A program made the position numbers and the translations under genes. A DNA stretch of 63,912 bases, the filler included, from Albugo candida (lineage: Eukaryota), in NCBI GenBank assembly GCA_040437565.1. It is 7 parts of 7 records of this genome, joined end to end, with 100 filler letters (N's around TTAATTAATTAA, not from the genome) between each part and the next. Parts side by side here need not be neighbours in the genome. Positions count along the whole stretch, not along the records: positions 10,185 to 20,095 come from JBDOQK010000118.1; 6 more parts are not named here. The stretch is one strand, 5' to 3'. Position 1 is the first letter of the stretch, and each line of letters starts with the position of its first letter. The notes under the pieces are model-generated. The model made no database searches. It had not been told where the DNA came from and was given only the letters and a program-made list of their open reading frames with translations. Shown piece after piece: positions 1 through 63,912 of this stretch.

Positions 1-29
1 TTCTCCAGAGGCATATGTTCCACGAATGA

Positions 30-1900
30 TTACCTCCACAAAGTTTTGCAGATACCTTCATATGATTCGAGCATCATTTGCGTGTACTTGTGTTGGTGGT
101 TTTCAAAAGAAAGAAGATACATTAGTGATGATTTTATCTGCATCACGATATTGGACTCGAAGTCAGAAGCGTCAGTTTGTCCGCTGCTCAATTCAGTCTC
201 TTGTTCAAAATCTGCATCCACTACAATCTCCTAATCTAAATGGTGCTCCTGAGGACTTTTGGTCGTTCGCCATATGGATTCAGTAGCAGAAACATCATTG
301 GAATTCGATCTAAGTGTTGCATCGTTAGATGTCGGACGTGCAAAGGTCATTGTCAATGGACGCAACGCTGCTTCCAATAAGAGCATCACGTGTCGAAAAG
401 GTGCTGTTTTCACTGAATTTCTGCTCACCGCAATTAGAGGAGCAAAAAGATCAACCTGACCAATCTTTTCTGCCGTCATATTTGGCAATAGCTCTCGAAC
501 AGTTGCCCCATTATCAGGGAAATTGGCATAAAAATGAATACCAATGGGTCCAGGATCTGCGAATGTGACGTTATATATGCTGGCATTATCAGTTTTTCTC
601 GAGGTTTTTTGTGTGGGTGAGCATGGCGCACTATTGGTCAAGTCTGGGTTTGACTGGATTCTGAGTAAAAACAGCTAATGACACGTTTTCTTTTATTTTC
701 ATTTTGAGCACAGCATTAGAAAATGAGCCAAATGTGATTTATCGTCGAGGGAAAGTATGAGTCTCACACTTTAGTCGATTGAATGGTGTCACGATTGTGA
801 GAATTCTCGTTTCTTTCTTTGTTCATAAAGACTTGCATCAAAATTTTCTGATTTTTATCGACGTTATCGTGCTGTCCGTGTCTTCCTTCCGATTCATTTG
901 TAAGCCAACTATCTTCCTGAGTGTACCCTTCTTCTCCACCACCCAAAGTGCGTGCCGTAAACAAGCAATTAGGACCTCGTTCTTCTCATTCGTTCTTCTT
1001 GATCCGCTTCCAGTATACTTTTGTTCCATGTTATTCAAATTCTCTGCGTACTCTGGTTGACAGTCATAGACAGAAGTTAGAGTCTCAAATTGTTGCGTCA
1101 ATGGCTCACAATGAGTTCCATCTGACGCAACATTCTTGACCTGATCGACATCAAGCTTCGAGCCAGTTGAATACTTGGAGGAATAATACATTCCTTAGGC
1201 CCTATCCACTTCCTTGAAAGCGGTATGTACACTATAAATCGGCTGTGTATACTCCTTGAAACGGATTCCAGTTTATGAAGCGCACTTCCGACCTGAGGGT
1301 ACTTCATTAAGCTGATACCATTCGAACTGTTTTGAAGGTGTACGTTCAAATCCAACAGATTTGTATCTCCTCGTTGTAAATCCAAAGATGGAAAAGTTCT
1401 TCCGAGGCCGTCAGTAATAATGCGTTGATCGATGTGGCACTCTTTCGCATTTATGTGCTCCGAATGTGTCAAATGACCCCTCTTTTTTCAAAGTTTGATA
1501 CAATGCGAGCAATTGCTTCCCTTTCAGTATCAATGCATTCCGGCCAGACAATGACGTATCAAGATAGTTTTCATGAGATTCCAACTGACTCTTTCCGAAC
1601 TCATTTCAATGAGCTGTTTACGTCTTTGTTGACGACTCGATCGCAAGAGACGGGAATGTAATCTATCGAGTCGTCGAGTAACGGTATAGCCAAAATAACA
1701 GCTACATCTAAGTAATAGTGGTGAAGGAATATCAACCAGCCCGAGTGCGCTAATTGGCTCCAAAGAATCACAAGAAAGAATGGATTACCCCGTAGAAGTA
1801 GATCTTGCGCTGATGTGAAGCTTCGGATGGATACAATCTGAGCAACACCGCAAGATACCAGATCATTAGGGCAGAGGCGCTGCGATTTTTTGTACAGCAA
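30..1900 (-). pseudogene. Fragmented or degenerate gene with a PDZ-like domain
   Basis: ORF 231-641 has a PDZ-like segment (YNVTFADPGPIGIHF...LIAVSRNSV...VMLLLEAALRPLTMTF). It is followed in the same frame, past one TAG, by ORF 30-221. Upstream ORFs 838-1191, 1098-1472 and 1601-1900 are in shifting frames. Exon structure is unresolved. Confidence 0.4.
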
Positions 1901-4900
1901 TATTATTACAAGGCTGAATGGTGGTGAATGAGATTGCGCAAGAAAGTTGAATAAAGTGTTTCTTGTCTCTGGCTGAAGCTCCTGCAGTGCAAGAAATGAG
2001 TCAAATTAGTATGAGATGTATTTCTAGTAACAATATCTTCCTATTAGTCCACGAACTTCGTATGACCCGCTCTAATACGAGGTGACTGGAAACGTTTTCC
2101 GATTTTGACTGGCTGAGTTCTGATAATGGTGCGAGTTCCATGGTGGCAAGCCCGTTGAGGGTGACATGGGGAAGGCCCACTCAAGGATGGCTCTACATAT
2201 GAACTGCCCACACGTTGCTCGGATAATCATTATCGTTTTTCATCAGATTCCGTTTATTTGTTTGACTCGGCTTGTAAAAATATGCATGCTGGCGGTATTG
2301 ATTCGAGATAAGCAGATGCGATCTTCTTGTGAGTTTTCCTTCTGCTGTTGCCTGAAAAAGGGAATTCTAGAATGACGTATGCAAACTTGAATACAGGCAA
2401 CTTCGAAGGTTATGCGATCGATAATTCGATTTTCCTCTCTGACAAATCTACAGAACACAAGCCTAATGACGTGCAGGAAGGTTCAGCTTGTAACGTTGTC
2501 CGAAGAGCCCACGCCTTTCTGCCAGCACGTAAAAATACCTGGGGCAGAATATCCAAAAGAGGACCCATTCTTATGTTTAATGGCAATCAGAAAATTGTAT
2601 GGCGTGCATAGATGGTTTTGATCATTTCTGAAAAGGTTATATTCATACATTTTTAAACGGCATAGTAAGCAAGCTGGCCTCCAGGAGAAAAAGTTAACTG
2701 CGACATATCTTCAACGAGACTCAATCTACAAAGTGCAAAATCTGAAGTAAACCTTATGATTAAATTTTTTTAGCGTACACTTTATATTTGTGTACTCTTC
2801 AACAGTCGCTTTACTGCGTGTGCTAAAAATGGAGTGTCCGAATTGTATAAAACATTGCCAGGATTCCTAGAAGCGACTTTTACATTAAAAAAATACAGAA
2901 GTGGCTCTCTACGCCATTTGATCTAATTATTTTTATCTGATTTTTTATGAGACACGCCGCAGGTCATAGTCGTGATCACTTGTTGTAAACTGTGCAATCT
3001 ATGATCAATCATTGGCTAAAAGCACACATCATACCTTCTCTAACATCGTAAAATCCGATAAGCCAAACACCCGGATGTTTCTATTGGATGAAGTAAGTAT
3101 CACTGCCGCTTTACAACAAAAGCAAAGGACGATAGTGCCGAATTTGCAAGAGTTCACACGTACACTATTCCAATTGAATGTTTGATGTGCTATGGAAAGT
3201 ACGTACCCGTACGATGAATCCATTTTTGAGTTTTGCTCCATCAAATAATAGCTGTTTGCAGACGTCGATGTGGATAATGAAAATGGAGCAGATCTTTTAG
3301 ATTGCCCTATCATAGACATTGGTATACACTGTATATTTCAATGTTGATGTGCTCATTCCCCTACTCCACAAGTACATTAAAATGACCAAAACGTACATTA
3401 GTTTCAGCTGCTAGTAAAAGCATAGAAACTCTGCAGTGCTGTATCTGTACACACTATCTATTCTTGGTCGGTTGGACCACGGTTCTGGATTCTGTCCTGG
3501 ACAAGGATATCTTCGACTGGCATCTAGAGTTCCTAAATGGCTGTTTCACGTGCCGAGTGACAGTAATCGAAAGATCCGACAGGCAGCTGACAGCACATTG
3601 GCTGAGTTTTCAAAGAGATGATGGAGTCCACTTAAGTGGAATATCAGGGTATAGTAGATATCTTGGCCCATCAATCGTAATCAAAAGAGCGATTCAATCG
3701 CTTAACAGCAATCATCTGGGCTCATGAATTTGTTGATTTAAATGGTATTAACTTCTCAGCTTTCATGTTCATGTAATATGCGCAATTGCGCACGGCATTT
3801 TAATCGCTGAACACGACATTAGTCAAGTTGCTGAATGAGCAAATGAAGATTGCTCGGAATTGTTGAATTCGAAAAAGCAAGATCTGGAGTATTCTCCATT
3901 CATCCAAAATCTCTGCTGTGAATATCTAAGTGATCATGTACCTACATGGATGGATACGTCGCGCTGGATCAGTGTTTCCGATGCCGTTGTACTGATACAC
4001 TGCGAAGTCTTGGACGGATATCTATGAATAGGCACGATAATGTCTCAGTGCTATTCTGATTTTATTGCAAATACTTGGCGTCTGCTGGAGACGCGTGAAA
4101 GTCTGTTTGTGGCGCAAAGTGTACGCCGTACTGGATGCTAAACGTATTTTTATGGTATTTGTCAAAGTTTGGTCAGTATGGAAAACGAAAAGCTCAAGTC
4201 AGTCGATCAAGAAGAAGGAGGAACACTTATAGTCACGGAAGCTACCTACCTTAAAGAAGGATACCGGGAATGGCGGTATTAATGAAGGTCAAGTCATCGT
4301 GCCAGGCTTGGATCAATTCGATCCAGAGTTTGCTACGCTGATGTTCCGTACTTTCAATCTGATTCTATTAACCACAGCAGAAAAGGACAATTTGATACAG
4401 AGTTTTCAGGTAGATGCCAGCCTAAAAGGTACACAAGTTTTCATGGTATGGCTTCATCCAATAGCATGGCCACTTGTTATCCTTTTTATGTGTAGACGTT
4501 ATTCCAGTCATGGGTGGTACAATCCGGTTACTGCCTTCAGTTTAGGTTGACTGGTTCAATTATACTCGTTGTCGTCCGCGTTGGTCAGCATTTTTTTTCT
4601 TTTCATTGCCGCTGTCCGCACTTTCACATCACATTTATGTGAACGAAGAAGACCACCAGTGAATCAGGTTCTACGTGCTGCATTCTCAATGGGCTGATGA
4701 AATTCAAACAGATAGAGCAACTCTTATGGATGCTATCCTAGAGATGGTCCCAGAAGTTGAAGCGTTTATCAATCGATACCCAGAAACGCTAAAGATAGCT
4801 CAACAATTGCTATTTTAGGTACTTTAACCAGTTGAGGTGTCTGTCGGCTGTCACGATAGCTCATGGGGACTGTTACTAAAGAAAAAGCCAGCACAATGAA

Positions 4901-6789
4901 TCCACACATAAGACGATATCACGATTAGAGTAGCATTTGCCAAATGTAACATGAAGGAGAGCATGCAGCTTTAATTGAGTTCACTAGGGGGTCTGGAAGC
5001 AAATCTCTACGATACGTTGATCGCTTTCTTGATCGATAGAGGTACGAGTTAGCACTTCGAACGACTCGATGAAGGTGCCGGACAGAGCACAAAGTGGTCG
5101 AGATCGATCAATAAAGGCGTTTCACTTTCTTGATGCCGTGATACTCAAAACGCAGCAAGATTGCCAATATCTTTATTATGTGAATGGAGCTATGATTCCA
5201 CAAATAGAAACAAACTTTGGTCTTGGAAAAACGTTCGTCCATGATGATGAGGTGGTTATGGATCCTTGCAACTGTAAAGTAGCCTCGTAATCGGATGGTT
5301 CACTAAAAACTAGAGTTTTGACCCACGTGTCAATCACGATACAGACGACATTGGAGCGATTGATGATGTGATAGAGGCTCTATTGATGCGTTTGATGGGC
5401 TACTCAGGAACTCAAATTCACAGAAGACACATTACGAAATGAAATGTATGCAATGAAATTGCTTTACGAAACTGCAAGCTGTATCTCCGATGCGTATGAA
5501 GTGGCATTTTTGATAGCGGTTTGTGAAGAGAGTGTACCGAAACTCTGTCTCAGAATCGTATTACATTGGAAAGCATTACCGTATTTCGACATCCGAAAAA
5601 CCGCAAACTATCGCCTGTGATTCAAAGTTGCGAGCAGTGCTGCAAAATCATGTTCTTCCAGTTCACTTACACCGTAATACGATGGAGCTAATTCTGTCGT
5701 TTGACTGCTCGACATTACAGCAACATGTCTCACAATGATGCTTGCCTAAAAGAGATTCAAATGCAAGACAAACAGCTGGAAAACCCGACTAGACGCCTCA
5801 ATATATGATATTTCGTGTATGTTGAAGAATTTTAGATATCAAAGACTAAATATGGACCATGTGAGATCAGCACTCTTGTTGTTCAACAAGCCTCAGAGTG
5901 TACTACGCACGACATCAAACATTCCATATAAGACCTTGCTGGAGGCATTAATGTCATGTAGGTGTGATAGAGATTCTATTTCGAATAGAATATAAGACCG
6001 ATAATGCAACGCTTGTTCTAAAATATACTCGAACTCATTACTCTTCATATCACCTTCCTGTCGACCAAACATTTTGATGAGATCGGTTTCGATTACCTCG
6101 ATCGCTAATATCGAGATTTCAGGAATATAAGCTTATGAAGCTCGCAAGGGTTTAGTTGAGCCGAATCTCATCACCATTTCTCCTGACTTTATGCAGTTTT
6201 TCTCTAAATTATGCGCAGACGTGGGAGTGTATGGCCAAGTTGAGACGAATAACCTGACGGAAACGAATTTATCGTTCAAAAAAATTTTCGACGAGGAGAA
6301 GCCGCTACTTGGAGCTCGTGATGTTCTTTTAAAGATTTTATATTCATATTTATAATGATAATAATGTATAATAATAAAATAATACTGTAAGACATCAAAA
6401 CGTGATCCTCACGCTATCCGCGAATATTTTCGATATGGTACGGACTTTGATCAGCAATGCTGTGTCAGGAAGAATATAAAATCGCCAATTTTGTATTTTT
6501 TGCAGTACATTTGGACCATCAAAGTCGATAATCTATTGCCGGAGGGTTGTCATTCAACACATGGGCGCAAAGGCATGACATTCAGGCGAGTAGAAGGATT
6601 CCTAGTAAAATAACAGCGAACGTCATACTGAAAAGCATTCTTATCCATGCTTCTCTCACGTGTTCATGTAATAGTGCGCTATGCACATCCAGCCGCGAGC
6701 AAAGTAATGTTACGAGTATTTCGGAGCAGCTTGCATGTGGACCATCAGATGTTGTATTCGTCCAAACTCGCAACGATCTTGATAACCGA

Positions 6790-6930
6790 AGCATTTGAAT
6801 CAACAAAGAAAAAGCAGGAAGATCCTATTAGTTTACTTGGGATTGAACGAGAGCACGATGCTACCCAAGATTCACAGATAAAAAAACATTACATCCGAAG
6901 ATGCACAGTGGTTCACTTGATGCAAACTGG
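6790..6930 (+). pseudogene. Possible degenerate J-domain fragment
   Basis: DPISLLGIEREHDATQDSQIKKHYIRRCTVVH resembles J-domain helices I-II, but the HPD motif is missing. Confidence 0.25.
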
Positions 6931-8199
6931 TTGGTCAAGATATCATCAAGTAAGACAAAGACAATACGGAATCAAAAAGTTGTCAGGAATCTCATGATTG
7001 TAATCGATTTAGCACTGTAAAAAAAAGACAAAGCCGCTTTGAGAAGGTTGTCTCCGAACATCCTATAACGAACTATAGAACGGATGCGATGCTGGTTAAC
7101 GATGCAATCACGATGGCAAAATGTGTACGATATCAGCTCCTTTCAGATAAATACCGATAAAACGCGTCTTCATCCTATCAAGCTCCAAAATTCCAAGAAA
7201 ACTCCCGAGCACCCACACTCCGATTCTCCTTCAATGTTTTTCATATATTATTTTCAGCCTCTTAAGAAGTGGAAGACATCTAACAAGTGTAAGCTGCAAT
7301 CTGTTGTTGGTGAAGTCGATTCGAAGAGTGCTTTCTCGCAAATACCGACTACCGCTTCGCCGATTCAAAAATTCCATCTCAGATCAGACGACTCGGCCGA
7401 AGGCGTTGGTCCGCGACAGAAATTCTAGTTGCGTGTCATGTTTGTGAGCATACACTTTCTGTTTGCCTCATTATCTGAAGCAGGAATGGCAGTGCTGCAA
7501 TATCTCTGGCCTTCTTTTGAAGACATTACGAATGCGAAATCTGGTACAAGATCGGCGTGGATGCTGCGAGCCGGCCAGCACCACCAATGATACTATGTCT
7601 AGCATGTTGTCCCAAGCTTGTAGTGCTGTGAGAAATGCGACCTTGCACGTGTTTCACTCTGTTTTGACTCCGGTGAAGTAAGGAAGCTTTCATGCTGGTC
7701 ATCTTTCCTCAGCTGTTCAATCAGCTTCACGCAAACAAAGGAGAAATCAAACACGAAAACGTGCTTCATAAACGTATTTGAAGATTATTTAAGCACAATG
7801 ATTCTCGAGCCAAGCCGTATATCTCCCACGGCTTCGCTTTGAAGAGCATTTTCTTGTGATACCAACTCAATGGAGCACGTCGACAAATCGCTGAAGTCGC
7901 GGAGCATGAGCAAGCCATGAGCAACGTGCGTTTTCTTTCAACATTTCTGTTTGCGTCATTCGTATTCTCAGCCAGCGTCGAGAACTCATTCGCACGCAAA
8001 CACGTTCGGGTCCCTGTGAAGTGGTAATTTTCAAAAACTTTTAGAAGCTTTCTATCTCTTACTCTCTCTATTTTGCACTATCTCAGCTCACAGAACTCAG
8101 AAAAGTATGAAATTTGGATCCGTTTTTTTACTTAGAGGCTCCCAATCTACTCGTTCCGATCCAAGCCATCTTATACGAGCCAGCATGCATCAAGGTTTA

Positions 8200-9100
8200 T
8201 AAAGAATGTAATCCACATATCCAAAACATCTCATGTCAGGAGCATGACTTCACCGAGTAATTGAAGCTGCCCACGAAAATCAAGCTGTAAAAACATTCAT
8301 TGAACATCCTCGAATGTACTGCCAAACGTGCATCAAGTTCCAATATCATTCATGATCGTCGACAACCACGGACGGGACGCATGATGTGTACAAAGGTGCA
8401 GAGTCCTTTGCAGCCACTTTCAAGTCGCCTGATTCGTAAAGAGCTTGAGCATCGTGAAGCTTACAGCTAGCTTTTCGCAAATATAATGCGAATGTGAGAT
8501 AGAAGTCCATGCAGGATACGCGGTCCATCGGAACAAAATTTCCTTTAGCACTATGGATTTGTTTTCCAGAAACGACAGCATTTTCTCAACTCTTTCAACG
8601 AATATATTTTGCCGAAGGGAAGCTCTACAATGAAAGAAAGACGAGGTCGTGCGCTTGCGGCTGGTGACGATTGATAGATTTGGTGCTTTCAATATAAGCA
8701 TACACCATGGAAACGTATCTTTTTAAACAATGGAAAACAACCAGCTGTTACTTTTGCGTATATGCAAATCGAAAGACGCTCTCCGTATCCTTCTTGAACG
8801 GACTGCCGAGTTGAGATACGAAACAAAACGCGATAATACTATCGGAACCTTCAGCCAGCAAAGTTCCGATGTGCGCAAAGCATTTGCAGCAGAAAAAAAC
8901 CGTGCACGAAATTGTCCTGAAAGAATTATCAACGCTGATGACATGTGCTTGCCATCAATCTCTTGAACTTGGATTGCGTCCAGCTGACAGCTCTTTCCTG
9001 GATACAGATTACTTGCTTGGTTACGGCAACATCGTGCGATTCGCAAAATTAGACTTTGTAAATGGTGTTGCTTGTGTAGAATGTGCTTCTTGATTCACGT
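8200..9100 (-). pseudogene. Probable degraded CCG-family (Albugo Cys-rich effector) relative
   Basis: Broken frames carry motifs similar to the CCG gene at 34.6-36.1 kb: CCRNQASNLYP vs CAKKYCSNLYP, FNECFYSL vs LDRCFYSY, KVAAKD vs FKTAKD. There are many stops and frameshifts. Confidence 0.35.
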
Positions 9101-10017
9101 ATTCGTCTTTCCCTTGTACTGTACAGCCACGGTCGACTTGATATCAAAAGGGTTGCATTTATTGGAATCCAGTGACGAAGGGTGCGGAAATTGCATTCCA
9201 GTCACGGTATTTATTTGACTTGGCATACTGACTGCCATCATCACACAATCTCGGTGGAAAGTTCACCATGATAGGTATGATACACTTACCAATGCTTTGA
9301 CCATTATTTGCGGGTCTCCATGAATGTTTAAAGGATGATCCATCGTCTTCTTTCCTCATGAAGAGTTGAAGCCACTTGATTGTAGCATTCGTGATGAGCT
9401 TTCTTTGGTGTAGCGTGAAGCTCAGTTTCGTCAGATAAATCTCTTGAGCGGAAGGTCGTTGAACGTATTGACATTCCTTCGATTTGTAATTGGAAAAGAT
9501 AGTGCTGGAAATGATTCCTCTCGTTGTATCCGTTGGCAAGTAGATCCTCAAAAAATGGATCACCGAACGAGGTGTGCTAGTATCTTTCAAAAGACTTGCT
9601 AAGTACAGACGAAAGGGAAGAGTTAAAAAACTGTCCTTTTCTCTGAAAAATGGTACGAAACATGGTTTCAGGACTTGAGAGCTCATATTTCGACTCAAAT
9701 GTTTCTTGCTGAGTATTACTATCCATCCAATGAATTGGCATCACAGGATTGGGTTGAATGCGCCCTGGAGCATTAGCATCCACAGTTTGTGAAGAATCTT
9801 CTTAGACGAATGCTCGATTGATGGCCAGTAGAAGAGTTTGTAGAGTCATCAAATGTCATTGTTCTTTTACACCACGGGTTCTTTTGTGATCATCGTTGTT
9901 CGTAACCCGGTAGGAGATGATTTCCCACGAAAACTTGATTAACTAGCAACTTTAGTCTCTTTTAATTTCAGCTTGCGTACTTTACACATAGAGCTTGTAC
10001 AGTACGTGATGGCGCAG

Positions 10018-10084
10018 GGTCCGTACCCAGCTCAGTCGGTTAAGCACTTGAGCGCACGGACCCCCTGCCGGAGGTCGTTAGTTC
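10018..10084 (+). ncRNA. tRNA-like or SINE head, cut off by the scaffold end
   Basis: A-box-like AGCTCAGTCGG and the start of a B-box (GGTCGTTAGTTC). The 5' GGGTCCGT can pair with ACGGACCC. It does not form a canonical cloverleaf. Confidence 0.5.
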
Positions 10085-10184
10085 NNNNNNNNNNNNNNNN
10101 NNNNNNNNNNNNNNNNNNNNNNNNNNNNTTAATTAATTAANNNNNNNNNNNNNNNNNNNNNNNNNNNNNNNNNNNNNNNNNNNN
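10085..10184. other. Artificial scaffold linker; the same linker occurs at 20096-20195, 29588-29687, 38980-39079, 47941-48040 and 56893-56992
   Basis: 100-nt N run with a central TTAATTAATTAA (stops in all frames). Intervening scaffolds are 9911, 9392, 9292, 8861 and 8852 bp, in descending order. Confidence 0.95.
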
Positions 10185-12145
10185 ATCCATCAGGAGTTGT
10201 GCTGCGCCATCCAGGTAAGGTTATCACGCCCGGGTGTAACTTTGCTGAGGTAGCATATATACGTATTTATCGAAGAAGTAGATCCTACTAGTTTTAGTTT
10301 ATTAGCAGCATTCTCGAAATATACTCTTCTGTAGTGTTTAGTCTATACACTACGCTCGTTATAGGAACCTCACTAAGAAAAGAAAGGGCTTTATTGATAT
10401 TATACGTCAGCCGGTTGGAGAGCTTGAGAACACTATCCCATGTTGGCATATTATTTGAACGGAATATTTTGTGTCGTGGTCGGTTTTACTAAAATTGGAA
10501 TTTTGAGGTTTCAGGACATATTTTCGACTTTCATGTAGTCTCCAACTTTCAAATCGGGGGATTGATTATATTGTGTACATCAACGAATTGTGTACGATTT
10601 TCACTCAAATGGCTCCGAATGCCCAATATAGTTTTTCGCATTATCCATCAGGAGTTGTGCTGCTACGATCAAGGTAACTGAATATGTTCGCTTACAGAAT
10701 ATAACGAATCTCCCGATTAGAAAGTTTGAGACTACGTTCAGGTCGATGGTACTTCAAAATGTCATACTGAAGACGACAAATAAGATTCTGTTTCAAATAA
10801 TACGGTAACATGCGACAGTGTTCTTAAGCTCTTGAACGGGCTGGTGTATACAACTGGAATACATTTTCTTAGAAGTGAGGTTGCTATAACGTGCGTCGCA
10901 TATAGAGTCCACACTACAGAATAGTATAATCCGTGAACGCTGCATATACATACAACGAGTAGGGGCTACTTGTCTGATATGTAGGTGTTATCCGCTGCCG
11001 CATCAGACGCTACACATGTCGTAAAAACCTTCGTTGATCGCATCTTTACAAAACTCTTGATGGATAATGCGAAACCTGTATTGGGCAATTGCAATCATTT
11101 GACTAAGAATCGAGGAGAATCTGTTCGCTTACTCATACCTCAAAAATTCCAATTTCTCTCCAAACAGAAGAAGACCAATAAGTCCCGTTTCAAATACAAG
11201 GCATACATGGGATAGTGTTCCTAAGATTCTCGAAGTGGCTGGCGTGTACTACTAGAAAGCCATTACTTTTCTCAGTGAGATTGCTATAACACTACAGAAG
11301 AGTATATTCCCGGAATGCTGCTTAAATACCACAACTGGTGAGGTCTACTTCATAGATATATAGGCATATCCGCTATCGCACCGACGTTACACATGTCGTG
11401 AAAAACGTACCTTGATCGCAGCGGCACAACTTCGGTGGATAATGCGAAAATTTATATAAGGCAATCGCAACCATTTTAGATAAAATCGTTGAGAATTAGC
11501 TTGTTCACACAAATTTCAAATCAGCTGATTTGAAAGCTACAGCCTTCAATAAAGTCCCGTTAGTCACGTAATACGTCGAAATTCCAATTTTTCTAAACCA
11601 AAGACGACAAAGAACGTTACGTTTCAAATAATATGCTAACATGCGATAGTGTTCTTAAAATCTCCAACACGCTGGCGCAAAATATCAGAAAAGCCCTTTC
11701 TTTTCTAAGTGAGATTGCTATAACTGGCGTAGTGTATAGAACCCAACACTACAAAAGAGTATATAGCGGGAATGCTGCGTGTATACTACAATAGTACGGT
11801 CTACTTCTCCGATACGTAGGTATATCCGATATCGTACCTGACGTTACACATCACGTAAAACACTTATCTCAATCGTAGCGGCACAACTCTTGATGGATAA
11901 TGCGAAACCCAATACCGGCCAAACGCAACCATTTGAATGAAAATCGTAGAGAAGTTTTTCGTCTACAAAATATAATCAAGCCCACCCCGTACACAAGCTT
12001 GAAACTACATTCAATTCGAATATATTACTAGATACCTCTAAAGTTCAATTTTGTCAAACCAAAGTGGCCAAAGAAGGTTGCGTTTCAAGTAATGTGCTCA
12101 CATGCGATAGTGTTTTTGAGCTCTCGAGAGGCTGGCGTATACTTA
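10185..12145. repeat. Diverged tandem array of a ~458-bp unit with an orientation switch near 10680
   Basis: ATCCATCAGGAGTTGTGC occurs at 10185 and 10643 (period 458). The reverse-complement landmark GGATAATGCGAAA occurs at 11062, 11437 and 11895 (periods 375 and 458). Confidence 0.85.
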
Positions 12146-12149
12146 TGTA

Positions 12150-13111
12150 ACTTTTGCTCGCAGTGAAACCACATCGGTTGTGCCATGTAAAACTTAATGC
12201 GTTGTAAAACATTCCAATCTGTTATTGTGATGCTCTAATCCATGTGATGCCACAGTTTTAATTCGTGTTTCCACCACTACGATTTGCTCTCCCTTTATAC
12301 CCTTTTGCCATGTCGATGTGGTGTGATGGTGAAGATATTTATCGGCTTGTGTGGTCCAAAAGAAGGTTGAATAAGTTGTATTAATTCCGTCGAAGCAGTT
12401 GTCCATTCGCAGGAATGATTTTCGACTCATCGGATGAGAACCCCGCTGGAGGAATTGAATACGTTGCAGCTTTAGACGTTCCACTAAAAAAGTAACTTGT
12501 AGTTCACCATCCTGTCGGCGAACATATAAAAATGCTTTGCTGATCAGGTGAACATGCTTTGAATCTTTTTTGTGGTGCCGACCAAGCACAAAAAAATTTC
12601 GATCTAACATTGACTGCCGCTGTCGAGTAATCTCTGCTGGTATATCAACGTGCATAGCCTTCCTAGCTCAGTTGAAGGTGTCTATATTACTAGAATNNNN
12701 NNNNNNNNNNNNNNNNNNNNNNNNNNNNNNNNNNNNNNNNNNNNNNNNNNNNNNNNNNNNNNNNNNNNNNNNNNNNNNNNNNNNNNNNNNNNNNNNATCG
12801 GCTTGTGTGGTCCAAAAGAAGGTTGAATAAGTTGTATTAATTCCGTCGAAGCAGTTGTCCATTCGCAGGAATGATTTTCGACTCATCGGATGAGAACCCC
12901 GCTGGAGGAATTGAATACGTTGCAGCTTTAGACGTTCCACTAAAAAAGTAACTTGTAGTTCACCATCCTGTCGGCGAACATATAAAAATGCTTTGCTGAT
13001 CAGGTGAACATGCTTTGAATCTTTTTTGTGGTGCCGACCAAGCACAAAAAAATTTCGATCTAACATTGACTGCCGCTGTCGAGTAATCTCTGCTGGTATA
13101 TCAACGTGCAT
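12150..13111 (-). mobile_element. L1/Tx1-like non-LTR retrotransposon ORF2 fragment (post-RT region); 12341-12696 is duplicated across the gap
   Basis: VHLISKAFLYVRRQDGELQVTFLVERLKLQRIQFLQR resembles the post-RT 'PK..GGL' region of L1/Tx1 ORF2. The 5' truncation abuts AGCCTTCCTAGCTCAG. Confidence 0.6.
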
Positions 13112-13127
13112 AGCCTTCCTAGCTCAG

Positions 13128-14917
13128 TTGAAGGTGTCTATATTACTAGAATTAGACTAACTGACTTCTCTAGTCGTCTCGGCTACCTTAAATAACATAT
13201 ATACATATAAACACGTTTTACAAAATACCTTTGAGAGATGATATTATTTCCCTCGTTGCTAGTCCTGCAGTGCGGTAGCGTCCACCACTACAGTTCGAGA
13301 GTGTATCCATCGTGTAACGGATAAATGTTTAAAGGTGTAAAAGGTTCTGAAAAATGGTCCAAAGTACCGCGTTTTATAAAAGGATCCAAAAGTACCATGC
13401 GTTGTAAGACGGTCCAAGCGTAACGTTTGTTGTAAAACGGACCAAACGTACCGTGTGCTGTAAATGGTCCAAAGTACCGTGCTGTGCGAATTGTTGCGCG
13501 CCCCACTACGTTGAGCATAAGCAGCCAACTGAAATAAGATCCGAGTTCAACTTGCATTTGGACTCGCCTATGGCGTAGCCGTAGCAATGATCTTCAACTT
13601 CTAAAAAAATCCGCGGAATGATCCATGCGTTTGAAGTTGCTCCAAAAACTTTGCAAGCCCATTGCGGTCCTCTTGTTCGTAACACTGTGTTCGATGGTAT
13701 CGAACGTGCACACTAAACGTGGTGTAGATCACGGGAAGTCCTGGAACTATCGGAGTTGCTGATAGCTTATCGAACAAACGATGATTCCGATCTGTCCAGA
13801 CGAAGTGCAGTGTCACCGCTTGGAATGCAAGCCATAATTCTAATATAATCTCTAAATATTCTTTCCAATCCGACCGTACTGTTGGGACAATTCCACATGC
13901 AATATGCGTCCAACGTGGTCGAGAGGAGAAAAACTGATCCCAACTAGGGATTAACTCCCTCCATAATTGTGCCGTGTGATCGCACTCTAAAAAGAGATGT
14001 TGATCGGATTCCACTNNNNNNNNNNNNNNNNNNNNNNNNNNNNNNNNNNNNNNNNNNNNNNNNNNNNNNNNNNNNNNNNNNNNNNNNNNNNNNNNNNNNN
14101 NNNNNNNNNNNNNNNCACATGCAATATGCGTCCAACGTGGTCGAGAGGAGAAAAACTGATCCCAACTAGGGATTAACTCCCTCCATAATTGTGCCGTGTG
14201 ATCGCACTCTAAAAAGAGATGTTGATCGGATTCCACTCCCACACGAAGGCTGCGTGCATAATATAATGTCGGGCTGAATATCTTTTCAGGAACCAGAAAC
14301 GAGATCGAACTGGCAGCATCCGAAAGGCTAGACGAAACCGTAAATTCTCGAAAATTGGTAATACACGTTTTCGAAGATGCCGTGATGTAGCCACAAAAGT
14401 TCGAACTCGTTCTGAATCCAGTGCGTGCGATCTCTCCCGTGATGATCAATGTGTCGCCATCGGATGAGTCTTGGTTGGTTCGGGAGGTTTCCAGACGATT
14501 TTGACAGTTGTGAACGTGGAATGGATGGAGAATATTGTTTCCTTTCCTTGTTTTTGACTCCCACATAAAATGATCTGCCACTCGTGGTTGGTTTAATCCA
14601 AGTGATGAGCCCAATCGTCGAGTGGATACGCTGTAGTATCTGAGTGACTTCATTGTTAAGTAACTCAGCAACTTTACTTCAGCCATATCGGATGTGTTTA
14701 GCTCTTCATCGTTGTAATAGTTGGCGATGAATTCATCCTTCGTTGGCCATGTCTCACTTTCACGAATAAAGTCTTGCAGACTTCGAGTCTCGAAAAGCGT
14801 AGCGAGCGATTTCCGAAATTTTCGATGTGGCTCGTCCACCTCGCCAAGATTGTACCAAACATTTTGCGTCCTGGGATGACCAGTAGCAGCTTTGTAATGT
14901 AACTGTTTCCGCAGTGA
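13128..14917 (-). mobile_element. 5'-truncated L1/Tx1-like element with zf-RVT C-terminus and 3' tail, flanked by a 16-bp TSD
   Basis: Contains RLAFRMLPVRSRFWFL...VESDQHLFLECDHTAQLWREL...VTLHFVWTDRN. AGCCTTCCTAGCTCAG lies at 13112-13127 and 14918-14933. Confidence 0.8.
13352..13487. repeat. ~28-bp minisatellite, 5 diverged copies, inside the L1 3' region
   Basis: Repeated units resembling AA(T/C)GGTCCAAAGTACCG...TGTA. Confidence 0.75.
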
Positions 14918-14933
14918 AGCCTTCCTAGCTCAG

Positions 14934-17831
14934 TTAAGAGTGTTCGCCCGTAGTATGTGGACACCGTTCTGTTACTACAGTATGGTGGTTATCTACCCTA
15001 TCCTAATCACTTCTATGTAACGCTCTGAAGAGCCCGGTCCAACTCCTGTACAGTTATTTCTGGTGTAGTTGCCAAAGGTCTTGACACGTCCATATCTTCA
15101 AAGATAGGTTGATGTTCACGGGGAGGGCTCTTTGGCTCCGCCGAGGGGCCCCACCGCAGCCTTTTTTGCCACCTCCCCGGATTCGAACCGGGGTATACAC
15201 CGTCGGAACACATGTGTACAAACGCTAAGCCCCCCGACGGACTTCTCTATTTGTCAGCTGCTACGTACTTCTAAAACAAACTTTCTACCCTGTCGAAGAT
15301 AATGGTTTCTATCGACATCTCAAGCCTTCCTACCGTCACCTCACCGGTTGTTGACCACCCGTATTCTAACAACTTGTCCGTTACATCGCCGGATGTGAAT
15401 AACTTGTCTCCTCGTAGCTCGTCCGTTCGTGACCCGTTACCTGTAAAGTATACGCCCACGTCCTCCCCTATACCGTCAGACCCTTTACCTGTTGACGTGA
15501 TAATTGGCCAATCAGAGGCCGCTATGGAGATTGAGACACCTCTCTCTCCCATTCCAATTCCTGCCAATCTGCTGGTCGCAATGGAGGTGGATGACGCGTT
15601 GCCGTCAGCACCTCGGAAACCGGTTGAGCAAGGCCAGAAAACCGGTAATCGGCCAAGTCTCGCCGATCTCCTGAAGGGTCATGAGGAAATCTGCAAGGAT
15701 AATGCTACTAAAAAGCAAATCCTTTACCGTCAGATCTACGCGCTATTGAAAAGCTGTTAGAAGACGGCCGTTCAAGTTGCGGGGTTTGTCTGATCACTAA
15801 ACTGCAGCCAAACCTTTCGCATTACCGAGCGCCAAATTCTCCGCTGTGTTGGAGACTGGGCAAGCGCTGGTTCGAACCACACCAGCGCACATTTTGCGAT
15901 CTTTTGTGTGAGATCATGGTAATGTGACAGTCGACGAGCTTTTCGAAGCTAGAAAAATTGGCCAAGTGGCAAAATTACCTGGTGGTAATTTGAGACTACT
16001 TGTTATCGACGAGGAAGCCTGCCAGCAATTGGCCAATGAAAAAGATACGATTCTCAGTAACATCTACTCCTTCCGAGAATTTGATATTCTGGGCTTACAC
16101 TTTTTTTGAATATTTTTAGAATTGGACCGGAAATGTCCACTCTCAACTTGCGTCGGCATTCCATCGTCTTGGTTGCGATGTTCTGTATGAGTTCGCGAAG
16201 CCACTGCTTCGCGAAGACTTTCCACGTCGACTTGGAGAGTTTATTGCTGCGGCGCAAGCTGTCCTGACCAGATCAATGTTGGCGGCAAGAAAATATGTAT
16301 CTAGGGGAGATACTACTTGGCTCGAGGAAAAGCTTCTCCACTCCCGGTTGATCGGTTGAGGATGGGTCAGCGCAGTCCGCATTGCTTACTGCTGCCGGTG
16401 ATGACTCCTCAACCGAATCGGCAACAAAAAAAAATCGACTTCATCGGCTGAAAGTCAGCCCGTGAAGTCACAACCGAGACAACAACCAGACAGAATCAAC
16501 GTAAACATGCCTGACGTGTCTAAACAAAGTCCCACAAACAAGCTTCCTGCTCGTACAGTCCCTTCTGTTAGCTACGCTGCTGATGGAAACGTTTCCAAAG
16601 TACCCAACTCGGATCCATCCCAACAGCATATTTCTTCTGCGGTTCCGGATGTCAACAATAATGAACAAAAACTTGCAGAAAAAGCCTCGTCACAGTCTAC
16701 TGAGGATACGTGAACTCCAAGTCGAACACGCAACAAGCGCAAACACTCGATCGATCGCTTTCAGAGTTTACTAAGCAATGCCTCTCCAACATCGTCGGAA
16801 GGTTTTGCTACAAGCAATTAATTTAATGTGCTTGGCTCGGTCGACTTGGATTTTGTGAAAATCGACGTAACAACGAAAGCTGACTTAGAAAGAGGTACCA
16901 GATTGTACCATACGAGATTGTGGTTGAAAATGATCTGGCTAATTCCAAAGAAGCGTCTCATTTCATGAAGAAGAACCACACCCGGATCGAGAANNNNNNN
17001 NNNNNNNNNNNNNNNNNNNNNNNNNNNNNNNNNNNNNNNNNNNNNNNNNNNNNNNNNNNNNNNNNNNNNNNNNNNNNNNNNNNNNNNNNNNNNCGACTAT
17101 CCTTCTGTATCTTACCAGTTCGAGCACGATTTTGGTTTTTACAACAATCACATCCAGAATCATCCTGTGCACTCAGAAGCATTGTGGTGCGGTCGAAAGC
17201 TACCAGCATTTGTTTTCTCGATTGCAACAGGACAAGTCTAATTTGGGAGGAGCTCTTCTCGTAGTGGAAAATCTTCTTTTCTGATCGCCCGCGATCGTCA
17301 CACATCGCTTATGCACGGATTTCTGCACTTCGTGATGTGTGGAAGCCTTTTCAAGTTGTGCTGGAGGATATTTGGTTTACATTAGTCGCGGTCGCGAATC
17401 ATTTATTTGGACAGTTCGGATTCCCAGACTTCGCGCCGAAGGCACTTCGACACCAACTCTCTAGCTGTTTCGGTGATTTATAGCACACTGAGTGCCTATA
17501 TACGCTCTTTTCAACGGAAGTGCTATGATACGGAGCAGCGCGAGCAGTTGACACAATTATTAGCGACTTATCAACATACTGGTTCAGCCAGGAGGTATTT
17601 CTCTGCTCGGCCAAGCCTGCTTCAAGTTCGACGCTGTTAGTGATGCCAAGTCGGTGATGCGTGGCGTTTCTAACTCAGTACTATCTTATTCCAGTCGCTA
17701 AGGCTCGCTGCGGCTTTCTCGACCAGCATTGCATTCATTTAGTGTATTTATTGTAGTTTAGGCATTAGAGAAGTCAATTACGTCTAATTCTAGTAATATA
17801 GACAACTTCAACTAAGCCCCCCGACGGGGTC
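14934..17831 (-). mobile_element. tRNA-headed SINE of ~311 bp (14934-15240 plus 17828-17831), split by an L1 insertion
   Basis: The reconstructed head is GACCCCGTCGGGGGGCTTAGCG...CCCCGGTTCGAATCCGGGG, with a perfect B-box and T-stem. It is bounded by AGCCTTCCTAGCTCAG at 14918 and 17832. The 3' end ...AACACTCTTAA resembles the L1 end ...GACACCTTCAA. Confidence 0.7.
15241..17811 (+). mobile_element. L1/Tx1-like element: degenerate ORF1, gap, ORF2 C-terminus and 3' tail, with a 16-bp TSD
   Basis: ORF1-like pieces at 15302-15760 and 15924-16109. The zf-RVT region (LSFCILPVRARFWFL) lies at 17094-17640. CTAAGCCCCCCGACGG is identical at 15225-15240 and 17812-17827. Confidence 0.8.
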
Positions 17832-17895
17832 AGCCTTCCTAGCTCAGTTGCAGTTGTATATATTACTAGAATTAAAAGTAAATGACTTCTTTGAA

Positions 17896-19885
17896 TGTAA
17901 CGTGGTTACACGTCGCTTAGAAACCGTTACGTAGTGTTGTATACATTTGGGACGCTTTGGGTTATTCGCTATAGGAGCTGACGCGTGTCACCCACCGGAT
18001 ATTGGTAACTAGGTTTGGTAGGTTTAGCGTAACGTACTCTTCGAGATAATAAAAAAAAAAAGTTGGCCTTTAGATCAGTTAGAGACACGTCCCTGCTTCA
18101 GGCGTCTCAGATCTTGTGCACTTTGTGCTGTGTTGTCCATTCCCGGAATCGTTAGGTTCCTTGAACAAGGACCTTAAGCTTCAAGGCTTGCTGACTCGTT
18201 CAGTCTAGTTCTTTTAAAGAACTAAGTTGCTCGTTTAGCAGATAGCATTCCTCTTGAAAGGAGTTAGAGTAGCTCCGCTACACGTGGTAGCACTCGTACT
18301 CAATCTACACGTGAGTTTGTGAAGACTGATCCTCTGTGAGGATGGAACAGCCCACTTCCCTCTCTGAGGCACAAAGGGTTTCGCTTGACAAGCTGACCGC
18401 ACCAGTGGGCCCCGAATATGTGGAGTTTCTTGTTTAGCAAGGCCCGGACGTGTTGAATGCACGTCTTGAGAGCTTCATGCAGTATGAAACGTCCCTATTA
18501 GGGCAGGTCTGAGACCAAATGGCGTCGGCTATGCCAACACGCTTTGTGTCTGTTACCAGACGAAGAGGGTAAGCCTCGTCCAGTAAAGTTGGATGTCCGT
18601 CACTTCTCCGGTAAGGAAGGTGAAACCTAGTCTTCTGGATTTGTGAGGTAGAAATGGCCATGAAGTCTGGGATGATCTCGGTTGAGCATCAGTGGGTCTC
18701 GCTGACGGTCAACAAGCTCGATGGTAGAGCTAGAGAATGGGCGCTGACGTGCGGTACGTCAGTGGGCATGGTGTTCCCCACATGGGCTCGCTGAAGTTGC
18801 AACTCACGCGCGTCTTTGCGCCGCCTAATTAGTCATATCGCGTGCGGTCACGCTTCTTGTCTAGCCGTCAGGGTAAGAGCGAATTGTCGGACTATGTCCA
18901 AGAGTCGAAAACACTCATAGCTGCTATGCAGAATGAGTCTCTTCCTGAGCTGATCCATGTGACCGTGTTAATGGAAGGGCTTCGCACTGGCGTTGAAAGA
19001 AACTAGTCTTTCGAGTTCACCCGTCTAGCTTTGATGAAGCGTTCGAAATAGCTCAGAATGCTGAGCACAACTTTTAAGTCGGCTAGACTTGGTTAGAATG
19101 GGTATAATCCAGGTTCTGCGAGAACATGCTCTATGAGTACATCGGCTTTTTGTAAGCATGAGCCTATGGACCTTAGCAATGCTGAAGGTGAAGCCGACCT
19201 TCAAGTTGCTAAGCAATACCGCGACATCTGTCGATGCTATTCGTGCGGGAGCACTGACCATCTGCGTCGCAGGTTCCCGTTGCGCAAACAGCGCCAGGCT
19301 CAGTTGAAGGTGTCTATATTACTAGAATTAGACTAACTGACTTCTCTAGTTGCCTAGGCTATCTTAAATAACATATATACATATAAAAACGTTTCGAGAA
19401 NNNNNNNNNNNNNNNNNNNNNNNNNNNNNNNNNNNNNNNNNNNNNNNNNNNNNNNNNNNNNNNNNNNNNNNNNNNNNNNNNNNNNNNNNNNNNNNNNNNN
19501 CGGGGTTACACGTCGGTTAGTAACCGTTATGCAGTGTGGTACACATTTGGGACGCTTTGGGTTATTTACTTTAGGAGCTGACGCGTGTCACCCACCGGAT
19601 ATTGGTACCTAGGTTAGGTACGTTTAGAGTACCGCACTCTCCGAGATAATAAAAAATAAAGAACAGTTCCCCTTTAGATCAGTTAGAGACACGTGCCTGC
19701 TTCAGGTGTCTCAGATCTTGTGTACTTTGTGCTGTGTTGTCCATTTCCGGAATCGTTAGGTCCCTTGAACAAGGACCTTAAGCTTCATAGCTTTCTGACT
19801 CGTTGATTCTAGTTATTTAAAGAACTAAGTTGCTCGTTGAGCAGATAGCATTCCTGTGGCAAGGAGCTAGAGTAGCCCCGCTATA
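17896..19885 (+). mobile_element. Ty3/Gypsy LTR retrotransposon, degenerate, with pol lost in or at the gap
   Basis: 5' LTR 17896-18282 (TGTAAC...GCTACA) and a similar 3' LTR at 19501-19885. PBS-like TGGTAGC. Retrotrans_gag (LDGRAREWAL...RFLSSRQGK) and a degenerate knuckle CYSCGSTDH. Confidence 0.85.
19304..19400 (-). mobile_element. 3' tail of another L1-like copy inserted in the Gypsy gag
   Basis: GCTCAG|TTGAAGGTGTCTATATTACTAGAATTAGACTAACTGACTTCTCTAG, identical to the tail at 13128. Confidence 0.8.
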
Positions 19886-20195
19886 CTAAATGCCTAGATT
19901 ATAATAAACAACATATAATACATGCAGATGTGGCTTGAAAAGTCACAAATAGTAAACTTGGTGCGGCTGAAGACGGTTGAGTAGACTAGCCCCTCGACTC
20001 AGACTTGTGAGCGCTCACGCCTTCGTATCTTGAGAAGATCTGATCTCCCGGAGAAATATCTTTTTGCTGAACCTGATTGCAATAAACCGAGCAAANNNNN
20101 NNNNNNNNNNNNNNNNNNNNNNNNNNNNNNNNNNNNNNNTTAATTAATTAANNNNNNNNNNNNNNNNNNNNNNNNNNNNNNNNNNNNNNNNNNNN

Positions 20196-20721
20196 AATTT
20201 GGAGATTGGGTTCATAATATAATGTCGGGTAGAGTACCTGTTAGAGCCCAGAAACGAGATCGAGCTGGCAACATCCTAAATGACAATTGAGACTGTAGAT
20301 TACCAAGGAATAGAAGAATGCGTCTTCGACGATGTCGTGATATAATCCCAAATTTCCAAGAACCGTCCTCAATCTGCTCAGTCGATCCCTCGCGCGATGA
20401 CCAATGTGTCAACATCGAATGACTCTTGTTTTCTTCGGAAGGTGTCCAGACAGTTTTAAGAGTTGAGAACGTGAAATAGAGGTGGAAAATCATGCCTCTG
20501 CTTCCTTTCAACTCCCACATAAAACGATCTGCTTTTTGAGCTGGGCTGAATTCATGTGATGAGAGCAATCGTTGAGTGGAAACGCTGAAGTATCTGAGTG
20601 ACTTAATTGTAAAGTCGAGGCAAAGACTTTTGTTCAGCCACATCAATGTATGAATCCCTTCCTCGTTGTAGTATTGGTCGACGAATTCATCACGGAATGG
20701 TAATTCAGCTTCAGAATTCAT
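20196..20721 (-). mobile_element. L1/Tx1-like ORF2 C-terminal fragment
   Basis: Similar to ORF 13601-14839 (DEFVDQYY; LSFRMLPARSRFW). Confidence 0.75.
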
Positions 20722-22150
20722 GATGCTTGCTTTATCGATACAAACAGAAGTAGACTATATCAGCAATATCGCAACACGGTATGTGGCAAAAGATGTCGCA
20801 GAAGATATTCGGTTCACAAGGTTTAATATTTTTAGGACTGACCTACGTCATACTTCTAGCTCTCGGCGCAGATCCCTGGTCGTCGAACTGGCTCCGACTT
20901 TCCTATTTTTGCAGACAGATAAGTGATGACGATTTGTTAAATGGCCCAAGATCTAATCGGCACCGTTACTTTTGCCGTACCCGAAATGGGCAAGAAAAGC
21001 AAGTGGCTATCAAACAAATACTACCTTCAATCGACACTGATCGGCTTAGAGTGGTTTATCAGGAAGTAAATTTATTGAAACCGGTTCAAATATTGAATTT
21101 AATGAAACAAATACGGTCGCATGAACTCCCTGTTTGACCTCAAGGAGGGTATACTTGATCAATAGGATCTATACTGGATTGAGGATAGAACGCTTCATTC
21201 GAGCCAATTCTACCTGAACAACTCAGCAACGCGAATATTGATATGGATGTGAATAATTCGCATCGCACTAGACACATATAAGTTCGGATAATCATTTATC
21301 TTGAGAATGGTGTATAATACAAGCACGGTTGACGAGTCCAGTCCTTGACGAGATCCGTTGAAATGCTCATGAATCAGGCGCTTTTAAGGATATAGCGGGG
21401 AGCTGAACGATCGTACAAATACGAAAACGATGATTTACTCGACAGTCGAACTGCTTTGTGTGCGCATGAGTTGAAAAGGAAGTACACTTGATTCAAATAA
21501 GATAAGATGGATTGCGCATGTACGAAATCAAAGTGCTGAAAGCATTTAATGGGCTATGGATTAGCGCAACTCTCATTTCATCCATGGAATTGTGCTGTAG
21601 TATACATTCCATGGCTCGAAAAATCTTATTCCTCCAAGACAGATATATGCAGCAACTTTTCACGTCTTATGTACTACGTTGCCTACCATCGACATAATAT
21701 CGAGTACCTTTGAAGCCTCTACATCTTTTTAACCAGCGATGGATCTCGTATCTTTCGGACATCATTCACTTATGCAAACTCTCTCAAACATAGACAAAGT
21801 TTACTCAAATCCACACATAAACTCTTGTTATCAAAATCATCGTAGTTTTCTACATCACTCAATACCATATTCGCTTACGGCTAGATAGAAAGTAGGAAGA
21901 CGTACTAGACATTCAGCCGCTCCTTGAAGTCGATTAATTCACACAAAGTACTCCTGCATATACTACTGAATCACGTACACGATCTCGGAACTTGTCTTTG
22001 ACCAGCATGGATAAAATTAGGAGATGAATCAGGCAGCATTATTTATCTTGGGGTAGAGCACACATACACGGACGCCGATGCAAAGAATTTATCTGATCTG
22101 GGCAATCATGATGTATCGGCCTGTACAAATATACTGATGTATCGCTTATA

Positions 22151-23730
22151 CACTCCGCGCCATAAAGATAGGGACACGTGTTTTTCTTAGAAAAAGATGT
22201 GAAAAAAGTGTAGACTGACTGCACTATACATACATTAGATTAAAATAAGCACGGCGGTTTGGGTTCTTTACTCAAAGTCAGAATTGGATTTTTCAATCTA
22301 TAGTTATGAGCAAAACAGGGAAAATAGGCCGCGTCAAAATGATAAGGAATACCTGTTATATTGCGCGTTCCTCGACTTTGAACACTGCATTTATGCTCTA
22401 AGAGTGGTGCTAGTAGTGTGTCTTGAAACCCTTTAGCTCAATGACCTCCAAGAAGCGATCGCTCATCGATTTCAAGAGCGCATGTAGCCGTTCTTGACTG
22501 ATTTCTGACCACGCTTCCCTGACTGCCGCATCAAGCTCGCCAACCGAGTGATATTGGCGACCGTTATCGTAAACAGAACGCGCAATGTCACCCCAGAGAT
22601 TCTCTATCGGATTTAGGTCCGGCGAAAGAGACGGCCACTTCATCACATTGAGTTTGAGGTCCTTGAGAAAGGCACAGGTCGATTTAGATGCATGGATACT
22701 TGCGTTATCATGCTGAAATTCGTAGCCATCTTGATGTTCACGATCTGCGAAAGGTAATAGATGGTTAGTTTACGTCTCCTGGTAGTCAAACGAGTTCTGA
22801 CGACCATTCAATGTGGCCAAGGATGTCAACCCTTCTGCGGAGAAACCGCCTCAGACCATGATGCCACCCCCTCCAGTTTGACGGCTATAAAATATCCTTG
22901 CTTCAAGCCCGATATCGTGCCAATAATACTTGCAACCATCTGGTCCGTCCAGCGCAAACCGTTTCTCGTCTGAAAAGATGATCCGGTCCCAGCCAGTGCA
23001 ATCCTTGAGCTTCTGTTTGGCCCGTTCAAGTCGTGCCGTGTGGTGGCGCTTCGTGAGTTTCGGCGTGGTTTCATTTTCTTGTAGACAAGATGAGGCGCTC
23101 ACTGGAGAAGGCGCTGAACGGTCCTCTCGCTCACCTGTGGGCTCACGGTGTTGGCGATGGCAGCAGCGGACAAATCTCCGCTGATTGCGGCATTGATGAT
23201 GCACCGCGCATCACACGGCCCAAGTTTCGGCTTCCTTCCAGGGCTCTTTCTCATTCCATAGCCATCAGGATTTCTTAGGTAAGCGTGGACGACGTCTGTG
23301 GAGCGCCCTAGGCTCGCAGCAATCGTCCGTAGAGTTTCTTTGTTCGACCTGAGGGCGTCAATTTGCCCTTTCTCGTACTCGGTCAGAGCCGGCTTTCGCC
23401 CCATGGCTTCGCTTCAAAAAAACACTAAACTCGACTATGAGCATGCAGAAAACATTCAGAAGAATCCATCCATGTTGACAAAAGGCGAAGAAAGTGCGTT
23501 GTCTACCTGTGTGGTCGAGTGGTGGTGGTGTACACTATCAATATGTCGCGCAGGTCTGTGTAACTTCCCGCCAAATTTCCCACTTCCACTTATCCGATCA
23601 ACACAAACAAAACGCCAAAACGATTGGTTCAACGTAGGAAAATGTTTTATTCAATCAGTAGTCAAAACAAAGGAAAATTAAGCACAATTCAGAAAATAAA
23701 CGGTTGTCCCTATATTTATGGCGCGGAGTG
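22151..23730 (-). mobile_element. Tc1/Tc3-like DD34E transposon, full length, with a frameshifted transposase (23404-22410)
   Basis: 26-bp TIRs CACTCCGCGCCATAAAGATAGGGACA (1 mismatch), with TA on both sides. HTH N-terminus, then FSDEKRF / HDNASIH / SPDLNPIE with 34-residue D-E spacing. Confidence 0.95.
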
Positions 23731-25943
23731 TATACCTTTTCAAGCGCCTTAAAAAGAAGCATAGAAGCATATCGCAAGTGACTGCAACACTCCTTACTAT
23801 CTATTACTTACCCTTTAAATCAGCGGCTATGCACATCGATTCCACTTTGGTCAATTTATGTCACTGCGATCCTCACCTGGTCCTTTTTCTCATTCTCATT
23901 TGATCCTTCGCGTTCTCCTTCTGATCACACTTATATCGTATAGAATAAATAATGAGCTGCAGACGATGGAGAATTTTTGTTAAGATACCAAAACTGAGAT
24001 TCTTTACTTTTCTTTTCCTTTTCTTTCCTTGTTTTCTTTCAATCTCCTGACAATAATCATCTTCTCTCGCCTCACTTGCCAATTTCCAATAGTGACGACA
24101 CGACCATATAACACCCGCCAACATGCGCCGAGCTGGTGGGGATACGTACTCATCCGGGAATCAACTCCAAGAGAACGACCCGACCAAGCTTATCCTCATC
24201 CGACAAATTATCTTGACAGAATGATCAGCTCAAAAGTAGAAAACTTGATCTCAAAGAAGAGAGTCTAAAGCTCGACACGATGTTTGCTCAGGAACAAGCG
24301 ACATCAAATCACCTGAACGCGCGACTTGATCAAATGTTGGAAGAACGCATTATGCTTCTGCATCAAGTCAAGCAGAAAGAATCGCAAATTGCAGCAGAAA
24401 AGGCGAGCATTCTGAATCTTTCTTATCGGTTACTCAGTTGCGTCTTTCAACTCGAACAAGAGGAAAAAGGTTCAGAAAAGCCGACTTAGAAAACACAAGA
24501 ACGATCTCATTCAGTATAAGAAGCATTTGACCCAATTCCCGCCAAATAGGGTGTTGATATCTCTAAAGGCGAAGCCAACTATTGAAGTGTCTGATGCTGT
24601 GCAGCCGACCCACTTTGTCCACAAAATGAACGTTGCACGAAGAAATGAAGACAGAGGCCTCCAGCCTCAAGTTGATGAATTAGATAGGACGTTTCACTAA
24701 TACAAACAGTATACTCGCTTTGGTTTCGTAGGAAATAGGAACAGCGAACTTTATCTTTATGAATCATTCTAATATCGAATAAAAAACTCTTACTTTGATT
24801 TGCTTACCCGAGTGCATCTTGCTTCATTTCAAGCTTTTCTATCTACTTTGCAAGATAGAATCATCGATTAAGAATTTAATAAGATACCTGCTTAAGCAAG
24901 AAGAGGCCTATCCAGTCAGTAGCAGCAAAGAACATTAAATCAGCTGTCACGACTGAGAGCGGGTCATGAAAAATGAAAAGGAGGGTCGTAAGGGCTATGA
25001 CTTGTGGTTAAAGTGTAGCACAGTAGATCAAGCGATATATTCTCTTTGCTACGTATCAATTGAGGACAAAGCTTGAGCTTTGCAAAGAATTGAATCAACG
25101 CATCATAAACACTCTCAGTCACACACCACCTCATCCAGTGTCAACGTATGAAGAGAGCAAAAAAGTTGGACTTCTCATTCTTAATGACAAACGAGACTTG
25201 ATGTATAAGAGGAACAATTCGACCAGCTAAACGCACATGATCGTGTCATTCTACCCTTATATTCAAATTAGCAGATTTCACATGAGTAAGCTTGAAGATC
25301 ATGGTTCCCTGTTCAGAACGTGAGATTTATTCATCGAAAACTCATCCCGAGTCATCATGCTTTTTGGAGTACGGCCTTTGTTCGAAAAATTCATCAAGAA
25401 TTAGACTTACTGACGTCAACGTAGGCATCAAACGGGGAAGCATCGCGTCACCATCAATTTTGCACAATAGGTGACTGGTCGAATTATACTGTCATGTCGC
25501 TATCTTCCATTTTGAATGCTCCAGTACTTCGAACCCAATTGCAGCACTTGTTTACGCAAAGCTTTCCCTCAATACCAGCTCCCTTCTTTTCAGACTTGAT
25601 TTGTGCTGATTGGAAATTGCAATCTAAATCGGAGATAAGCCGGCCTTGAGTCATGACGTTGGGCGGTAAATTTACAGCACAGCGTGTTACATGGAGGCCT
25701 TGGCCATGTCCATCCAAGCACCAGACACGTCACCGCTTCAATACAGGTATACCGTATGCAAAGAAAAGTCTCTGGAATTTTATTTCTGTTTGAATGAGAT
25801 TTGCACTTTTGTACTTGGATTGATTTTCTTGCAGTGCGTCCTATCTTAACTGTATATACCAATAAGCAGAACATGAATGCTCGCACGTCTTGCCTTTTAA
25901 TATGCTAAACAGTGTAATTGCTTTTGTTTTTGAGATTTGTAAA

Positions 25944-27175
25944 ATGCAAAAATGGTCAATATGCGGGCACTTTGCAATAACACTCGGTCTTTTGGTTGCT
26001 TTGCTCAATGAATACACCTATAGTATTGATTGCTTGAAGCACAATATTCCCGTACTCATTATGCACGGTATGGGTGACGCAGCCGAAAATACAGGAATGA
26101 TGAAAATACAACAGGTACCCAGCATCACTTATGTTTGTTGCTATTTTGCTCAGCTTGTCGTATATATCATTAGTTGGTGAGTAAGGAACTGGATGCGTAT
26201 GTTTACTTAGCGAGAATTGGAGAGTCAAAAGAAGAAGATATCAAAAATAGTTACTTCATGCCAATGGTGAAGCAGCTAGAGATATTTTCCAAGCAAGTTA
26301 AAGAAGTAAGAGATATTCTACTGCAGCAAAGATCCGAGTTCCTAATGACGTTAATGAAGAATCCGAATCTTAAGAATGGTTTCAATGCAATTGGACTCTC
26401 TCAAGGCAATTTACTCGTGAGAGCGTACATCGAGATCTACAACAGCCCACGCGTATTCAATTTTATATCGCTTCACGGGCCTTTAGGAGGTGTTTCTGCA
26501 ATACCTCATTGTGCTCCAATCAATACATTTTGTAGAGAAGTGATATATGTACGTTGCCCAAGTCCCTTCCGTCACGCAAATAATCATTAACAGCAAGCAG
26601 TTGATCTCCCTAGAAGTATATTCCACACTAGTCCAAGGTACGAATGCAAAGCTAGTGAGGCAGAAGGTATATTGCATTCTTATTCATGTAGACCATTTGG
26701 CACAAGCGAACTACTTCCGCGATCCTATGGCAATTACGAGGTATCTCGAACATGGTGCGTATCTTCCTATCACTTTTTTTGGGTATTAAGTTTTCTTGTA
26801 GCCCAGTTTCTGCCAGATATTAACAACGAAAAGATACACAAATTCAATGCTACCTACCGGAACAACTTTGCTTCACTGGATTCACTCATCCTAGTCAAAG
26901 CCAAAAGGGACACCCAGGTCTTCCCATCTGAATCAGAATGGTTTGGAGTATACGCGGATGTAGATGCCTTCAAAAGGATTTTGAAATACAACGAAACCAC
27001 GTGGTATCAGCAAGATTTATTTGGTCTCAAGGAATTAGACCGAGCCGGAAAGATACATTTTTATGAGACCGATGGCGACCATCTCGTGATCTCAGATCAG
27101 ACAATCATACAATTAGTGCGTAAGCATTTTCGTGAATCCCCATATTTCCAGTCGGATTCGGCGAGTGCTGCTTGA
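25944..27175 (+). CDS. PPT1: Palmitoyl-protein thioesterase 1, multi-exon
   Basis: Signal peptide, PVLIMHGMGD, GFNAIGLSQG (nucleophile), QANYFRDP, FLPDINNE, SEWFG and DGDHL. Short GT-AG introns. Confidence 0.93.
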
Positions 27176-27387
27176 ATGTCAGCTTCGTTTTGCGTCATAG
27201 TAAACGAGATAATCATTTGTAAAATCAATCGCGAATCACGTTCTCTCTTGAATCTGCATAAACCCGTTCGCCTTTGATCTATGTGTGCGATATATTTTTC
27301 GATACGGACGAACTATTTGCAAGATTGAGAATAGCTCTAAATTGGTGGCCAGCACTTAATTTGTGTGGTTTCCAGCATATTTTTTAA

Positions 27388-28607
27388 ATGTCAACCATTT
27401 TGTTGAAACGAGTCGCGAAAATCGGAACAATTGGAACTTGTGCAACGTATGGAGCTGGACTGATTTCACTATATGTTGACGCACCTCAAGCCGATATCGG
27501 TGGAGGACGAAGACGCGATAAGGAACAAGTCTTTCCAGGCTGGTTACATAATGTTGGTCGAGTTCCAACAGTCATGGCGGCTACCGCAGTATCAAAAATG
27601 TATTTACATGTCTTGAACCGCCTTACCTGTGATGGAAACGAAGTGCTTCTGGAGAACTTGAAGAATCGTCCAAAGGGAAAAGCTTTATTAACAGTCTCCA
27701 ATCATACAGCAACAGTAGATGATCCGGGAATATTTGCGGGGTGATAAGCTTTAGTTTGAATATGTTTCATCTGATATTCTGACGATTGTTCGATCAATTG
27801 ATCCTTAGAATACTTCCTTGGTCATTTCTTACTCCGTCAAGAATACGTTGGAGCTTGTGCAGGTTGATCCATATTCTATCACTAGCGTGTAATTACTGAT
27901 CAACAATGTGCATGTGCGGCAGTCAGGAGTATTGCTACACAAAAGGGAGATTAGCATCAACGCTTTTTTACTCCGCGAAAACCCTTCCTATTAAACGTGG
28001 TGCTGGAATTAATCAAGAGGTACTGTGTTATGCAATGAGAATGGCAATATAACATCTGACTGATGACTGCTGGCTGCATCCTAGTTGCTGCACGATATTT
28101 TCGAGAGAATTCAAGATGGACAATGGGTACATATTTTTCCTGAAGGAAAAATAACACAAGACGGCTGTAAATCAAGCAAACTGTTCCTCCTGTCGTATTG
28201 CTCCTAAAGTATCGTGTGTAGCACTTGGAGGACGAGAAGGTCTCGATCGAGACAAGATCGGGAGGCTCAAATGGGGTGTAGGAAAACTCATCGCTCGAGC
28301 GGATACAACGCCTGTTGTGATACCAATTTATCATGTGAACATGAACAAACTAATGCCACAAGATGAGAACAATGAAGTTATCAATGTATTGCCTCGTGCG
28401 AACAATCACGTCTTTGTTCGTGTGGGACAGCCTATAGATTTCGAAGACCTGTTTCGCGAATATGAAAAGGAGCGCGTTAAAGCTTCTAATGCAGCGTCAT
28501 GGGACTCGGAAGAGAAAGAAAAAATACTATATTCAGCGATCACTAGAAGAATAGAAGAAGCCTTACTTAACTTAGAGCAGCAAATATCTACAAACATCAA
28601 AAAATAA
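27388..28607 (+). CDS. TAZ1: Tafazzin-family phospholipid acyltransferase, multi-exon
   Basis: LLTVSNHTATVDDP (HX4D), PIKRGAGI, WVHIFPEG, RLKWGVGKLI, PVVIPIYH. Confidence 0.9.
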
Positions 28608-28760
28608 ATAAGTCTCGGATGCATCCTCCTTCTTGATCTGATATCCTCTTTTACCAGATATCTTCTAAAATCGCAAGTCTTCAGCGCCGCTTCAGCCATC
28701 TCAACACTATAAAGGCGAATTGAGCGATACATTTGAGGCTACACAAATAACAGCGACACA

Positions 28761-29520
<760 letters not shown>

Positions 29521-29989
29521 GATCCGGATCGGACCACAATAAATCACACATTGGGCCTTCATGAGGAACTTCTTGTAATCGATCCAANNNNNNNNNNNNN
29601 NNNNNNNNNNNNNNNNNNNNNNNNNNNNNNNTTAATTAATTAANNNNNNNNNNNNNNNNNNNNNNNNNNNNNNNNNNNNNNNNNNNNCCAAGCCCGTATA
29701 CTATACGTACGGATATACACATTGCACACTTTCAATATCAGCAATGGAAAGCGACGACACAAATTAGCAGCAGCTTCTTTCGATAACATGAGTCATGCCA
29801 AAAAAAGGGATACAATTTAAGCAGTAATGAGTACAACCGAGAATGTGACCGTCCGTTTTGTGTAGTATCAAGTGAAAAGCGTTATAAAGCAGTGTGCACG
29901 CAACATGACTGTTTCTTTGTTGTGCAGTTTTCCTTTTCGCAGACAATCAGCCCCCCAACAAAGTTTTCTTTGCACTCCTGTCAAGTATT

Positions 29990-30900
29990 CTAATCGCTAA
30001 AGGCGTCTCCTAGAAACACAACAAACTGCTTTAAGCCTATTAGTCAGAGATATGGCCATAATATCCGGTAGGAAAGTGACTCTGGTGATGATACAAACCA
30101 AGCGAATTCCACCACATATATGCACTGTGCTCACGACCTCCAAATGTTGGAGCGTGGGGTGTAATGAAGTGTTATTAAGCAATACAGCCTCATTCTATCT
30201 TACATAGCTGGACTAACCATTCGAGGCCAGGAAGCGAAGCTTGATATTGTAAATGAGGAATTCATACGGTTAAGTATCATTCTCTAGGAAGGATTATAGG
30301 CATATAAGCCATACTCTGAGCGTGGGATATTCGTGGGCGACACATTTGTAAAGCCATCAATCGGTGGGATACTCCCTGTTGCGTGCTTTAGAAATGGCAA
30401 CAACGAGATCCAAATTATCGGACCTGGTCTTGTGTCGGTAAAGAATAAAGACAACTGGAGCTGGTTTTTTAAGCTCTACTCTCTCACCTCAAGCCATCTC
30501 CAGCATTCGTGATATCGGATAGGGACAAGCGGTTTATCTAAGCTATGCATACATCGGCACCCGACGCACCACATTTTTTCTTCTTCCGATATTTTATTGA
30601 AAATTAAAAAAATAAACACAAGTAAAATTTGTTGAAGAATTTGGAGTGGATATTGCCTCGTTCACGAACAACAGAAGAGTAAGAAAAGGCAAAAGCGAAT
30701 ATCACAAGTTCGAACAGCAGTGTGCTGTTGTAGTTTTAGAAGGTTGAGTGTAAAGCTTAGTCAAAAGGTTACTCATCATGTCCAAAATACAACACTTTGA
30801 CATCAGAAAACGTGGAGTCGGTAAGCAGAGTGTTGAAGGGAACTCGGAGCCTTCCTATCATCGACTGATTGATGGGGATCGAACGTTACGTGGCGTGGAG
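29990..30900 (+). mobile_element. Mutator/MULE transposase relic
   Basis: Broken frames read as ATHL...ACFRNGNNEIQII...KDNWSWFF...VISDRDK...NTLTSENVES. Many stops. Confidence 0.65.
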
Positions 30901-31199
30901 ACGAACGAGATGCGGAATGTGCAACCAATTTGGCCATAATCGCAGGACTTGTTAAATAAGGGATGCGCAATTGTAAGCTTCATTATCGTTACTTCATAGT
31001 GCACTTTTGATCAGACGTTTTTCATCCAATAATGGATACTCCTCGTTATAATCGTAGACATGTGTATATCAGTGCGTAAAGTACACATACTTGATTTCTT
31101 TTCAAGAATATGGGAAATATATATCAATTCGATGATAAATAAAAAAAAATACCAAGGCTGTATACTATACGTATGGATATCCACATGCGGAGGATTATA

Positions 31200-34100
31200 A
31201 CGAGGAAAACCCAGTCTGGATTAAAGCTGGAAAGCAGTTTCACAGCAAGATGGACATCTGGTACGACGATAAACCCCAATTTTGGTACTTAATGGACCGA
31301 CTGAACACCAAGTTCGGTCCGCGGATTTCGAAGTCACAAGCGTTCAAACTTTGCGCATCGAAGAAATAGAAGACTGTTCGTGGACTGATCACATGCTGTA
31401 CCTGATAACGTTGACTGATGCTGTCGGCGGTGCTCACGACCAAATTCTCGAAAAATATTTGCCAAGTTTGCCAGCTCGAGTGATTTTCAGGGCGTGCTAT
31501 TGGCACGACTAAAGTATCAGCGTGAAGATTACGTACGACATGCAGAAGAACTGGTTTATTTTAGGCAACAGAATGATCCAAGCATTCGACTGGGAAGCAA
31601 GCCGACGTTGGCCACTGTGGAAGGATTTACGGGTTGGGTGACCTAAGATCAATGAAGATCGCCAACTTGGAAAGCCGGGTACCTGTTTCAAGTGCAGCAA
31701 AGAAGGTCACTTCAAACGCGAATGCAAACAAGAAGTTAAGAAGGAATTTGCGCTGAACGTTGCGCAACAATGTCGATGCCACCTGCCAATGGATTCGGGA
31801 TAGTGCTTCTAGTCGTCTCCTGGTGACGACGCCATCACTACTTTACGATATGGAGGAGTGTATGAGGAGTGCCTACTTCCAGATAAAGAAATTTAAAAAT
31901 GTAGCTCAAAGAAAATGGCGATTTTGTGGTACGCTTCGATGGAGAGCTTCGTCGCATCAAGCTACGCGATGTCTATCACTCGGCAATCTTCCATGAAACA
32001 TACTGTCTTATGGAAAAAGCGAAGAAATAGGGTATGACTTTCGCTTTGATGGGATTGCACGTGCAGTGGTTCGACGAAAGGAAGTGTTCAAGATTTTCGA
32101 TGTTGAAAAGGAAAAAAATAACGTACTGGTGGTGTGTGTCGTCATCGACGATGTCGTTGGAATTGATGCCAAGAAAATTGAAGAGTGCGTGGGTGCAGCA
32201 CTGATTGAAGCCGCCAGTTTGACGATATCAGATTCTCAACAAGGCAGTCTACTAGACTTCCACTTGTGATTTGGTCACCTGGCGTATGACACTATCGATA
32301 AGGTGGCGAAGACCCGTCAAATGGGATACTTCTCACGGATAAGATAGGGCCATTTTGATTAACGTGTGCTTAGGGCTAGCAGACCTACACCCATGAATCT
32401 TTTCAAAACACAGGAATGAATGCTCCTATCGAGTGGCTGGCGTTATCTGTAGCGATATCAAAGAACTAATAGTGCCGATCAACAGGTGTGGAATCGAGTA
32501 CTTGATCAATTTCGTTGATCACAAGAGCAACTACTGCCGTGTGTTCCTGGCAAAAGCGGATGATAAGGCGACCAAGGCGTTCGAATCTTTCCTTGTTTTC
32601 TTTGAGAAGCAATTCAATTGTAAGTTCCACTGCCTTCGTACTGATGGTGGAGGTGAGTAGAAGTTCGTCTATCCATTTTGCAAGAAAAGCGGTGTGAAAC
32701 GTCAGGTATCGGAAGCGGCAACCAAGCTTCAAACGGAAAGGCAGAGCGTGTGCACCAAACTGTGAGGAATATGGTTCGCTCCATGATATTTGGGTCAGGG
32801 CTGCCTTTGCTCTTGTGGGGAGACGCTGCAGAATACGTGTCTTATATACTCAACCGCAGCCCCAAGCGAGGAAATGCGGGTTGTGCTTCGCTGCTTCAAG
32901 AACTGACTGGAGTCAGATCAACTCTGACAGATATCGTTATTTTCGGATCACCATGCACCGAGATTCGGACACCGAACCATAAGACCCTTGACCGGTGTGG
33001 GGAAGCAGGAGTCATAATTGGCAAGAGCGACGAAAATAAAGAGTATCGGGTGCTGTTCACGAAAGACCGCGTGGTTCGTGCGACGCAGCATGTCAAGAAT
33101 ATCAAGTCCGTTAGGGATGATGCGAATGCAAAACGCGTCATTAGATTGACGAACATGATGAGGTGGTTGCTAGTAAGATGAAGACCGCTGATCCCATCGA
33201 CATTGTCGTCGATTCAGCAAATGAGACGTGTACGTCTAAAGACACACTACCAGAGTCAGATGGTAATGTTGGACATCGTGAGGAGCCACGAGTGGCATCA
33301 GGGAAGGTCAAGAAGCGCGGCAATCGCGGTAGACTGAAATTTTAAACGACTGAGGCTTTAGCGACCAAGCCAACAATGACCATGAAAACGCAATTTAATG
33401 GTTCCAAAACCACACCTCGCGAGATTATTGTCGCGGTTTATCGTGTCGATCCGAAGAACTGGAAAGAAGCCATGGAGAGCGACAATTAGGTGGAATGGGA
33501 GAGAGCTGCTAAATCGGAGATCGATTCGCTCGAAGCCAATGAGATGTGGGAAATGGTGTTTCACACTGATGAAATGCGTCATTTCCACTCAAAGCGGGTG
33601 TTCAAGAAAAAAAACAGATGCTGAAGGAAACGTCGAGCTCTACAAAGCACGCATGGTGGCGTGCGGAAATGAGAAGGATTTTGGTAAGAACTATATACTA
33701 ACGTCCACTACAGTTATGGACATGACTACGCTGAAGGACATCCTTGAACTACGTGCGATATGGGGTGTACCGGCGCATCACGGGGACGTTCCTAATGCAT
33801 ACGTCAAGGCCTCTACTGAACCGGATTTGGACATTCACTTATATGAGCCACAAGGAATGAAAGTACGAGAGAAGGAGATACAGCGTTGTGGTGCTCAGGA
33901 TATGAAACAAGTGGTGCTTCGGCTTCAGCGCAGCCTTTATGAGCAAGTTTTGCATTCATAATTACTTCGTGTCAGATTCGTAGAATTGTCACAGACTCGT
34001 GTCTCTACTACAACGATGAAAAAACTGTCGGCGGAGTATATGTTGATGATTTGCTGGTGACCGGGACATCGAAGTGTCGAGTGGATGATGTGTTCAAACA

Positions 34101-34560
34101 ATTGGTAATGCTGCAGATCAGAGACTTGGGCATCGTTAATTAGTATACAGGGATGCGATTAACTCCTTCTTCGGAGTTTGGTTATAAAATTGATCAAGAA
34201 TAAATGATAGATAAGCTAATGTTAAAGTTTGTCTAAAAATATGCACACCACGTGATGACACCCATAGGGTTCGATCATGATACCGACCTCAGGGAAGCGG
34301 ACCCGATTTTACCCGCGGATGGGCCTGTTGGATCAGCATCACTGGAACACTTTCCGTCGATAGTAGAATCACTGTTATGGTTGGCTCGATGCACACGACC
34401 GGACATTGCTTATGTGGTGCACTGAGATACGCGACGAGCTCATGCTCCTGCGGTGAGCGACTCTCAATTGAGCAAAAGAATTGCCAGTTATTTGAAAGGA
34501 ATAAAAAATGTTAAGTTTCTGCTTGGACATAAACAGGTGTAGCAAAACATTACTGTTGAC
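31200..34560 (+). mobile_element. Ty1/Copia retrotransposon relic
   Basis: Domain order knuckle (CFKCSKEGHFKREC), protease (WIRDSASS), integrase (FVDHKS, LRTDGGGE, NGKAER), RT (KARMVACG, GVYVDDLL, TRPDIAY). Many stops. Confidence 0.92.
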
Positions 34561-34564
34561 TCCC

Positions 34565-36059
34565 ATCCGTCATTTATAATATTTAGAAAAGCTTTTGCAC
34601 AATTACAACATAATTCGCTTCTGGCGCTGGTGTGGGAGACGAGAACGCAGTGTTTTATTCCTAGTTTCGCTTCTTTAAGAGTAGATAATTCAGGATATAG
34701 ACTTGGCTTGATCTTGTATGTGGTGCCGTAGTATTTACAAAAAGTTGAAGGATTGGATGGAACAGCGATATGTGAACCACGATACTGTTTTTGACACTGC
34801 TGTCCGAAATCTCCTTTAACCAAAGATGAGTCCAGAAAAACGATTTGCTCTGACGGAGATGTACTTCTCACCAAAAATACCAAATTTTTATTGGCGGGTG
34901 CTTTGGTCAAACAGCGCAGAAAATGAAGACACTCGCTTTGGCTTGATCTAATGCATAGGCAAGATGCCGCGGTCTGTCCGAGAAAATTGCCGTGACTTGA
35001 CAGTTCTTAGGCCGTGACTTGGCATCATATCTGATTGGCTTTCGAAACCGCGCCTTGATAGTATCTACCGAAAATAGATATCTGCTTCGGACGATATAAG
35101 GCGTCCACCATTATTGGGATGCACGGCATCGATTTGACTATCAACAAATTTTTCTGAACCACCATAATCATGCAATGTCTTTTTGTCCTGCGGAAACATG
35201 CGAGTCAAGTTGTCACAAGCTGTAGAAGACAATGGATACAGGTTAGAACAATATTTTTTTGCGCAGTCTTTTTGTATTCTGCTTGGGCTATAATAGCTTG
35301 TAAACGAAAATACAAATTGTAAGCCTGCTTTAATAGTTTTGAAATTATATGCCCGGACTCCAAATAATATACTATGCAGCGCCAAACATCGTTCACACTG
35401 AAATCGTCTTGTATAACTGTAGAAGCAACGATCCAGTGATGGTGCATTTCGGACCGCTTCGCGTGATGGTATCAAATATGTGTTCATAAAGGGCTTTAGA
35501 TCGTATGGGATGGTCCGCATATCGATCTCATTCTGTTTCGTATGGTCCTTTGCAGTTTTGAATGCGAAATTTTGCCTACAAGACATTCTTGGTATCTCGT
35601 CCATGAAGAGAAAGGCTATCCTCCCGTATGACTTTATCGCTGAGAGATCTCTTTCCACGTGTTCATACTGTGCCGCCGCATCTAGTGACACTGAAAAGAG
35701 AGAATGGTATACTCGAGTTCAGCGTTCTGTAATAAGACTGATGAGCATGGTGGAAACTTTCTGATGTCAGTTTGTAGCTGACACCATATCCCACCATTAT
35801 TACATTGCATAAGAAATGACTCAATAATTGCGTCGCGACCTTTAATTAAATAAACACGTGTATCTTCATTCATGGCTACCAGATGGATTCGTTCGACGCC
35901 AACTTTTTCTACCAAACAAGTGTGACAAACTTCGAAATTTGCGTCGGTAAGAGCTAAAAGTCTGCTTTGCGACGAAAACAGTTGTATCATTCCTCTTCCT
36001 TCCAGGGCAATAACTAGCTGCTCAATCAGAATCAGTAAGAACGAGTTAACCGAAACCAT
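34565..36059 (-). pseudogene. CHXC/CCG secreted effector gene (Albugo type), disrupted
   Basis: ATG at 36059, signal-peptide-like MVSVNSFLLILIEQLVIA, and CHTCLVEKVG (CxxCxxxxxG) at residues 45-54. Further CxxC modules (CERCL, CCNCA). Frame break near 35690, stops at and after 35065, and the 3' end abuts the Copia relic. Confidence 0.8.
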
Positions 36060-39000
36060 TTCCTTTCGTTGCCGAGGGAGTATCCTTATAATCAATCAAA
36101 AAACTAGAATCACTTGAGTCACTAGCTTGTAAGAAATCGTTCTATAAAGCGTCCGCTTGATCCTAGCAGCCGTGCTCCATAGTTTTTGAGTGATCATATC
36201 TCCTATACAGTGAAAATAAAACTCTACGTATGAAATTCATCCATTATTCAGCATAATATAAAATTCCCACAGCAACTGATCTCTGTATTCTAGTAGTCAA
36301 AATAGCATTATCGTAACATTTGATCCGATGAATGGGATGTCAAGTTTTGTAACTCGTGGCATAAAGTCTTTTGGGATCTCGTGCGATTTATGGTTTTAAG
36401 AAAGTCCACGGACCAGATCAATGACAAAAAGAACTTGCAGACAGGGCAATACATAACATGCAAGATCAGTCTCGACCCTTCTTTTTTCAAGTTACTGCGC
36501 ATATACCGATTATTACTTTGATTGATAGACAGTCGAGCTCAAGATCACTGCGCAAAACGTAGATGAAAGATCGTAAACATGGTCAGTATTGTTGAGCGAT
36601 ATGCCGTCTACTTGTTGACACGATTTTCAAGCAGACTGTGATAATGCCAGAAAAATGGCTAAACCTCTATAGTCAGCAGGCTCTCTGACTAGCTGCTTGT
36701 ATTTATGTAGCGCGTCAAATGTTTGTATCAATCGGCATGGGAGTTAGTTGTAGTCATAAAGCCGAGTGAAGCTTACGGATTGATATGGTGAGAGAGATGA
36801 AGATGACTTTACGTACGGGGACGGATTCATCACTGTGAACTTAATTGTATGAATGCACGTCCTACATTTTGAACAAATCCCAACTAAAGTCGTGTGCACA
36901 GGTCTCCATTTCAAAGTTGATTGTTATCATACACTATATACGTACCTTGTGAACTATAGACTACAAAAAAAGTAGATCAGGAGATAACTTGGAGGAGAAA
37001 AGTAAGAACAACCTATGCAAATTTTCAAGATAGATCCAAGCATGTATACCCTATCTTTATACATATGTGCCCGAAGAAAATATGTCGCGAAGAATACTGT
37101 TGTTTGAATTTGAGTAAGCACTACTATATAAATTCAATATGAAAAAAGGCGATCTTACGCCCATTTTAATGAATCTGCGCTTCCGATTGATTGATAGTTA
37201 CCAGCATCAAGAAAGCTGTAATAGCTAAATTACTCGGTATGGCTGATAGGGTGTGCAAACATGATTATCACTTCGGCTTTGCGTTTTTTTCATTCTCGAG
37301 ATTTGAGACTCAAAGTGATCGTAATAAAGGAAGCTAGAAGCTGTAGCTCTAAATATATAAAGGAATAATCGAGAGGGCTACGCCGGCGCGAGCTGATGAA
37401 CACAACTCAATAAACGGAGTGGTGCACGGTAGTGGTAAAATACCTAAGATACGATAGCACCAAAGATGATTCTCGCCTCTCGACACCATGTAGACTTCAT
37501 TGACACGGGTCCAGATTGAGGACTCACTTCTGTATCTGTGATAAGATGTCTGTGGCTTCCTTACAAGCGTACTACAAAGTACTCAGTTCACGGAATGGAT
37601 TGGAGACAGGTGTGGTATGCTTGAAAAAGTTCGAATTGAGTAGTAGTTCCTGAATGATACTAAATTATTCGTGTAGTTTCCAAAGGTATGACGGTAATAA
37701 CAACAAACGGCGAGTCCCATTGCGAATTTAGCTGCATACTGGGTATCTCAGGTAAAGGAGGGTTCGTCACATCACCATAATCTACTATGAATGAATGGGC
37801 TCAAATTAGTAGCTTCGTCATCGCAAAATCAATGAGTATATCACACAGTGACATTATTGTCACATTTCCTTCTTTCTTACTGCAACAGAATTGCCATGTG
37901 GACCACAGCAGGTACATTTATACAACAATCGGAGTCTGGTGAAGGGCTTGTGAACATCAGACTCACAATTACTTAGCCGAATGCCATTTCGATCAAATGG
38001 ATGGGACCTTGAATATGGCATTGCTGCATCGCATATTGGCAAGAATGCCGATATAAATATGTTTGCTCTTCGTATCGTTCCTGTGGTATTCTTTGGCTCA
38101 GTATTTTTCCAATATCGTTGGATGATAATTTTGAATATGATAAGAGCTCACTTTGAAACATAGAAATCGACTATATGATAAATCGTGTTTCGCTTCAATC
38201 AGTATTCTCTCAAGCGCTTTGATTGAAAAGGTATTTCTACAAGAAGAAAGCCCGTTTCAATTTACACAATACTCGTAATGATGAGTTTAACCAAAGAACT
38301 TATCGTACTTCAGCGCATCATCTGAAAAAAAATTATTGACTGACGCACGTATCAAAATTTTCTTTCAGTCAAAAGTGCTCACCGACATGTTCAAGTAATG
38401 CGATATCGACCCCAACTCGCACCTCCTCTTCCTCTTCACAGCAGGTTGATTGTTGATTCTCTCAAGAGCTTAAAATTGTATTGACGATATATAGGAGATT
38501 GTGTGGAATATACGAGCAATGTTGACGTCTTCCGTATTAATCTGAGGCACAATAGTTGTCGAAATAATCCCACGTTGATGGTGTTCATCTTGGTCAAAAA
38601 AGTGAGTTGATAATTGACAGGGACTGTATATACATATAAGTGAAGCATTAATGCCGTACAGCTTTGTTTTCAATGATAGTCCAGCGCTCCGCATGCAAGC
38701 CCTATTATTTTGTTTTCTTATTAGAATTGCATCCTTTGGTCTTGCACAGATGCAACGAAAAGTTTCTTGACTCCATTGACATCAAAAGCATCCAATTGCA
38801 GCGACATACAGTATGTTTTAACGTCGTGGTTTGTTCTACCCCGCTTCTTATGGTGTGATAATTGAGATCAATCCATGAGTTGTGAACAGCTGGACTTCGT
38901 GTTGTTGATAAGGATAAATGGTTACATTGCCATGATTGGATGTAACAAGTAAACTAAATTATATCCCTGTCGGGATGCCNNNNNNNNNNNNNNNNNNNNN

Positions 39001-39626
39001 NNNNNNNNNNNNNNNNNNNNNNNTTAATTAATTAANNNNNNNNNNNNNNNNNNNNNNNNNNNNNNNNNNNNNNNNNNNNACCAAGGATGGAAGTGAAAGC
39101 ATTGTAGATGAAGTTGGTAAAACGTTTCTTTGTCAAAAGCTCCGAATCCAACATGATCGATTGCTCCAAGGAAGCTTATATAATTGTAATATGCTGCTTT
39201 GCCGCTCACTATCTTCATATTTTGTGAATTTTCGTCTCCTTGCACTTGTGGTTGAGAGAATAAAGTGGTATAAAGCAGTTCGCATGTGCTTGATACATAT
39301 GAGTGTATTGAATGGGGCATCGTTTGTGTGAGCAATTGGCCAAAATCGTAAGTAACTAGGACTGAAGAACTCTTGCACCATCAATTGAGATCATTGATAC
39401 AAAATTACCAAAGCTTGTAAGATTAAATCTATCGCAATGATTTTGTCTCATTTGTAGTATCACTACAAGTTAGAATAAGGGACAGACTCTGCAGTTCAAA
39501 ATAAACTCCAAGTGTACGCTGAGGTACTGATTAATGCAAGTCAGAGCCATATGTATACAGCTTTGTAACGTGATACTTCTATTGCAGCGGACTAGCGTAT
39601 AATCCTTGACTAGCCAATGACGTGTG

Positions 39627-41719
39627 CTATATAGCGTTTCGATCAATGGCCACAATTTGTCTAAATAAACTCTGCGCGTTAGCTGCTAGTTCCTGATACG
39701 TGCCTTCCTCTGCAATTGTGTGATTTGATATAACTGCAATGCGATCGGCCGATTGTATTGTCGAATGGCGATGTGCGATCAGTATCACTGTTCTTCCCTT
39801 TTTCACTTTATTAAGGGTCTCTTGCACATATCTTTCACTTTCTTGATCTAATGCGCTTGTAGCTTCATCAAGAATCAAGATTTTAGGATTCTTAATCAGC
39901 GCTCTGGCAATTGCTAACCGCTGCTTTTGACCTCCAGATAGTGATTGTCCACGTTCACTTACAAGAGTATCGTATCCTTGATGAAAAGTCATAATGAACT
40001 CATGAGCATTCGCTTGTTTGGCAGCTTGTACGATATCCTCAAAAGTGGGAATTTGTTGGTGGCCATAGGCGATGTTTTCTCGTATGGAGCAGGCGAATAA
40101 AGGTGGTTCTTGAGGTACCTGGATAAGAAGATGTTGAGGGAAATGCATTTGAAGAGAGAGCAAACGTATCATGTACCGCGCCAATAATTCCTCGCAACTC
40201 ATCGATCGGTAGAGTTGCGATATCAATTCCATCCAGCGTTATTTTGCCACTGCATCTGTCTAGATTGTACACATACTTGAGATACGTGAGAATGATTAAG
40301 TCGAACAAATCTCTTACCACTGTCAAGTTCATAAAAACGTGCGAGCAGTGCAACTATAGTACTTTTACCACAGCCACTTGGACCAACGAGTGCGACACTT
40401 TCATTGGAACAGACATCCAGATTCAAATTGACCAATATTTGTGAATCAGGTCTAGTGGGATAGCGAAAACAAACGTCCTGGAATTTTATTCGTCCATGAA
40501 GAGGATGGGGGAGCGTGTTTGTACCCGTCAGGGCACTTATATTTGGTTGACGATGTTTAAGCTCGAATAATCGAGTTGAAGCACCAATTCCATTTGTCAA
40601 GTTCGAATAGAATTGCGACAATCCAGCAAATGAAAAGCCGACATAGATTGTGTACATCATAAAGGAGGTGAGTTCCCCTGTTGTGAGTAACCCGTTGGCA
40701 ACCATATGACCACCATACCCAAGCACAGCCAACGTGCTCATTTTCACGGATAAGTCTACTCCTCCAAAGAACGCAGCACTTGCTTTCGACCGTTTACATG
40801 ATAGCGACAGCGCATCACATAGTCTGGATTCATACTTCTGGATCTCGTGGTGTTCTTTAGCAAACCATTTGACAACTGAAACATTTGTAAAGCAGTCTTC
40901 AGCAGACGCAGTAGCATCACTTAGTTTCTTCTGTACATTCGAGGTTAAAGACTTGACGAATCGCCCGTACGATACACCAGCAAGTGCAAGTGGTGGGACA
41001 GTTATAAGCATGATTAGGCCGAGTTTCGGACATGTGACAAAAAGCATTGAAATACTACCTACAGCTTGCCCCATGCTCCGAAATCCTTGTGACATATTAT
41101 CACTCAAAAGGGTGCCAACCAAAGTGGTATCGGCGCTAAGACGATTGATCAATTCACCTGTTTTAGCAGCATCGAAAAACCCCAGATCTTGCTTCACAAT
41201 GCTTTGGAAAGTATCCTGTCGCAGACGATTCGTAATGCGTTCTCCAATCATGTTGCTGGTGTGTACTCGAAGTATATTTGCGATGGAACCTGCTGCAAAA
41301 ATACACCCCAGCCCTCCGAGTACGTACGGAAGTTGCATGATGTCATTCACAGCAGCGAGATCCATTACTTTTCCAATTCCAAATGGCACGCACATTGTAA
41401 CAGATGTTGAAACGCTCAACGTGGTAAGCGATACCATTAATTGTCGTTTCTCGGGTTTGTATAATTTGAGTAATCGTCTCAGCTCGGAATATTTGTAAAC
41501 TTTGGACTATCAATTGATGTAAGTCTGATGAGACAATAGGATTCAAGGTACCTTTTCGTGTTTTGACTCGTCAACAGCAGAAGTTGATGCAAAAGAGCGG
41601 ATTGATTTTGGGTTATTAGCCGGTCTAATATTCGTTTTGGTTCTTATTTGCCAAATCCTATAATTTTGGCAGACATTCCTCTTATTGATATTGAGACGCC
41701 GGACAGCTGAGTGATGCAT
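39627..41719 (-). CDS. Mitochondrial ABCB half-transporter (ABCB10/MDL1-like), multi-exon
   Basis: Basic transit-like N-terminus, TMD ([12 protein letters not shown]), Walker [27 protein letters not shown]. Confidence 0.92.
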
Positions 41720-43549
41720 GAAGCAAATATATAATACAATACGATGCACTGATTTACCGACACCCTCAAGTTCGTTATCTGCGATTAGAACCGCACAAAG
41801 CGATAAGTTTTGTACCGATGCCAATATATTACTACCATTAAGAGAGAGAGTATTCAAAATGAATGAAATTGGCGGATTGAAGCACGTAAAGCGCATTTGT
41901 TTTCAATCAATTCTTCGAACACAGATTAAACGTTTGTGCACCTGAATTTCAGTGCTTTTATTCGCATTGTCGGGTTCGTTGAACTTACCAAATACAGATA
42001 CAAGAGAGAGCCCACGATGCAGCAGGTAAACAAATATTCCAGGATGTCCGAACAGAGCAATCGACAAATGGTAGTGGTGAAGTCTCTCATCATATAAAAA
42101 ATTACTGATAACAGGTGCTCGGAGGAATGCGTCAACGAACCTCATTGCTCAGCTACACCGCTGCTCATCAAATCAGACTTTTACTCCCGTTAATCAAACA
42201 TTAAGGTACCAGAATGGCTGACGCACAAGGACTGGTACGCTGAAACAAAGTGTGGATTTCCCAGTGTATTTCGATTATAAACATATTGCTTTCAAGTTAC
42301 CATCAAGTTGCGTGAGAAACGACTCTGATTCTATCGGTCAAAACGTCATGATAATAAAAGTGAATACGGATTCCTCGTTCACCACCTGAATTAGCCGATA
42401 CGGGAGGGCACTTTCTTATAATTTGTTACAATGCGTCATAATGGTAGATCAACGCAAACAGATCTGCAAATTCGCCCTATGGATGATGAATTATTACGAC
42501 GGCTGCTGAGTACAATGAAAGTATAATTCAATGAGGATGCCGTTAAAGCATTGCACACAATCTTACGAATAAATGTTCAGCCTTCACCCGATTCTCGTCG
42601 TGGAGGCCGTCTATACACGATCTCCCCAGCCAAGAACGTCCTGATTCAACTATAAAAAATAGGCCGAAATAAAGCTCTTTATTGTCTGAAATATTATCTT
42701 TTCCTGGTTCGAGTTTCAAACTTTAGTCCGTATCAAATATCAGTGGATTGGATAACAGATTCTGCTCGCGAAAATTCAAGACACTTTCATCATACTTTTA
42801 GCGTTGCAAAGATGAAAGCCGCATGCTTCTATCACTTAACCTTCCTCCTCGTGAATAAAGACGTGATAAGTTCACCGTGAGGAAGCCTACGGTAGTCGAG
42901 CAGAATAAGCAAATAGGAAAGAGATAAATAATCGTTATGTACAATACATTGATTCAAATCAAGATGAATAACGATGAATACATCGCAGATGGCAACAGGA
43001 AATGTCGGTATAAATAGATTAGATGGTCGTCTTCTCTATAGCGCAAAAATGTCAAAACAAATCTAACATACATACAGAAATATATGCGCACGATATCGCT
43101 GCATTAAGACATTTATGTCTTGCGAGTCAATGAGCCCCAAAGTCATTATGCCAACTGAGAGAAATGCAGCCATGCAATTGAGCCTACGACCTGAACCAGC
43201 AATCTTCCGTATAGAATCTTTTCCTCTAGCGAATCCCACCTAATGATTGAAGCAGCGAGCACGGCGATATGCGTGGTCCGATGGGTTAGGTACCGTTGAC
43301 GTATCTAGTTAAAAGCCGGTACGCCTATAACGTATCAGGTCAGGACTTTGGATCGACAACTTACTAGATATCGGTGCAAGGTCTCTTCTAGATTTTCGGA
43401 AGGAGAGGATTTCAAGTTTAAAAATATACGTACTTTTACGAAACAACGCGAATCAATCAAGCTATCGACATATTTGTCGTCTGGATTGCTTGACGGAGGA
43501 TTTGTGGAAGACAAATCACGACGAAGACAGTACAAAGTTGAGTTTAGCT

Positions 43550-46500
43550 AAAGTAATAGTCGTTGCCGAGGTCTGGCAAAGAAGAACACTCACCAGTTGA
43601 AGACATGAGTACCAACCAGAGGACGTATGAGAAGTTGATAGAATAGCGTCCGACTCTGAGGAGCCCAAACCAAAACAACCTGAGCATTCCGGCGATTAGA
43701 TCCAGCTGGACCATTTAGTGAGGAACTCACAGATAGGAGATTGCAAAGGATGACGGAGGATTACGAGATGACATACGTCTCGGGAGGTACTCGGATATCT
43801 AAATGCACCCAGCATCCAAATCACCCTATGTATAGAGGGGATACAGCAAGGGAAAAAAGGGATTTCGTGAAGCGATAACAAGATTATCAAAGCACGCTGC
43901 TGGCGTTCGAAACATGTTCGAACAAGCCGTTCGTCATGCCAGTATAAGCCTGCGAATATGAGGGGACGAGAGAACAAATATTAAAGTATGAACAAGACTG
44001 GATAAATTATTTTCGGGAAGCGGAAGAGCCGGATAATGGTGATTTTTCAAAGATCGATATAGAAATGCGTAAGGTAAGAATGGACACCACATTAGCGGAT
44101 GCAGGATCAAGAATATCGCGGTTGAGAAACCAAATTTATAGAATCTTGGTCACCACGGATTGCAGATATACGTGGAACATGCGGATCCAACGCACTGTCA
44201 AATGGATGATCGATGGCATTGAGCCTCCAACATCCAAAAGAAAAACCGTGGACAAACTCGAAATGGACATCCACAAAACGAAGAAGGAAAACGCTGCAAG
44301 TAGTGTCAGGAGCTAATAAAGAATTTCATGGAGTCGGAACCGGTTTCAATGAAGGAATTATGCCACAAAGGTGTGAATATAAGGATACGGAAGCAAATAG
44401 GTGCGAAAGGCACAGGAACTTCCGCGAAAGAATTCTGGATAAGGATTGGACAGTTTTCTCCAGAGACGAGCTGAAGAGGCTATGGGTACTAGCTCGGGCG
44501 CAAGATCACGTTTCAAGTGTTTGAAGTGTGGAAATGAGCATCCCGTGAGAAGTTATCCTATGTGCGATCCTGAAGAAGCGCAAAGATTACTGAATAAACG
44601 CAAATGCCGGAACGAAAAAAAAACTGGATGTCGTTAACAAGTAAAAAATCAATCATTAAAGACTCCAACGGCTAGGGTAAAGACCACAGTGGATGGAATT
44701 GCTAACGTAAACGCATTTTTGGATTTTTGGATCTGATTGTCGCATGACATCAGTGGGTCTTGTGAAAGCGCTTTCGAAAGAGAAATTATCGCGATAAAGG
44801 TACTAAAAAACCTACTGAAAATCGAAACCGTGGGGCAGGCACCTCTGTGGGTGGAAAGTGAAAAAAATTGTTCTACTGCAGTGTGTGGAGTTTAGCAGAA
44901 GTGGGGGACCGCTGGTGTGAAGAAACCTGGAGATTCTCGTAAATGAGGAAGACAAGAGTCGATGTCACTTATAATGATAGAAATTGGTGTAGAAGATGAG
45001 CTATCCACTGATGAGATGTTGGAAGGGGCCAGAAAATGAAGAACGTATGGGATGAGAAAAAAGACACAAAACAAAATGCTCCGGGTTGCAACTCGCTGCA
45101 AGTTTGCGACGATAAACGCTTCGAAGATGAAGTGAAACTTATCGATGAGAAGGAAATTATTTACTTACACCAGAAGTGAGGCCATTGGATACACAGAAGG
45201 ATCGTATTCTTATGATTTTAGGAGAAAGTAGAAGAAGCGAAAATCGCAGGTGCAAAACTGAATCTATTGATCGTTTAGGGACTTATTATTTAAATACCAT
45301 GATGTGTTTCGCGTGAAGTTTGCTGCAGATCCTTCAGTCAAGGTGAAACCTCTCAAGGTCAGATGAAAGGAGGGTTCAGTCCCTATCATGGCAAAATCTA
45401 GGTGATATCCACCTCTTCATAGGGAGTATATGAATACGCATTTATCGTAATCAATGAAAGACGATCTGATGTATCGTAACTCAGATTCGCGATGGGGGAG
45501 TGCTCCTCGTATCGTGGGGAAGAAACAAATCGCAGAATACCGAATGACTGTGATTATACGGGCCATTGCAGTAAGAGCGCAAATGACATGACCGATGCCG
45601 CATATTGAGGTCGTTATGGCAAATTTGGAGGGACCAACTTGTTATTTCTCGCTCGATTGTTTCCATTTTTATTTGCAGTTCCCTTTGGATAGAGGCAACG
45701 AAGGATATTTTACTGTGGTGGCACCGAGTACATCGTTCACGGCGAAGCGAGTCATAATGGGACCGACAGATGTACTGCTTATGCGCAATATGTGGCCAAA
45801 GAAGTTACTAAGCCAGTGATCAGGAAAAGGGTACATACATGGCTGGACGATGTTCTAGGATATGAAAGTACAGTTGCACAAGTGCTGGATATATTACACG
45901 TGGTCTTGAAGAAATAGAATGCATATGGTGTCAGCCCAGAAAAATGTATATTAATCGCATATTCCACAATATGGTGTGGGAAGAAATTTCAATCGAAGAT
46001 TTTGGTCATTGTGAAATCCACGTACAAGAAAACTCCAAAGACGGCGGCGGAGCTGCAGCATTTTTTATGTAGTGTAAATTGATTGCGAAACAACATTCCG
46101 AACTATACAACATTGGTAAAATATCTACATAAAGTTCTAGAAGCAGCCGCAAAGGTGGCAGGTGGTCTTAGAAAAAACGAAATCTTATCCATGTGCTTTA
46201 AAAGACCACGGACGGACATATAAACAAAGCGAATGTCTAAAAAAGTGAAGAACGAATTGTACACAATGGTGCCTATGGCACATCCAGAAGATACTCGTAA
46301 TACATGTGTTTATATGGATGCATCGCAAGATCAATGGAGAGCTATACTAAGCATATGCAATAGTGGAAATGTGCAAAACATTGGAGTGTATATTGCTGAG
46401 AGCAAACGGTTTTCATGTCTTTACGGATCATAGAAATTTATAGTTCATCTTCGATCCAGGGAGTATTCACAATACTATGGCCAGATATATAGCTGACAAG

Positions 46501-46590
46501 CTACAGCGTTCGGACATAGTGCTGCAAATATTTCGATATACCGTGGAGCATGTGGCCGGTCCAAAAAACGTCTTGCCTGCTATCTGTTGA
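43550..46590 (+). mobile_element. Ty3/Gypsy retrotransposon relic
   Basis: gag (MDTTLADAGSRI), knuckle CLKCGNEH, RT (WGSAPRIV, YRMTV, YFSLDCF, WLDDVLGY), RNase H (YMDASQDQW; YTVEHVAG). Heavily mutated. Confidence 0.85.
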
Positions 46591-46803
46591 AAAATGGCAA
46601 TGTGGTCTACGCGATATTCAAGAGGTCAGCGACGGGCGATTGTTCTCCGCTATGACGGCATTTAACGAAGGTGCTGGTTAAAATAGTGCGCGATGTTGTA
46701 TTCTGTATCCGGAAGAATACATAGGAAATGCATGTGATAATAGTCAGTAACAGTTTTACATTTGCATTCAAGAAAAGAGTCTAGTATATGAAAATAAAAG
46801 TTT

Positions 46804-47940
46804 ATGAGCCCAAAGACACCTATCGTTCCCACGCGTGCTAAGGGCACGCAAACGACACCAGGCGACCGCAGCCGGGTTGGCGTATCTTCACACACCGAGA
46901 CTGCAGAGGTAGCTGCGCGTGAGATGGGAGATGTATCCAGTAATGTAAACCTCAAGATACTCGATCCATTGACGGCCATACAAGAACGCATGGCTCGCTT
47001 CGAGCTATCGCAGCAAAAACGAGAAGAGGACGAGCGCAAACTACTGCATTTCAGTCCGCATTTGTGAGAAATTTCGGATTGTCTCACATGGGGATGAATG
47101 ATTCTGCATAATCCACCTATGCGAGACCCTGTAGCAAGGGCACTGCAATTCCACAGCTTAATGTACAGCAATTCAGCTATGCCTTACGCGAGATGTCGTA
47201 GCGTGCACCTGCTCAGCCCAAGTACAGCCCACCTCAGATGGTTCAGTGTGGTATACCGGATGCTTGGCACAGGAAGCTGTCGAAACGATCGTTCGATGGT
47301 AAAAAGCTCTACGAAGGGCTAGTTTTAAGTTTCAGGACTGGATTATCGTTTCGGTAGACAGCTCTTGCTAAATCAGATGGCCTATGGTTTTAATTGGTCG
47401 GATGAATTCAAGGCTGATCTCCTAGGACATTATTGAGTGGTACTGCGGAGCGTTATTACCATAAACAACCTGAGACATGGCGGCAACAGCAGCCGATGCT
47501 GCAACATGTCATGGAAAGACTCCACCAGACATTCAAAAGAAACATCACTCAATCGCAGGCTACAAAGTTGCTTACGGCCAGCAAGGACTCGAAGCGATTG
47601 TGGCCTGAACATTCCTTGTATATCGTCGCAGTCAATGACGCGACCGGTAGCACAGAGGCGCAGGATCTCGAGAATGTTGTCTAGTACGCCTCTAATGATC
47701 TCCGTCATGTAATTATGGCCAAATACGACAATAACCGTACTGAGTACTTGTACAGGCGATTGGAATCGACTTGCGTGGCGCCGAGACTATCGAGCAAGAC
47801 GTTCTTCCATATGTTGGGACTTGCAGCGAAGAGATGAGAGATGAGACTAGGACATGCCACAACTTCAGCAAAGCCGAAGATATTGCGGTGGACTGCCTCG
47901 ATGAGAAGACGAAAAGCGGGGGTAGCAGCAATTGACGCGG
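46804..47940 (+). mobile_element. LTR retrotransposon gag relic (Copia-type, oomycete-like)
   Basis: FDGKKLYEGL...LSGTAERYYHKQPETW...ASKDSKRLWPEH, followed by a degenerate knuckle. Confidence 0.6.
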
Positions 47941-49826
47941 NNNNNNNNNNNNNNNNNNNNNNNNNNNNNNNNNNNNNNNNNNNNTTAATTAATTAANNNN
48001 NNNNNNNNNNNNNNNNNNNNNNNNNNNNNNNNNNNNNNNNATATAGCTGAACTCGAGAGGGGGGATCTCATGCAACACGGGAAAACGAAAGGTGCAGCAC
48101 ACGAATCGCTGTCAGCGATTTCCACTTCGACAAGAAATGAAAACATCAGCTCTAGCAGCAAAAAAAAAAAAGGTAAAAAATTGCGGGAAAAGCCAACCAT
48201 CAAAATAAATGAAGACAAATTCCAGGATGAGCTCTCAACACCATCGACGCGATTGGATGGACCAACTGCGACTGCAAGCAATAAGAACACCAACTCCCGC
48301 AACAAAAACAAGGGGAGGAAAAAGACGAACTGGCGACACTGAGTGTAAATACGGGCTCTTATTTATGGAAGTCGGTAGCACTGAACAATCTGTGAAGCAT
48401 CAAATATATTCACAAATCGACCGAATATACAATTTTGCAATCATTTCAAAGCACAATGACAACCTTCTACAGTGGTCTCCTAGTCCAAGGCTTTGCTAAG
48501 AGCTCTAGTCTCGATGCAGTGACACCGCCTTTTGCAATGGCAATCACTATTACCCCCGCCAGCTTGACTGAAACCTTCCATTGATAGCAGGCCAAACTTA
48601 CTTCATATTATCATGACTGTCTCTTCTTGCATATCGTTCTTCAGCTCCATTGCTATCCTAAAAGCCATTTTTAAAAGCATCAGAGCAGTGCGAGAAGCTT
48701 CATAACAATGCTAAAAATGAGAAAGAAGTTGAATGGATACTTAGTTCAAGGGTAACGTATTGGTTTGCATAGGTAACGATTGACGTAATGGGGGCTCGTT
48801 GTACCGAAATAATTGAGCGCTCTCATGCTGAGCTTATATTTGATTTAGTGATACTTTCGTATTCATTTTGAATGAACAGGAGCTCAATCTACTTTCTGAT
48901 GCCTAGTCAACGTACTGAACAGATTATAGACATTCGATAAAGCCAACTAGGACGTAGACGAAGGCAGTTTGACAATCTAGATGAAGGGCAGTATCTGCTT
49001 TTGGACCATATATCTTGATCAACTTCATAACTTGTTACTCTTGCTTGACCTTGGGACATCGCTTTCTCACCAGAGTGGAGCAACGTGGAGCAAGTATGAG
49101 GGATGAAGGACGGCGGTACCAGAGGCGTTTGCATTGTCGACTTGTCGACGCTCCACTCATTGTATTATTTCAGATCTCGTCTCACATCGAGTCTTTGTAT
49201 ATCAAATGAGCTGAAGATGTTCATAGCTTCGGCTCCACGCACCACATTATCAAGGCATCGAGCAGTCAGAACGAGTCAAACTCTTACAAATTCCAGATGA
49301 AGGAAATTGATGTTGATGCAAGAAATAATAAAAGTTATTGGGGACAAAAAAGCCGTTTGGCCGGAAACAGAATCTGTGAGGAAGTAGCGATACGCATGGA
49401 TGCAGCACAGCAACAACGACGAAGCCAAAGATGAGGTCAATGACCGTCTACAGGAAGCGGATGAACGTCTTCGAACCCAGATTGTGGATTAGAAGATCAG
49501 CAACGATTCCGTATACGCATTTGGAACAGATCATGCTGACACCATACTGCAGAAAAGTTAGATAAACGACATTGTAAAAACAATACAGAATCAATGCTGC
49601 GCACTTGATCCCGATCATACCCCAGCTTGTGATAGTCGATTCATCATTTCATCAATCGAATGCATCGAAAAAAATGTTTTCCTTGCTCTTCCTTCATCAA
49701 TTGCTCAAGTAGGCGCAACTGCTAAAAGTCTTCAAAATTGTCATGGTCATAGATCTACTATCATGTCGCGATTAAGTCAGTGTATGCGCATATAAGTCAA
49801 CAAGTCAAATCGCTCGATTTTGAGAA

Positions 49827-51017
49827 ATGAGTGAGAACGCCGAATCTGAACATCATTTTAACTTCTATGAAGAGCTCGGTGTCCAGCGATCCGCCAGCGA
49901 ACTCGAAATCAAAAGTGCTTATCGCAAACTAGCGTTAAAGTACCATCCCGATCGAAATGCCGGCTCAGAGGAAGCTGCAAATAAATTCAAACAAGTTTCG
50001 ACAGCATACGCGGTCCTAAGCGATCCAAACAAACGGCGACAGTATGACCTCTCAGGTGAGACCGGCAAGGGGATCGAAGTCGAAAGTGTGGATGTGGAAG
50101 CAATGGGTGGTTTTGGACGAATGGTTGGCGCGCTATTCACCAAAATCGGACTACCAATCCCGACTCAGATTTCTCAGTCTGTCCTGTCCTCCGCTCGCGA
50201 TATTTGTGATGAGAGAAGCAATACAAGTAACAAAGTTCATGTCACTGATCTTCCTTTTGGTGTGGAGAAGCATTCGAAAGTCGATAAACAAGATGCTCAT
50301 TTCTACCGTATACATTTGGCCGCAGCGAATGAGTCTCTTGTCCTAAAGTGTCGTTCCATGTCAAAGAGTAAGTTCAAACTGGTTTTATTCGATCAAAGTG
50401 GAGGAGTTCGATTGGTGCAGGAATCGGTGAAGAAGACCAGATACACCGCAGCAGATATGTACCTCACGAATTCGGTCGAGTTGATGGATTTGAACGAAAT
50501 GTGGCCACCACATTTGAATGGACACGAACAAGAGCTACCAGAGGTATTCACCAAGCTGACCTTTTTCGAAGTACGACGTACAATCTCACTCGAAAAAGGA
50601 CCTCATCTGATTTGCGTGTATGGCGATAATTGGCTTTCCGCTGTAAAGTATTCAGTGACCTGTGTGAAAATGGAGATGTCGTCTCAAGCGTTGCGTGACA
50701 TTCAAGAGACTGAGAATACGCTTGTCAGAGAGAAAGAGAGTTTGGATAACTTACAGAAAGAATTCCTTGCAGCAAAGAAACAATATGAAGACGTGGTAGC
50801 ACGTGTCGAAGAGAAACAAAAATATACCGACGAGGTACTGGCAAAAAGAGAGCAAGCGTATGAGGAATTCCTAGCCGAGTGTCATGGACGAGACAACAAA
50901 GTAGTACCATGCGAAGAAACACCTCAACGAAGATTCAGTTCCGGTGGCGACTCGGGCGGAATTCGAAAAGTAATCAACGGTTTTTCCAACAAACTATTCC
51001 AAGGAAAAGAAGGATAG
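49827..51017 (+). CDS. DnaJ protein, ARG1/ARL-like
   Basis: J domain with [20 protein letters not shown] and a C-terminal coiled coil. Single exon, 396 aa. Confidence 0.92.
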
Positions 51018-51123
51018 TTTTCTATCGATGCTAAGGACGAAATTCTCTTGTCGCGTTCACGGAAAAATCTTTTTATTGTGCATGCTTCCATCTCAGCTAT
51101 GTTGTGCTCGCGGGTTGATGCAC

Positions 51124-51579
51124 TCATACGTGCAAGTCGATGTGCCGATTGGGAAGCAAGCAAGCCTCTTCAAATCCATGTAGAATATCGACCGCGATTC
51201 CAGCCGCGGTCAGCTTCTCCACTCCTCTACAGCGCACAAAGTTGGTGGGCTCTTTTACACCAATTACAACTCGCTTGACATGCGCGCGAATGCAGTTATC
51301 GACGCAGGGTGTGTTTCCCGAAAGACGTTCACTGCACGGTTCCATTGTAGTGTACAAGGTCGCGTCAGTTGCGATAAAATCAAGCTTGATCAAAGCGACT
51401 TGTTCCGCGTGTGCATTGCCGCTTAGCTCACGTGAATAACCGGTTGATAGTAGTGAGTTGTTGCGCACAATGACACAGCCCACGCAGTAAGCGTTTGGAA
51501 TTGGAATCGATTTGTTTGCTTCGGAAATCGCTAGTGACATAAAGCGCTCATCGAGTGTGTTCTGAGCATCGGACGGCAT
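51124..51579 (-). CDS. Cytidine-deaminase-fold protein, RIB2/RibD-type pyrimidine deaminase
   Basis: HAEQ and TMEPCSERLSGNTPC zinc motifs, AYCVGCVIV. The start could alternatively be 51633. Confidence 0.85.
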   Translation of the reverse strand: MPSDAQNTLDERFMSLAISEANKSIPIPNAYCVGCVIVRNNSLLSTGYSRELSGNAHAEQVALIKLDFIATDATLYTTMEPCSERLSGNTPCVDNCIRAHVKRVVIGVKEPTNFVRCRGVEKLTAAGIAVDILHGFEEACLLPNRHIDLHV

Positions 51580-52210
51580 TTTGATGGCTCTATCTGCTTT
51601 TGTAGGATTATCAAATGGCGAAGGATATAGCATTAAGGGAGTTAATTATGTTTATCTGACTCACTTTGTCGCACGATATTTATCGCTCTTTTAGAGTGTC
51701 ATTTCCATAGCTTCTTGCTTTTTATGGAGGCGTTCAATTGGTTTGTAAGAAATAGGTACTTTGGACTCAATACGGAATTAACGAGCAGCTTCAAACACAT
51801 GTACTATAAGCTCGTTCCTATTTGAGTTGATACCGAGGCCCATCCATCATAAATTTTGTCGTTATTGTACAAGTACGTCGTCTTTATAAACTATCAAATA
51901 CGCCACGACATTATAAAGACAAATTCCGGTCAAAAACTCTCAGTATTTGACACGAAAGGGCTTCTTTACGATACATCTTTTCCTGCCGACTACTATCCCT
52001 GCTGTTGACAATGTCAATCCAGACGCAATCTCCAATACTGTCGCGCTACACGCCGATGTATCTGCATCCCTACACAAAGCACTGCTCGATAGACCATTTT
52101 TGACTTCAATACAATTTCTGCATTTGTCATGCATAAATACCGGTACAAAGTCGATTACTGCTGTGAAGCTCCTACAAAATGTGATACAAAAATCTCTCTT
52201 TGTGTAAACA

Positions 52211-53576
52211 ATGCGATTAACCAGTGATGTGATATTGCAAGCGCAAGTTTGTATCAACCCTTTACGGGAACGAGAACTATCGCTACGTGGTACGCTCGAC
52301 TCCCAATCTTCTACCACTCAAAGCATAAACATAACGCGTCACTTAGGCTACAAAGCACCTGCAATCGAAAATCTCGGCGTCACTAAAGTCTCACAAATAA
52401 ATGATCCCTCACCATCTCTTCTTAACACGTGCACAATCTTCCGCTTAGGACGGATTCGACTGCATCGATCTCTGTGACAATGAGATAAAAAAGCTCGAGA
52501 ATTTCCCACGTTTCAGACGATTGCGAATGTTATTAATGCACACCAATCATATTTCCAGGATCCAGCCACACTTGGAGGAATCGATTGGAAATCTCCAAGT
52601 GTTAATACTCACCAACAACAAAATTGTCAATTTGACAGAAATCGATTCCCTTATTGGATTTCGAAAGTTAGATATCCTTTCACCATTGCATTCGTTCATT
52701 GTATACATAACCATCGTCCTCAGTTCCTTAATTTATTCGTTTGTGCATACATACTCTTATATTACTGGGGAATCCAGTCACCAAACGCAAATTCTATCGG
52801 GAGTATGTCATCCACAAGCTACCACAATTGCGAGTATTGGACTATGCAAAGATCCGACCAGCGGTAAGAGTGTCATTTAAAGATTTTTGGTTGATTTTCG
52901 TATGCAGGAACGTGATGCAGCAACACGATTTTTTAGCTCGGAAATCGGGCAAACTTTTGAAAAAGAGATGCGAGAGGAACCAGGCGATACAAAATCATCC
53001 AAGGTACACAGCTCAAATGGATCGAGTGTTGATTGATTCATTTATATGCCGCTATCACAGCCGGAAGAATTGACGGTACTTGCAGCAAATGAGCCCAAAC
53101 GCTCGGTGAAACTCCATGCGAATGTGTCTACTACCAGCACAGTCACTATCACCACGGTAGAAACGATTCAGAGCACCGAGTCGATGAAGATGGTCGATGA
53201 GGCCAATGGCACAATTTGCGATACAAAGGATGTCAAAATGGAGCAAGTAAGAAATGATAGTTTCCATAAAAAAAAGTCTCATCGGTCGATCGTGTAGATT
53301 GATACATCCGTTTCGGTGACACAAACATCACAGGAAACTGAGGCCGTCCAACGCACACCGACGAGAAAAACACGTAATGCCAAGTCGAGAAACGACAGTA
53401 ATGTGGAAATGATGGATGCAAGTCCTTCCGAGATGGTGTACACACCATCCAAACCGATTGAGATGATGACAGTTCCGATTCTTCGAAAAGAATTGAAGAA
53501 ATTAAATCTCCCTACAACCGGGCTCAAGGCGGAACTTGTCCAGCGGCTACGAGAAGTGCTTGATCGACAGAATTGA
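52211..53576 (+). CDS. SNRPA1: U2 snRNP protein A' with a C-terminal SAP domain, multi-exon
   Basis: MRLT...NPLRERELSLRG, AIENLGVT, DNEIKKLENFP, GNPV...YREYVI..LPQLRVLD. The last exon encodes MTVPILRKELKKLNLPTTGLKAELVQRL. Confidence 0.9.
52672..52750 (+). other. U12-type AT-AC intron
   Basis: Donor ATATCCTTT, branch site TTCCTTAAT (52724-52732), acceptor AC. Removal restores RKLD-TLILLGNPV. Confidence 0.88.
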
Positions 53577-53830
53577 TGGCGATGGACTCTAAGGTTCATT
53601 TTTCGACACATTTTGTGGCTAAAGACGGCTCAACAAGTTGCACATATTTTCGCTCTCATTGAGACTTTTTAATTTTCTTCTGTAAGACGATTCTACTTTA
53701 CGAGTCAGCTTCATAGGCCTTTGTTACCTGAATTCGATGCTCACTGTAGCCGTGTGACCTTCATACTGCGGTGTCCGGACAGAGCCGTAGCCAAGGGAAT
53801 GTGATCAAAACCAATACACCGCTCGCTGCA

Positions 53831-56379
53831 TTATGATTCACTTGACAGTGCATGATACTGGACACTTCTCCTACCAGTGAAAGCAGAATCCAATATCTCA
53901 TCTTCGTTGACAAGAAATGAGCTTGTTGTATCACTGACGTAGCTAAATTTCCCAAAGTCATCGTTTGCTGTGTGCATCGTCCTTCGTTCACCGCGACGTG
54001 ATTTGAAGCTTTTCCATGGAAATATCATTTGGAAAACACTGTCACTCTTATTGCATTGAGACGCAAGAAATTTATCGAAATCGATCTCTGAGACTCGAAG
54101 TCGTTCTTCTTCCAATGAGATCGGTATTGGCGTCCATGGAGGCTGTATCTTCTTCCTCAAAACAAGTTCCCATTTGACATCTCTAAAAAATGGATGGATC
54201 AATATCTCGCTTGCTTGTCGGGCTCCAAGACGCTTTTTGGGGTCTTTTTCGAGCAATCCGACTATCAGATCTCGAACGTCAGCGGGAATCGACGCCTTTG
54301 ATGGAAATTTGACGCGATCTTTTTCAATGAGTTTATACAGTACTGAGACATTCATATGATGAAAAGGCCGTTTTCCAAAGAGCATCTCATATATCAGGAT
54401 CCCAAGACACCACCAGTCAACAGCTTTTCCATAATCACGCACTCGTTTTGGCTTTAGCAGCTCAGGCGCGGTATATGCAGGTGACCCGGCCATAGTACGC
54501 GCGCCAGACAACGAGTCGACATTCGATTTAGAGAGTCCAAAATCGACCAACGCAATGTTTCCATCTTCGTCGAGCATTATATTATCAGGCTTCAAGTCCC
54601 TATGACGCATCGTTAGTGTCCTTCCTATCCAATATCGGGCGAACGAAAACACTTACCGATACACGATTTCACACGCATGCAAATGGCAAAGCGCCAGCAC
54701 GATCTGTGAGACGTAAAAGCGAACCCGTGCTAAATCCAAAGGGATTTTGATACGATGCTCCTTGTTGTTGGTAAACCGGTTCATGTGTGTGTACAGACTT
54801 CCACCGGGATAATACTCCATTCCGAGAAACACTCGCGATTGACTCTGAAAGGAGAATCTATAGAAACGAATTGGGTGAATTGGACGGAATTCGATGTATT
54901 AGAAGACTCACCTCAACGGAGCGATAAACGGATGGTGGACATCACGTAATATTCGCATTTCTGTTTTAGTACGTAATTTATCGTAATTGGACATGGAATC
55001 TTTTTCGAGGATTTTGATGGCAAATATCTCTCCTGTGTTTCTTCGAGCAGCTAAAACGACAGTACCAAACGTTCCTTTTCCAAGGATTCTATTGACATGA
55101 AAATGTTGGATCGATAGTGACAGCACGCGTTTGGAATTGGAAGCGTATTGATGACGATCCAAGCGAAACGTGTCCGAGTTTTGTAGAGCATTTGCATCGA
55201 CATCGATTTGCATTCGGATACTGAGAATTCGACCACCTGGACTCACTTGCAGCTCATCGCGAAGTGCGAATGCATATACCTTATTAGAGGACTTGTTGCA
55301 CATTTGACCCGAGCCAACGACTTGAAGTACATTTGGATGCTTGGTTGTTATATATCGTGTTACGGTAAAATCTTCGAAATGAACATATTTTGTAATATCC
55401 ACAACAAAATCAACGAGACCTTCTCTTCCATAAAAGGTTACAAGTCGTGATGATTCAGCTGAATACGATACGCTCAAAATCAAATCAGTGGATAACAGTG
55501 AGACCAATGAGAGAAAGCTCGAGGACAAGTCGTTGGTGTTGGTTATAGAGAAGACTGTTGTCCACGTGTTATAGAATTGTTTTACTACACTCAGATTTCG
55601 AGTCTCCCAATCCATTGACGACCGGACTTGAGATGTTGATGATTTCGTGATTGGCTGCGGTAATAAACGTGTTAGAGACCTTGACATAGAATTGTCGTTT
55701 GGAACGTACAGAGTGAATATGACCAGTTAAATTAGCTACCGCCTGCGTGATCATACAAACCCAAATGTCTCGTTCCACGGGTGTGCGAGTGTATATAATA
55801 AACGTTTTATTGATAGTTGTTGTTATCAGCACACCACAAGAACGTGTTTCGTCGTTTCTTGCTGCTGTAACTGTAACACGACCACGATACTTTTCAGTGT
55901 TCAACATGGCCACTTCCTTTGATGTGTAATCTACGAGCAAGACTAAGTAAACCAAACATTAGCAATTGTGATCACATACATGACAAACAAGTTCCAGAGA
56001 GAACAGCGAAGCGATGTCGCCATGATCGAACTACGTGTCCGCGCTTCCATATATAACCTTCCCAGTCCGTTTTGAACATATCTTCGAATGTGTGATTCAC
56101 TTCAGGAGACACACTCAGACGCTGACTGGGATATAATGCTCCGTTATCGTTTCCCGACCCTATTAAAAAACTTTCTTCGCCATTGCTACTATCCCGTTCT
56201 CTTCCATATATCGTGCAGCTTGTGCGTGAGGTAAAGGTGCTTGGGTAGTATCCGGAGAGACGACTTCGTGTACTTGTCAATTTTGATGTCTTTCGGCTTT
56301 CACCTCTCGATATCGCGACTGCATCCTCGTCGGATAAGAGCGTAATTCCTTGGATGGATTTGCGCTGTTGTTCCGGCAT
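53831..56379 (-). CDS. AGC (Akt/RAC-like) kinase with PH and SnoaL/NTF2-like domains, multi-exon
   Basis: PH domain (WEGYIWKRGHVVRSW...ERDIWV). Kinase motifs GKGTFG, AIK, RDLKPDN, DFG, APE and DWWCLG. Confidence 0.9.
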
Positions 56380-56992
56380 TGGGTGTGAATTAAAGTCTTC
56401 CGAATGTTGCGAGAATGGTTCGGATGTAATGACGACTTTTATTCGCTACAATGTATATCGATAAATTCCACGCCTTGTGATATACTTTCTGAAACGATGC
56501 GAGTGCGTCTCAAGAGCAGCGAGAGAGAATGTGGAGGACGTATTATCGGATCGAACGATATGGAGAGAAATTGTATTTGACAGGTAGCTTGAAAAAAGAA
56601 GATCAATTTGACTAATAGTTTACAGCACATAAAATAGATAATCGAAATCAACATCGTTTCTATACCGTTCCTGATCCGAACCTGTCCTCTACATGTGGCC
56701 TCGCATTTTTTACGTAATGTATAAGAATATTGTATATTTTACAAATCGGAAAAGAGAGTCATATGACATGCTCCTCCTACAATACCACAAATATACAAGC
56801 TGTCGCACTCGGCTGCACAGTTTTACTACCGGAAAATCTTGTGCAACTTTATACTTTTTTGTCTACTCTGAATGTTCCATCAAACTTCAAGANNNNNNNN
56901 NNNNNNNNNNNNNNNNNNNNNNNNNNNNNNNNNNNNTTAATTAATTAANNNNNNNNNNNNNNNNNNNNNNNNNNNNNNNNNNNNNNNNNNNN

Positions 56993-57250
56993 TATTATGA
57001 TTGATCTAGATAGCTATATTGATAACAACACTTTATTCTGCATAGAACGTCTTTCTATCATCAAAATTAAAAGAGTTATTTCAAAAACAGACCAATCTTT
57101 TTTTTTTTCACTTGAAAAAAAAATTCCGGATAGAGTTATTTATTATGATTGATCTAGATAGCTATATTGATAAGAACACTTTATTCTGCATAGAACGTCT
57201 TTCTATCATCAAAATTAAAAGAGTTATTTCAAAAGCAGACCAATCTTTTT
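56993..57250. repeat. 148-bp-period direct repeat upstream of the Helentron ORF
   Basis: TATTATGATTGATCTAGATAGC... at 56993 and 57141, near-identical over ~110 bp. Confidence 0.9.
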
Positions 57251-57352
57251 GGCGGTCCTTAAACCGTCTAAGAAAACGATAAAAAATACCCCGTAAACAA
57301 AAAAAGCGCACTTTTTCAATAGCAGTCACGCAGCCTTTTATTTCATATTGTT

Positions 57353-57416
57353 GGCGGGTGGGTGTGTGGTGGTGGGGGCGGGGTTGGGTGGGTTGGGTGG
57401 GGTGGGGTGGGGTAGG
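57353..57416 (+). other. G-tract cluster, potential G-quadruplex
   Basis: Many G3-G5 runs with 1-2 nt loops in otherwise AT-rich DNA. Confidence 0.75.
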
Positions 57417-57514
57417 TAATTGGAATTTTTAATAAAATGTTGTGTTCTCTAAAAAAAAGAACCTTCTTCAATTTGTTTCTTATTAAATTTAACCAAAAAT
57501 AAAAAGATTAGTAA

Positions 57515-60500
57515 ATGCCAAGACAGCGACAAAATTTAAGTGATGCCGAAAGGCGTAAAAAGAAAAGAGAGTACGATAGATTAAGAAGAGCTCGTATTAG
57601 AGCTGAACAACAACAACCTCAAACCCGTAATTCAAACGAGGAAAGAAGAAATTACATGAGAGGTTACATGGCGCAAAGACGTGCAGGATCTTCACAAATA
57701 AGAGAAAATGAAGCTGAAACTAGACGAGAGAATAGACAGACAAGAATTGAAGTCGATACTGATTTTTTAGAAGCTGAAGCTAATAGATCTAGATCTAACA
57801 GAAGTGTTACTACTCCTGAAATTGCGAATGACAATGGAGAGAATGTGAGTATTATATTAATTTTGTTCAAACCATTGCGATTGCTAATTAATAAATTTGG
57901 GCAGGAGCGTTTACAATTTGAAATCAAGGCAAGAGAAGGCCCAACAATAGTGTGTGGATGCTGCGCATGTTTATATTTTAATAAAGACATGAGCATAGTT
58001 ACTGCGGAACAACTTACTGCTAAAGGCATTGGTAATTATATTAAAACTCAGTTTATAAAATTAAATACTCACGTAAATTTAAATTACAGAGCTTGATATG
58101 ATTGAGAAAGTTTTCTGGCCTGTGTCAGAAGGAATCCTTGGACCTACGAATAATAAGCTTTGTAATACTTGCAAAAGAACATTGTTTGATTCCAAAAAAT
58201 TACCGACTATTGCATTAGTAAACGGACTTCACTTTCCAAATGTAGATCCAATTATAAATGATTTAACTAGACTTGAAGAAAGACTTGTAGCAGGAAGACA
58301 TGTTTTTCAGTCTATTTGGACAATGCAAGGAACCAGTGGTCAATATCGCAGTAAGGGAGGAATTGTGAATGTTCCTGTTAACGTAGATACGACAGTTTCC
58401 GCTTTGCCTAGAAAATTAAATGATTCCTGTATAGTCCATGTTGCCTTAGCTAGACGTCTTATATATTTAAAAGATTATATAAAAGGAAATATCGACGTAT
58501 CAAAAGTATGGCGTGCAGCTAATTATTTGACTAGCAAAAGTCTGTATTTAAAATATAATATTGAGATTGACTGCGAATGGATGAATACTGTTGCAGCTGA
58601 GATTGAGGGAGAGCAAGAATCATCTAATCACCTGGATGAAGAGGTTAGAGAATCTGATAATTTAGATGAAAATGTTGAAGTAAATGATGAAAATGTGGAA
58701 GTAAATGACGAAAACGTGGAAGATGAGGTTAATTCTGGTGCTAGAGAGTCAGTGGTTGTTAATGATCACGAAGCTTTAAGAATGGCTCCCGGCGAAGGAA
58801 GGGTCCCCTTGTCAATTTTACAAGACAAGCACAGTGACTTTTTGTCTTTTCCTAAGATTTATTGTGGTGAACTATTAAATGGTATTGATTCTATGTCATA
58901 TGGCAATTATGCTAAGTCTGTCGCTCGAAGATTTGACAGAAGAGGGGTAGAGAGAGTAGATTACCTGTTGTATATGGATCGAAAATACCAGCTGATAAAG
59001 ACATGTGGTAATATAAGTACCGTAATGAGAAAAAGAAAGAAGCCCAATACTTTTAATAGCAATAACCAAGATCAGCCTTTTAGAGCTTCGGATTTTTCCG
59101 ATTTAAATAATATCAACATGTTTTTCACCAAAGATCAAGCATATAAAATCTTTTCTGGTGTACGCTCCTCTACTGAGTATTGGAAAAACCAAAAAAAGAA
59201 TGTTTTAGCTATGGTTCGTCAATTTGGTATCCCTACTATTTTCTTGACATTGTCTGCAGCTGAGACAAAATGGAATGAATTATTGGTAATGCTGAAAAAG
59301 CTAGTCGATGGAGTTACCATTTCTGAAGAACAAGCTGAAGCTCTTTCATCTAAAGAAAAATCCTACCTTCTTCAAAGTGATCCAGTCACATGTGCTAGAT
59401 ATTTCGACTATAGATTTCGACTTTTAAAAAAGACATTTCACTCAAAAAACGGGCCATTTGGATCTCACGTTCCTGAACATTATTATTTTCGTGTGGAATT
59501 TCAACATAGAGGTTCACCTCACATACATGGGTTGTTTTGGTTAAAAAATGCTCCTAATATTAGTTCATCTACTCATCCAGCTTCTGCAGAACAAGTAGTT
59601 AATTTTGTTGATTCGATTATAAGCTGTAGAAAAGAATGGGATGGTAGTTCTCATCACCGGGATAGTAGTTCAAGTAATGATGACACTTGGAAAGAGTTGA
59701 TTAAAAGACAATATCATAAACATACTAGATCTTGTCTTAGAATTAAGAATAATCAGCAATTTTGTCGTTTCAATATACCATTTTTTCCAATGGACAAAAC
59801 TAGAGCTTTAGCACCCATTGCAGAGGGTGAAGAAAGGTTCACAGGAAAACCATTTGAATTCCATAAGACAAATTATAAAAGAATCAAGGAATACTTGCAT
59901 AATAACTGTGAAACAATGAGTGAGGGAAACATGACTTTTGATGAATTTTTAATTAATGTAGGAATTACAGATATGAAATATTATATTCATGCTATCCAAT
60001 GTAGCTTAAAAACAAACAAAGTGATTATAAAACGAAACCCCAATGAAGTGATGATCAATAATTATAACACAAAAATATTTTCTATGTTCAAATCAAATAT
60101 GGATATTCAGTTCGTAATAGATCCTTATGCATGCTGCTCCTACATTGTGGATTATATAAACAAAGCTGATAAAGGAATGAGCAAGGCACTAGAAGAATCT
60201 TATAACAAATGTGTAGAAAATAATAATAGTAGCGCTTTTGACACTTTAAGATCTTTATCAGCTACATACTACAACGCGTGTGAGATATCAGCTCAAGAAG
60301 CTTCTTATAATATATTGCAACTAAGAATGGCTGAATCAAGTTGTGTTTCTTATTTTATACCAACTGCTAAACCTGAAGATCGTATGCATATACTAAAAAG
60401 TCATGAAGAACTGTTAAAATTAAATGCTGATTCAACAGATTGTTTTGAACCTAATTTGATAGACCATTATATTAATCGGCCAGACGAATTAGAGAGTATA

Positions 60501-63500
60501 AATTTGGCTCAATTTACAGCATATTACCAGTACTCTAAGAAAAAACCAAGAAGTAGGTCTAGAAACAGTAATAATGCTACCTTTGATGAAAACATAAATG
60601 AAGATGATGCTAACAACCAAGACGAATATGGCGACATTTTTGAAGATCAAGGTGCAGCATATCAACGTGGTGGTTTAACCGGTCAAGTGTTTGAATTAAA
60701 AAACAATGATGGTTTTATTAAAAGAAGAGGAGCATCAAAAGTAATCCGTTATTTTAAGTACGATTTATCTGAAGAAAATGAAGAAGACTATTATCGTACT
60801 TTAATTATGTTGTATTTAAGTTGGAGGAATGAAGAAGAAGAGCTTTTACATGGACATTGTAAAGAAGTGTACAACACCAATAAGTTGCATGTAGATTCTA
60901 ATAGAAAAGAATTTAATCAGCTTGACGAAGATGCTTTAGAATCCTTCATTAGTCAAATAATGGGAAATAGAGAAGAAGAAGAAGTTAATAACAATGACGA
61001 TGAAGAAGAAGGCCAAGAAGAAGCTAGAGTTAGAAGAACTGCTCCTGGCGACGATGCTAATGATTTTCGTAGATATACTATGGATGTTAATGACTCTGAC
61101 CAAGGAGACTATCATCGTAATGTTGATTTAAATGAAGAATTAGGTGGCAATACCAAAAATAGCACTTACTTTGAGAAAATCCCTGTACCAAATAAGCTTT
61201 CCAAGACTGAATATAATGACTTAATGGCATCTTTAAATGTAAAACAACGTTTATATATTTCGCACGTTATTAATCATATAAGATATAACAGAGACAATGT
61301 TGATATTAGTGATAATGTTGCTGTTGCTAATAATTGGATAACTCCTTTTTCTCCCATCTATCATTTCGTAACTGGTGGTGCTGGTACTGGCAAAAGCTTG
61401 CTCATAAGAGCTTTACACCAATCTTTGATGCGTGAATTTGATAACAACAATAGAGATAGAGATCTTGAAAAACCTTCCGTTATTCTAACTGCATTTACAG
61501 GAAGAGCTGCCTTCAATATCTTTGGTTTAACAATCCATAGTGCTTTTAATTTCCCAGTTTCTCAAGCAGGTAAAAACAGCTATAACACTTTATCAGCAAG
61601 TTTTGCTCAGACTATGTCTGTTGCTCTGAATGACCTTAAAGTAATCATCATTGATGAAATAAGTATGGTTAGTGATACGATGTTTGGATTTATTGATAAA
61701 AGACTTCGGGACATATTCAATCCTAGTATTCCTTTTGGTGGTAGAACAGTAATTGTAGTTGGTGATTTTTTGCAGCTTCCTCCTGTAGGTGCACATTCTC
61801 TCTACACACTTGCTCATGAAAAGAACGGTGATCCCTTCGTATCTTTGTTTAATGAGAATGCCTTTTTCAGTCTTTTCAAAGTACACCGACTTAATGAAAT
61901 TATGAGGCAAAGGGATGACAAACTGTTTGCCGAAGCTTTAAATAGAATGGCTATTGGTATGATGACTCAAGCTGATATCAATTTGTTTCAATCTCGAGTT
62001 CTTGTTTTAAATGAAGATGATATGAAAGAAGTAGTTAGTGGTAGAAAAGCTGTCTCTATTTCAGATGACGATTCAAACATTGATGATGCTAATACACGTA
62101 CTATTCATTTGTTTTTCACTAATAATGATGTACAACGATTTAATCGTACTATTTTGCTCTCTATGAATACTGAAGGTGCTGTTTCAAATGCATACGATAT
62201 AGTTCAAGGAAGTCATTTAAACCAACAAAAAATTGACTCTTTACTGAACTATTTTAAAACTACTGATGGAATTACAAATACTATATGTTTGCCTAGAGTA
62301 CTGTTACTTAAAATTGATGCAAGATACATGATCACCACAAATGTCAATACATCTGATGGATTAGTCAATGGTATAACTGGGGTTCTTAAAAGAATTGATT
62401 ATGGGCAGATAAATACAAATGATAGTAATAATCCTGAAGCATCCTCATCCAGCACTACTGAATCAGAAAGAAAACCACTACGTATATGGTTATTGTTTGA
62501 TGATTTAATGGTAGGAAAAATAGCTAGAAAATCACAAGATTACTTAAGACGTAATTTACACATTGATGAAAACTGGACTATGATGGAACCTCGTACAATG
62601 AATATAAATTCACATTCGTATAAATCCAATCTCAAGCTAATGAGAACACAGTTCCCAATTTTTCCAGCTGAAGCATTGACAGTCCACAAGTCACAAGGTA
62701 GCACTTTTCCCAAAGTCACCGTGTATGATGTAGCTAACAAAAGAATGTCACGATCTCTCTTATACGTTGCTTGTTCTAGAGCTACTACTGCTGCTGGTCT
62801 AACACTAATTTGTAAAGAAAACAAGTTTCAACCTCCTGTCTCTTTGTTCGCAAATGATTCTTCCTTGCGCAGAGAAATTGAAAGACAGCCAACTGTCAAA
62901 TTAATCACCTGCTTTGAGCATCTACTCAAGAATAGTTCAAGTGAATTCAAATTGCAAATTATATCACATAATGTACAGAGTTTACGTGCTCATATTGATC
63001 AAATTAAGAAAGACCAAGTATATCTCTCATCAAATATTATATTGTTACAAGAAACTTGGACCTTAGATAATGATGAGAACTATGAAATAGACAGCTTCAA
63101 GTTAGTGACTAGAGTTAATGCGCCTGGATCTCAGCCTCGAGCTTTAGGATCATGTATATATGTAAAAAATGATTTGGTTACTCGATTATCTTCTACAGAT
63201 CACAAACTCTTTCAGCAAGATACTAATTCAGTTAGTGTTTCCTTGATCACTTTATCAAATGATTTGTACTGCAGCATCTATGCAACTCCAAATTGTTCTT
63301 CTCAACTTTTAATAGATGCTTTACAATTTGTCATTGAACAACACGAATTTGAAAACATTACTATTGCAGGTGATTTTAACACTGATTTTAAGACCTCATC
63401 AAGAAAAACAGATGCTATGGTTGAATATTTCGCATCTTTCGGAATTAAAAGTACATTAAGTGAAACAATCTCTTCTACGACATCTGCAAATACGTTTATC

Positions 63501-63608
63501 GATAATATATTCTCTTCCGAAGCTACAGTTGAATCTGGAAGGTACATTTCGTTTACTAGCTTTCATGAGCCTTTATGGTTAAAAATAGACAAGTCGCTAC
63601 CTTCTTAA
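57515..63608 (+). CDS. Helentron/Helitron2 RepHel transposase: HUH Rep, PIF1 helicase and C-terminal APE endonuclease (~1990 aa; predicted introns 57845-57904 and 58032-58089)
   Basis: CGCC/CNTC zinc motif, FLTLSA, VEFQHRGSPHIHGLFW, YIVDYINK, GGAGTGKS, IIDEISMV, GDFLQLPPV and TVHKSQG. The EEP domain shows HNVQSL, LQETW, GDFN, IDNIF and SFHEPL. Confidence 0.95.
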
Positions 63609-63912
63609 TGTTAAATTAATCTCTACATATATTTTTTTTATGAATAAACTATAAATATTTTTTTTTTTGAATAAACTATAAATATTCAAATATGCCCCTA
63701 TTGGATAAATTGTGACTACACATCAAATATTTTTCAGACTTAATTGGGACCGCCTGACTCAGCTCCGAGGGCGCTGAATGTTTTATACTTGATTCGTATG
63801 ACGAATGGGTAATATCCTATATGTATACATTGAATGATTAATAGAAAAATTAAAAAGTATGAGTTTTTTTTTACTTACAGATAAAGAAGCGTTATAACCT
63901 TCGCTTTCAGTG

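Follow-up and report, generated by a model that had tools for sequence, protein, structure and literature searches.

Sequence-specific LINEs are rare natural cases of programmable RNA-templated insertion at defined sites, and most of those known use rDNA, snRNA genes, telomeres or microsatellites. Human L1 moves by target-primed reverse transcription (TPRT), shows variable 5' truncation and mobilises SINEs; it nicks at TTTT/AA, ends in poly(A) and leaves target-site duplications (TSDs) of variable length. Endonuclease-specific insertion into multicopy small-RNA genes, spacers and repeats is described, in the sections cited, for the APE-type Tx1-clade LINEs (Tx1L, Keno, Mutsu, Dewa, Kibi, Koshi) (PMC4494074, PMC4640811, PMC3706591). 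The non-LTR elements NeSL-1_TV (tRNA-Pro), LIN15_SM (tRNA-Arg) and LIN25_SM (tRNA-Glu) are placed inside tRNA genes by the part of the report cited (PMC4640811), and the passages cited for the Dada DNA transposons (Dada-tIA/tIB/tY_PMar of Perkinsus marinus and the fish Dada-t families) give insertion inside tRNA genes, in the A box (PMC3706591, PMC8869645). Dictyostelium TRE5-A/TRE3 and yeast Ty3 are retrotransposons for which, in the accounts we drew on, tRNA genes serve as safe havens. The array described below is probably the product of one oomycete L1-group LINE family (APE-type endonuclease plus RT, no poly(A), 3' end ...ATTCTAGTAATATAGACAMCTTCAA), together with a SINE, homing to an A-box motif.

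The window (the whole 63,912-nucleotide stretch of Albugo candida DNA that was analysed) consists of seven contigs joined by N44-TTAATTAATTAA-N44 linkers. The array lies in the contig at 10185-20095, and the DNA past 20095 is another, unrelated contig, which voids the earlier prediction that the array would end there in the rest of the tRNA. Both array ends are lost, one to a satellite (10185-12141) and the other to the contig end. Read head to tail on the minus strand the order is L1 D, SINE, L1 A and L1 B with the same 16-mer between each, and a plus-strand L1 sits within the SINE head. L1 copy B (12142-13111, minus) starts, through 5' truncation, in the RT thumb (about aa 860 of the relative P0011), is cut by the satellite at about aa 1026 and spans a false gap (12697-12796). 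L1 copy A (13128-14917, minus) is also 5'-truncated and spans a false gap (14016-14115); 14908-13604 encodes the C-terminal part of ORF2 (about aa 1040-1383 of P0011), and 13603-13128 is 3' UTR. The SINE, about 311 bp without the nested L1, has its body and 3' end at 14934-15240 (minus) and the first 20 nt of its head (GACC plus a TSD copy) at 17812-17831 (minus); the A-box-equivalent GGGCTTAG of the head is the site nicked for the plus-strand L1. That L1 (15241-17811, plus) retains its 5' end and an ORF1-like region (15807-16433) similar to the N-terminal portions of long gene models from oomycetes; its EN/RT is concealed by a 100-N gap, beyond which lie the ORF2 C-terminus (17094-17634) and a 3' UTR that extends to the tail. 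No Pfam domain was found in the ORF1 region of this copy and its relatives. The last 48 nt of 3' UTR plus tail of L1 copy D (17848-17895, minus) are parted by an LTR retrotransposon fragment (17896-19886, plus; boundaries approximate) from the remainder (19887-20095, minus), which has the ORF2 end (aa 1375-1397 at 20079-20011) and upstream 3' UTR and runs to the contig end. The LTRs of the nested fragment (17901-18283 and 19501-19886) are 89% identical, and its gag region is degenerate with weak Retrotrans_gag and zf-CCHC matches. Inserted in this gag directly after GGCTCAG (19297-19303), a non-tRNA target, is the 3' end of L1 copy E (19304-19400, minus), which runs into a gap.

The 16-mer AGCCTTCCTAGCTCAG occurs exactly, on the plus strand, at 13112-13127 (between the 3' end of L1 A and the 5' end of L1 B), at 14918-14933 (between the SINE 3' end and the 5' end of L1 A) and at 17832-17847 (between the 3' end of L1 D and the SINE 5' end), with a further copy at 12656-12671. 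These four are the only matches with up to two mismatches, against 0.05 expected (100 shuffles). The tail TTCTAGTAATATAGACACCTTCAA is found with 0-3 mismatches at 13128(-), 17788-17811(+), 17848(-), 19304(-) and 12672(-), against 0 expected from shuffles, and the SINE 3' end (...CACTCTTAA) adjoins the 16-mer at 14934. 12341-12696 and 12797-13152 are 100% identical over 356 bp on both sides of a 100-N gap, so that 12656/12672 and 13112/13128 are one site and the extra 16-mer is an unmerged assembly overlap; a second overlap of this sort, again across a 100-N gap, is 13894-14015 with 14116-14237. A different 16-mer, CTAAGCCCCCCGACGG, is exact at 15225-15240 (plus) and 17812-17827 with 0 expected by chance, and brackets the plus-strand L1 exactly (16/16). 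Hence, the junctions and both 16-mers lie where the preliminary description had put them, far above chance, and the perfect flanking it had claimed for 15241-17811 is real.

All window junctions read, in element sense, ...CAA followed by CTGAGC or, in one case, CTAAGC, in agreement with the earlier claim that 3' ends always abut GCT(C/T)AG in antisense. With two junctions from metagenome contigs added to the four L1 and one SINE junctions of the window, 7/7 have the form ...(C)AA|CTRAGC; CTGAGC is present in six and CTGAGCTA in five, and five distinct target sequences are represented. The perfect TSD of the plus-strand L1 contains CTAAGC, and its upstream copy is preceded by ...ACG, without ...CAA. 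Given that TSD and the differing flanks, the junction motif is target DNA, not element DNA. An unoccupied TAGCTCAG remains in the window at 19049-19056, a point against the homing explanation.

Judged by their sequence, the window elements derive from an L1-group LINE of oomycetes, each copy being 5'-truncated or gapped. Copies A and B are 71-77% identical to P0001 (RVT_1). The window copies reach only residues from about 860 on, the RT core being absent and the EN sequence lost to truncation or gaps. The intact relative P0011 matches RVT_1 at E=1.4e-32, and both P0011 and P0023, likewise intact, match Exo_endo_phos. P0011 resembles human LINE-1 ORF2p in having a collinear APE endonuclease and RT (E=3e-48 across EN-RT; residues 26-820 versus 5-783) and matches R2 in the RT only (E=1e-20), human L1 and R2-type proteins being the only structure-database (PDB) references in this comparison. 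Longer relatives number 313, of which the 120 listed have source names that include Globisporangium, Plasmopara, Peronospora, Phytophthora and Aphanomyces, and many of the relatives listed carry Exo_endo_phos plus RVT_1. The footprints of TPRT are present as one fixed 3' end, 16-bp direct repeats and variable 5' ends (about aa 860 in B, about aa 1040 in A, near full length in the plus copy, a split 3' UTR in D). The earlier clade assignment had been based on a zf-RVT C-terminus, and this basis fell away: Pfam finds no PF13966 in window ORFs even at E<=10, nor in P0011 or P0023 at E<=0.1, and the domain appears only in more distant relatives (28-36% identity; precomputed annotation, among the matches listed). 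By eye, P0011 and the plus copy show a C-x4-C...H-x4-C motif.

Two other interpretations of the tail were considered and rejected. It is not an LTR terminus (TG...CA-like ends), since in copies A and D and in the plus copy it comes after the ORF2 C-terminus and the 3' UTR, and a 3' hairpin (GUCUA...UAGAC) as RT recognition signal was abandoned when the five tail folds proved no better than shuffles (z -0.65 to 0.0). Scans of genome-contig and viral-contig collections with the tail pattern gave 0 matches each. A protein-profile scan of the genome contigs gave 14 distant L1-like loci (21-39% identity) in contaminated MAGs; the tail is found in none of the 14, and they were left out of the target question.

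The SINE has a B-box-like GGTTCGAATCC at 15179-15189 (minus) with a flanking 5-bp stem. Its head (nt 1-77) takes a tRNA-like fold only under relaxed ARAGORN (-ps80) and gave no match at ARAGORN default or -ps95, nor to Rfam at E<=1. The 3' end has only ...ACAC(C)T(C)TT(C)AA in common with the L1 tail, and the TSD is the same 16-mer as that of the L1 copies; we propose that the SINE uses the machinery of the L1-group LINE. The sequence from 14934 onward (TTAAGAGTGTTCGCC...) was also tried as the continuation of a tRNA after the 16-mer, but no anticodon stem is possible and Rfam found nothing; it is the SINE 3' end.

Direct contact with tRNA genes was seen in metagenome contigs that carry the same tail, probably from other species: in 2/2 the tail adjoins nt 1-15 of a tRNA-like 5' end, to which it lies antisense. 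In one contig (L002) it adjoins GCCTCGATAGCTCAG at 1146-1160, which is nt 1-15 of an intact tRNA-Phe(GAA) present at 470-543 of the same contig, so the interrupted tRNA-Phe is cut at nt 15; the upstream flanks of the interrupted and intact copies differ. In the other (L001) it adjoins antisense GGGGGAATAGCTCAG within a Pol III gene cluster (tRNA-Thr, tRNA-Ser, U6). Both contigs carry the tail of about 45 nt alone, with no ORF, and the interrupted tRNAs are seen from the 5'-fragment side only. For the array itself, the repeated hits on one tRNA 5' end that had been suggested fit the succession of different elements, but neither a tRNA gene nor the remainder of one was detected in the contig 10185-20095 (ARAGORN; Rfam at E<=1). 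The window's GCCTTCCTAGCTCAG presumably derives from a tRNA, the start of which would be GCCTT(C/T)CTAGCTCAG under our preferred explanation.

Raw reads of the same species (X21) gave a family-wide view of the flanks, with 11,030 reads placed on the sequence, 9,455 of them in part only. Over the tail the read depth is about 7,500-8,100, versus about 36-41 at 13038-13057, which corresponds to about 200 tail copies, and mean depth drops from 4,065 in the bin 13118-13127 to about 205 in the bin 13108-13117. Loose ends begin before 13120 (1,471 reads), 13121 (730), 13122 (838) and 13124 (1,356). Counted from the best-supported groups, with 279 further groups outside them, at least 4,395 junction reads have TCAG or more and at least 3,039 have GCTCAG or more, 1,471 having TAGCTCAG. 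Thus nearly all of the roughly 200 tail copies run into TCAG, often TAGCTCAG, and then diverge; upstream consensus agreement is low (0.34-0.45), and so many different sites share TCAG, GCTCAG or TAGCTCAG. The same break points recur in three Logan contig sets, and another 16-nt spacer, TGAGTGTT+TAGCTCAG, lies between two tails elsewhere (21 reads). The loose-end consensuses partly fit tRNA 5' ends (G at +1, T8), but they are mixtures (agreement 0.34-0.59) and were set aside as evidence of tRNA identity. The 3' flanks are therefore not random but carry the motif across the genome, as the preliminary description had anticipated. Target specificity has been defined, in the section cited, by one sequence type in more than 20% of flanks (PMC4494074). 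At the level of the motif such a type is seen in the read junctions and in 7/7 junction sequences, and at the level of annotated tRNA genes in the 2/2 metagenome contigs only.

Specificity is a graded motif preference, TCAG > GCTCAG > TAGCTCAG, with non-tRNA sites hit too. Hence, the earlier claim of A-box targeting stands as regards the family-wide motif and the two tRNA-like contigs and must be relaxed as regards strictness. Specificity is loose, since the 13124 group, at least 1,356 out of the 4,395 junction reads listed, has TCAG alone in common, with AT-rich and diverse upstream sequence (agreement 0.34), and since one of the five distinct targets, the gag site, is plainly non-tRNA. These observations, and the fall of motif strength with distance from the nick, are what would be expected if the endonuclease cut behind any TCAG or GCTCAG in the genome, the motif simply being common in tRNA genes and SINE heads, with no evolved tie of the element to tRNA genes or the A box. 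The endonuclease of human L1 has such a short nick-site preference only. We nevertheless consider plain preference for a short motif rather unlikely, because a chance GCTCAG or TAGCTCAG should hardly ever fall within a tRNA gene and yet both metagenome junctions fall at nt 15 of tRNA-like 5' ends in tRNA clusters. Moreover, about half of the GCTCAG reads go on with TA (1,471 plus about 190 of about 3,230, an estimate) versus 6-9% expected, and the 16-bp TSD begins exactly at -1 in the three direct tRNA-like cases, a geometry by which the gene would be rebuilt.

Under the explanation we prefer, homing to the A-box motif, the element endonuclease would nick the strand bearing 5'-(T-A)-G-C-T-C/T-A-G-3' immediately behind its last G; tRNA genes would have this motif at nt 8-15 of the sense strand, where the 5' half of their Pol III A box lies. 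The 3' OH of the nick would prime reverse transcription of the element RNA, and the element would therefore always lie antisense to the tRNA. In tRNAs with an ...AGTTGG D loop the terminal CAA of the element could pair with T16-T17-G18, making the junction ambiguous by 3 nt. A cut of the other strand 16 bp further upstream, at tRNA position -2/-1, would yield a 16-bp TSD that covers -1 to +15. One TSD copy would remain joined to nt 16-73, and thus a complete tRNA gene and target would be rebuilt beside the element 5' end; that this gene is intact and functional is suggested by the geometry. The rebuilt target would permit repeated hits, giving head-to-tail arrays of different elements with the same 16-mer between them (12142-17895). 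Were recognition by DNA sequence, A-box-like sites in SINE heads and chance GCTCAG, as in the LTR-element gag, would be hit as well, and the endonuclease itself is the likely specificity determinant.

The specificity could instead lie in the RNA, a read-through 3' flank CTGAGC(TA...) annealing to the nicked A box and setting the start of reverse transcription, as 3' flank annealing is known to do in rDNA-specific R1/R2-type elements. The lack of a poly(A) tail, the very precise 3' junction, the match of terminal CAA to the antisense of tRNA T16-T17-G18 and the CTRAGC next to each source copy seen are all compatible with this, but the SINE-head insertion has CTAAGC, the upstream TSD copy lacks the CAA microhomology, and a nick within a few nt of the motif would still be needed; we regard it as quite improbable. 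Tethering to the Pol III machinery (TFIIIC/TFIIIB), in the manner of Dictyostelium TRE or yeast Ty3, would account for the tRNA-gene association, the tRNA-like SINE head and the Pol III gene cluster in place of DNA recognition. It has very little to recommend it, however, because insertion is at one exact nt inside the gene and not in a distance window up- or downstream, because a Pol II-type LTR-element gag was entered with GGCTCAG alone in common, and because about 200 copies share the motif with diverse further flanks. An artefact, with the 16-mer part of the element or the array an assembly error or tandem duplication of a composite unit, is suggested by the two 100-N gaps with 100% identical unmerged overlaps and the false copy at 12656 but is already contradicted by the plus-copy TSD, by the different elements that the three remaining 16-mers part (L1 D tail, SINE, L1 A, L1 B), by the different sequences after CTRAGC at other tails and by independent read sets with the same break points, and its chance is negligible.

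The preferred explanation, homing to the A-box motif, also accounts for L1 D, SINE, L1 A and L1 B being different elements or truncation points, with both the SINE and L1 A bracketed by the identical 16-mer. A broader version is tentative, and we would put it a little below an even chance: an undescribed, non-destructive, oomycete-wide lineage of L1-like LINEs of the APE type, accompanied by a partner SINE, might home to nt 8-15 of many different tRNA genes, the -1 to +15 cut rebuilding each gene. If true, an A-box nick with TSD restoration would be a new target class for APE endonucleases, a non-destructive way of life inside Pol III genes, and would explain how a LINE/SINE pair can multiply to about 200 copies with little damage to the compact genome of a plant-associated oomycete. 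For annotation, such arrays yield tRNA 5' fragments and break assemblies, contig 10185-20095 being an example.

Literature searches, made without Repbase, Repbase Reports and paper supplements, yielded no paper that describes an L1/Tx1 element from an oomycete as inserted in the A box. Unlike human L1, the oomycete LINE lacks poly(A), keeps a fixed 3' end, duplicates 16 bp of its target and nicks at a motif that contains G/C. TRE5-A (about 50 bp upstream), TRE3 and Ty3 differ, in the accounts used, by integrating at a distance through Pol III factors and not at a defined nt inside the gene. NeSL-1_TV, LIN15_SM and LIN25_SM are elements of a NeSL-related lineage with a restriction-like endonuclease (RLE type) and one tRNA species each, according to the part of the report cited (PMC4640811). 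The Tx1-clade LINEs, compared by description only, have as targets U2, 5S, the tRNA-Leu spacer (Dewa), microsatellites and a DNA transposon, the sections cited reporting no A-box target. The Dada transposons differ, in the passages cited, in being DDE-transposase DNA transposons with 6-7 bp TSDs and one tRNA species per family, whereas the oomycete LINE is a retrotransposon of APE/RT type that nicks after nt 15, leaves a TSD of 16 bp and is found with several different tRNA-like acceptor sequences. The two are alike in primary-sequence recognition and in tandem insertions in multicopy genes, as far as the cited passages describe Dada (PMC3706591, PMC8869645). The putative Dada TSD there, TAGCTC (nt 8-13) followed by AG, is the same octamer as the oomycete LINE target, and if our explanation is true, a LINE and a DNA transposon would have converged on it.

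The window is a chain of seven contigs of ~7-10 kb joined by six N44-TTAATTAATTAA-N44 linkers that carry a six-frame stop (10085-10184, 20096-20195, 29588-29687, 38980-39079, 47941-48040 and 56893-56992); features are not to be read across the linkers. The array and its junctions lie in the contig at 10185-20095, which contains four 100-N gaps, two of them false. The segments 12341-12696 and 12797-13152 flank one gap and are 100% identical, as are 13894-14015 and 14116-14237, which flank another. Hence, these are unmerged overlaps that left duplicated flanks, and 12656/12672 and 13112/13128 represent one and the same site of 16-mer plus tail. The array has lost both its ends, one to a satellite-like repeat at 10185-12141 (unit ~440 bp, direct and inverted copies, 68-80% identity) and the other to the contig end.

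The 16-mer AGCCTTCCTAGCTCAG, the target copy that separates head-to-tail inserts, is present at 13112, 14918 and 17832 (0.05 occurrences expected). The 24-nt tail, from the conserved 3' end of the LINE family, lies at 13128 (minus strand), 17811 (plus), 17848 (minus) and 19304 (minus), with none expected, and CTAAGCCCCCCGACGG at 15225-15240 and 17812-17827 exactly flanks the element at 15241-17811 (the plus copy). The 16-mers, tails and target-site duplication (TSD) of the preliminary description were all found where it had placed them, once 12656/12672 had been merged with 13112/13128. Read in the element sense, L1 copies A and D end in ...CACCTTCAA and ...CAACTGCAA, respectively, and the SINE in ...CACTCTTAA, each followed by CTGAGCTAGGAAGGCT; the plus copy passes from ...CAACTTCAA into CTAAGCCCCCCGACGG and L1 copy E from ...CACCTTCAA into CTGAGCCTGGCGCTGT. 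As the 16-bp TSD of the plus copy contains CTAAGC and the base preceding its upstream TSD copy is not the A of the element, the junction hexamer is target DNA rather than element sequence.

Along the minus strand the order is D, 16-mer, SINE, 16-mer, A, 16-mer, B, and the SINE and copy A each have the identical 16-mer at both sides. Repeated insertion of different elements at one site, with a 16-bp TSD, is expected to leave this pattern. The array did not arise by tandem duplication of one unit, since its units differ. At 13118, 121 of 182 reads have T for C, which makes the assembled 16-mer less common than a variant of it. Among the reads of X21, X1 and X2 (X21 being raw reads labelled as the same species and the others further runs), an opposite-strand joint 13112/13122 was seen in 12 reads and in one contig each in two runs; some copies or haplotypes may therefore be inverted at the 16-mer.

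A homology search with the open frame 14117-14929 led to P0001 (551 aa, RVT_1 domain), whose identity is 71% with copy A and 77% with copy B, the frame left of 13112. P0001 has 313 longer relatives (E<=0.001), which include ORF2 proteins of ~1,340-1,400 aa with Exo_endo_phos and RVT_1 domains; among the 120 relatives listed, source names include Globisporangium, Plasmopara, Peronospora, Phytophthora and Aphanomyces. Human LINE-1 ORF2p and an intact ORF2 relative, P0011, are collinear across both endonuclease and RT (E=3e-48), whereas the RT is the only part of P0011 matching R2 proteins (1e-20), and by this protein comparison the LINE family of the window is placed among the APE-type elements of the L1 group. 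The preliminary description had based its clade assignment on a zf-RVT C-terminus, which Pfam did not detect in the window frames (E<=10) or in P0011 and a further relative, P0023 (E<=0.1); a Cys/His motif, seen by eye in P0011 and in the plus copy, is all that is visible there.

The copies were mapped by tblastn of P0011 against the contig. Copy B (minus) runs from 13111 to about 12142 and covers P0011 aa 860-1026 before the ~440-bp satellite cuts it. Copy A (minus, 14917 to 13128) covers aa ~1040-1383 plus a 475-nt 3' UTR. Copy B breaks off on its 3' side (12142, ~aa 1026) within ~30 nt of the element point at which copy A is 5'-truncated (14917, ~aa 1040), which may be a coincidence, recombination or a hot-spot effect. 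The plus copy (15241-17811) covers aa 1214-1394 and the 3' UTR; in its 5' part, 15807-16433 aligns with the ORF1-like N-terminal region of long gene models from oomycetes, and its EN and RT are hidden by a gap. Copy D (minus) has its ORF2 end at 20079-20011 (aa 1375-1397) and its last 48 nt at 17895-17848, the 3' UTR being split by an LTR retrotransposon (~17896-19886; LTRs 89% identical, gag matches weak). Within the gag of the LTR element is copy E, a fifth L1 3' end (19304-19400). The same gag has an unoccupied TAGCTCAG at 19049-19056 (+), 250 bp before the L1 insertion at GGCTCAG. The SINE (~311 nt, minus, 17831-17812 plus 15240-14934) lies between D and A, and the plus copy splits its head. 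A B-box-like GGTTCGAATCC is found at 15179-15189; the SINE gave a tRNA fold in ARAGORN under relaxed settings only and had no Rfam match.

Other mobile elements were seen elsewhere in the window. A 1,841-aa open frame at 58083-63608 (+) has the predicted domains DUF6570, Helitron_like_N and PIF1 helicase and, at its C-terminus, an Exo_endo_phos_2 endonuclease, which identifies it as a Helentron-like Helitron that carries an extra endonuclease. Adjacent ORF pieces at 22410-23413 (-) resemble a Tc1/mariner-type transposase (...HDNASIHASK..., ...NPIENLW...), as judged by eye from the translations only.

To view the flanks family-wide, X21 reads and the Logan contigs of three further runs were aligned to 13028-13327. 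X21 depth was ~36-41 over the copy-B side (13038-13057) and ~7,500-8,100 over the tail, a ratio that implies roughly 200 copies of the tail with a likeness of >=85%. Only a partial fit was obtained for 9,455 of the 11,030 aligned X21 reads. Loose ends grouped before 13120 (1,471 reads, common TAGCTCAG), 13121 (730, AGCTCAG), 13122 (838, GCTCAG) and 13124 (1,356, TCAG), and the break points were identical in the three Logan contig sets. The unaligned upstream parts agreed with the consensus at only 0.34-0.45, and hence the reads derive from many different sites. Mean depth was 4,065 in 13118-13127 and ~205 in 13108-13117, so most junction reads must extend 4-8 bases; with random flanks, chance extension by at least 4 matching bases is given by ~0.4% of copies. 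Estimated from the largest loose-end groups, with 279 smaller groups outside them, the read shares are at least ~60% TCAG, ~40% GCTCAG and ~20% TAGCTCAG, and the large TCAG-only group shows that specificity is graded. In 21 reads, 13198 is joined to 13120 through TGAGTGTT, which reveals two tails at a different genomic site separated by a further 16-nt spacer, one that ends in TAGCTCAG. The preliminary description had held that random flanks would count against its target; family-wide, the 3' flanks are non-random, the reads sharing TCAG to TAGCTCAG.

The octamer T8-A9-G10-C11-T12-C13-A14-G15 is the 5' part of the tRNA A box. In published work TAGCTC is placed at nt 8-13 in the A box (PMC3706591, PMC8869645). 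No tRNA was detectable anywhere in contig 10185-20095 by tRNA and Rfam scans. A metagenome scan with a tail 22-mer returned two contigs, L001 and L002. In L002 the tail (minus strand) adjoins GCCTCGATAGCTCAG at 1146-1160, and an intact tRNA-Phe(GAA) at 470-543 starts with the same 15 nt and has a different upstream flank; hence the element, in antisense orientation, has split a second tRNA-Phe copy directly behind nucleotide 15. The antisense strand of the intact tRNA-Phe reads ...CCCAA followed by CTGAGCTA, and the element end reads ...TTCAA. This overlap leaves the last three nt ambiguous, and the nick could lie anywhere from 15/16 to 18/19. The SINE-head insertion has no such overlap and its nick falls directly after ...GCTTAG. 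In L001 the tail adjoins antisense GGGGGAATAGCTCAG, an interrupted tRNA-like 5' end, and the contig carries a Pol III gene cluster of tRNA-Thr(CGT) (381-454), tRNA-Ser(GCT) (1045-1127) and a U6 snRNA gene (1325-1403). The window 16-mer may be the 5' end of a tRNA gene that would begin GCCTT(C/T)CTAGCTCAG; the 16 bp would span -1 to +15 there and, by inference, in L001 and L002. Contig L005, from a separate scan and filed under a bacterial MAG, has seven tandem tRNA-like copies (4272-5790, period ~244 bp) that adjoin a distant L1-like RT (6001-7968, 25% identity). The contig is probably contamination from a eukaryote, and may hold another LINE associated with tRNA arrays.

We consider it likely that an L1-group LINE and its SINE partner nick after the 5' half of the A box, make a 16-bp TSD and have hit the site repeatedly. 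Of the preliminary interpretation, the nick motif (now family-wide from reads), the TSD and the repeated hits stand. No support was obtained for the zf-RVT and Tx1 assignment, for the tRNA identity of this one 16-mer, or for the prediction that the array ends in the rest of the tRNA beyond 20095, where the contig stops. In the proposed mechanism the tRNA-sense strand would be nicked after G15 and reverse transcription primed from the nicked end, which would account for the antisense orientation at seven of seven junctions. The second strand would be cut 16 bp upstream. One TSD copy, left joined to nucleotides 16-73, would rebuild the whole tRNA gene and the whole target, and the other would stay as a 15-nt 5' fragment beside the element 3' end, the side seen in all cases. 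Such rebuilding would account for the arrays and make insertion harmless to the gene. The gag site GGCTCAG and the SINE-head site GGGCTTAG indicate that DNA sequence is recognised, rather than the Pol III complex. The junction motif could reflect the specificity of the endonuclease or, alternatively, a read-through RNA whose 3' flank pairs with the target. A hairpin in the tail was also considered and found unsupported.

The literature search, which did not extend to Repbase or Repbase Reports, found no paper on an L1-like family of oomycetes that inserts in the A box, and the family may already be curated. We would class the window family as an APE-type LINE that is target-specific and has a SINE partner. 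The Tx1 and R1 clades are described as comprising the classical sequence-specific APE LINEs (PMC4640811), with targets that include U2 (Keno), 5S (Mutsu), a tRNA-Leu spacer (Dewa), microsatellites and a Mariner element (PMC3706591, PMC4494074). Among RLE-type non-LTR elements, NeSL-1_TV is reported inside tRNA-Pro genes, LIN15_SM inside tRNA-Arg and LIN25_SM inside tRNA-Glu, and oomycetes host U2-specific Utopia elements (PMC4640811). By target, the closest analogue of the window family is Dada, a DNA transposon group, in several families of which nt 8-13 form the TSD, TAGCTC, and AG comes next (PMC3706591, PMC8869645).

Follow-up and report, generated by a model that had tools for sequence, protein, structure and literature searches.

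A nested-retroposon locus of Albugo candida with L1-type LINEs of apparent CTRAGC preference and a likely SINE-like partner

In crocodilians, SINEU elements have a target preference in common with Tx1-Mar LINEs, from which trans-mobilisation has been inferred (Kojima 2015, PMC4494074). A SINE is paired there with an APE-type LINE of common target preference and copies often adjoin other copies at the same target, much as seems to be the case at the locus analysed here; the crocodilian system differs in having one particular Mariner transposon as its target and SINE heads that come from U1 or U2 snRNA (PMC4494074). The present locus, by contrast, lies in an oomycete host and shows a hexamer with a fixed 16-bp duplication, and its short element has a head with only a B box and a T-arm. 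Among oomycete elements, infSINEm of Phytophthora infestans is reported to have 32 copies, and the infSINE families resemble our short element, as far as their description goes, as short non-coding multi-copy oomycete retroposons with a putative internal Pol III promoter (PMC3429519). Repbase L1 families also occur in oomycetes (PMC5348765) and are like the relatives of the LINEs found here in the layout of an APE endonuclease, an RT and a C-terminal zinc-knuckle, these relatives being collinear with human L1 ORF2p; the present LINE family stands apart in having no poly(A), a ~45-nt tail ending CTTCAA and an apparent CTRAGC preference. Finally, the Utopia elements are U2 snRNA gene-specific non-LTR elements of oomycetes and, like the LINEs described here, are target-selective and form arrays at their target, but they carry a restriction-like endonuclease and are strictly U2-specific (PMC4640811), whereas our family has an APE-type endonuclease in its relatives and targets that share only a hexamer.

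The window (the whole stretch of Albugo candida DNA that was analysed, 63,912 nucleotides with filler, assembly GCA_040437565.1) contains a real, ordinary nested-retroposon locus, the features of which are collected in Table 1. The 16-mer AGCCTTCCTAGCTCAG, hereafter called T, occurs exactly four times, against 0.05 matches expected from shuffles. The copy at 12656 is located in a 356-bp block (12341-12696) that is repeated at 100% identity at 12797-13152, across a 100-N gap; it is therefore an assembly duplicate of the copy at 13112, which leaves three real T junctions. A different 16-mer, CTAAGCCCCCCGACGG, occurs exactly twice, against 0 matches expected from shuffles. If 14934-15240 is joined to 17828-17831, a 311-nt minus-strand element is obtained that is flanked by two T copies and is split by a plus-strand L1-type LINE (15241-17811) with its own exact 16-bp duplication. 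Both elements, and the insertion of the LINE at the GCTTAG of the short element, had been proposed from the sequence in the original prediction, and they are confirmed here, with exact duplications at both elements and the LINE copy in the head of the short one.

Table 1. Retroposons, target duplications and related features of the locus (positions in the window).
Feature	Position	Strand	Basis or remark
LINE_D, 5'-truncated L1-type ORF2 fragment; starts right after a T copy, 3' side broken at ~12141 against a tandem repeat	12121..12655	-	P0001 residues 249-423, tblastn 67-77% identity; sequence
T copy, assembly duplicate	12656..12671	+	within 356-bp repeated block
T copy 1, at LINE_B 3' end and LINE_D 5' end	13112..13127	+	exact AGCCTTCCTAGCTCAG
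LINE_B, 5'-truncated L1-type LINE with 3' UTR, tail ending ...ACACCTTCAA; ORF2 C-terminus from ~residue 413 of P0001 (ORF 13601-14929); contains a 100-N gap with duplicated flanks	13128..14917	-	71% identity to P0001
T copy 2, 3'-side duplication of short element	14918..14933	+	exact; X9 contig 14700-15043, 0 differences
Short retroposon nt 5-311: putative A box, exact B box and T-arm hairpin, body; 3' end ...ACACTCTTAA	14934..15240	-	multi-copy in read contigs
B-box motif GGTTCGAATCC, 5-6 bp flanking stem, T-arm-like	15179..15189	-	exact match
Left copy of nested LINE's duplication, CTAAGCCCCCCGACGG; equals short-element nt 5-20	15225..15240	+	
Nested L1-type LINE, degenerate ORF1-like frame in 5' part; tail ending ...ACAACTTCAA at 17811	15241..17811	+	X1 contig 15030-15346
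100-N gap in nested LINE, probably hiding most of ORF2	16994..17093	+	
ORF2 C-terminus of nested LINE	17094..17631	+	tblastn of P0122 residues 1191-1370
Right copy of nested LINE's 16-bp duplication	17812..17827	+	
Short-element nt 1-4 (GACC)	17828..17831	-	same 5' end in another copy, different flank
T copy 3, short element's 5'-side duplication and LINE_A 3' flank	17832..17847	+	
LINE_A, last 47 nt, tail ...ACAACTGCAA	17848..17894	-	
LTR retrotransposon inserted in LINE_A 3' UTR; PBS-like TGGTAGC..., degenerate gag with CCHC motif, 100-N gap	17895..19886	+	LTRs ~17895-18286 and 19501-19886
LINE_C tail inserted in gag of LTR element; tail 19304-19400 runs into gap	19298..19400	-	
LINE_C target hexamer GCTCAG, adjoining its 3' end	19298..19303		
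Rest of LINE_A 3' UTR, to scaffold end	19887..20095	-	collinear alignment with 17580-17766

Read head to tail on the minus strand, the order is LINE_A, T, short element, T, LINE_B, T, LINE_D. Because T immediately precedes two LINE copies with different 5' truncations (P0001 residues ~413 and ~249) and immediately follows three element 3' ends, it is target DNA and not element DNA. That no fourth T is seen is due to LINE_A being split by the LTR element and running off the scaffold. The remainder of the LINE_A 3' UTR aligns with 17580-17766 at a score of 42, against 11.3 +/- 1.9 for shuffles, of which 0 of 300 reached 42. The LTR pair (17901-18283 and 19501-19886) is 88.9% identical, and the gag of this element gives Pfam matches to Retrotrans_gag (E 2.4e-4) and to zf-CCHC (E 0.009) that do not reach the cut-off. 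Several other readings of these stretches were considered and rejected. Minus-strand frames cross T, which would make it part of a LINE ORF2, but in tblastn the P0001 homology begins only beyond T. The stretch 17848-18283, taken as a single LINE lacking a 5' T, is actually 47 nt of LINE tail followed by an LTR. Two inverted LINE tails likewise account for a match to MIR4372 at 17768-17891, which scores 22.9 bits where the gathering score is 100.

The LINEs of the locus are probably L1-type (APE endonuclease), as judged from relatives at 47-71% identity, since the copies in the window hold only C-terminal parts of ORF2, the EN and RT domains being absent from the sequence through truncation or the gap. 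LINE_B itself matches zf-RVT at E 8.6e-4, below cut-off. P0001, which is 71% identical to LINE_B over 84 residues, carries RVT_1, and P0122, a full-length relative 47% identical to P0001, carries both Exo_endo_phos and RVT_1. P0122 aligns collinearly with human L1 ORF2p across residues 12-898 (E 2.4e-61), compared with 2.7e-25, in the RT only, for the best R2-type chain, where the PDB chains compared were of the L1 and R2 types. The family has no poly(A) tail and ends in a conserved ~45-nt tail with CTTCAA as its last letters.

CTRAGC opens all three distinct targets in the window, and the two duplications that can be measured have the same length, 16 bp, so that a constant insertion-site sequence and duplication length, a feature of target-selective APE-type LINEs such as those of the Tx1 or R1 clades, is found here in a very small sample. 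Other LINE tails precede different sequence that still starts with CTRAGC (CTAAGC at 17812, CTGAGC at 19303-19298), and an X3 contig aligns through 17817, over the CTAAGC of the window, and then diverges into a different flank. The hexamer was also considered as the 3' end of the LINE itself and rejected, as the left copy at 15225-15230 is native short-element sequence and a second copy of that element has CTAGGC there. Likewise, T carried along by read-through was rejected as the sole explanation, because other tails precede other 16-mers. CTRAGC occurs at 39 sites in 62,984 bases of the window (about one per 1.6 kb), of which only three distinct ones are occupied; the hexamer alone thus does not explain four hits at T. 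Taken together, the junctions point to an L1-type family that prefers a hexamer and cuts with a fixed stagger. The short element has the same insertion signature as the neighbouring LINEs, namely a 16-bp duplication starting with CTRAGC and no poly(A) tail, its target preference being judged from one insertion. It had been called site-specific, a term that goes too far for three distinct targets with only a hexamer in common. As a separate observation, T resembles positions -1 to 15 of a tRNA gene, with a 7-nt acceptor strand followed by TA, GCTC and AG, and the LINE hit in the short element sits at the equivalent place of its head.

We consider it probable, at roughly 0.7, that the nested pile-up arose from one L1-type (APE endonuclease) LINE family with the short element as its SINE-like partner. 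We infer that the LINE endonuclease first nicks the priming strand, just 3' of GCTYAG (CTRAGC on the sense strand of the element). The second strand would be cut 16 bp away, so that every insertion would be flanked by a 16-bp duplication starting with CTRAGC, and since that duplication would restore the target on both sides, the same site would stay open to repeated hits. In this way a head-to-tail stack of at least four members would have formed, with the same 16-mer between LINE_A, the 311-nt element, LINE_B and LINE_D. The 311-nt element, presumably transcribed by Pol III, was most likely mobilised in trans by the LINE family. The nested LINE would have come in afterwards, at a GCTTAG that this copy of the short element happens to have at nt 15-20, and LINE_A would also have received the LTR retrotransposon.

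The short element, with its exact 16-bp duplication, is multi-copy, as judged from the window and public read contigs: the window holds one copy, and the read contigs show one more 5' end, together with 4 nt of its flank. X9 contigs over 14918-15244 have a summed word depth of 154-472, a quantity that is not copy number, and the contigs matching the window exactly have a depth of only 3-12. Family-majority letters differ from the copy in the window, for example at 15012 (T>A, 238.4 of 246.6 depth, four contigs). A joint among the X9 contigs links 15219 to 17812, and an X1 loose end at 15219 shows an uninterrupted copy with the same GGGGTC end and a different flank. This uninterrupted copy has GCCTAG where the window copy has GCTTAG, and the hit site is therefore not a feature of the family. 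The element occurs in tens of copies and is without coding capacity: no protein of 41-132 residues is related to its 75-residue frame at E<=0.01, and tblastn with the LINE proteins gave no match inside it at E<1. Exact-pattern scans of JGI metagenome contigs with a 22-mer of the short element and with a 25-mer of the LINE tail each returned 0 loci. These data support a discrete, multi-copy, non-autonomous retroposon.

Some tRNA-derived SINEs carry LINE-derived tails. The short element differs from such SINEs in that tRNA models do not bear out a tRNA descent and above-chance similarity to a LINE tail does not extend beyond 10 nt. Local alignments of its tail with the four LINE tails gave scores of 8-11, which were reached by 61, 64, 248 and 424 of 500 shuffles. 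The terminal 10 nt are identical at seven positions to the tails of LINE_B and LINE_C and at five to seven across all four tails. RNA folds of five 50-nt tails showed no structure beyond that of shuffles (z -0.71 to +0.37) and no common tail hairpin. The patchy tail similarity to the L1 that had been reported is thus not above chance, agreement being limited to the last 10 nt. Accordingly, the proposed non-autonomous partner of the L1 machinery holds up as a discrete multi-copy retroposon with a LINE-like insertion signature and does not hold up in tail sharing beyond those letters. A partner LINE subfamily absent from the window may share the tail of the short element.

The head of the short element was scored with the A-box and B-box consensus motifs. 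The B box, which had been placed on the minus strand, is present as an exact 11-nt match within a T-arm-like structure at nt 52-70 (a stem of 5-6 bp and a 7-nt loop), and the best A-box-like site precedes it by ~43 nt. That site, GGGCTTAGCGT, matches 6 of 9 specified positions and is at chance level, as shuffles of the 55 nt preceding the B box reach the same score anywhere in 63% of cases and at the canonical spacing of 41-47 in 14%. Neither the window nor the rebuilt element yielded a tRNA gene with ARAGORN at default settings, and Rfam searches of 7.5 kb and of just the 307 nt were empty at E<=10. When its threshold was relaxed to 85%, ARAGORN returned a degenerate cloverleaf spanning nt -1 to 77, and 21 of 1000 shuffles gave a hit at that level too. 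Since Rfam and default ARAGORN were empty, the tRNA-derived label of the original prediction comes down to the B box and the T-arm, and tRNA descent is weakly suggested. The same results leave room for a retroposed repeat that is not a Pol III SINE, such as another LINE-mobilised RNA, a template-switch chimera or a deletion derivative of a LINE, with a B box that is fortuitous or a relic. We regard this as unlikely, because the exact B box forms part of a stem-loop and has the spacing given above, the relaxed cloverleaf begins at the very 5' end of the element in sense orientation, no TTTT run occurs within the element, and neither LINE proteins nor other protein relatives were matched in it.

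The head of the element also bears on a far less probable scenario, in which a tRNA-derived, site-specific SINE spreads A-box targets and an L1 hit kills its Pol III promoter, making a self-limiting loop. The point of L1 insertion, after GCTTAG at nt 20, does lie within the best A-box-like stretch, and the two elements have duplication length and hexamer in common, yet that stretch is at chance level, no tRNA was recognised, and a single nested insertion is not a loop. Moreover, the 16-bp duplication re-creates nt 5-20, so that the putative promoter is not destroyed: from 15240 to 14934, 307 of 311 nt continue downstream of the L1, and neither the putative A box nor the exact B box is interrupted there. 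Nor does the SINE evidently create new targets, as the uninterrupted copy has GCCTAG and not GCTYAG at the hit site, and CTRAGC is already present about once per 1.6 kb of the window. With the putative promoter surviving and one nested insertion seen, the loop finds no support. Homing of the LINE family to tRNA-like A boxes, with tRNA genes and tRNA-derived SINE heads as landing pads, is improbable, if somewhat less so; in many tRNAs GCTYAG makes up positions 10-15, the core of the A box of Pol III promoters. Equally remote as the loop is an assembly artefact, in which the scaffolder misjoined contigs of different repeat copies. The scaffold is indeed poor, with four 100-N gaps, at least two of which have 100% duplicated flanks, and the two ends of the nested LINE lie on different contigs, separated by the gap at 16994-17093. 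However, a misjoin would not give identical 16-mers at the two LINE ends, and the two contigs share an exact 16-bp duplication, which speaks for their holding the two ends of one insertion. The identical 16-mers at three element junctions within contigs would not result from a misjoin either. Read contigs of two runs cross the junctions of LINE_B, T and the short element (X9, 0 differences; these reads may be source data of the window's own assembly) and of the short element and the nested LINE 5' end (X1, 1 difference). We therefore keep to the reading of one L1-type family with a SINE-like partner.

As the self-limiting LINE-SINE loop, the striking idea, fails on inspection, the weight of the finding is modest. 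If homing to A boxes were true, the APE-type LINEs of oomycetes would have a new class of target. The locus is a worked example of an oomycete L1-type LINE family with an apparent CTRAGC preference, a fixed 16-bp stagger, a conserved non-poly(A) tail and a likely non-autonomous passenger. If the same were true genome-wide, target-selective APE-type LINEs with SINE partners would extend outside animals. Oomycete transposons lie near effector genes, and the pattern, if true, would help to annotate repeat nests in oomycete genomes.

The window is a chain of ~10-kb scaffolds linked by N runs around TTAATTAATTAA, so adjacency across the linker points is meaningless. The scaffold at 10185-20095 contains four further 100-N gaps, and the flanks of at least two of these are 100% duplicated (12341-12696 = 12797-13152 and 13894-14015 = 14116-14237). 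These identical blocks were duplicated in assembly and make repeats look more numerous than they are, and every reading of the locus has to allow for a poor, repeat-rich assembly. The window is eukaryotic DNA from an oomycete: a DnaJ-type ORF at 49824-51017 shares 62-67% identity with Pythium, Lagenidium, Phytophthora, and downy mildew proteins, and reaches 99% identity only with a read-assembly contig.

The 16-bp target sequence T (AGCCTTCCTAGCTCAG) was found exactly at 14918, 17832, 13112, and 12656 (four matches versus 0.05 expected), of which the copy at 12656 was not counted because it lies inside a duplicated gap flank and is itself an assembly duplicate. A second 16-mer, CTAAGCCCCCCGACGG, has two exact copies, one at 15225 and one at 17812 (0 expected). 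When 15241-17827, including the nested plus-strand LINE, is taken out, a 311-nt minus-strand element remains, with an exact B-box motif at 15179-15189 in a hairpin whose stem is 6 bp and whose loop is 7 nt. The anatomy described in the original prediction is real, from both 16-mers at their predicted sites to the 311-nt element and its exact B box. When the minus-strand ORF adjoining T was used as a protein query, it identified the reverse transcriptase protein P0001 (RVT_1; 71% identity over 84 residues), and P0001 and its full-length relative P0122 were then mapped back onto the window.

Features of the retroposon nest and of the joined scaffolds (window positions)
Feature	Position	Strand	Description
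LINE_B	13128-14917	-	LINE copy, 5' truncation at ~residue 413 of P0001
LINE_D	12121-12655	-	LINE copy, 5' truncation at residue 249 of P0001; homology starts directly after T
Nested LINE ORF2 C-terminus	17094-17631	+	P0001/P0122 mapping
LINE_A tail piece	17848-17894	-	LINE tail, 47 nt
LTR retrotransposon	17895-19886		LTRs ~17895-18286 and 19501-19886, 88.9% identical
N runs around TTAATTAATTAA linker	10085-10184, 20096-20195, 29588-29687, 38980-39079, 47941-48040, 56893-56992		about every 9-10 kb

T precedes two LINE 5' ends of differing truncation (LINE_B and LINE_D) and comes after the 3' ends of three elements, namely LINE_A (17848), the short element (14934), and LINE_B (13128). Read along the minus strand, the nest runs LINE_A, T, short element, T, LINE_B, T, LINE_D. 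This arrangement is the pattern expected from repeated hits on one target, with the same 16 bp duplicated each time. LINE_D breaks off at ~residue 423 of P0001 (12121-12160) and LINE_B starts at ~413 (14890-14917); this overlap of only ~10 codons may be coincidence, the rearrangement of one copy, or an effect of assembly. Diverged repeats at 10401-12141, 70-73% identical in direct and inverted matches, adjoin the broken 3' side of LINE_D. Several copies of a ~30-bp GGTCCAAAGTACCG-like unit were spotted by eye in the 3' UTR of LINE_B (13330-13480, minus strand), and the next scaffold carries a further C-terminal piece of ORF2 belonging to the same group of LINEs (20207-20754, minus strand; 73% DNA identity to 14251-14737). 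At 17768-17891, two LINE tails in inverted orientation, with T and a 20-nt SINE stub between them, make up a long imperfect palindrome, which is the source of a spurious, sub-threshold match there to the miRNA model MIR4372 (22.9 bits versus a gathering score of 100).

The stretch to the right of 17848 was considered as one LINE lacking a 5' T, and this was ruled out, as only the tail piece is LINE and an LTR retrotransposon follows, with a TGGTAGC... site after its first LTR and sub-threshold domain matches to Retrotrans_gag (E 2.4e-4) and zf-CCHC (E 0.009). Beyond it, 19887-20095 on the minus strand is collinear with the nested LINE's 3' UTR (score 42 versus 11.3 +/- 1.9, with 0 of 300 shuffles reaching 42), and the alignment ends precisely at the start of the tail piece. 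LINE_A was thus interrupted by the LTR element and continues past the scaffold end, which places a fourth T out of view.

Broadly defined, this LINE family is L1-type, and it may belong to the L1 or the Tx1 clade. P0122 contains Exo_endo_phos and RVT_1 domains and aligns with human L1 ORF2p from residues 12 to 898 (E 2.4e-61), whereas the best R2-type chain covers the RT only (2.7e-25). The five LINE tails in the window, one of which is an assembly duplicate, share ~45 nt that end in (A/C)CT(T/G)CAA, and none has a poly(A) tail. On the element sense strand, CTRAGC opens each of the three distinct targets, which are T, the short element's head, and the LTR element's gag region (19298-19303), and both measurable distinct duplications are 16 bp. 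An X3 read contig aligns with a LINE tail through 17817, over the window's CTAAGC, before continuing into another flank. The hexamer belongs to the target rather than to the element, because the left copy at 15225-15230 is native to the short element and reads CTAGGC in a second copy. The original prediction called the SINE site-specific; with 39 CTRAGC sites in the window and three distinct ones occupied, the hexamer is a preference and not a unique address. The four hits at T exceed what the hexamer alone explains, most likely because the target is re-created by duplication. As the genomic copies all end against CTRAGC, read-through transcripts could anneal to a nicked GCTYAG end, a step discussed for R2-type elements (PMC4494074).

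The short element is a family. When read contigs of four public runs were aligned at 85% likeness, the X9 contigs over 14918-15244 had a summed word depth of 154-472, compared with 3-12 for window-identical contigs; summed contig depth does not equal copy number, and 'tens of copies' is an order of magnitude only. At several positions nearly all depth differs from the window letter (e.g., 15012 T>A in 238.4/246.6 of X9 depth), and 15101-15102 AA>TT occurs in 192.7/192.7. The uninterrupted copies that the original prediction called for are present, and the 5' end is reproducible: in one X9 contig, 15219 is connected to 17812 across six other letters, and a loose end in X1 continues through the head as far as the same GGGGTC, beyond which its flank differs. 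The 3' end and target preference of the family are taken from the single window copy.

The predicted self-limiting LINE-SINE loop, in which the L1 destroys the SINE promoter while the SINE creates new L1 targets, is supported on neither count. The nested LINE splits the short element between nt 20 and nt 21 and duplicated nt 5-20, so the downstream part (15240 to 14934) keeps 307 of 311 nt, with the B box and the putative A box among them. Nothing but the upstream flank and the first four bases is displaced, and the putative internal Pol III promoter would survive. The other copy seen has GCCTAG at the hit site rather than GCTYAG, so the target is a feature of the window copy and not of the family. 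The chance of such a hexamer in 311 nt on either strand is roughly 0.3 by our own arithmetic from site frequency, and one LINE in one SINE copy within a dense repeat nest is unremarkable.

A tRNA origin of the short element, as originally proposed, is thinly supported and stands at roughly even odds. In its favor are the exact B box, the T-arm that goes with it, and a layout that is right in general terms. Against it, ARAGORN at default settings identified no tRNA in the window or the rebuilt element, Rfam returned no family at E<=10, also with the 307 nt alone as query, and the A-box-like site agrees with the consensus at 6 of the 9 positions that it specifies, which is chance level. At 85% of threshold, ARAGORN drew a poor cloverleaf over nt -1 to 77, in sense orientation from the element's 5' end; matches at this level also occurred in 21 of 1000 shuffles and three times in the window. 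The proposed tail likeness to the L1 is confined to the terminus, where the last 10 nt (ACACTCTTAA in the short element, ACACCTTCAA in LINE tails) agree at 7 of 10 positions, which is suggestive (~0.004 by our binomial estimate for an end-anchored comparison). It does not extend further: local alignments of the last 120 nt with four LINE tails were within the shuffle range, and folding of the tails gave no hairpin common to both. The partner LINE may recognize little beyond these last bases; alternatively, the true partner may be of a subfamily that lies outside the window.

Target-selective APE-type LINEs are described in the Tx1 and R1 clades, and oomycetes have the U2-specific Utopia elements (PMC4640811), L1-type LINEs (PMC5348765), and SINEs with putative Pol III promoters, such as the 32 copies of infSINEm (PMC3429519). 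Searches of the open-access literature found no description of an oomycete L1-type LINE that prefers a hexamer and has a SINE partner. A parallel is described for SINEU and Tx1-Mar of crocodilians, where a SINE has the target preference of its LINE and copies flank copies at the same target (PMC4494074). As a separate observation, a 1841-residue open frame at 58083-63608 (plus strand), with Helitron_like_N, PIF1 helicase, and C-terminal Exo_endo_phos_2 endonuclease domains, looks like a near-intact Helitron/Helentron-type transposase. A bolder but unlikely reading is that the LINE family targets sequences resembling the A box, in tRNA genes and in heads of tRNA origin. The locus is a real, neatly resolvable retroposon nest of a target-preferring L1-type LINE family, of which the short element is probably a non-autonomous passenger.

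Follow-up and report, generated by a model that had tools for sequence, protein, structure and literature searches.

We found that a gene for a spliceosomal protein in Albugo candida is interrupted by an intron of the minor class. The window, that is, the whole stretch of DNA that was analysed, is 63,912 nt long. We are confident that its positions 52672 to 52750 are a genuine U12-type (minor-spliceosome) AT-AC intron, the third of six in a single U2A'/SNRPA1-like gene. It is most likely an old oomycete intron, and its splicing is probably constitutive.

The host gene occupies positions 52211 to 53576 on the plus strand and has seven exons and six introns; its product has 338 amino acids. The first in-frame ATG past a stop is at 52211, and it gives the N-terminus MRLT as in the homologues. 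The five GT-AG introns of the gene are 44 to 61 nt long. The features are as follows, where X1 and X5 are public sequencing runs whose contigs are described below.

52211 to 52289, plus strand: exon 1; X1 and X5 RNA contigs confirm its junction
52290 to 52346, plus strand: intron 1, GT-AG, 57 nt; seen in X1 and X5
52347 to 52387, plus strand: exon 2; supported by RNA contigs
52388 to 52448, plus strand: intron 2, GT-AG, 61 nt; seen in X1 and X5
52449 to 52671, plus strand: exon 3, leucine-rich repeats, LRR_9 positions 42-115 (Pfam, E 2e-22)
52672 to 52750, plus strand: intron 3, U12-type AT-AC, 79 nt, phase 1; supported by motifs and by an X1 contig running from 52671 to 52751
52672 to 52680, plus strand: U12-type 5' splice site ATATCCTTT; RTATCCTTT occurs nowhere else in the window
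52724 to 52732, plus strand: U12-type branch-site motif TTCCTTAAT, a motif match
52749 to 52750, plus strand: terminal AC, the first AC downstream of the branch motif
52751 to 52863, plus strand: exon 4, with LRR_9 positions 118-151 from its second residue (Pfam, E 6e-11)
52864 to 52907, plus strand: intron 4, GT-AG, 44 nt; seen in X1 and X5
52908 to 53003, plus strand: exon 5; supported by RNA contigs
53004 to 53060, plus strand: intron 5, GT-AG, 57 nt; seen in X1 and X5
53061 to 53246, plus strand: exon 6; supported by RNA contigs
53247 to 53297, plus strand: intron 6, GT-AG, 51 nt; seen in X1 and X5
53298 to 53576, plus strand: exon 7 and stop codon, with a C-terminal SAP domain (PF02037, E 4.8e-12)

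Exon 3, used as the query in a protein search, found 42 matches. The named ones are all from oomycetes, 62-72% identical over exon 3, and several carry the name U2 small nuclear ribonucleoprotein A'. Judged by the LRR_9 domain in exons 3 and 4 and by these best matches, the host gene is a U2A'/SNRPA1 homologue, which is what the preliminary description had taken it to be. Table 1 of PMC3584512, which concerns human proteins, assigns U2A' to the 17S U2 snRNP, and it is absent there from the 18S U11/U12 snRNP. U2A' is further defined by its binding to U2B'' and to stem-loop IV of U2 snRNA. The oomycete proteins differ from U2A'/SNRPA1 in their additional C-terminal SAP domain; PF02037 is given for 37 of the 42 matches, and the remaining five are short fragments. 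To our knowledge, a SAP domain is not part of the architecture of human or yeast U2A'. The presence of SAP on U2A' may represent an oomycete-wide fusion.

The U12-type branch-site consensus is of the TCCTTRAY type, and TTCCTTAAT, located near the 3' end of the intron, is a full motif of this type. Its candidate branch adenosines, 52730 and 52731, are 20 and 19 nt from the last intron base. The 5' splice site ATATCCTTT is an exact match to the U12-type 5' rule, /RTATCCTT, which was taken from the legend of Table 2 in PMC2846911; a U12-type assignment in that paper requires a branch-site score. The 79-nt intron, its donor and the branch motif about 19 nt from the AC, all of which had been proposed beforehand, were found at the positions listed above. 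The distance of 19-20 nt is above the optimum of 11-13 nt that is quoted for human U12 introns between branch site and 3' splice site (PMC3584512); the departure is a mild one. The intron is in phase 1, with the D codon divided as G/AT, in agreement with the phase bias that minor introns show (PMC10639083). The AT-AC pair 52672/52750 yields GFRKLDTLILLGNPVTKRKFY, and in the spliced reading GFRKLD is followed directly by TLILLGNPV.

AT-AC ends alone are no proof of U12 dependence, and U2-dependent AT-AC introns are cited in PMC3584512. Intron 3 might be one of these rare introns, removed by the major spliceosome, and the U2A' mRNA would then be independent of the minor spliceosome. The branch-to-3' splice site distance beyond the human optimum would fit such an origin, and an Rfam scan of the 63,912-nt window returned no family (0) and, with that, no match to minor snRNAs. 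However, the 5' end agrees with RTATCCTT throughout, and a full TCCTTRAY-type branch motif comes after it, whereas the five other introns of the gene are ordinary GT-AG introns with quite different 5' sequences. Related oomycetes, Phytophthora and Hyaloperonospora, also have both minor snRNAs and U12 introns (PMC2396436, PMC2846911). We consider removal by the major spliceosome very unlikely.

The protein itself calls for this junction. The AT-AC splice joins LRR_9 positions 115 and 118 of the Pfam model without a gap, supplying exactly two residues, and reproduces the block KLDTL..GNPV, which is intact in 35 of 45 fetched relatives. When the intron is left in place, the frame stays open across the 79 nt, departs from the conserved frame and meets a stop codon at 52878-52880. 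We enumerated the GT-AG, GC-AG and AT-AC pairs near the site after which the frame remains open throughout exon 4, and obtained 67 in-frame, stop-free candidates, among them 13 GT-AG pairs and no GC-AG pair (0). None of the 13 in-frame GT-AG candidates around the AT-AC site keeps the LLGNPV repeat, so that the earlier statement that no GT-AG alternative restores it holds. Since no junction other than 52671/52751 leaves the leucine-rich-repeat domain in frame and free of gaps, the intron must be removed.

Four public runs (X1, X5, X6 and X9) were aligned to positions 52100-53700; they are assembled contigs and inform on presence only. In X1, a 4387-nt contig with a depth of 206 is collinear with the genome on both flanks, has no loose ends and lacks all six introns. 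It joins 52671 to 52751, skipping 79 nt with AT..AC ends; the joint is ambiguous by 3 letters, and canonical ends come from the unshifted cut only. The RNA label of X1 was a guess, and the run counts as RNA here on account of its lack of all six introns. X5, from a second study, confirms the five GT-AG introns, and its contig starts at 52751, short of the AT-AC junction. In X6, intron 4 is retained and positions 52667-52791 are without a contig. X9, a DNA run, contains the whole unspliced stretch in one piece with six introns kept. The AT-AC junction is bridged in one of the three RNA-labelled runs (X1), X5 and X6 being without coverage there. The joining of 52671 to 52751, which the preliminary description had expected in transcripts, is seen in this one X1 contig; with the full AT-AC signature and an RNA contig cut exactly between these two bases, its assignment of the intron to the U12 type was borne out.

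The runs also show small differences between strains. X6 has a TT insertion in intron 4 (52875), X1 and X9 have C>T at 53182 and C>A at 53234, and X9 has C>A at 53265. In view of these small variants, the runs come from close, non-identical isolates. The X1 contig extends past both ends of 52100-53700, and neighbouring transcripts may overlap.

The same precise removal of five GT-AG introns by the X1 contig, collinear on both flanks, makes it hard to regard its AT-AC junction as an artefact, be it reverse-transcriptase template switching or mis-assembly at the 3-nt repeat ATA or a 79-bp deletion in the strain. The three letters that fit both sides of the joint would suit such an artefact, and the junction comes from a single contig of a single study. 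The skipped segment, however, has complete U12-type signals at its start and end, and only this junction restores the repeat that is conserved in 35 of the 45 relatives. The 79 nt are also present in the DNA run X9 and in P0045, an unspliced ORF of a 98%-identical strain. We regard an artefact as exceedingly improbable.

Motif frequencies were also considered. RTATCCTTT is observed once in the window against 1.39 expected. The combined pattern of donor, branch site and AC/AG occurs once, compared with a mean of 0.117 per resampled window, and among 1000 first-order resamples, 111 contain it at least once. With one observed against 1.39 expected and with 111 of 1000 resamples positive, motif statistics were dropped as stand-alone evidence. 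What goes beyond chance is that the sole match lies exactly on the junction that the protein requires, and that RNA uses this junction.

The closest named protein, P0041, is a hypothetical protein of Albugo candida with 280 amino acids, 100% identical where the two overlap, which assigns the window to A. candida or a very close relative. It starts at an internal methionine of exon 3 and is without the first 66 residues, which are encoded by exons 1 and 2 and the start of exon 3. P0041 runs past the donor and reads KLD ILSPLHSFIVYITIVL ITKRKFY, which fits the GT-AG candidate 52723/52777; translated intron sequence stands in place of the conserved repeat. The X1 contig contradicts 52723/52777, and P0041 is wrong at this junction. 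It had been predicted that gene finders would mis-model this junction, and the public model does so, against the RNA contig. P0045 shows the same read-through. A search with the read-through ORF found P0045 only and no second Albugo species.

The distribution of the intron was compared on proteins and ORFs of the 45 relatives. Five of them (P0010, P0017, P0019, P0043 and P0044) are unspliced single-ORF fragments on contigs of 1.3-20.7 kb. These fragments start in read-through of intron 2 and stop a few residues into intron 4; their ends read P-H/R and then V-R or V-S, which is a GT donor read through. All five are uninterrupted across KLDTL..NPV. Among named sequences, they are nearest to those of Globisporangium polare (90% and 82%), [Pythium] brassicae (87%), Phytophthora pseudosyringae (95%) and P. 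boehmeriae (80%). Going by these ORFs, exons 3 and 4 are fused in such Globisporangium/Pythium/Phytophthora-like genomes; the AT-AC intron is absent and its neighbours are kept.

Ten of the 45 proteins lack an intact block here:

Albugo: P0041 and P0045
Aphanomyces astaci: five models, of which three go on D-I-L-S-L and two delete the block
Thraustotheca clavata: one model, which goes on D-I-L-F
Lagenidium giganteum: one model, which goes on D-I-R-F
One partial fragment, which ends at a contig end

Read through, G followed by ATATCCTTTC gives D-I-L-S and G followed by ATATCCTTTT gives D-I-L-F. D-I-L-S or D-I-L-F is found in four models (three of A. astaci and one of Thraustotheca), as would be the case if G followed by ATATCCTT were read through. 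These breaks at the same residue are suggestive, and the intron is probably present in Aphanomyces, Thraustotheca and Lagenidium; for the Saprolegniales, we infer its presence from such mis-modelled proteins. In Saprolegnia parasitica (P0034) and Aphanomyces stellatus (P0035), the models show no break, which is compatible with an intron or with none. A search for short Saprolegniales ORFs running into the intron found none, and gave instead two further Pythium- or Phytophthora-like ORFs that are intron-less. At the protein level, comparison of the position among orthologues, a check that the preliminary description had also named, gave a divided answer: breaks that point to the intron in Aphanomyces, Thraustotheca and Lagenidium, and its absence from Globisporangium/Pythium/Phytophthora-like ORFs.

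The simplest reading of this distribution suggests that the intron was ancestral in oomycetes, was kept in Albugo and, on indirect grounds, in the Saprolegniales, and was lost precisely in the Pythium-Phytophthora line, Globisporangium included. The survey in PMC10639083, in which Phytophthora has few minor introns and Saprolegnia dozens, agrees with an ancestral intron that was later lost. A metagenome scan gave four U2A' loci of non-oomycete eukaryotes, 46-54% identical, and all four read through the site; some are possibly transcripts, and the four say little on the age of the intron. Two of the fetched proteins, P0031 (Pythium oligandrum, 658 aa) and P0036 (Lagenidium giganteum, 595 aa), have a PF03798 membrane-protein domain ahead of U2A', and are probably neighbouring genes merged in annotation.

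By analogy with characterised U12 introns (PMC3584512), the U11/U12 di-snRNP would recognise ATATCCTTT and TTCCTTAAT jointly. One of the two adenosines of the branch motif would then attack the 5' splice site, and the 3' splice site would be the first AC that follows the motif. On the same analogy, we infer a need for U11, U12, U4atac and U6atac. Splicing is most likely constitutive.

The intron could alternatively act as a regulatory valve, in which slow minor splicing or retention, together with a premature stop, ties the supply of U2A' and the U2 snRNP to how active the minor spliceosome is. Retention would lead to the stop codon at 52878-52880, with loss of the remainder of the protein, and minor introns have already been proposed to be rate-limiting switches (PMC3728624). 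Mouse Snrpa1 is reported to answer a shortage of snRNPs by intron retention (PMC5224493), although the intron concerned is not described as U12-type. The apparent keeping of the intron in several oomycete lines would also be in line with a function. On the other hand, contigs inform on presence and not on the degree of retention, and a USSE-like tandem of U12-type 5' splice sites is absent, RTATCCTTT occurring once in the window. Pythium- and Phytophthora-like genomes, in which minor splicing is still reported, have lost the intron cleanly, so it is dispensable there, and the pan-eukaryotic survey in PMC10639083 argues for a largely neutral evolution of minor introns. We think that a valve of this kind is unlikely.

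It is also conceivable that Albugo and the Saprolegniales have held on to the ancestral intron over hundreds of millions of years because its slow removal, limited by the minor spliceosome, sets the supply of a U2 core protein, and that Pythium and Phytophthora, in which minor splicing is nearly abolished, had to lose it precisely. If this were true, the two spliceosomes would be directly linked at the level of expression. We hold it to be quite improbable, and constitutive removal of an old U12-type intron remains our preferred reading.

U12 introns are already known in oomycetes, and the Albugo U2A' intron is an addition to them and a modest surprise. In Phytophthora, U12-type AT-AC introns are present in a peptidyl-prolyl isomerase gene and others, and a GT-AG one in the gene for ribosomal protein L31 (Russell et al. 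2006, as cited in PMC2846911). They resemble the present intron in class, in their occurrence in oomycetes, in the RTATCCTT rule and the branch motif, and in being very few per genome, but they are in other host genes and in another genus. PMC2846911 gives one more AT-AC intron each in P. sojae and P. infestans, unnamed in its main text. These are unlikely to be the U2A' intron, because Phytophthora-like ORFs cross the site intron-less. In our literature search, with supplementary tables outside its scope, neither a U12 intron in SNRPA1 nor minor splicing in Albugo was found described, and PMC5010894, on intron evolution in oomycetes, mentions neither U12 nor AT-AC.

A comparison can also be made with genes of the splicing machinery that are expressed by way of the minor spliceosome (PMC3584512, PMC3728624), such as U11-48K and U11/U12-65K, whose USSE elements provide minor-spliceosome feedback (PMC3584512). 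The U2A' gene of Albugo would share this dependence, but it has no USSE-like tandem 5' splice site, and its product is a major-spliceosome-specific protein, not a minor-spliceosome protein. A minor-type intron in such a gene is a curiosity. A specialist would not be very surprised by the host, since U12 introns favour 'information-processing' genes, RNA processing included (PMC3584512). With the present analysis, a minor-type intron in the obligate plant parasite Albugo is supported at the transcript level, and the public gene model P0041 is corrected. The intron may also be a simple marker for the loss of minor introns across oomycetes: Albugo has it, the Saprolegniales probably have it, and Pythium- and Phytophthora-like genomes have lost it.

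Two other features of the window were observed. On the minus strand, an ORF at 51124-51645 resembles cytidine/deoxycytidylate deaminases (Inv-AAD, dCMP_cyt_deam_1); it is arranged head-to-head with the U2A' gene, about 560 nt upstream of the start of the latter. On the plus strand, positions 58083-63608 form a single open frame of 1841 amino acids with matches to Helitron_like_N, DUF6570 and a PIF1-like helicase. The end of this frame has a weak match to an endonuclease/reverse-transcriptase family (27.9 bits against a cut-off of 27.4, with no single stretch passing). From these domain matches, the product is apparently an intact Helitron-type transposon protein.
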